Under the pieces are notes generated by a model. That model saw only the letters and a program-made list of their open reading frames with translations, was not told the DNA's origin and made no database searches. Positions 1 through 64,000 of a stretch of DNA of 64,000 nucleotides are shown here, one piece after another; position 1 is the stretch's first letter; each line of letters begins with the position of its first letter. Made by a program: the position numbers and the translations under genes. The stretch lies in assembly GCA_013239625.1 (NCBI GenBank), contig MU053588.1, forward strand, positions 3,128,799 through 3,192,798, read 5' to 3'. This DNA is from Lama guanicoe (taxonomy: Eukaryota).

Positions 1-340
1 TTTTACTTTACTCACAGGTTAGACTGAAATCAGAGAGGCAAAATGACTTACTTTAAGTAAAGCAGCCACTAAAAGGCAGACACCTAGGTCTTCCTCCTCA
101 CTTTTGGGTCTCTCTAATGATACCCTCATGCCTCTTCCAGATCTGCCACCAAATTCTTGCCCATACAGGTCAGGCAAAACAACCTAGAAACCCTGGTGCT
201 CATAGAACTGGATATGGTGACTGTTTTTGTTGACCCTTTGCCACACCCACTGCAGTATGAGAAAGAGGCGAGGAAGATGCCAAGTGAAGCCCCGCCCTCA
301 AACATATTAACCCTCCTAAGCAGCAACCCTTTTATTTCAG

Positions 341-2743
341 ATTGGTTCCTGAGAACCTCTGAAAGAAAACTCACAACAGTGCCCTGGCTGCCAGTGCCCC
401 TGTGATCATTTCAAGGGCAGGGTAAAGAAAACCAGTAAGTTGCAAAAGAATGACCTTCCTTAAACTTGGTCACTCTGTGGAATCAACTAGGGATGAAGCA
501 GGTGTTGAAGAGACAAGAGAGATGAAGTGGAGACCAGGATAAGCACACACCTTAGCCTTTTCTACTCAATGTCACCTTGTAAGGAAATAGAAAGAGCAAA
601 ATATAATTCTCTTAAGACTAGAGAGGTTTAGCAAAATTCTTTAATGATAGAATGCCATTGCTTATCAAAGTGGACAGAGACAGGGTTGTGGAGACCTGGT
701 CATTGATCTCTGACAATTACACCAGTGTTGATGTCAAATAGAACTTGATTCATCCCTAGTCTAACTGTTTAAATGTCATAGAAAAAGTAACCTGGCAAAT
801 GTTAAACTGATTGATACTATGATATTATCAAGAATAAAATAAATCACTGTTGATGGAAGTAAAATACAATTTAGTAGTAATTATCAAAAACTTAAATGTG
901 TGTTCCTTTTAACTAGTAATCTGGATGCTTTAAGATCTCTACTATAGAATACTAGCATGGATACTCAAAGATATATGTACAAGAATACTAATTATAGTAG
1001 TATTTGTATTGACAAAGAAATGAAAATTTTAAATGTTCATCATTAACAGACTGACTGTGTGATCATTTCACAATGTATAAAATACCAAATTGTTACGTTA
1101 TGCACCTGAAACTAATATAATGTTATATGTCAATTATACTTCAGTTTAAAAATTTCATCATAAGCATATTGGGCAATTCTGCTGTTGTCAAAAATAATTA
1201 GATAGATAATTATGATTACTGATTGGAAAGATATCCACAATATACTAAGTGAAAAAAAGGTGCAGAGGCCCACACCCATTTCAAACACACCACAAAAATA
1301 AATTTCAGTGGATTAAAGCGACAAATTTGAAAGACAAATTTATAAGGGAATGCAGAAGAATATTCATACCTTGAGGTAGGAAAGAATTTCTTAAACAAGG
1401 TACAAAAAGTATGTCATAATGGAAAAAATTAATAAATCTGACTTCATTGAAATTAAGAAATTTGGCCACCAAGAAGATAAAATGACAATCTACAGAGGAG
1501 GGGTAATGTCTGCAACATATATAATCGACAAAGGGTTAATATTCAAACTATATAAGGAACTCCTATAGATCAATGAGAGGAAGGCAGGTAACACAACAAA
1601 TGGGCAAAAGACTTGAACAGGCGCTTCAGAGACAAGAAATCCAAATAGCTAATCAACATGTGAAATGGCACACAACCTTACTAGTAACTGGGAAAACATG
1701 AATTAAACCCAAACAGAGATCACTGTACATGATCAGATTGACAACAACTTTAATTAATGTGTGACAGTACCAAGTGTTGGCAGAGAGCAGAATAAAGAAA
1801 CTCTCATCTTCTGCTAATGGAAGCATAAAGTGGTAAATCACTTGGAAAAAGTGCTGGTGGTTTTCTACTAAAGTTTAAGCTCTGTGACCAAGCAATTCTA
1901 CTCTCAGATGTATACTCAAAAGGAATCCATGCTTATGTACACTGGGAGACATGTACAAGGGTTTCATAGCATTGTTCATAAGTACCCCAAACTGAAAAGT
2001 AGCCAATGAATAAGTAGGAGTATATTTGAATATTATATATCCATTGAGAATGAACAATAACAAAATAACATAAATGAATCTTACAAACATAATGTTGAGT
2101 AAAAGGGAAAAAAGAGAACAGTTATGGCATGATTTCATTTACATAAAGTTCAAAAAAATTAAACTATTTAGGAATGTATATACAGGTGGTAAAACTATAA
2201 AAAAAAAGTAAATGCTTACTATAAAAGTGGGGGACTATCACTGTGATGGGGAGAGAGAGGGCAGTGATCAGAAAGAGGAGGGTTGCTGGCAATATTCTAT
2301 TTCTAGACCTGGGTATTAGTTCCATGAATATTCTCTTTGTACCTATTTATTGAACTGCACACGTAAGTTTTATGAACTTCTGTAGACGTATAATATTGTG
2401 CAATAATTAAAGACTTTGTAAAAGTACAGAGAAAAACAACATTTATAGTATGAGCTCATTTTTGTTTTTAAACTATTATGTTTACATACAAAAAGGTATG
2501 GAGAATATACTATTATGTACAAAATAAATAAGCACGTAAGTTTTTCACTGTATGAGTCTTTTAACACTTTTAAAGCTCTTATAAAAATTAAATTTTAAAA
2601 ATGTTTTTAACAGTAGTCTCTCCCTTTTGTTTTCAACCTAGGACACCAGTGACACCACAAAAAGCCAAGCAAGCACTCCAGAGCCTGCCAGCAATCTCTC
2701 AGACAATGGATGTCAGCTGGCAAGCTTTGCTCTGCCTTTATAG
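341..2743 (+). pseudogene. CXCL17: CXCL17 (mucosal chemokine), last two coding exons (341-434, 2642-2743); reading frame disrupted; 5' exons lie outside the window
   Basis: Exon tttcag|ATTGG...AACCA|gtaagt translates (D)WFLRTSERKLTTVPWLP and, in a shifted frame, CPCDHFKGRVKKT. Exon cctag|GACAC... gives RHQ*HHKKPSKHSRACQQSLRQ/CQLASFALPL*. These match the recalled CXCL17 C-terminal half, and the position just upstream of LIPE is syntenic. Lesions: frameshift near 393 leading to TGA 403-405, in-frame TGA 2650-2652, 4-nt insertion 2707-2710. Confidence 0.88.
840..2420 (+). mobile_element. Old LINE-1 (L1M-type) ORF2 3' end and 3'UTR fragments in the last CXCL17 intron
   Basis: AT-rich with typical L1 motifs (aaatgggcaaaagacttgaacagg, cagcaattctactc-like, gcacctgaaactaatataatgttatatgtcaattata); no intact ORF; boundaries approximate. 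Confidence 0.7.
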
Positions 2744-3317
2744 GAGCTCTGAGAGCCCACCTTCCCAATGAAACATTCTCAGTCAACAAGGGAGTAAGCA
2801 CACCTTGAAGATGCCCTTCTCCCACCTCAAGCTCCTCATCCCTGTACCTACTCCCTAAAGCATTCTAGTGTTCTCCCAAAAAGCATTATTGCTAAAATTA
2901 TTGCTCCCTCTAGTGCCTTCTCCTGACAGTCTTTTCCTGTGCCCTCTACTTACCCAGGCTTAAGCTTAACTTACATGAAAGAAACCAGGAAGCCCAGGTT
3001 TCCTAGCTGGCACCACCTGACCTTAAATACAACCAGGCAAGTAGCAAACATAAGTCAATTAATATATTTAAATGTAATAGATCAAAATCATTTCTTTCAA
3101 TGGGGTCTGGAAATTCATGTTCAATCCAGTCAACTGCTTTTACCTGGTAAATTCCAAACTCAATCTAGATTCTATACACACCTCTCCCCATCACCAACCT
3201 CACTCTCTCTCCCCACTGCCCAACTTTTTATTTTTTTGTACATTCAACAAAACTTTCTGAGGTAAGAGCTAGGTGGGGTAAAGAAAGAAGTTAAGGCAGT
3301 AAATCAGACAATGTCTT

Positions 3318-3323
3318 ATTAAA
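3318..3323 (+). terminator. Candidate CXCL17 polyadenylation signal ATTAAA
   Basis: Variant hexamer about 575 nt after the ancestral TAG, followed by T-rich sequence and before the LIPE testis promoter. Confidence 0.45.
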
Positions 3324-3794
3324 GATAATATAGTTTTTTTAAAACGTGACAGTTTCCTAGTATGTAAAATGCTTCCAGTATTTATGATTAACATCATCAT
3401 CATCATCATTATTTGTCATCTGACTCAGTAAGTTTCCATTCTACTATACAACACATATATGCAGAAGCATAGTTCCAGGCTAGAGAGATGGTATGGAAGA
3501 TCTCAAATGCACTGAAAAGGGCTTCAAGCTGAAAAAAATGGGATGATGTGTTTTTTTTAACAAGAGAGTAAAATGATCAGAATGATAATATAAGGAAATT
3601 AAAGTGACAAACATTTGAAAGAATGAATAAAGAGGAAAACATAATGGTGTAGATCCTGCCTCCTCCTCTGACCTTTTCCTCAAACATCAGGACAGAAAAG
3701 AACAGGAACGCTCATCCAGAATCTGGCTTCTGTCACCCAGGTGAAATAGAGGGCTAAGTTGATTTGCTGACCTTATGAGAAGAAGCATTTTAAA

Positions 3795-3826
3795 TGAGTG
3801 GTGAGTTGGGTGGGGGTCCTATTTAT
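3795..3826 (+). promoter_or_regulatory. LIPE: LIPE testis (T1) core promoter: GT-rich element plus TATA-like TATTTAT
   Basis: tgagtggtgagttgggtgggggtcc followed by TATTTAT at 3820-3826, about 300 nt upstream of the T1 ATG. Confidence 0.55.
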
Positions 3827-4129
3827 GACACAACAGGGCATGCCCCTCCCTTCTGATAGGAGAGTGTGCTGGGCACATAGCCTCCTCCTATTCCCAATCC
3901 CTCCTCCCAAGGCAGGAGGCACAGAAGCATATCACTTAACACAAGAGTAGGGGGCCACTTGCCAACTGCCTTAAAAAGGAACACCAGGAATGCCAGGATG
4001 AAGCAGTGGAACTCAAAGGGAGGTGTCATCATGAGCAATCAGTGAGAGATCTATGACAAAGGAGGACTATAGGGGCCCAGAAGGATGAACCCTGGGAGAT
4101 CAGCATCTTCCTTGAGGGAAATAACATCA

Positions 4130-4958
4130 ATGGAGCCAGGTTCTAGGTCAGTATCTAGGCCCAGCTGGGAGCCTGAGCCACATCAGACACCTATCACCCA
4201 GCCAAAGTCTGGGTCAGAAAAGACACCCACAGCCCAGACAGCATCTGAGGCTCAGCAGGGACCCAATACACAAGAGGAGCCTGCTTCACAGCAAGGACCC
4301 ATCACTCAGCAGGAGCCCCTTGCCCAACATGAAGCTGAAGCCCAGCAGGAACCTCAAGACCAACAAAAAAGTGCTTTGCAGCAAGAATTTCTTGCCCCAC
4401 AGGAACCTGCAGCAGAGCAATCACCTCCCACACAAAGAGTGCCTTTCACAAAACAGGAAGCTGCCTCACAGCACCGACCTAGGCAAGGAAAAGAACCTAG
4501 AACTCAACAGGAGCCAGAATTGAGAAAGGGACCTGGAACCCAACCAGGACATGGGCTCAAAAATGAACTACCTGGCCAAACTGAACCTATGTCACAACAG
4601 AGATGGCAACAATCAGACCCTACAGCCCAGCACATAGCTCCAGCCCAGGGAGTCAAATCCCCAAAGGGATCTTTGGCCCAGTGGCATTTTCTATCAAAAC
4701 CAAAAGAACCATTCATACAGCAAATGGCCTCAGAGCAGAAGACACTTCTTGAATGGGTCACAGATTCAGGCACAGAATCAGATTTGAGGTCTTCCTTAGA
4801 GACTGATTCATCAGCCAAGAGGGATGGAACAGTAGCCCAGGGAATGAAGCTGGCCTTCAGGGGGAAACCTGGTTACGAGGTGATGTCAGGATTCGGTGGG
4901 ACGCCAGTACCCAGGAAGAAAACCAGCAGCCAGAACCCCAGACACTACCGGAACACAG
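4130..4958 (+). CDS. LIPE: LIPE testis-specific exon T1 (Q/P/E-rich N-terminal extension; with the common exons gives about 1048 aa)
   Basis: MEPGSRSVSRPSWEPEPHQ... matches the HSL testis-form N-terminus; donor ACAG|gtgagt at 4958; 829 nt, phase 1, joins the acceptor at 13908 in frame ([12 protein letters not shown]). An extra in-frame ATG lies at 4085. Confidence 0.9.
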
Positions 4959-5299
4959 GTGAGTTTAGCTTGCAGGAAGGGAGCCTCCCACGGATGGTCA
5001 TTCATTCCCTCAAGAAGAACTAAGACCTCCAGAATGTCAGGTTAGCTGAGGTCCTCTCTCAACAGTCCTGCCAGACACAGGTCAACAGCCCCATTTGATA
5101 GAGGAGGGAGCTGAGGCCTAGAAAAGAAGGATTTTGCCTGAGGCCGGGCAGTTAGGGCTGGCCAAGCCAGGATACTCAGCCAGGCTCTGACTCCTTCCCC
5201 TGCACTAGGCTGCCTCCCCCGCGGGAATCTGGGAGAAATCAAACAGAAGCTGTATGGGTCTCTGCGCGAGGGGCCAATACTCATTCCTGGGTCCCAGAA

Positions 5300-7250
5300 C
5301 TCTCTGAGCACCACTCTGGGATAGGCACTGGGTGGGCACCTGCACACCTTGCTGAACGTAGACGCTTACCCTCGGGCAGTTCCCACGCGGGGCAGGCCGA
5401 AAATCGGGCAGGAGCGACCTTTGAGCTCTCTGGGTTGCCCAGTGGGCAGGAAGACACTCGTTTCCCTGACAGCCTTCCCCTCAGCCGAGGGGGAGCTCCA
5501 GTCCCGCCAGGACCATGGCCTCCTGTTATCATCTCAGGAAGGGGGAGCTGGGAGAGGGCGGGGGCTCCGCCAATGTCCAGGCAAGGTCAGGGCCGCGTGC
5601 AGGAAAGAGTTGGGGAAGCGGTGTGAGCGGGTCGTGGGCCCAAGACTCCGCTGGCGCCAGCACTCCTGCCCCTCCTCTGAGGCCGGCAGTGATGGCCCCC
5701 GGGTCCAGCCTCAGGCCTTGAACTCCTCCTCGAGACTCAACGGTCCTGTTCTGCACACGGGGGGCACGCAAGTTCTATCCATGGAAGGTGGGTGACGGTG
5801 GTATAGCCTGAGGCGGGGAAAACAATGCTGCGCCAATCCAGAAACTGAGGCGCTGAGAGGCCAGCTAATCCAAAGACTGGTAATGCAGGTCTCAGCCCAG
5901 AGGCCTGCCGGAAGGGCTAGGACGGAGGAGAGCGTCGTTTGTGTCTCAGTGCTAGGGCTGGTCATGTGCTTAGGAGGGCGGAGAGGAGGGGCGGGGTGGG
6001 AAGAGAGGATTCCAGATCTGCTATTTCCGGCCTTGACGGTGTACAGCTGTTTCTCTAGGCCTCCCGAACCCAGTCTCAAGGGACGCCCTCACCGCAGCGC
6101 CGCCACAGCCAAAGCCGCCTCTCCCCAAGCTCCCAGATTCAGTTGAGTGTGTGCGCATGCGCGAGCCTCGAGCCTTGCGCATCCTGTTTCCCGCCTTTAC
6201 CCAGGCAGTTCCCGCAGTTCCCGCGGCCACCTCTCCTCCCTGCTGACCTGTGAGAAGTTTGGCTCTAGTGCGCAGGCGCCAAGCGCGCTACAACACGCCC
6301 CCCCCAACCTTCCATTATTGCGGGGAGGAACAGGACAGAGAAAAGAACCCCAAGAAAGGGAACAATAAGAGAACTAGAAGATAAGGCAGGGAGGAAAAGC
6401 GGGGCTACGTTCTCCAACGGCTCGTTAGCAGAGCCACGCCTCCTGACCTGCCGCTCTGCCCGATTTTAAATTGCTGGAGGACCTGGACCGCTCCCCGGCC
6501 CCGAGGCAGAGGCTAAGTGGCACCCCGCTCAACAACTCCTGCGGGCGGGCCGGATGCTTTCTTGACGATCCCTACTTGGGAAGGTGAGTGGGAAGACGAG
6601 GATGACAACCAACACGTGACAACCTTGGGGGGGATTCCTTGCTGGGGGACTTCTCGGGATTCCCCTTCTAGTTCGGCCCGCACACCGTTTTCGGCACCTC
6701 CAAGGCTGCATTTTGTTAGTCGCGGGCCCTTTAATGCGAGTGAGGGGGCGGGGCCATGCTGTAGGTCCTAGCTGCGGGCGCGGGGCTGGGCAGTGGAGCT
6801 TGGCCCGCCTTGCTCAGGGGGCGGGCCTCAGGAGTAAGTCTGGGATTGGGTGGCATGGGGGCCCGACACTGTTGCTTAGCGAGGATTGGCCCTCGGGGCG
6901 GGGACTGGCGGCTAGAATTGGCCCCGGGGCCGGGACCGCGGAAAATTGATGGAATCGGCCAGAGAAACGAGGCCCGCGGTGGCCGTTGGGGCCCCGGCCT
7001 CGAAGAAGGTTCAAGAGAGATCCAAAAGTCACAGGCACCGGCGGTGGCGAAAAGGCAAAACCAAAGGTGAGAGAGTAGGGGCTGACAGTAGCCCGGAAGG
7101 AACCCTAGACATCCCATGGGAAACTGAGGGACAGAGTGGACTGATCCTGTGCCAAGAGAAGCGAGAAACCGGTGGACTGGCTCCTTGCCGCCCTGCGAGG
7201 GGGAAAGGGGTTACAGGGATAATCCATTGTGAAAAAGGGGTGATGTGAGA
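5300..7250. promoter_or_regulatory. CpG island / alternative LIPE promoter region (exon A)
   Basis: High CpG density; NRF1-like TGCGCATGCGC 6152-6162; GC boxes near 6745 and 6895; inverted CCAAT (GATTGG) near 6844 and 6884. Confidence 0.8.
6949..7066 (+). CDS. LIPE: LIPE alternative coding first exon A (46-aa extension; about 811-aa isoform)
   Basis: ATG 6949 reads MESARETRPAVAVGAPASKKVQERSKSHRHRRWRKGKTK; donor AAAG|gtgaga; 118 nt, phase 1, in frame with exon 1; resembles the recalled rodent exon-A peptide (...RRRWRKGKIKAS...). Confidence 0.82.
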
Positions 7251-10200
7251 GGGAAATGCCCCCAGCAGATAAACTATTGGACGCCCCAGTGTTGTATTGG
7301 GAGGAGAATCCAGAATGTGAGTATCCAGGGCCAGGATTTGTGCTTTTCCGCCGTATTCACTCTGTGGCCCTGAGCAGCTCTTGCCTCGTGTTTTCAACAT
7401 GGGAAATGGTTGAAGCGCCGATTTTCAGGTCTCTGGCACTCTTGAGACAGTAATGGGGAAGAGGTTTAGAAGCTGCTTTCCAAACAGAAATTGTAGGGGT
7501 GAGTTAGGGGGAGCTAGGAGGAAGGAGTGCCCCACAGTAGGGAATGCCCGGACCAGAGAAGGGGTGCAGTACAGCTCAAAACATTCCTGTCCCACCATCC
7601 CTCATTCAGTATGTTCACGCATTCATTGTCAGTCCACCTCCTTCAGCCTGGCCTCCTAATTTCCTGACACCTACTACTAGGACTACTCCTTGGACAGCCT
7701 AACCATGGCTTGGGAGAAGGGAGGCTGTCACCTGGGTTCCCTAGGGCGTCACATTTACAGATCTCAGCAGGCTGGAGAAACACTGACAGACCAACAGAGA
7801 TGCTGCAAGCCTCAGGCAGAGGCATACACTAACTCCTTGATGGATTAGGAGAATATGTCAGTCCAAGCAAGAACCCTGTAGGAAGTTCCTGTGCAGGAAA
7901 GAAACTGACCCAGCTCCTGGGCTGAGAGACCCCAAACTCATCATCCTCCCAGCCACAAACTTTATCATTAGCCAAGGATAGAACTGGAGTTGGCTCCAGA
8001 TACACACACTCAGGCTCAGACAGGCTCAGAGGTCATACTGGGGCCTGAGGGCATTCCCTGTCACACGGCAAGACACAGCCTCACAAACAGGATGGGGTAC
8101 CAGAGTACCCTTGGTCAAGAAATGGGCCTTCGAGACCTGGTTCCTCTGGCTATAAGGAGTGGTACACTGAACAATAGGCTCCCTCCTTCCCTGCCTCAAC
8201 TTTCTGAGCTATAAAATGGGCATAATGATAGGCATGCCTATCACTAGACCACTGTGAGGTTTCGATGAGTGTAGTAGTGTTTGGCGCTGTCACACAGCAA
8301 GCCCTCAAGAGGGGTGGAGGTTATCATTACTGTTACTCCCAACTAGACAGTGAGTTCCCTGAGATCAGGGCTGTGTCTGCTTTGTTAACCCTACAACCGT
8401 ACAGCCAGGTATGCCAGGCATATATTTATTCAATTAATCAGTGCAGGAATGCATGGACTGCAATGTGGGGATAAGAATAATCGTGTTGCCTTTAGGCTTG
8501 CTGTGAGGAGTTAGAATCCTCTTGGCTAGGGGTCCCTGCATGGACTGAGCCAGTCCTACTCACAAACCCATGGGCCTACCTACTCACAAAGGCTCAATCC
8601 CCCAAGATCCTAGATTCTCCTGTCATTTCCTGAGGCCCTACCCTGGTACAGGCCTCTGTTGAGTGAATCAGACCCCTCCCCTGCCCCAGGGGCATCTAGG
8701 CTGGCTGGAGCAATCCTACTCATCAGTTTCATCTTGCCAGTAACAGATGACACTACTGTTACTATGATCACCCCATTTCGCAGATGACGACACTGAGGTT
8801 CTCAGGGACTGAGCGCACTTAGGCTTTCTTACCTGACCAGTGAGGGCAGGGAGGTAGCCACCCCCAGCCTCCTGAAGGCAGGAAGTGTGTGAGACCAAAA
8901 CTGCTGTGTGCTCCAACCTTGATTCTGGACCCGAAATTCTCCAGTCACACAGATTCATTCAGTAGACATTCAACAAACCCATACCCGTGCCAGGCTGGAC
9001 TCTCATCGGTGAGGACAGACTCATGTCTGAGCTGGGGATACAGACATTAATAAATATCCCACAAATCAGATATAATTATCTGACTATCTGAGTTTTCTCA
9101 TCTGCCAAACTGTGTTGAAGAGAGAATCCTGGTAAAATATAAGAGGTAGGCTTCCCAAGGAGGTGACATTGGACCCAAAGATGAGCTAGGGTTGACTGTG
9201 GAGCAAAAGGGACACCATGGGCAGAGAGGCCAGCCCAGGCAGAACCGTGAGGCCCAAGGAAGTGGTACCTTACAGCATGGAGGAAGCTGAGCGGGAGGGG
9301 GTAGGGAAGAACCCACAGAGGGCCAAGACGGGACCTGGTTTGCAGGGCCATGTCCAGGATTTGGGGCTTTATCCTGAGAGCAAGAGAGTATTGAAGGGTT
9401 GGGAGTGTGTGGCCAGATTTAAGTTTTAGAAAGATCCTCTGGCTGCTATGTGGAAAAGCCATGGAGGGGGCAAAAGCAGACACACAGCAACAGTCGGTAC
9501 TATCATCTAGAGGAGGGAGCAATGGAGGTGGGAGAAGGGCGAGGTCCCAGTGCTTTCTATGGGGTAGGGGGAACAGGATTTCCTGATGGATTGGATGGGA
9601 GTAGGAGGTGGCCAGGATGATGCCCTGGGTTCCGGCTGGAGCAAATGGGAAGTGATGGGTACCATACACACATGCACACACACACATGCGGGCACACAGA
9701 GACAAGATATATATCCATATACATACAAACATGCCCACACAATCTCACAGGCCAAGAGAAATAGAGATACAGAAACACTCACAGGTTGAGAAACACACAT
9801 AAGCAGTGACACTTGTATGCAAACATGCCTACAAACATACTGAGAAACATAAAAACACAGAGACTGAGAAAAAATGTGGACACCCACAAACCCAGGCTGG
9901 GACCAACGCTAGGCATGACAGATACCTTCATGCGAACGTACATCCACGTGAACCTCAAAGACACACTCACACCTGCCCACTCAGAAAGCCCAGAGCTGAT
10001 ACATGACAGGGAGAAGGAGCAACACCGATACACACAGAAACACAGCAGAGAAGCTGCACCATCCTTGCTGGCTTGGTGACCCTGAGCGGTATGTCATCTC
10101 TCCACATCTCAGTTTTTTCATCTGCCAAAAGGGGTGACAATGGCCCCCACCTCACAGGTTATGGGGAGGATGAAACGAGTTACCTCACACAAAGCTCAGG

Positions 10201-12318
10201 GAGAGAGCAGTGCCTGGCACACAGTGGTCTTAGAGCAGCTTTTGCTTTTTCATGCAGACACACTCAGGGACTGGGCCACAGTCACTGCCCCCTCGCCTGC
10301 ATCTGCCTCCAGGCCTCTCCCCTTCTAAAGGCTTTGCCCCTTCTAGGCCCCAGACCTGGCCCTTCCTCCATTCTCCCCCCTCTTCCTTCCCTACCTCCGT
10401 TCTCTCCCCTGCTTAGTCCCCAGGGACCAAAATCCAGGCCAGGTCCACTTGTCCTGTGACTCTTTAGGGCAAAGGGCTGGTACCCAGGCGGCAGGACCCT
10501 CAGCCCTCCCTCTGCCCCAGTCCTCGCTAGAGGCCCTCGTGGCCTGTCCCTGCCCCAGTGCCCTCTGCCTCGGATTCTTGGCAAGTTTCTGGCAACCTCA
10601 ACATCCTATCCTCCCCACTTCACCCAGCCAAGCCCTCAAGGGAGAAGTCTGGAACAGGGCAAAGGGCAGCACCTGGGATCCAGCCTCTTTCCCACTGCTT
10701 TGTGCAGGTCTCTTGTTCTGTCCAGGTCTCCTGTGCCCTCATCTTCAATAAAGAGCCCTACCCCATAGACAGGAAATAAATGACAGCTGCTTTACAAAAT
10801 GGGAAACCGAAGCCATGCAAAAAATACCAGGCTGGCCTAGGCACATACAAGGGCCTGATCTAGTGTGAGACCCAGAAAGCAAACAGTGCAAATGGTAAAT
10901 TATATATTATAGTATGTTACATGGAAAAATGACCCAACACATCTCTCAGTGGGGCTAAGTGAGAACCACAAAGCAAACCATAGGCAGAAATGCCTCTGTG
11001 GGGTCCTACTTACAAAGATCATTTCCAGCCCTCAGTGGACAGGATGGCCAAGTACCGTTTCCAGATGTGGAAACCAAGCTCGTTGAGGATCACCTGGTGA
11101 GTGGCTTAGGCCATTGTTCTGTTGTCACAGCCACCAAGCTTAGCGCTGCCTCCAGAGGCCTCTGTCTATCCATCTGTCTGTCGGTCCTGGGGTGATCCTC
11201 TCCCAAACTCCCATCCAGCCCCTCTTGCCTCTACTCTGACTCTTCACTTTCCTTCCTTCTTCAAAGATTTGCTAGGCCCCATGATGGATGCTGGGGCCAC
11301 CCCATACCCCCATGGGGATAACATCTGAGGCGGAGCCACAGAGGAGGATTCACCTACAGCCAAGCAAATGACACCGAGGCCTAAGGACCTCTCATTGCAC
11401 AGGCCCCTTCCAAGACCCTATACCTAATTTTGGACTTGTGATTTTCTATTCTTTTTCCAAAAGAGCCCAACCTCCACTTGTAAAAGCTTCACAGCTCCAT
11501 GATGCCTGGTTCTGCCCCAAGGGAGAGATAAACCTTGTTACAAACATATAAACAAACAAATGGAAAATTGCAAATATGTAAAATTCTAGGCAGAAGAACA
11601 ACTTTCATATGATGGCAGAAAGCAGCGGTGGGGGTGGGGCGCATCTTAGATGAGAAGGAGCAGTTATACAATGCCTCCTGGAGGAGATAAGAAACTTAGT
11701 CCTGAAGGGTGAGAAAGAGCTGGCCAAGCAAGGAGCACGTGGAATAAATAACAAAGGTGAAGTGTCTCTGAGCTTTGGTTTCCCATATGTGAGGTGAGGA
11801 TGACAGTCACACACGGCAGGATGGGCTGGAAGGTTAAGTGGCAGGTACAGGGTGCCGGGTGTGGAAACACCACACAGTAGGTCCTGTGGCTCAGGCCCCT
11901 CGCTGAGCTTGGCACTGCCCTTAATCGGCTTTTGTCCTCCTGGGAGGGACAGGCAGGGCTGACTCCCCCCTCCTCTCCCCCTAACAGCTGGGGCTGGCTG
12001 TGCCATGGCAAGCCTGGGGGCGGGAGCTGAGATCACGGGGTTTTTGCTCCCTGAAACCACCCTGGGGAGAAGGAGGGCAGCCAGGCTGGGCAAGAGGGCA
12101 CACTTTGTTCAAGACCAGGGTGAGACTCCTGGGTCCAAGGGAAGAGGGGACAGGGAGACCGGATGCCTCAGTTTCTAACTGTTGAGGGGACTAGGGGTCT
12201 GGACTCCTGGAACTGAGGGAGGACGGTCTTGGGGGCCAAAACTCCAGAGTTCAAAGGCAGAGGAGGCTGGGACAATGACGGAGCAGGCGGAGGGGGCAGT
12301 GAGTTGGGCCGCATGCTC

Positions 12319-12476
12319 TGTTTACAGCACGTGGTTCTCTCTGTCCTTTCTGGGTGGGAGGAGGAGCTGGTGGCCACACCCTGGGCTGGCTGGGCCCCTC
12401 CCTAGGGTTATGGACCCAGGCTGCAACTGGCACTAGCCACAATCCTCAGTCCCAGCTCTGAAGAGGCCTGGGGTGG
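12319..12476 (+). promoter_or_regulatory. LIPE: LIPE adipocyte promoter and non-coding exon B
   Basis: TGTTTAC 12319-12325, E-box CACGTG 12328-12333, GT-box near 12352, donor GG|gtgagt at 12476/12477; about 1.4 kb upstream of exon 1, as known for exon B. Confidence 0.65.
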
Positions 12477-13429
12477 GTGAGTTCACGGCTAGCTGACAGA
12501 CAGGAATAGCCACTGCCAAGCTCCAGGGCCTGGAATAAGAGACACTTTTTTCTGAAGGATCAGGGGACCATTGACTTGGGAGCCTAGCAAGGGGCTGGGT
12601 GGGCTTCAGAGGGGAAACAGAGGGCAACACCCCCACCGAAGTAGCAAGAACAGCTTGTGCAGAACTTGGTGGTGACAGGACAGGGATCCCGGAGGGAAGA
12701 TCACCAGGGACCCTGAAGTGTGGGGAGTCAGTTCTGGTCCAGGGCAACTTTTTAAAGGCCAGAGCTAGAGGCCTAGCCTCCAGGGCCCTGGAACAAGACC
12801 AGCAAAAGTAACAGCTCTGGACCCAGAGATCTGGGTCTGACTTCTGCTCTGCCGCTTTTAATGCAACCTTCAGCTCCTTACTTAACACCTCTCGGCCTCA
12901 GTTTTCCTCTCTTGAGTAATAGGAATGCTCCTAATAATAGATGAATCATGAACCGAAGCAGTCTGGGTCTCAGAGGGTTAGTGAGGACTAAATGAGCAAA
13001 CGCACAGAAAGCTCTTAGCATATGGTCTACCGCAGAGCGAGCTCAAGGTTAACAGCAGGGAGGAATATCATTTCTAGGCAAGGAGCTGGTCCTTGCAAGC
13101 TAAGCCAAGTAGATAGGCCTGAAGGCCAGGGAACCCAGCTGGGGGAAGAGTGGGACTGAGTTTAGGAGCACCCACAGAGGAAGAGGGAAGGAGTTGGAAG
13201 GGATTCCACAGCTAAACTGGAGGGACTGGGAAGGGGCAGGAGTGACTCCTCACTTATAGTAAGGCTAGAATTATGAACTCCTGGGTTCAGTAAGAAAACC
13301 GGGCTTGGGACCAGGGACCTGGAACGCCACCCAGTGAATGGGAATGGGTGGGTTGAGGGTTGAACTCTCCCAAATACTGCAGAGGGCAAGGGCCTGTGGG
13401 CAACATCTGGGGCCTGAGAAGGAGGTGAG

Positions 13430-13850
13430 ATGGGGGCCTGATCTCCTGGTCCTAAGAGAAGGGACCATCTGGGGATCCAGACTGCTCAGAACCTAGGAGT
13501 TCAGAGCTCAGAAAAATAAATGGAGACAGATGCCTGAACTTGGGTCCCTGGAAGGAGAAACAGGGCTACATAGACTCCTGGGCTGTAGGATAGATGCTGG
13601 AGCAAGGGAACAGGGACTCCTAGAGCCTAAAGAAGAGGGTTCTGGGGCCTGGACTCCTGGGTCAGGAGGGCGAGGTTTGAGGGATCAAACTCAGCTCTTG
13701 AGGGAGAAAGAGTCCAGGTACCTGGATTCGTGGGTCCCAAGGAAGGAATAGGCTTAGGCCAGAGACTCCATCCTTGGGTCTGAAGGAGGAGACTGTGGTC
13801 TGATGTGTGGGTCTGAGGGAGGAGGAGGGTAGAGCTTGGACCCCAGGGCC
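13430..13850. repeat. MSR1-like degenerate minisatellite array just upstream of LIPE exon 1
   Basis: Repeated GGACTCCTGGGTC(T/C)GAGGGAGGAGG-type units. Confidence 0.65.
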
Positions 13851-13927
13851 CAGCTGAGCAAGGGGTGATCCAGCCCTGCCTTAATGTGCCTCCCGACCTG
13901 CCTGCAGCCTCGCGGCTCACACACAGC

Positions 13928-16900
13928 ATGGACCTGCGCACAATGACACAGTCACTGGTGACCCTGGCAGAGGACAACATGGCCTTCTTCTCCAGCCAAG
14001 GCCCTGGGGAGACAGCACGGCGGCTGTCAGGCGTCTTTGCGGGTGTTCGGGAACAAGCACTGGGGCTGGAGCCGGCCCTGGGCCGCCTGCTGAGCGTGGC
14101 ACACCTCTTTGACCTGGACGCAGAGACGCCGGCCAATGGGTACCGCAGCCTGGTACACACGGCCCGCTGCTGCCTGGTGCACCTGCTGCACAAATCACGC
14201 TACGTGGCCTCCAACCGCCGCAGCATCTTCTTCCGCGCCAGCCACAACCTGGCCGAGCTCGAGGCCTACCTGGCTGCTCTCACCCAGCTCCGTGCTCTGG
14301 CCTACTACGCCCAGCACCTGCTGGCCACCAACCGGCCCGGGAGGCTCTTCTTTGAGGGCGACGAGGGGGTCACAGCCGACTTCCTGCGTGAGTACGTCAC
14401 TCTGCACAAGGGCTGTTTCTACGGCCGCTGTCTGGGCTTCCAGGTGAGCCCCCTGCCCTGTCCCTCTGGGCCCACAGTGAAGGCACCTGGTGGGCCCCAA
14501 CCTGACCCAATAGTATAGTAGAGTAATTACTATGGTCTGTGTTACTGTATTCAGCAAACAGATGCAGGAAGGGGAAGCTGTCGGGACTCAGACAGCACTT
14601 GCACAGAGGGTCTCAAATTTGTGGCCCCTTGGCCAAACCCACCATGCAGAGAGGAATCTTTAACTTGCATAGCTTCTTGCACCGGCATCCTCACTGCTCT
14701 CTATAGTCGTAAACTCAGGAGATTCATTCATTCTTCTATGTGACCTGTGTCTAGCCCTTGAATTCATTTGAGAACCTCTAGGAGGACAGCCAGTATTGTT
14801 TTGTTCTTAAGGCCTGTTTGTAAGAACATGCCCCATTTAGTCATCCCCACAGAAGGCCTGGCAGGCAGAGAAGAAGGGTGCTAGCCCCATTTTACAGAGG
14901 TTTAAGGGGAGGGGGCACCTGGCTGCTCACCTGGACCCAGGCCAGCCTGGGCAAATCAATTCAACTAAAGTATTGCAGAATTCAGACTTTCAGGCTGAGG
15001 GAGAGCCAGGGAACATATCCAAGTTAGTGACAGGGAGGAAGACGTGGTTGTGGCCCCTCTCCTCCATGAACCAGGGCCCTGACCCCCAGCTGCAGGCCTT
15101 CTCTCCTCTGCCCACCCCAGACCACCCTCAGGGAGACACAGCTCAGATCAGCACTGAGAAGAGGCCTTCAGACTCACAGGAAAAGTAGTTTGAGGACCCA
15201 GAGAATTTGGGGGCCCTTGGGGCACCCGGCTCAGAGCCAAGGTTCACCTTGCCCCTGTCTGGGGTCAGTGTTGGGTCCACCAGACGCCAGACACATCTGG
15301 GAACCGCAGCAGGAGCATCTGGAGCTGTGTGACCCTATATCCCTTCAGGCCCTCTCTGGGCCTCTGCCCACCTCAGTGACACCTGAGCTGGGCAGTCTCT
15401 CAGACTCCATCCCACCTCAATTTTCTCTGCTTTCTTGCGGAGCAGTCTGTCCTCACCAACCCAGCCTGTGTGTTCCTGGGAACTTCCCTTCACCTAAGCT
15501 GAATCCACAAATATTGATCAGCTGAGCTGGGCCAGCCTGCTCCTCCCTGCGTTCTGGCCGTGCCTTGGAAGCTCAAGAGTGAGATCCTGGGGCCACCCAA
15601 GCCAGCATGCCAGCCCCAAGGGCCAGCACCACTGTGCTCTCTGGCCCACTGGGCCCCCGGCCAGGGGCAGGGCCATGCCTGACAGCTATTCTCTGAGGGC
15701 CCAGCTATGCCATGTTGCAGGACAGCCTCCCCCCGTAAAATGTCAGCCCCAGAGGACAGAGGCTTCTGTCTAGGTCTTGCTCAGCTCCTGCTCCAACCCA
15801 GTGCCTAGCCTGCAGTAGGACCTAGGCCAGTATTTGTTGAACAGAAGAACCCCGCTGGCCCCTTGCCCAGCCTCCTGTGGCTTTTTTTCTCTGATCTGGT
15901 CTCACTATTGTCTTTTCTTAGCTGCCTGACTCCTCTCTCAGATGCTGGGTCTCCCCACCATTTGACTATCTTTCTGCCTCAAGATCTCTGGCCCTGTCTC
16001 CGACCATCCCATTTCTGTTTTCCTACCACCCCTTAATTGGCCCCCACTTCCTGCCTCACCTCATCTCTGTCCTCGCTGAGTGTCAGGAACCCCTGCATCA
16101 TCCTTCTCCCAGCTCACACCCTCTGTGACTCCATCCACATCTAGAATAAATCCAAATCCTCAGGCCTCACATGAGCCCCTTTGCTTCTCTGACCTCACCC
16201 TTTGCCCCTCTCCGCTGGCTCACTCTGCTCCAGCCATGCGTCATCCACACCGAGCACAGACCCACCTCAGAGCCTTTGCAGGTGTTGTGCCCTCTACAGG
16301 GAACAGCCTTCCCTCCCTTCATTCCGATCCCTCCTAAAGCTCCCCCGGAGAACCATGTCATCACTCTGTCCCCTCCATCTACCATCTTTTCAAACATTCA
16401 TCATTCCTTGACATTACATGGCACGTCTTTATTTGAGTATTGTCTGTCTTTTTGACATCAGCTCGATGAAGGTGCCTAAAACAGTGCCTGGCACACAGTG
16501 GGAATTCACTAATCGTTTGCTGAAGGACCACATCTCCCCCCCAACCTCATGCCGCTGCCCCTCACTCCTGCCTGCTGCCCCTGGTCCCTGACTTGGCGGC
16601 ATCTCTCCACAGTTCACACCCGCCATCCGGCCATTCCTGCAGACCATCTCCATCGGGCTGGTGTCCTTCGGGGAGCACTACAAACGCAATGAAACGGGCC
16701 TCGGTGAGTCCCTGCAGGGCCCTGCCAGCAGCCTCCCCTCCTCTCCTGCCCCTACTCTGCACCACTGCCCCAGCAAGGCTGCCAGGAGCTCCCTGACACC
16801 CTTCTTGATCCTTAGGTGTGACAGCCAGCTCCCTCTTCACCAGCGGCCGCTTTGCCATTGACCCAGAGCTGCGTGGGGCTGAGTTTGAGCGGATCATACA

Positions 16901-19900
16901 GAACCTGGATGTGCACTTCTGGAAAGCCTTCTGGAATATCACTGAGATCGAGGTGCTATCGGTGAGCGTGGAGTGCATTGAGGGCTCCAACCTGGTACAA
17001 GATGGGGATACTGAGGCCCAGAGACACATCTCAGGCCTCTGCAGTGTTCCAGGCCCAGGGACAGCACAGGAGGGAAAAGACTGGAGTTCCGAGGGATGGC
17101 ATGAGGGGAACCCCTGCCAGCAGCTCCTCCCAGCACCCTTTCTGTTCCCTCCCACCAGTCTCTAGCAAACATGGCATCAGCCACCGTGAGGGTAAGCCGC
17201 CTGCTCAGCCTGCCCCCCAAGGCCTTTGAAATGCCGCTGACTGCTGACCCCAAGCTCATGGTCACCATCTCACCCCCACTGGCCCACACAGGCCCCGGGC
17301 CCGTCCTCGTCAGGCTCATCTCCTATGACCTGCGTGAAGGACAGGTAGGGCCCCTGCCCCAGCCAGAACAAGTACAGAGCTGAGGGCATGGAGGCACCTT
17401 CCCCACATGTCCGCCTGCCTCACTGCTCACACCTGCCCCGCTTCCTGTGTGTCTGCCGCCCGCACCTCACCCACCTCCTCCTTCCTCATCCCCAGGACAG
17501 TGAGGAGCTCAGCAGCCTGGTGAGGTCCGAGGGCCCCAGGAGCCTGGAGCTGCGGCCACGCCCCCAGCAAGCACCCCGCTCAAGGTCCCTGGTAGTGCAC
17601 ATCCACGGCGGCGGCTTCGTGGCCCAGACCTCCAAATCCCATGAGCCTTACCTCAAGAGCTGGGCCCAGGAGCTGGGGACTCCCATCCTCTCCATCGACT
17701 ACTCCCTGGCCCCCGAGGCCCCCTTCCCCCGTGCGCTGGAGGAGTGCTTCTACGCCTACTGCTGGGCCGTCAAGCACTGTGCCCTCCTCGGTGAGCCCAC
17801 ACCCCTCACTGCTACCTGCTCCCTGGTCCTACCCCAGCCTGCTTCAGCCGCCACCCTGTCGTGTAGGAGGAACGAGCCAACTAGTTGCTCAAGCCTCAGG
17901 CCTGCACAGCCTGCCTCCCCTTCCATTTCCTAACACCGAGCCCTCTGCTACACGTTCACCCCTGCTTGTCCCCCACCCACACCTCCATCCTGCCTCCATC
18001 CTTCCTCCATGCTGCCCACAGTGCCCCAGTGCTCCCCCCTTCCATCTCAACCAGTTCTTCCTCCTGCCTCCTGCTCCCCGACTCCAGCCCTGACACTCCA
18101 TCCCCCGACCTCCCCATGTCCTCTGACCTTTTCTTCCCTCCTCCCGTTTCTCTACCCACTGTTGTCCTGCACTGCCAGCCACCTGGCCTTGCTCCAGCCT
18201 TTTCTTCCAGCCTCTCTGACTTCCCTCTTCCAACATTTTGGGAGGCACAGAGCAGGATGAGGCCATGCCTCAGGGCACAGAGCACGTGGCCCTTCCATTG
18301 CTGTCAGCCTGAACCCTGGCTTCCATCTTCTGGCCTCAATGCTTCTCCCTCCTGAAATGGGCCCTTGGCCTCCCCTCCCCTGCCTCCCATCCTCCTTGCT
18401 TCTGATCTCCAGCCTCCCAAGCTTCCCCAGAGCTTCCTGATCTCCAGGGCTCTCAATGTCCTAAGCCTGCCCAATCCTCTGACCACTAAACCTCAAATGG
18501 GTCCAAATCTCTGCCTCAGTTTACCAGTCTTTAAAATTGCAGTTGGCTAGACCCTGGGATTGGGCCCCTCACACCCAACCTCTGAGAACCCAGTGCTTCT
18601 GATGCAAAGCTCCAGTTCCTCCCTGCCAGGCTTGACCGAGCCCCCATCCAAACCAGGCTCAACAGGTGAGCGGATATGCCTCGCAGGAGACAGTGCTGGC
18701 GGAAACCTCTGCTTCACTGTGTCCCTTCGGGCAGCCGCCTATGGAGTACGGGTCCCAGATGGCATCATGGCAGCCTACCCAGCCACAATGCTGCAGTCTG
18801 CCGCCTCTCCCTCCCGCCTCCTAAGCCTCATGGACCCCCTGCTGCCCCTCAGCGTGCTCTCCAAGTGTGTCAGCGCCTATGCTGGTTAGTCCCACACCCA
18901 CAAACCTGGGGGCGTGGGGGTGCTTGGATGCCTGGGTCTTTCGGGGACAAGGGCTAGAGACCAGTGGTCTCCTTGAGTATGAAGGAGTCATCTTCTTGTT
19001 CCTACTGAAGCAATCAGAGGTCCTTAGGTCCCTGGGGACACAGATGCCTAAGGTTCTGGATGTTGAGACTGGACCCAGAAAGGGAAAAGACCAACTCAGC
19101 CCCCCACATACACTGACAGGTGGGGAGACAGAGGACCACTCCGACTCAGACCAGAAGGCACTGGGCATGATGGGGCTGGTGCGGCGGGACACAGCCCTGC
19201 TCTTCCGAGACCTCCGCCTGGGCGCCTCTTCATGGCTTAACTCCTTCCTGGAGCTGAGCGGGCACAAGTCCCACCCAAACTCGGTGCCCGTGGCAGGTGA
19301 GTGAAGCCCTTTCCTCACACGCCCATCCGCGGTGACCAGGAGGGGCAGCCTGATACCTCAAAAGCCCTGGGGAAAGAGAAGCGCTGGGCCCTGGAACCTC
19401 AGGGAAGCAGAGAGCACCCTCTTGGCTTTGCCCCATATCTGTTCCAGGTCCCTACCACAAAGCCCTGATTTTCCACAATAAGCCACATCCTAGACATTCT
19501 AGGACTTCTGGTCCCCTGGGTCAGCTCAGAATCCCAGGAACTATAAGATTCAGCTTTCCAAACAGCCTCTCCCAGAAAGGCACCCTGGGAAGTGACTCAG
19601 GGCCTACCACATGTCCTGATTTTCAGTCTCAATAATGCCATTAAAACCTTTGGTCCCTCAGATGGGAGCCCAGCCCTCCCATATTCTTCCCACACTTTTA
19701 ACTGAGGAAATGGGAAATAACTCCTGCAGGGGCTGGCCTAGGAGCCTAGGATGGGAGCTCAGAAGACTGGACAGACCCCAGAAGTGGAGGAGATTCCCAG
19801 CCCTGAGTGAGAGGGAGAACCCTCAGGCAGCCAATCATCACTTTCTATCCGGGGATCTATTTTTATCCCCACTGTTTTCTAATATTTTAAGGATTTTTAA

Positions 19901-22420
19901 AGCACAGCCAACTCATTTCATGTCTCTAGCAAATCAACAGTATTTTCTGGGTAATAGGAACTGCACATTCAAAAGTAAATAGAGTTCCTATTATTCAGAA
20001 AATTATTCCAATTGAGTGTGTTTTAAATTCAGTTTTTAATTTTTGGATATTCAAATGGATGCAAATAAATACACCCCAAAACAATTAAAAGGGATTTGAA
20101 TTTTAGGCACGTGGACCATTGGGCACTGGGGGTTTCCCTGTAGGAGAAAGGTGACAGGAGCAGACCCTGGAGGCACACACGCCAGTCTAGCTCCCTACTG
20201 TACCAGGTACTGGCTGGTTGCTGGCTGATGCGGTCAATTCCCGGTATCTGTGAGCGTTGCTTTGCTCCTCTGTGAAATAGGTACAATAAGAATCCCTGCC
20301 TCATAAGGTTGTTTTAAGGACTGCACACACCTGTTTGTGCTAAGCACCCAGCACAATACCTGGCACACAGTAGGTGCTCTTAGGAGATGCCAGCCCCCTG
20401 ACTGGCTATGCCCTGTGATTTTAACTAACAGTTCTGTTCCAGGCACCCTCTGGGGCACAGAGCACCTGTGCAGCTATTCTCATATTGTCTTGCATTTTGC
20501 CTTCATGGATTTATAAAGACAAGTGAAAAACACTGAAAAATGTAAGGTCCTGGCTCTAGTAGTAAGCAGCATGGGTCTGATAAAAATGGTGGTGAGGCAG
20601 GCTGAAAGCACATCTTTAGTATCATTTGTGCACTTGCTTGTCTGGTCTTTCAAAGGAAAGGGAAAAACTGAAGAACACAAAGGAACTTTTAGGAGCAGAT
20701 CTATCTCCAGGTGTGGGACCTCTGGGAATCTGACATGTCCTCAAGAATCTTTTTTGCTCCCTATGAACAGAGCCTCCTTTCAAGCCATGTGGGCCTGCTC
20801 ACTACTTTACTTTGATCCATTCACATCCTCTCTCAAGCAGCCATAAAAAGTTGACTGGGCCTCGTGCTGGGGCCAGGGAGGCGCCTGGTAATAAAACATT
20901 AATGCTGATATATTATGACCTCCCTGGGGTAGTAGTACCTAAACCCAAATCTTATTCTGAGTCCTCCCCACCTCCTATGAGGTAAGTACTATTTTATCCC
21001 CTGTGTACACAAGAGGAAACAGGCTCCCAGAGGTAAAGTGACTTGCACTTAACCTTGCCAGTCACCACACATATCCCTCCATTAGGACACAACTCCACCT
21101 CCAAGACATGTGACTCCTTCCACCTCCCCCTTGGAGTTGCAGCCTGGAACATGCATCCCCAGGAAAGGAGTCTGGGGGAACAATCTAGGCCTCCACAGCC
21201 CTAGGATGCAACTCCTCCACTGGCCACTGCTCTTCCCATGACCTTCCCTGACAGCCAACCACATACCCAAACACCAGAGCCAGGCTCTTCTGTGCCCTGG
21301 ATGCCCCCTGACCCTGCTTCTCTGGCAGAACCAATGCGGCGCAGTGTGTCTGAAGCAGCACTGGCCCAGCCTGAGGGCCTACTGGGAATGGACTCTCTCA
21401 AGAGCCTGACGTTGCATGACCTGAGCCTAAGGGGCAGCTCTGAGACAGCGGACACCCCAGAGCTGTCACTGTCAGCGGAGACACTTGGCCCCTCCACACC
21501 CTCAGCCGTCAACTTCTTACTTGGGCCTGAGGATGCACCTGAAGAGGCTGAGGCCAGAGATGAGCCCAGAGAGCTGAGTACCAAGGACAGAGTCTGCAGT
21601 GTAGGCTCTGCCTTCCCTGAGGGTTTCCACCCAAGGCGCTCCAGCCAGGGCTCCATTCGGATGCCCCTCTACTCGTTGCCCATTGTCAAGAATCCCTTCA
21701 TGTCACCGCTGCTGGCACCTGACAGCATGCTGCAGACCCTCCCACCCGTGCACATCGTGGTGAGTGTCAGACAGGGAAGGTGTACCTGGCAAGGAGCGGG
21801 GAGGGCGGGGTGCTGGTGCACCTGGGGAACGGAGCTCCCAGAGCAGAGCAGGGCAAGAGGGAGAAAGCCCAACTGAAGGGGGAGGTGTGCCACTAGCAGG
21901 GGATGCCTGGCAACAGTGGATTAAGGGAGTCAGAGCTGCCGTTTTGTTTTGCAGTCTTGTTGAGTACCAAGGGTCAGTGACGCGCCGCTGGGCTTGGACA
22001 GTCGGGGAAGGGGTAAAGAGGGGGAGGTCTCTGGGGGAAGGGAGAAGCTAGGCAGAGGCCAAACTCATTGCCCAACTCTCTCCCCTTCCCACCTCCGTGT
22101 CTCCTGCCTTTATCCATCCCTATGTCCACATATTTCTCCCTCCCTGCGTTCATTTACCCTGCCCCTGGTGCCCCATCCCCCGCCGCCCGCAGGCGTGCGC
22201 GTTGGACCCCATGTTGGACGACTCGGTCATGTTCGCGCGCCGGCTGCGCAGCCTGGGCCAGCCCGTGACGCTGCACGTGGTGGAGGACCTGCCGCACGGC
22301 TTCCTGAGCTTGGCGGCGCTGTGCCGGGAGACGCGGCAGGCCGCGGCCCTCTGCGTGGAGCGCATCCGCCTGGTCCTCAATCCGCCGGGCCCCTCTGCGC
22401 CCACCACGCCGCCGGTCTGA
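13928..22420 (+). CDS. LIPE: Hormone-sensitive lipase, adipocyte form, 765 aa; exons 13928-14443 (acceptor 13908), 16613-16703, 16816-16961, 17159-17344, 17496-17790, 18657-18884, 19120-19296, 21329-21759, 22193-22420
   Basis: [17 protein letters not shown] start; HGGGF; GDSAG nucleophile (Ser codon 18692-18694); PKA/AMPK motifs RRSVSE and [14 protein letters not shown] and LPHGF; all introns GT-AG with consistent phases; TGA 22418-22420. Confidence 0.98.
14604..14780. mobile_element. hAT-Charlie-like non-autonomous DNA transposon (MITE)
   Basis: Terminal inverted repeats CAGAGGGTCTCAAA ... TTTGAGAACCTCTA (12/14 match). Confidence 0.5.
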
Positions 22421-22835
22421 GCCACGGGACCGAGCTGGGCCACGCGGGGAGAGGGAGGGTGCGGGGGGCGACACTAAAGGCCTCTTGTACCCATCTGCAC
22501 AGGGCTCCGTGGTCCATGCGCCTCGGGAAGGGTGGCGGGGACCCCAGCCAGGGGCTCCTGGCCCATGCCGCCCCTCCCTTGGGCCGGCCGGGGGTGGGGG
22601 ATAAGCTGTGCCTTAAGTCGAGGGTACGGCAGGGTGGGGGGCGTCCCCCCATCCCGAAAGCTAAAACCTTGGATTGGGAGAGGGGGGCGCGCACAAACCA
22701 GTCTCCGAGACAGCTGGACCTGCACTCCACCACTGCCTTACGTTGCTGCGACCGCCGCCGGGGCGGGGCCTGGCCCTACCTAGCAGGTCGGTTTGATTTC
22801 GGTTTTTTTCTTTGTTGGTTTTCTTTTTTTTTGTA

Positions 22836-22841
22836 AATAAA
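22836..22841 (+). terminator. LIPE: LIPE polyadenylation signal AATAAA
   Basis: Canonical hexamer about 415 nt after the stop, with an upstream U-rich tract and TGTA. Confidence 0.85.
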
Positions 22842-22885
22842 ACTATTTAATTAGTTTGGCCTCTTGAAAATAGGGTGGGAGGGTT

Positions 22886-22903
22886 CGCCCACTAGGGGGC
22901 AGC
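22886..22903 (+). promoter_or_regulatory. CTCF-like motif
   Basis: CGCCCACTAGGGGGCAGC matches the CCACYAGRGGGCRS core. Confidence 0.6.
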
Positions 22904-24907
22904 GTCGAAAACCGAGAAACCTATCACTGGACAGCAGAAGGCTTTAGGAACAACGTCTGGGTACTGAGGAAGGAAGGGTCTGTGGATCTGGATTCTTAAG
23001 TGTGGAAGGCCAGGATCCCCCCGCACTAACACAGACCCATCTGCCCCTCAGACTGAATCCAGGTAGACTGCCAGTGGACCCTGGCTTCTCAGCGACTCTC
23101 CTCTACAAACCCAGCCATAGCACCCACCAGGAAAACAAAGCCCCAACTCCCTAGAGAATTGAAGCAAAGCTAACAGGAAACCAGAAACAAATTGGTCACC
23201 CAAAAATACTGGAACCCAAGCTCTGCCCAGCTGTGACAGTCACTCAGACCCTCATCCTTTGCAGGCCTTGGGTATGGAGCAGAGATTTCTATCCAGGCTA
23301 GGTTTCAAGGAGTCTCTGACCCTGGACTCAGGGAGGATGTAGGGAGAGACTTAGACACAGGTTGTCACAGTCTCTATGGGCTTCATCTGTGGTAGTCAGG
23401 GAAGGCTTCACAGAGGAGGTGATCCAAGGATGAGTACAAGTTTGCTAAGCAGAGGAAACATGCAAGATAGAGCCAACGCGCAGAGGTCAAGGCTTCTGCC
23501 TAGTCAGAAGTTCAGGTGCAAAATGGGGAGTGGTCTGAGGGGCCTGGAGTAGTCAACAGCAGAACCTGAAGGGTCTTGGGTGCAATTTGGATTATAAATG
23601 AAAGGCAGTGGGAGCCACTGAAGGGCTTTGAGCAGGGGAGGGACAGGATCAGCTTGGGCACTGAAAGAGCCTACTGGGAAACTGGGCATTGGACTGAAAA
23701 GGACAAGACTAGAGCCCTGGAAGCAAAAGAGGAGGCTGTGGACAGGTGTCAGCCGATGTGGGCTGATGTGGGGGTCTAGAAGGTGAGCGGCCCAAATGAA
23801 AAAATGCACGAGGAGTTGCCATCCTCCGAACAGACTTCAGCAGGAGACACCATGGGGTTAACAACACTTTATTCTATTGCCACAGGGTGGTGCCCATGCC
23901 TGTGATGCACCTGTCCTGCTTTTTTTTAACCTGTTCTCTGCCAGCACATGCGCAATGTGAATTTCTTTGTTCATTAGGCTTACAGAATATCTCTAGCACA
24001 TACGTACTTCTATTTTCTTTGTTATAAATCTTATATAATTAACACATGTGTACAGCCATTATTTACTGCATACTACAAACATGCTCTGATCGTGGCCTTG
24101 GGTCCCACGGCCTTAACTCATCTCAAGGCCAGCTCACAACAGGGAAGACAAGCCCTGAGCTGGGGCAGAAGCCATGAAGGTAGGGAGTAGAAGGAGGGGT
24201 GGGGCAGTTCCCAGAGCCATAACTGAGGTTGGATAAATAGACTTATTGAGGGTGGAGCAGAGGTTACAGGAAAGCAAGGGAAGGAAGAAGACACCCAAGG
24301 CTGGACAGGTGGACATTGAGATTCTTTACTGGGAGGAGGCTCAGGGGTGTGAGAGGGGCTGGGAGGTGCTGAGGGTTGTTTCTCACACAGATCAAAAGAT
24401 TTTCATGAGACAATTCGAGTGGGGAAGAGGGGGAGGGAATCCAGGAGACAGGAGGGGTCAGAAGAGTAGGCTGGATGCTCACTTTTGGCTGCAGCTGAGG
24501 GACTAACTCTCCAGGAAGAGTGGGAAGGTGGGATGAGCAGAGGGCCAGGACAGAGGACCATGGCTCCCAGTAAAAGAGTAGGCAGTGAAAGGTGAGTCCT
24601 GGAGGATTTTAAGGAGTAGTTGGAGAGGGAAGAAGCTAACTAGGAAAGAAGAGGATGTAAAGCAAACAGGTTTCAGGTGGGAGGAAGTGGTCTGTGGCAG
24701 ATGAAGACTGATATATTATCCGCAGGCTCAGCAATGAGCCAGTGAGTCCTCACTGATCTTGTGCAGAACCATTGCAGGGCCATGGGAGGTGGGCAGCCAG
24801 ATGTGGAGGGCTGAGGAGGGGATAGAAGGTAAGGGATTGAGCCAGTGGGTACCACAAGTACCTAGCCATAAAAGGGATGAAAGAGAATTCATAGAAGCTT
24901 GATAGAG

Positions 24908-24928
24908 GGTGTGTGAGGGTGTGTGTGA

Positions 24929-24959
<31 letters not shown>

Positions 24960-24960
24960 T
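24908..24960. repeat. (GT)n microsatellite, imperfect 5' part
   Basis: Pure (GT)14 at 24933-24960. Confidence 0.95.
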
Positions 24961-26169
24961 TTAGAGATGACAGAACATTTTAATGCTGCCAGGGGAGGAA
25001 GGGAGGGAGAAACAAACATGCACAAGAAAGCACAGCTTCCTGAGGGGATGGGGAGATGGGGACCCTCAACTCAGAGGCCCTCAATCACCCAACAAGTGAC
25101 TTCTGGGTTAGGACCTGTGAAGGGCGAGGGAACCAGAGCCCAGAACTCTCCCTGAAGGTCCAGACCCACTGGCCCGAGTCACTGTTCTCCCTATCCAGCC
25201 CTTAGGACCCTTTGTTCCTCTCTACCAAATCAGTCATCACCACAACCGGTTCCTCTTCCCTGTCTCCATCTCAGGGATGGCTCCAACATCCCCAGTCCCC
25301 CAAGCCAGAGCTCTGGGTCTTGTCCTGGCACCATCTAATCTCAGAGCCCATCAAGTCCCAAATTCGCTTTTTCCCGCCTCCTGAATCTCTACCTTATCCC
25401 TTCGGCCTCTGGCCTAATCCAGGATCCAGGGTCCCTCCCCAAACCAACTTCTGCCACTGAATTCCAGTCTCATTCCTCCAGTTCTGCCTCCAGCACTAAC
25501 TTGGCCCTCCCCTGCTTTAAACGTTTCAATGGTTCCTCACTTGCCACCAGGCCACCAAGACAAAGCCCAAGCTCCCCAGCCTGACCTCTGCCCACCTCTT
25601 TGTCTTCTTCCAGCCTTACAGTTCCCCCACCACAATACGGACCTGACTGGCTTTCCACTTGGGCACCTACACACAGTTATACTCCTGCATGCCTCCTTGT
25701 CTTTGCTCATGTGGAAACAACAGCCTCTCCACATTCTCTTCACCTTTGCTTGGCATCCCCTGCTCCTGCAAGATCGAGCTCCAATGGCCCCTCCTCTGGA
25801 AACCTTTTCCTGACCCATTAAACCCAAAAAAGACTCTTGGACTCCCACGCCTCTGCACACCCATGCACATCAATATGTGGGTCTGTCCTCCCATCTGACC
25901 TGGGCTCCTTGAGGGCAGGGCCCAGGCCTGACTCATCTTCATCACCACCATCGCCCAGCACAAGGCTTGACACACTGGAAGCCTCAGGAAATGTTTAAGT
26001 AATGAGTGGCTGAGTATGAATGAAGAGTGTGAGTGGCTATATGAGGAAATCAGTAAGTAAGGGACTTAATCAGGGCAGGAAGGGCTGAATGCATGGGTGA
26101 GTGGGACAGGTAGGGGCAGAAGAGAATCAGGTTTAGGGTGGGAGGAAGGGAATGAACAGATGAATTTCT

Positions 26170-26720
26170 AAAATTGTGCATCCCGGTCTGTTTCTCACTC
26201 GCCCCGGCTAAGCTCCCCGCTCCGCCTCAAGCTTCACCAAGCCTCACCGTTTCCCGTCCGAGTTTTGTCCAGAATGCCAATACTGGACGTACTGTGAAGG
26301 GCTTACCCGGCCAGACTCCCAGAACCTGTCCCTTCAGGAGTCGCTCCAGTGTCTACGAAGCGGGCCCGGACACCAACCCGCAAGGGCCCGGCCTATTGGT
26401 AGACTGGCAGGACCGGCGTAGACTGGCGTCTTCTAGAGCCTATCGCTGTCCTCCTTGGGCTGGGGGACCCGCCTACGGAGGACGCGCCCTGCCCTGAGTG
26501 GCCCAGAGTTAGGAGGCGGGGTGTCTAGTGGCTGGAAGATAGTGACTGACGTTGCGGGTAGCTTATCACAGCTCGACTCCGGAGGAGCCCGTGTCAGACA
26601 CGCCTCTGAAAAGAGAAATGGAATGTAGCTGAGAGCACGGTCGACTGCAGAAGGACCACGAAAGAGGTTTCTTCTGATGGCTGGCGCGCAGCTGGGCTGT
26701 TCGAAGGCCTGATCCTGTCC
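26170..26720 (-). promoter_or_regulatory. Small CpG island; probable promoter and first exon of an antisense lncRNA (LIPE-AS1 position)
   Basis: CpG-rich; minus-strand donors CCGG|GTAAGC (26307/26306) and ACG|GTGAGG (near 26247); CCAAT box at 26393-26400; GC box near 26515; TGACGT near 26547. Confidence 0.5.
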
Positions 26721-27295
26721 TGAGGGAGGATGGGGTGTTGAGAGTATGGACTACTTGGTCCTAAGGAAGGAAGGACTGAGGAGCCTAGACTTCTGGGTCT
26801 GAAGGAGGAGGAGGCTGAGCGTCCAGATTCCTGGATCGTGAGGAAGAAGGGAGCTGGAACCTGAAGGGACGAGACTCCTGGATCCCAAGAGTCACTGGCC
26901 TGCCCAAGGATGACAGATTTGGGGTTCAGGATTTTATGTGGCTTTTTATGATGTTGGAGCCAGGCCTTGTCCCCAGGCAAGAGTTCTGGGGGCCTGAGCT
27001 TGGACTAAAGAAGAAGAGGCTTAGGGGAAGCTCTGGCCTCGATAATGCCCTTTCCTCACCCCTAAAAGGGAAGCCAGGGGCGGGTGCTGTGTGCAAAAGG
27101 AACCCAGAGCAGGAGGAGACTTGAGACCCACCTGGAAACAAAGAGAAAACATAGATATCAACTGAGAGATTAAGATACTGAAAACAATAATAATAATAGA
27201 GCTCTCTTGTGTGGCGTTTACTGTGACCCAGGTTCTGTGCTAAGCATTTTACAAAATCATCTTATGTGTTCCTCATAACAGCTCTAAGAGATCAG

Positions 27296-27308
27296 GTTGT
27301 TGTTGTTG

Positions 27309-27344
<36 letters not shown>
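27296..27344. repeat. Compound (TTG)n(TTA)n microsatellite inside a MIR-like SINE (about 27200-27385)
   Basis: gttgttgttgttgttgtt attattatt...; flanks carry the MIR core cccattttacaagtgagaaaattgaggcacag. Confidence 0.85.
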
Positions 27345-27347
<3 letters not shown>

Positions 27348-28929
27348 CCATTTTACAAGTGAGAAAATTGAGGCACAGTGAGGAAGAATCAAGATACAGA
27401 TGTAAAAAGACAGGAGAAACACAAAACACAGATGGGAATAAACAGATAAAGACAGACCCAGAGAGAAGAAGAAAAGATAGACAATGAAAAAAGAAGAGGG
27501 GCTGAGAGCTGGGACTCCTAGTGGGTGGGGGTGGGGAGTTGGGGCCTGGGACTCCTGGGTCCTGGGGGAGGAAGGACAAGGAATGAGGATTCCCACGTAT
27601 CTCCTCCTCGACTCCAACATACCAGGCTTGTTCAGCCCTTCTCACTGTGGGCGCTGGGCCTGGTTGGAGTCAAAAATAGTGATTAGGAGGGCACAGGTGT
27701 GTCATTATCCTCTTAGGAGATAAGAAAATGATTCATAGGGGTACCCCTTGCCTGGTAGGACCTTTTCCCCCAGGGCCTCTGTTCTTTGATCTGGACAGAT
27801 CGGGCCTCAGGGAGGAGAAGAGAGGGGCAGGGCTCTCTCTGGCCCTCCCCATTGCTGCATCCCCATCACTCAAAACTGTCCCTGAGGCCCACTGTGGACA
27901 CAGGTGGGCCACCCTGGGACAGCAAGAGCTTTCCTGGTGGGTCTTCAACTCTCTGGTTCTCTCTACTTTCCCCCAGACCTCGAGCCAGTGCCTGCCAGAG
28001 GTCCTGGCACATTGCAGGGGTCAGCAAACGCTATGGAATGGATGGACAAACATCCACATCTCTCTGTGCAGCTCTTTCTCTGTCCCCATCCCCCCATCTC
28101 TCTCTGTGTCTCCATTATGTTCTTCCTCATTTTCTCCCAGGTCTCACCTGTCTCCTCCCACCTTCCCTTTCATGTTGGTGTTTCTCCTGAAGCCACTGGG
28201 CTCGCCATCCCCATTAGGGAGAAACTGCCACTCATTTTAGAATGAGCATGTCCTGTATGGCATGTAAAAGAGTGGCTGAGAGAAGAGTTCTCAAGTCCCC
28301 AAATACAGGCATACTCCTGGCACCTCAGAGTCAGAAATGCAAGATCACAGCAAACGTGTCCTCACAACACCTGCTTGGTGTGCTCTTGCATTTATACTCC
28401 ATTTATACTCATACACGCAGAGAATCACACACATGGCACATGCAACCACCTACAAACACACACATAGGCACACAATCGTAGAATCACCCCCATTGGCAAC
28501 ACACAAATATCCTATTCCACATGCAAAATAGACAACCCAGTTATGCAGTTATATGCTCAGCCCCAAACAGGCCATTCAGCCAATCCCTACTGGGACCATA
28601 AGCAAAGACCTGGCTTCTTTCACTAGTGTGTCCCCAGCAGCTAGAACATCATTATCATCATCCCCATAAACACAAAGTGTTTCCTGTGGGCCAGGCACAA
28701 TTCTTGGCTTGAATTAACTCATTTAATCGTCTCAGAAACAATCCATTTTGTAGACGGAAAGATTGAGGTCCAAGAAGTTTTAGTGATTTGCCCAAGGTTT
28801 CACAGCCATTAAGAGGTCATTAAGATTTGAAGTAAGGTTTCCTGGCTCTGGAGTCCATCATACAAAGCTACCACCAAAAAAAAAAAGAAAGAAAGAAAGA
28901 AAGAAAAAAGGAAAAAAGAAGAAATTCCT

Positions 28930-29042
28930 GGGGTGGGGAAGGTATAGCTCAGTGGTAGAGTACATGCTTAGCGTGCAGGAGATCCTGGGTTCAATCCCCA
29001 GTATCTCCATTAAATAAATAAATAGACCTAATTGCCCCCCCA
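28930..29042 (+). mobile_element. tRNA-derived SINE, camelid Vic-1-like
   Basis: A box TAGCTCAGTGG, B box GGTTCAATCCC, (TAAA)n tail; target-site duplication (TSD) AAATTCCT at 28922-28929 and 29043-29050. Confidence 0.85.
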
Positions 29043-29663
29043 AAATTCCTACCTTAATCTAGTCAAAATTACAGAATCCTGACAACTGAGACCACACCCA
29101 AACACAGGCGCACAGTAGGGAGAATCACAGGAGGTCAATTCAGACACGCAATAAAAAGACCCCCTCACACGTCACACCCTAGAACACAGGAGCACACAAG
29201 GAGAGATACATCATGACAATCCCCACACAGATGCACAGCACCTAAAGATGCACACCCCACTCACAGAGATACAACACACCCAAACCCAGACAGGGTGACA
29301 CACCCAGAGCTCCCTGAGTCCCTCCTGTTGCGCTCCCAGCCACCCCACTGAGCTGGCCCTGGAGGAAGGAGCAGGCTTAGGATGGGAAGAGGGCCACCTC
29401 ACTTGCGCGCTCAGCCAGACCGGTTCTGCCAGGGCCATGGATGGCACCACCCGCCTTGTGAAACCCACGTTGGGCAACTGGACCCTGACCTAGCCTGGAC
29501 ACAGAATTCTGGGGAGAAAAGGGACGAGAGCCTGGATTCCTGTGCCTCTTTCATGGATTTTAGGGGAGGCGGGGAGGGGGATAGGGACCTAGACTCTGAG
29601 GAAGGATTTCTGGGTTCTAGGAAAAGAAAGGCCCAGGGTCTTGGATTCCCCTGTCTTTGAAGG

Positions 29664-29846
29664 TAAGTTTCCATATTTAGCAAATAAAAATACAGGACAC
29701 CAAGTTAAATTGGAATTTCAGATAAACAACAAATACTTTTTAAAGTATGCTCTATCCAATATTTGGGACGTATACTAAAAAAGTATTTGTTGTTTATCTG
29801 CAATTCCAATTTAACTGGACATCCTGGATTTTATCTGGCAACCACA
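29664..29846. mobile_element. MER53-like palindromic hAT MITE
   Basis: Long inverted arms (agttaaattggaatttcagataaacaacaaatactt / aagtatttgttgtttatctgcaattccaatttaact); end ATCTGGCAACC; 8-bp TSD TTTGAAGG/TTTGAGGG. Confidence 0.8.
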
Positions 29847-30744
29847 TTTGAGGGAAATGGAGGCCTTGAGACTCTGCCATGGTCTCTCCTCAGTGCCTAG
29901 GCCTCTCCCCTTCCTGCCCACTGCCCTCCTCTTCACCCCCAAGCATGCCACCTCACAGCTTCCTCAGTCCCGATTTCTTCACCTACATGAGTTGCTGTAT
30001 CTCTCTAATTGGAGCCCCCAGGCTGTATCAGAGTTGGGAGAGGAAATCTGAGGACAACTCAGGTTGTCATCTTGGGGGAAGCCCTAGAGTCGGACCCTGA
30101 GTCACCTGCAGCCCATGGTCTGGACAGCTGGGGGATGGGGCCCTGTGGCTGCCTCCATGGGGAAGGCCTTGAGATGGGGAGAGGTGCTGGGGCACTGAGA
30201 CCGAGCTCAGGAGGAGAGACTCAGAGATGAGGAGACAGAGAACCAGAGAAATTTGGAAATAGGTTTGCAGAGATGAGGAAAGAAAGAGAGGAGAGATTTA
30301 GAGCCAGAGAGACAAAGATGCAGAGAAGGTAGGGGGACAGGGACACTAGAACAGAAGTCAGAAGATGTTTCCCAGACATTCAGGCCCCCAGACCAAGTGA
30401 TGGATACACATAGGCAAGACGCTGAGTGCTGCCCTTAGGTCTGGGGACAAGGACAGCAAGCCATCTGGGTGGTACCAGAAGTCCAAGGCTTGGGTCCTGG
30501 TGTGTTGGACCAAAGGGTTGGGGGAAAGCTGGAATTCCAGGCCAGCAGGGTGATCCACTTCATCACCCCATACCCATACACAGTGGGGTGACAACACAAC
30601 CTTTCTACAGGTGACACCCCAATATTCTGGTGCCTCCTACATTTTTGGGGTGACACCCATGCTGGGAACCCCACCCGGCTCTAATTCTGTTTCCCTCACT
30701 GAGTCACCTCCAACCCTGCCAGGCCTGTTGAGGGGAGACTTTGG

Positions 30745-31000
30745 TGACTCAGGCATCCAGGCCCCCAGCTCTTTCATATCCCAGGAACCCAGCTGTGTGG
30801 GTATCCCAGGACCCCTACCCTACTCAGGGATGCAGCCTAGCTTAACCCTAAGAGTCTTGACCACCAGCCCCCTCCTCCCTCAGACCTAGGAGTCCTGGCC
30901 CCCAGTCCTCTGCTCTGTGAGGACCCAAGCATCCTAGGCCACAGCCACCTCCTTCAGGAATAGGTTTTTCAGTCAGTCCCCAGCCTCCTCCCTTCTCAAT
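30745..31000. repeat. MSR1-like ~37-bp minisatellite array (degenerate)
   Basis: Best unit 30869-30905 CCCCTCCTCCCTCAGACCTAGGAGTCCTGGCCCCCAG, flanked by diverged units. Confidence 0.7.
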
Positions 31001-31355
31001 TCAGAGTTGGGTGAGGTGTATTTGTTTACTTTGGTTCCAGCATGAGTCACCCCCAAGACACACTGCCTGCCATGTGCCTGGTGGCCCTCAATGGGAGGAC
31101 AGTGCCCCCTCTCCCAGGGAAGTGGGGACCTCACTAAGGATGGTGGGAGAGGGCCCCACTCTGCACTCTCTTGCACAACCAGCCTTTCTGATCTTCCCCC
31201 TTTCCCTTCCTTCTAAGCCACTGCCTGGCTGGTGGTCCAGCCTCTGACCCCCTGCCCCTCCACCTTTCCAACTATGTGTCTTTTCTCTGAATCTCTCTCT
31301 CCCTTTTCTTGTTTTTTCTCCCCAGATCTTTGTGCCTCTCTGTCTCAGCATCTCT

Positions 31356-31486
31356 TTTTAGGGGGCGGAGGTAATTAGGTTTATTTATTTATTATTGTTA
31401 TTTTTTATTTAACTGACTTACTAGGGATACAACCCATGACCTGGTGCATGCTAGGCATCCACTCTACCACTGAGCTATACCCTCCC
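31356..31486 (-). mobile_element. tRNA-derived SINE, camelid Vic-1-like
   Basis: Reverse complement of the 28930 element (ctaccactgagctataccctccc); TSD TGTCTCAGCATCTCT / TATCTCGGCATCTCT. Confidence 0.85.
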
Positions 31487-31911
31487 ATATCTCGGCATCT
31501 CTCTCTCTGTCTTCCCATTTTTCTCCATCTCTCTAAATCTCTTTGTCTCTCTCTCCTCTATGGGTCTCTCCTTCTGTCTCTGTGTCCCCCCTTTCTCCCA
31601 TCCCTCAGTCTCTCCCTCTCTTTGGTCTCTGTACTTTGATCCAGCTGTGCCCCTTGTACCTCCTCTCTGCCTTCTCTGCCCATCTCTGTCTCTGCCTACT
31701 CCCCTTTCTACTCCATTCCCAGCGCCTTATTCCTGGACCCCCTCCCCCATGATTTCCTTGGTCTTTTGAGGCCAGGCAGGAAGGGGAAGCTAGGGATGGG
31801 GGATGGAGACGGAGGGAGGGGAAGTCTCAGTGCAGGGAAGAGGGTCAGCTAGACCGGCTTGGCTCCCTGGACACCTCTGTCACAGCCCCGCCCAGGGCTG
31901 CATGGCCTGCC

Positions 31912-32002
31912 CCAATATAAGCAACTCCTGTCCCTAGACTGAGAACTCAGTGCCTGTTGTCACCACACTTCTGTCTCCATCATCACCACTGCAGAGCTGC
32001 AG
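31912..32002 (+). promoter_or_regulatory. CNFN: Probable CNFN TATA promoter and non-coding exon 1
   Basis: TATAAG 31916-31921 followed by a short exon ending CTGCAG|gtagga at 32002. Confidence 0.55.
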
Positions 32003-33129
32003 GTAGGAGCATCTACCCTCAGCCCTCTGCTAAGAGGCTGTGGCCTCTGCTCTGTTCTCTTCCCACCCAACTCCACTCACATCTCTCTGTCTCCTTACAT
32101 CTCTGACTGTTTCTCTCTCTGGACATCCCTGTCTTTCTCAGTATGCCCTGTGACCTCCTCCCTTCTCAACATGATTGCACTGGGTTTAATTTGGAAGTCC
32201 TGGGTCCCAGTACCCCCTCTACTGACCCTTTTGGCTGGGCCATCAGATATGGAGCATTTCTCTTGCAAAAAATCAAAGTACTGGGCAGGTGTGAGTGTTA
32301 CTGGCAGCATCTCTGTGGGCACCTGGCTCTAATCTCTTTCTCTCTCTGTTTCTGACTCTGCCTGTCTTTTGGTCTCTCTCTCCAGCTCTGCCTCTGGTAT
32401 GAGGAGGTTCCTCTGGGGTCTGTCGGGCAGCTGCACAGAGATGGGCGAGTTTCTCGCCCCCCACCCCATACATCCCTATCCCGTATCTCTCCTAGCTGGG
32501 AAGCTGACTTGACCTCTTTCTCCCCAGCTTCCTTACCCCCTGAGAACCCAGCCCCTAGTGCCCCTGCCCCTTGCCCTGCCCTCCCTCAGTATCCAGCATC
32601 CTTTGGCTCTGAAGCTGTCACCACCGCCACCTCTGCCGTCCCCAACGCCATCTCCTCAGGGCCAGCAAGATGCAGTTTGAGATGCACGACAACGTGAAAG
32701 GCAAAGGTGGGATCACTGGATGGACCAGCAAACCTTCCACTCCCTGGAACACGGCCGCTTCCCTCCCTTGGGCGCCCTGGCTTCGGAGACAGACAGCACC
32801 TGCTTGCACCCCAGAGGCTCCCAACACCCCAGGCCCAGACGTGGAGGAGGAGGCGGCACGTCTCGGCCCCGCCCACTCGTGGCTCCCACCTTTCCCCAGA
32901 TATGCAGGATCCCTCCCCCATCCCCAGCCCAACCAGATGTGCAGGAGGCAGCAACAACGGGGACAGACTGGGGTGTTGATGCCCAAATGTGGCAGAAGGG
33001 AAGAGGGAGGCGTAGTGGTGTTCCCTCAGTGGGCGGCCTGGTGGCCTCGCCCGGACTGCCCGGCAGAGGGAGGGGCAGCAGAGGTGCTGCGAGGCTGCCC
33101 GCTGACCCCTGTCCCCTACCTCCGCAGCC

Positions 33130-34018
33130 ATGTCCTATCCAGTGACCAGTCAGCCCCAGTGTGCCAGCAGCTGCTACCAGACCCAGCCCAGTGACTGGCA
33201 CACCGGTCTCACGGACTGCTGCAACGACATGCCCGTCTGTGAGTAGCCGGCTGCTCCCTCTCCAGGCCCGGGGAAGAGCGGGATGGGAGAGAAGGTCACC
33301 CCAACCTCCTCCTGGCCCTACTAGCCCCACTCCCCGCCGCCTTCCTTGGGCCCTGCATTCCCACCCTCTAACCCTCATGCCTTCCGCGGACGCCCGACAC
33401 TCCCTAGGATCCTGGCCTCACACCTTCCAGCTTCTACTCGGACCTTCGACGTCCGCCTTGCGGTTCCCCCCTCAACTGTCTTGCTTGCGGCCAACTCCCC
33501 CCTCAAACCCTATTTCCTAGCCTCGAAACGCCCCCTCCTCGGACCCCTAATTCCCTCTGGGGCCCTCACTTCCTTCAACACTCAATTCCCTCTGGGACCC
33601 TCGACCGCGCCGCCGACCCCGCCTCGCCCCTTCCCCCGGCGGAGAGGGCTGGAGGCGCCCGTGGGCCCCGCCCTCACCGCCGTGCGCCCGCCCCAGGTCT
33701 GTGCGGCACTTTCGCCCCTCTGTGCCTCGCCTGCCGCATCTCCGACGACTTCGGCGAGTGCTGCTGCACGCCCTACCTGCCCGGAGGCCTGCACTCCCTG
33801 CGCACCGGCATGCGCGAGCGCTACCGCATTCAGGTGCGCGCGGAGCCCGGGACCAGCCCGAGCGGAGGGCTGGGGATTGGCCTCCTTTGACCCAAGGTAG
33901 GGCTGCTAACCTCTCTCTTCCACTCTAGGGCTCTGTCGGACAAGACTGGGCGGCCCTCACTTTTTGTTTGCCCTGCGCCCTCTGTCAGATGGCGCGGGAA
34001 CTGAAGATCCGAGGGTAA
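33130..34018 (+). CDS. CNFN: Cornifelin (PLAC8 family), 111 aa; exons 33130-33238, 33697-33833, 33929-34018
   Basis: [11 protein letters not shown]...[28 protein letters not shown]...[18 protein letters not shown] introns in phase. Confidence 0.97.
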
Positions 34019-34130
34019 AGAAGTTCCCTCTCTCCCCTCTCCTTTCCCACCGGACATTCCTGCCCTCCCCACCCCCCATCCTGGGAGGTCCTGACCCTCC
34101 GCCCTGTCCCACCACCGGAAATGGACCCAC

Positions 34131-34136
34131 AATAAA
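34131..34136 (+). terminator. CNFN: CNFN polyadenylation signal AATAAA
   Basis: Canonical hexamer about 112 nt after TAA. Confidence 0.85.
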
Positions 34137-34959
34137 AACCTGAAAACCAACTGCGCCTACATCCTTTTTGTCCCAGGGAAGGAATCTGGGTGGAGAAGGA
34201 GGTTTGGTGAGGGAGGTGGGGGCACAGGGAAGATGCCTAGGTGTGGAAGGAGTTCCAGAGTTGAGTCAGATGCTTGACCCCGATCTGCTGTGTATGACGT
34301 TGGCAAGTCTCTTCTCTCTCTAAACCAGGGATTCCTCACTAACAAAGTAAAACCACTAACCCCTTAGCTGCCTACCTGAAGCTCTGCCCAGATCCTGAAA
34401 ATAAGCAAAACCAGAAAGGCTGTCTGGGTACAGTCCTGTCACTAACTGTTCAAAGAAAAAATTTAGGAGAGCCCACCTGCTCGTTCAATACCTACAGACT
34501 CTTGGCCTATACACAGTTCTATCAGATTTAGGGGCTCTTTGTCTTCAAAACACAGAACTATCAGGTTTAAAACACTCTAGAGCTGAAAGGAACGCTCAAG
34601 GATTATTCAATTCAATCCACTCTCTTTATTGCAAAAGCAACTAGCAGATTAGAAAATGTTTTGAGTCTCAAAATTGGATAGACCTGGGATTCAGCCTTGA
34701 CTCTTGCCACTTACTAGCTGTGACATCTTAGTAAATTAATAAACTTTTCTGAGCCTATTTCCTCCTCTGGGGATAATCCCTAATATGTCATATGGCTACT
34801 GTGAGATCAAGAGATGAAACAGATGGAGAGTCTGGAGTGAACTTCACAAACTGTTGCTGTTAATACTATTATATTACATATAATAATTTATAACTATTCT
34901 AATCTTACTATATTATATTAATTGCTGTTCTCTGTATGTTTTCAACCATCAAGTGACAG

Positions 34960-35780
34960 CTTCACTTAAAATATCTAAAAAGCATTGCAAATTTAACATG
35001 TCTAAAACCTAACTCCTGACTTCTCCCCCAAATCTGCTCTTCCCCCAGTCTTCCTCATCTTGGGAAATAGCAAACCCCATCCTTCCTGTTGCCTAGTTAA
35101 TTTCTCTCCCACCAAATGTCCAAACTGTCCACAAATTCTGTTGGTTCTACTTTCAGAATATATCTAGAATTTCCCTTCTCCCCACTCTGCAGCCCCCACC
35201 TTGCTCCAGCCACCCTCCTCTTCAGCCTAAACAAAGGCAGTGGCTCCACACTGGGCTCCCTGTCCTATCCTTACCCTTTTAGTCTCTTCCCCATGGAGGA
35301 GCCCTGTGGACACCTGACATAGGTCACATCCCTCCTGTGCTCAGAACCCTCTCATGCCTCCTCCTGCAAAGAGTAAATGCCAGAGTCCTCACGGTGCTTC
35401 ATGGACCTGCACAGTCTGCCTTATTCCCTCTGTGACCTTGTCTCCTCTTTTATTCTCTCTACTCCACATGAGTCTCTCTGCTGTTTCTCTGAAATTCTAG
35501 GCACACTCACACCTCAGGATCTTTGCACTGGCTGTTCCCTCAACTTGGAATTCTCTTTCCTCAAATGTCCCTGTAACTCGTTCCTTTACTTCTGCTCCCC
35601 TGTCATCTTATGAGAGCAGCCCTCCCTTCCACCTTACATTAAATAGCAAGTACCAACCCTCCCACCCCTCTCCTTCACTGCCTTATTTTTCTAGTCATTT
35701 TCCAACATACCACATATTTATTATCCAGCTCCCCACTGGCTTGTCAGCTCCATGAGAGCTGAGACCTCGTTCACAGACCT
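34960..35780. mobile_element. LINE-2 fragment (similar L2 pieces near 9000-9640, 16100-16520, 38430-39130, 41020-41420, 55850-56560)
   Basis: L2 hallmark phrases (aacatgtctaaaacctaactcctga, cctcaggatctttgcactggctgttccc, cagctccatgagagc); boundaries approximate. Confidence 0.6.
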
Positions 35781-37655
35781 TGTCCAAAAAGTTTGGGGCC
35801 CAATGTAGGTGGAAACCATGTGTGACCACAGGTGAGAAACACTGGCTTAGAAATGGGAAGTGATTTTAGAGGTAATATGTGGAGGGCAATGGAGAGTCAG
35901 ACAGGTTTGTGTCAGAATCTGGACTCACCTGCTGATCTGCCCTGAGCTCTTAGGCAAGGGACCTGCGCATCTGCAAAATGGGGGAACAAGCCCATACCCT
36001 CCAGCAGTGATGTTGGGAAGATTAAAAGACCCATGCCAAGCACCCAGCACAGTGCTGTGCTGTAGACCCTTGATAAAATTTCTCCCCTTTTTCTAAGTCC
36101 CTCAGACATTGGTAGCCACACATGGGCAGAATCCAAGTCTTTAGCATCCCATGTCCAGGCTTTTTCTCACTTTACCACAAGCCTCTTATGTTCAGGTATG
36201 TGGATACCAGGGAGAGGTGCCAGCTGAGGGACTGACAATGGAGGAAGGAGGAACACATGCTGGGGGGGGCATTTGTACAGGGCCATCTGTGCAGCAGTGG
36301 CAGGAGTTGGAGGGAGAGTGGCTTTGTGTCCCAGAGAAAAAGTCCAGAGTGCAAATGCTCTGCTTAAGAGGGCCAAGTCACAGGGTGACTGCTAGGAAGA
36401 AACCTGACCGAAGGGTCCAAGCACAACACGGAGGAGTCTTAAAGAACCACCTTGGTTCCTTCCTGCTTATGCAGGATGACCCCATTGGCCTCGGGACTCC
36501 CTAAGGCAGCATGTCCCACTGCCAGTTAGCTCCCCAGGTGGGAAATTCTGCCTTATCCTGAGCAGAAGCTGGCCATTTTGAACAGCTCTCAGCTAGGTCA
36601 ACCTATGCTAAGTAAAGCAGTTCTTCCTTGGGAGGTAGAACAGCCTGGTGGTCAGACACGTGGATGTGAGAGTCAGAAAGTCAACTGTCACTCAACAGCT
36701 AAATACTGTCTATGAACTTCTGATTTCTCGTCTGCAAGATGGGGATTGCACAGTACCTACCTCACGCAGTTGATTGTTGGAAAGATCAGCAGCAACATGC
36801 CAAGTGAGCCACCTAGCGCTGATACTCGGTAATACAAGTCCACAGGCACGTCTTGGGAGGTTAGGCACCACTATCAGCTCATAAAGGCAAAACATGTGTG
36901 GACAGAGTAATTCCTGAAAATTCCTTAAATTGCCCATAATGTCTGAAAGTATCACAATATTCACGGCCCACACTGGAGACCCATAGGCGCCCTAAATCCA
37001 ACGCATCGCCACGTCCTGGCCAAATATCAGATGAAGCAGCCAGCCTGTGCCAAGAGGCTGCGTTGTGCAAAAAGTACATTATTGAACACTCCCAGCAAGA
37101 CTCCCACACTGAACAAGGTCGACTGAAGGGACAGAGATCTCCCGCCCCGACCTTCCCTGGCAGCAGGGCTCTTGCTTGCCCAGGGGGGCTGGCAGATCAA
37201 GGCTCCCATGATGCTCTTGGCTTAGGCTGGGAAAGCCTCCCTGAATTAGAGGAAGCTCACAATGCTAGGGCCTCATTTCAGTCTTTGTGCTGCCTGAACC
37301 CTTCTCTTACATCAGGGTCCAGAATAAAACCCAAACCTGCAACCAAGGCAGTCTGTTCTCCTTCCTGAGACAAGCAGGGTTCTCCTCGTAACAGATCTGG
37401 GCAAGGGTCAAAGGCTTCACTGCCCTTAGGTCACCTCAGTTCATCCCTTCTGGAAGACAAGAGCTTCTGCAGTGGCACCACCCCCACCCTACTAGGAGAG
37501 ACAGTGAAGAGCCAGGCCCAGGCCACATGGTTTGGAAGGGGCACCAAGATAAGGACATTTACCCCATTTAACCAGCACTTGGGTGCTGAGTCAGAGAGCT
37601 GACAGCCCGTCCACTGCATGCAGATGGCGCTTGGACACTGGGTTGTCCCATACTC

Positions 37656-37661
37656 TTTATT
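37656..37661 (-). terminator. MEGF8: Candidate MEGF8 polyadenylation signal (AATAAA on the minus strand)
   Basis: TTTATT on plus, about 1.6 kb beyond the stop codon. Confidence 0.55.
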
Positions 37662-39279
37662 TGATGTTTCAGTCGCTCCCACTATTTCAGATGGCACCTG
37701 ACAGCACAGGTGGATGGGCCTCTTAGACTGAGGCTCCCAGCAGAGCGGAAGACACAGGGCCCAGCTCCCCAAGGTCCAAAAAACACAGATGGGGGGTGGA
37801 GTCTTAGGAAAGGAGTCCCAAGTTCAAGATCATTAGGAGGCGGGGGGTGGGGTACTCCTCAAGGGGTAGAAGGACTCAGAGGTCCAAGGTGGTGGCTGGG
37901 GTGAGGGCAGGCCCTGGAGAGAGGCCAGAAGTCGTCAAAGTAGCATCACTGGGAAGAGGGCTGTGTTGAAAACTCCACCATTTCTGTTCCCGAACTTGGT
38001 ATCTGCCTCCACAACCCCACCCTGCCAAAAGGTAGCATCTCAGACAGGGACTTTGTCTCCTCATGCCCTTCTGAGCCTTGTGACCTTGGCCCTGGGGTCA
38101 GGTAATACCACCTGAGCCTTGTCCCTCCAGCCTGGTGGTGGCAGCAGCAGTACCCTGTTCTTGTTCCCCCCTGGGCTGCCTCCTCTGCCTGTCTCTTCTC
38201 AGCAGCATCTCTCACCAGTACAGCAGATTCCTGCACTCAGTTCCTTTTGCTGAAATAGAGTGGCTTCTGTTTCCCTGGTTGAAGAGTTATCTCTAGAGGG
38301 CATCTTAGGTCTAAAATTGGACTCCAGATCTTCCCCCACAGCCCCAGTCTGCCCCATCTTAAACAACCCCCCCATCCACCCACAGTTTGGGCCACAAAGT
38401 TGGGGTCAACTTGGATTCCTTCCCTCTCTCACTCTGACATCCATACCATCGTTACACCCTTCCACCCACAGCCTGCATCCATCCCTGACTCCCCCTCTCA
38501 CTGCCACTGCCTGATCTGGTCCATCTCTTGTCTCCCTGCTGCCTCTCTCACCCACTCCAGTCCATTCTCCACACCACAGCTGAATGACCTCTTACATCCG
38601 TACATCAGGTCCTGCCATTCTCCCTCATCAAACTGTCCAATGGCACTCCAAGACCCTGCAAATAAAACCCTAAATCTTATCAGGGGTCCACAGGCCATGG
38701 TTGATCCGCCCCTTGCCTGACCCCCACCTCATCTCCTCTTCATACTTGGTCTGGGTCACTCTGGCCAGCCTTCCGATCCTTCCAATAACACAAGCTGGTT
38801 TCCGCCTCAGGGCCTATGTCCTCACAGTTCCCACTGCTTGGAATCTACTTTCTGTAGCTCTTCCCACAGCCAGTCTCCTGCAAGTCCAGCTTCGTAGAAT
38901 GACCAACTAATACCCTGAAGTCCCTCACAGTCACATCCTGTTGATAGTCCTGCTCAGAAATAATCTTACTCACCCAGCTGTGCATGTGTGTGCGTGCACA
39001 CTGGCTGTCTCCCTTCACTAGAACCTAAGTCCCATGAGATCAGGGAACCTTGGTGGTCTCGGTTCCCACTCTGCCCAGTGCCTTCAAGAGTGCCTGGCAC
39101 ATGGTAGGTATTCAATAAATAATTGTTGAATGCAGAACAAAGAAGGCCCTGGCTGGGGACCTCCCCCAGCAGAAGGAAACCAGAGGTCTCTGAGGACGGT
39201 GTCCCAGGTGGAGGGGCCCAAAGTCCAGGGTGGCCCCCTCAGGGGACTCAACTGCTGCGGCTGAGGATCCCACCACGGG

Positions 39280-63381
<24,102 letters not shown>

Positions 63382-64000
63382 CTGTGCCAGCCAAGGAAGG
63401 AGGTGTGCATGAGGACTTCTCTGCATGGCCCCATGGTCCCCACACCTCTGCAGCCACTTCAGAGCCAGAGAAGACCAGGCAACTCAATCTTCTTCCCTAT
63501 TTTACTAAATGCGAGACTGAGGCCAGGAGCGGGGAGACAGCTTGCCCACAGTCACTCTGGGAGAAGAGCCGGGACTCCACTCAGAAAGCAGACCACAGAG
63601 TCCCAGCCTCTGCTCATCTCCACCTCTCAGTAAACTCCAGGACCCAGGACCTTTCCACATCCTCTTCCTCAACACTCCATCTTTCCACCTAAGCCCTTAA
63701 GAGTCCAGATCCCTTAACTAGGGGGCCTGGAGAACTTCCAGGTTAGTGAACATATCCCTGTGTCAGAATGGTGTCGCACCCCAACTCCATGGGGAGAGAA
63801 GACCATGTGCTCAGGCCCCTTCTGGACCTCACCCTATGTATCATGTCCTTTGTTATACAATGAACCAGTATAGAAGTTCTAAGTTTAAAAAAAAAGTCCA
63901 GATCCAACATTCAAATCAACAGACATACTACATGATTTATTGCTAGTATGTGTTTTTGTAATTATAAAAGAGTGGAACAAGCCAAGTGTTCATCATAGGA

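What the first reader, a model, noticed from the sequence alone, without database searches (positions are those of the whole stretch)
341..2743. CXCL17 appears to be a unitary pseudogene: three independent lesions in its last two exons
Seen: the penultimate exon is 94 nt and reads CTG CCA|GTG CCC CTG TGA, so the CPCDHF motif is out of frame and TGA 403-405 follows. The last exon has an in-frame TGA at 2650-2652 (RHQ*) and an extra TGGA at 2707-2710 that shifts the terminal CQLASFALPL. Splice sites are intact. Recalled: human has a 102-nt exon with LPKKQCPC, implying an 8-nt deletion (AAGAAGCA) between CA microhomologies. CXCL17 is a mucosal chemoattractant reported as the GPR25 ligand, acting through its C-terminus. 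Inference: three separate lesions are unlikely to be base-call errors, so this lineage (probably camelid) has lost CXCL17. I do not know whether this has been reported.
Basis: partly seen in the sequence, partly recalled or inferred. Interest (0 to 1): 0.85.

Follow-up and report, generated by a model that had tools for sequence, protein, structure and literature searches.

The report
Duplicate dead copy of CXCL17
The broken CXCL17 exons are real, but they belong to a decayed spare copy made by a tandem duplication; an intact CXCL17 gene lies about 47 kb upstream in the same camelid genome, so the chemokine has not been lost.

Summary
A fourth lesion, +2 nt in exon 2, lies about 290-370 nt before the window.

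The same contig carries a second four-exon CXCL17 46.7 kb upstream. Its spliced translation is 100% identical to the 119-aa NCBI alpaca CXCL17. Intact CXCL17 is also annotated in Camelus.

The two copies sit in a large tandem segmental duplication. That duplication also copied a CEACAM-like Ig exon and the 5' two-thirds of LIPE. The window copy lies next to the only complete LIPE, and the live copy next to a LIPE relic.

Divergence is mosaic: K80 0.18 in the background and 0.04 around exons 2-3. Two 100%-identical blocks look like assembly patches.

The verdict is an ordinary unprocessed duplicated pseudogene, not a unitary loss.

The parts
341..434 (+). Pseudogene exon 3 (penultimate) of the window's CXCL17 copy ('copy B'). 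It is 94 nt against 102 nt in the live copy. The 8-nt deletion junction lies between 393 and 394. TGA at 350-352 is the stop met when reading from the ATG. TGA at 403-405 is the stop in the exon-local frame.
   Evidence: Pfam CXCL17 PF15211 E 1.2e-4 on the CPCDHF half, below the curated cut-off
435..2641 (+). Retained intron 3 of copy B (GT at 435-436, AG at 2640-2641). It is collinear with the intron of the live copy at 77-88% identity.
2642..2743 (+). Coding part of pseudogene exon 4 (last) of copy B, 102 nt against 98 nt. It has TGA at 2650-2652 where the live copy has AGA. The 4 extra nt are placed ambiguously within 2705-2710. The TAG at 2741-2743 ends the shifted CQLASFALPL frame.
   Evidence: Pfam CXCL17 PF15211 E 1.5e-4
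1..20584 (+). The part of the downstream unit ('B unit') of the tandem segmental duplication that lies in the window. It is collinear with contig C1236 3081976-3090795, except that the upstream unit lacks the counterpart of window 6404-18655.
4130..22417 (+). LIPE (hormone-sensitive lipase), the only complete copy in the genome. Ten tblastn pieces cover residues 1-1048 of a Camelus LIPE isoform X1 with no stops. HSL_N is at 13817-14515 and Abhydrolase_3 at 17349-17930.
4973..6122 (+). A 1150-bp block that is 100.0% identical to the upstream unit (C1236 3087175-3088324), embedded in 77-88% identical sequence. Three tiny leftover contigs duplicate parts of it. It is probably an assembly patch.

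Best explanation
The window's CXCL17 exons are the 3' half of an unprocessed (intron-containing) duplicated pseudogene, called copy B here.

A tandem segmental duplication several tens of kb long copied three things: the 3' part of a CEACAM-like region, the whole four-exon CXCL17 gene, and the 5' two-thirds of LIPE. The upstream unit kept a working CXCL17 (copy A, the gene annotated in alpaca). Its LIPE was truncated at the duplication breakpoint and has since decayed. The downstream unit kept the complete LIPE, and its redundant CXCL17 accumulated disabling lesions under relaxed constraint.

Copy B has five lesions: +2 nt in exon 2, -8 nt in exon 3, two in-frame stops and +4 nt in exon 4. It cannot make a secreted protein that ends in the receptor-activating C-terminus.

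Later gene conversion probably homogenised about 2.8 kb around exons 2-3.

Shown: the lesions, the intact paralogue, the collinear duplication and the state of LIPE. Inferred: the order of events, the conversion, the age, and that copy A is expressed and functional.
For: 1. Second copy. Window 300-480 matches two places in the 2.05-Gb assembly: itself, and C1236:3082369-3082557 at 90% identity and 8 nt longer (alignment). The last exon likewise has exactly two places, and the second lacks the TGA and the 4-nt insertion.
2. Copy A is intact. Its exons are 79/81/102/98 nt, all with AG/GT. Spliced, they translate to a 119-aa protein 100% identical to P0005, 'C-X-C motif chemokine 17 [Vicugna pacos]'. 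Camelus proteins differ at one residue.
3. Copy B keeps all four exons and its introns. Its exons are 79/83/94/102 nt, all with AG/GT, but no frame is open from the ATG to the C-terminus.
4. Collinear paralogous blocks run from about 3013354/3096492 to 3090795/3149382. The end of unit A abuts the start of unit B.
5. LIPE. The complete gene is only in the window, covering 1048 of 1048 residues with 0 stops. All 4 HSL_N matches in the genome lie there. The A side holds only pieces matching residues 1-277 (13 stops) and 695-818.
6. Divergence. K80 is 0.18 over 7756 background sites, which is far too high for haplotypes. It is 0.037 over 2274 sites around exons 2-3.
7. Constraint. pN/pS between A and B is 0.81 over 88 codons. 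B has replacements at sites conserved in the 26 named orthologues aligned, such as F to S in QQFL.
8. Independent presence. 14 DNA runs under 5 organism codes and 7 studies hold 94-97% of the sampled words of window 200-2800. Four of these may be the source sample.
Against: - The exact lesions therefore rest on this one assembly plus k-mer shares, which do not say which words were missing.
- Exon 1 of copy B lies in a 4001-bp block that is 100% identical to copy A and 99.875% identical to a separate 4001-bp contig. That looks like an assembly patch, so whether copy B really has this exon 1 is uncertain.
- Expression of either copy was not tested. Three RNA runs hold 27-44% of the stretch's words, but which part they hold is unknown.
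- The identity of the blocks ranges from 75% to 97%. A single-event history with later conversion is therefore an inference, and a multi-step history is not excluded.
Confidence: 0.9

Rival explanations
1. Unitary pseudogene: camelids have lost CXCL17 altogether.
For: The window copy is the one that sits directly upstream of the complete LIPE. That is the conserved position of CXCL17 according to passages of preprint 10.64898/2026.05.18.725876. It carries four or more disabling lesions.
Against: An intact four-exon copy lies 46.7 kb upstream and is identical to the annotated alpaca protein. Intact CXCL17 is on record for three Camelus species.
Confidence: 0.02
2. Assembly artefact: the broken copy, or its lesions, do not exist in the animal. 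It would be a misplaced or error-ridden contig, a collapsed or expanded duplication, or indel errors.
For: - The assembly does contain suspicious patches. There are 100%-identical blocks of exactly 4001 bp and 1150 bp between the two units, mirrored by leftover small contigs.
- There are N runs nearby.
- No reads could be laid.
Against: - Outside the patches the units differ by 4-25% over more than 10 kb, including about 750 transitions and 480 transversions. This is not what sequencing error or allelic variation gives.
- 14 DNA runs from 7 studies hold 94-97% of the sampled words of the stretch.
- The lesions are of three kinds (substitution, deletion, insertion) and lie in non-homopolymer context.
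Confidence: 0.04
3. Copy B is not simply dead. It is transcribed and acts as a regulatory RNA, as a donor or acceptor in ongoing gene conversion with the live gene, or as the source of a short signal-peptide-bearing product.
For: - Splice sites are all canonical.
- There is a low-divergence tract around exons 2-3 (K80 0.037 against 0.18), consistent with sequence exchange between the copies.
Against: - The RNA share could be intron or read-through signal of neighbouring LIPE transcripts, or DNA carry-over.
- From the ATG the frame stops after 57 codons, of which only 37 match CXCL17.
- pN/pS is near 1.
Confidence: 0.04

Closest known systems
Unprocessed (duplicated) pseudogenes in tandem segmental duplications of mammalian immune and chemokine loci
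   Same: Copy B keeps the full exon-intron structure and canonical splice sites. It lies in the same orientation, tens of kb from an intact paralogue, inside a collinear duplicated block. It carries frameshifts and stops, and pN/pS is near 1.
   Different: Nothing unusual in kind. One particular is that the decayed copy is the one next to the intact syntenic neighbour LIPE, while the live copy sits next to a truncated LIPE relic. Another is that divergence along the duplication is strongly mosaic.
CXCL17 gene relics of birds (bioRxiv 10.64898/2026.05.18.725876 and 10.64898/2026.10.14.759250; abstracts and passages seen)
   Same: A decayed CXCL17 next to LIPE that still encodes a recognisable C-terminal fragment.
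   Different: In birds the relic is reported as the only copy, that is, lineage loss with GPR25 retained. Here a fully intact paralogue exists, so the ligand is not lost.
Functional mammalian CXCL17 (Pfam PF15211; GPR25 agonist, bioRxiv 10.1101/2024.09.21.614233, abstract seen)
   Same: Four exons, adjacency to LIPE, and recognisable signal peptide, CPC motif and C-terminal segments.
   Different: Copy B has no open frame joining the signal peptide to the C-terminus. [quoted passage not shown]

Membership tests
CXCL17 gene family (PF15211) | Sequence homology to CXCL17 | tested here: met
   Pieces of copy B hit PF15211 at E 1.2e-4 and 1.5e-4. Each is below the 27-bit cut-off because the pieces are 22-31 aa. 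The exons are 87-90% identical in DNA to copy A, which encodes the annotated alpaca CXCL17.
CXCL17 gene family (PF15211) | Four-exon structure next to LIPE (criteria quoted in 10.64898/2026.05.18.725876) | tested here: met
   There are four exons with AG/GT. LIPE starts 1.4 kb downstream of the last exon. Exon 1 of copy B lies in a suspect assembly patch.
CXCL17 gene family (PF15211) | Open reading frame from the signal peptide to the C-terminal Xaa-Pro-Yaa end (a functional member) | tested here: not met
   From the ATG the frame ends at TGA, window 350-352. Further lesions are TGA at 2650-2652 and +4 nt.
Unitary pseudogene | Disabling lesions in a gene at the position of the functional orthologue of other species | tested here: met
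   Lesions. Position next to the intact LIPE.
Unitary pseudogene | No functional copy or paralogue of the gene in the same genome | tested here: not met
   An intact copy A lies 46.7 kb upstream and is 100% identical to P0005.
Duplicated (unprocessed) pseudogene | Introns retained and collinear with a parent or paralogue, including flanking non-coding DNA | tested here: met
   Collinear blocks run through introns and flanks.
Duplicated (unprocessed) pseudogene | Loss of coding capacity with relaxed constraint | tested here: met
   There are five disabling features. pN/pS is 0.81 over 88 codons, with small numbers: 13.5 nonsynonymous and 4.5 synonymous differences.
Processed pseudogene (retrocopy) | Intronless, poly(A) tail, dispersed location | tested here: not met
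   Introns are present and the copy lies in a tandem unit.

The most novel reading that the evidence does not exclude
The CXCL17-LIPE duplication may be old. Background K80 of 0.18 suggests an age of tens of millions of years, possibly before the split of Old World and New World camelids or even deeper in artiodactyls. On this reading the dead copy has been kept partly in step with the live gene by repeated gene conversion around exons 2-3. The pseudogene would then act as a sequence reservoir for the live gene, or as a hazard to it through transfer of lesions. It may also be transcribed in reproductive tissue.
Probability: 0.15. Interest if true: 0.35.

Novelty: new member of a known kind. 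Interest (0 to 1): 0.15.

Why it matters
Loss of CXCL17 in a whole mammalian family would have been a natural knockout of the CXCL17-GPR25 axis, and therefore interesting. That loss does not exist: camelids keep an intact CXCL17.

What remains is useful mainly as a caution.
- Gene-loss screens that look only at the syntenic slot next to LIPE would call a false loss in camelids.
- Read mapping, primers or expression counts for camelid CXCL17 must tell the two copies apart. They are 87-98% identical in the exons.
- This assembly carries patched, artificially identical blocks in the duplicated region.

Tried and rejected
- PDB sequence search with the last exon read through with X found no CXCL17 chain, only chance hits at E about 1.
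There is therefore no read-level check of the lesions, no splice junctions and no cross-species check.
- The search of earlier scan notes found nothing relevant.
- Literature searches: 'CXCL17'+'alpaca' gave 0 papers. 'CXCL17'+'camel' gave 29 papers, with 15 listed. The only CXCL17-centred one listed concerns an ostrich CXCL17 gene relic, as its title says; 'camel' occurs once in it, and that this is the ostrich's species name is my guess. 'CXCL17'+'pseudogene' gave 68 papers, with 20 listed, none on a CXCL17 pseudogene judging by titles and abstract starts. Two searches that did not force the term CXCL17 returned mostly irrelevant papers.
- Rejected, haplotig or allelic explanation: divergence is 4-25%.
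- Rejected, rescue by frame compensation: +2 and -8 do restore the frame, but a TGA lies in between and two more lesions follow.
- Rejected as a dating argument: the ancestral-looking H in CDHF of copy B. The site is a CpG (CGT in A, CAT in B) and flips recurrently in other mammals.
- Camelid-specific residues shared by A and B in exons 2-3 cannot date the duplication either, because they lie in the low-divergence tract, which was probably converted.

Full report
**Observation.** Window 341-434 is an exon-like segment of 94 nt with AG at 339-340 and GT at 435-436.
- Read from 343 it gives WFLRTSERKLTTVPWLPVPL and then TGA at 403-405.
- The CPCDHFKGRVKKT motif is in the frame that starts at 341.
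- The last coding exon is 2642-2743, with AG at 2640-2641. In the frame handed over from the previous exon it reads (R)HQ, then TGA at 2650-2652, then HHKKPSKHSRACQQSLRQ.
- The C-terminal CQLASFALPL and its stop are in the next frame.
- Pieces of both exons hit Pfam CXCL17 (PF15211) at E about 1e-4. They fall below the curated cut-off because the pieces are only 22-31 residues.

**A second copy.** The assembly that holds the window (2.05 Gb, 55231 contigs; window = contig C1236:3128799-3192798) was searched with window 300-480.
- Besides the window itself there is one more place, C1236:3082369-3082557. It is on the same strand, 90% identical and 8 nt longer.
- The alignment shows that the window copy lacks 8 nt exactly at the frame break.
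- The last exon also has exactly two places in the genome.
- The upstream one has AGA instead of TGA and lacks the 4 extra nt. Identity is 210 of 241 with one 4-nt gap.
- Exons 3 and 4 of the upstream copy are 102 and 98 nt and read through cleanly to ...CQLASFALPL-stop.

**The upstream copy is the annotated, intact gene.**
- A protein search with the upstream exon returned six CXCL17 proteins of cetartiodactyls.
- tblastn of the alpaca protein P0005 onto the fetched 150 kb located all four exons of both copies.
- Copy A has exons of 79/81/102/98 nt at C1236 3071465-3071543, 3081682-3081762, 3082410-3082511 and 3084812-3084909, all with AG/GT.
- Spliced, copy A translates into a 119-aa protein 100% identical to P0005, 'C-X-C motif chemokine 17 [Vicugna pacos]'.
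- The cluster of P0005 also holds an intact 119-aa CXCL17 named for Camelus dromedarius, C. bactrianus and C. ferus. It differs at one residue (R instead of K after KKT), and copy A has the alpaca state.

The genome is therefore a South American camelid, either alpaca or a very close relative.

**Anatomy of the window copy (copy B).** It also has four exons with AG/GT, of 79/83/94/102 nt.
- Exons 1 and 2 lie before the window, at window-relative positions -6741 to -6663 and -370 to -288.
- From the ATG the reading is 37 CXCL17 residues, then a shifted stretch that ends at TGA, window 350-352.
- The +2 and -8 together restore the frame at CPCDHF. The TGA at 2650-2652 and the +4 nt follow.
- No frame joins the signal peptide to the C-terminus.
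- Between A and B, exons 2-4 differ at 13.5 nonsynonymous and 4.5 synonymous positions over 88 ungapped codons, giving pN/pS of 0.81.
- Copy B has replacements at positions conserved in the 26 named mammalian CXCL17 proteins aligned, for example F to S in QQFL (the orthologues come from the 61 found).

**The duplication.**
- Self-comparison shows collinear blocks between C1236 3070592-3090795 and 3121184-3149382.
- Further upstream, 3013354-3037452 matches 3096492-3115586.
- The end of the upstream unit (about 3090795) abuts the start of the downstream unit, which lies between 3092518 and 3096492. This is the layout of a direct tandem duplication.
- The unit holds an Ig-domain exon of CEACAM type (Pfam Ig_3, I-set) at 3101044-3101430, then CXCL17, then the 5' part of LIPE.
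- Copy A's intron 1 has an extra L1 insertion, with RVT_1 and Exo_endo_phos hits on the minus strand at about 3077595-3080738.

**LIPE.**
- A Camelus LIPE isoform X1 (P0066, 1048 aa) maps onto the window as ten pieces that cover residues 1-1048 with no stop, at window 4130-22417.
- All four HSL_N matches in the genome lie there.
- Pfam found HSL_N and Abhydrolase_3 in 2 of 29 long ORFs tested.
- The upstream unit holds only relics: residues 1-277 with 13 stops, and 695-818.
- It lacks the exons for residues 277-695 and 823-1048.

So the LIPE of unit A was cut by the duplication breakpoint and decayed further. CXCL17 was duplicated whole, and the copy in unit B decayed. CXCL17 next to LIPE, with four exons, is the conserved arrangement according to passages of preprint 10.64898/2026.05.18.725876. 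The dead copy is therefore the one in the classical syntenic slot, which explains why a reader of this window saw only a broken gene.

**Mosaic divergence.**
- Over 7756 aligned background sites K80 is 0.18.
- Over 2274 sites around exons 2-3 of copy B (C1236 3126511-3129296) it is 0.037.
- 5151 sites are identical.
- With neutral rates of 1-2.2e-9 per site per year (recalled values, an assumption), the background gives roughly 40-90 My and the low tract 8-18 My.

I read the low tract as later gene conversion. This is an inference and no formal test was run. Because of it, the camelid-specific residues shared by A and B in exons 2-3 do not date the duplication. The H/R difference in CDHF/CDRF is a CpG site that flips in other mammals as well. 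In exon 4, which lies in the background zone, copy A has states shared by alpaca and Camelus (HHRSP) that copy B lacks (HHKKP). This suggests that the copies diverged before the split of Old World and New World camelids, but it is a weak argument.

**Assembly caveats.**
- The identical sites form two blocks of exactly 4001 bp and 1150 bp: C1236 3070592-3074592 = 3121184-3125184, and 3087175-3088324 = window 4973-6122.
- The first equals a separate contig of exactly 4001 bp (C55113) at 99.875%. It contains exon 1.
- Parts of the second are duplicated by three leftover contigs of 203-513 bp.
- Sharp-edged perfect identity inside 77-88% identical sequence, mirrored by leftover contigs, looks like the same filler sequence placed in both units.
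- Whether copy B really has the exon 1 shown is therefore open.
- An older alpaca protein model (P0065, 105 aa) lacks the signal-peptide exon.

**Independent presence.**
- 14 DNA runs under five organism codes and seven study codes hold 94-97% of the 258 sampled words of window 200-2800. Four of them may be the source sample.
- This supports the locus as real. It does not show the individual lesions.

**Literature.**
- GPR25 as a CXCL17 receptor, and the need for the conserved C-terminus: abstract of 10.1101/2024.09.21.614233.
- Loss of CXCL17 in birds with relics next to LIPE: abstracts and passages.
- No paper in the held library combines CXCL17 with alpaca.
- Of the 15 listed among 29 papers with 'CXCL17'+'camel', none is on CXCL17 in camelids judging by titles and abstract starts. 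The one CXCL17-centred paper among them is on an ostrich gene relic.
- I found no description of this pseudogene, but database annotation of the locus could not be consulted.

**Verdict.** The interpretation as a unitary loss is refuted by an intact paralogue. The feature is an ordinary unprocessed duplicated pseudogene in a tandem segmental duplication. It is of low general interest, and useful as a warning for gene-loss screens and for camelid CXCL17 assays.

Noticed in passing
window 4973-6122 (= C1236 3133771-3134920), and C1236 3121184-3125184 outside the window: Two blocks of exactly 1150 bp and 4001 bp are 100% identical between the two duplication units, although the sequence around them is only 77-88% identical. 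Separate leftover contigs duplicate them: C55113 (4001 bp), and C47138, C19570 and C14933. They are probably assembly patches rather than biology.
   Followed up: partly
window 4073-5020: A 316-aa open frame without any Pfam hit is the long N-terminal exon of hormone-sensitive lipase isoform X1. It is 96% identical to a Camelus entry, and only 51-58% identical to horse, deer and human entries. This is a fast-evolving, Q/P/E-rich segment.
   Followed up: partly
C1236 3086221-3089471 (outside the window, upstream unit): A LIPE relic sits beside the live CXCL17. The N-terminal exon has 13 in-frame stops. There are pieces for residues 695-818. The exons for residues 277-695 and 823-1048 are missing.
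   Followed up: yes
C1236 3101044-3101430 (outside the window): An immunoglobulin-domain exon (Pfam Ig_3, I-set; CEACAM-like) lies between the two CXCL17 copies, inside a 92-95.5% identical duplicated block. The neighbouring CEACAM-type gene is thus at least partly duplicated too.
   Followed up: no
C1236 about 3077595-3080738 (outside the window): An L1-type insertion (RVT_1 and endonuclease ORF fragments, minus strand) lies in intron 1 of the live CXCL17 copy and is absent from the pseudogene copy.
   Followed up: no
window 57630-57672: A run of 43 N (an assembly gap, or a withheld stretch) in the GC-rich downstream part of the window.
   Followed up: no
window 200-2800: RNA-seq runs labelled as reproductive-system samples hold 37-44% of the sampled words of this mostly intronic stretch. 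This may be transcription through the pseudogene, for instance from upstream LIPE promoters.
   Followed up: no
proteins P0023 and P0028 (Przewalski's horse); P0006 (hippo), P0033 (warthog), P0046 (rhinoceros): Several ungulates have entries named 'CXCL17-like', and Przewalski's horse has two distinct full-length forms. CXCL17 duplication may be recurrent in ungulates.
   Followed up: no
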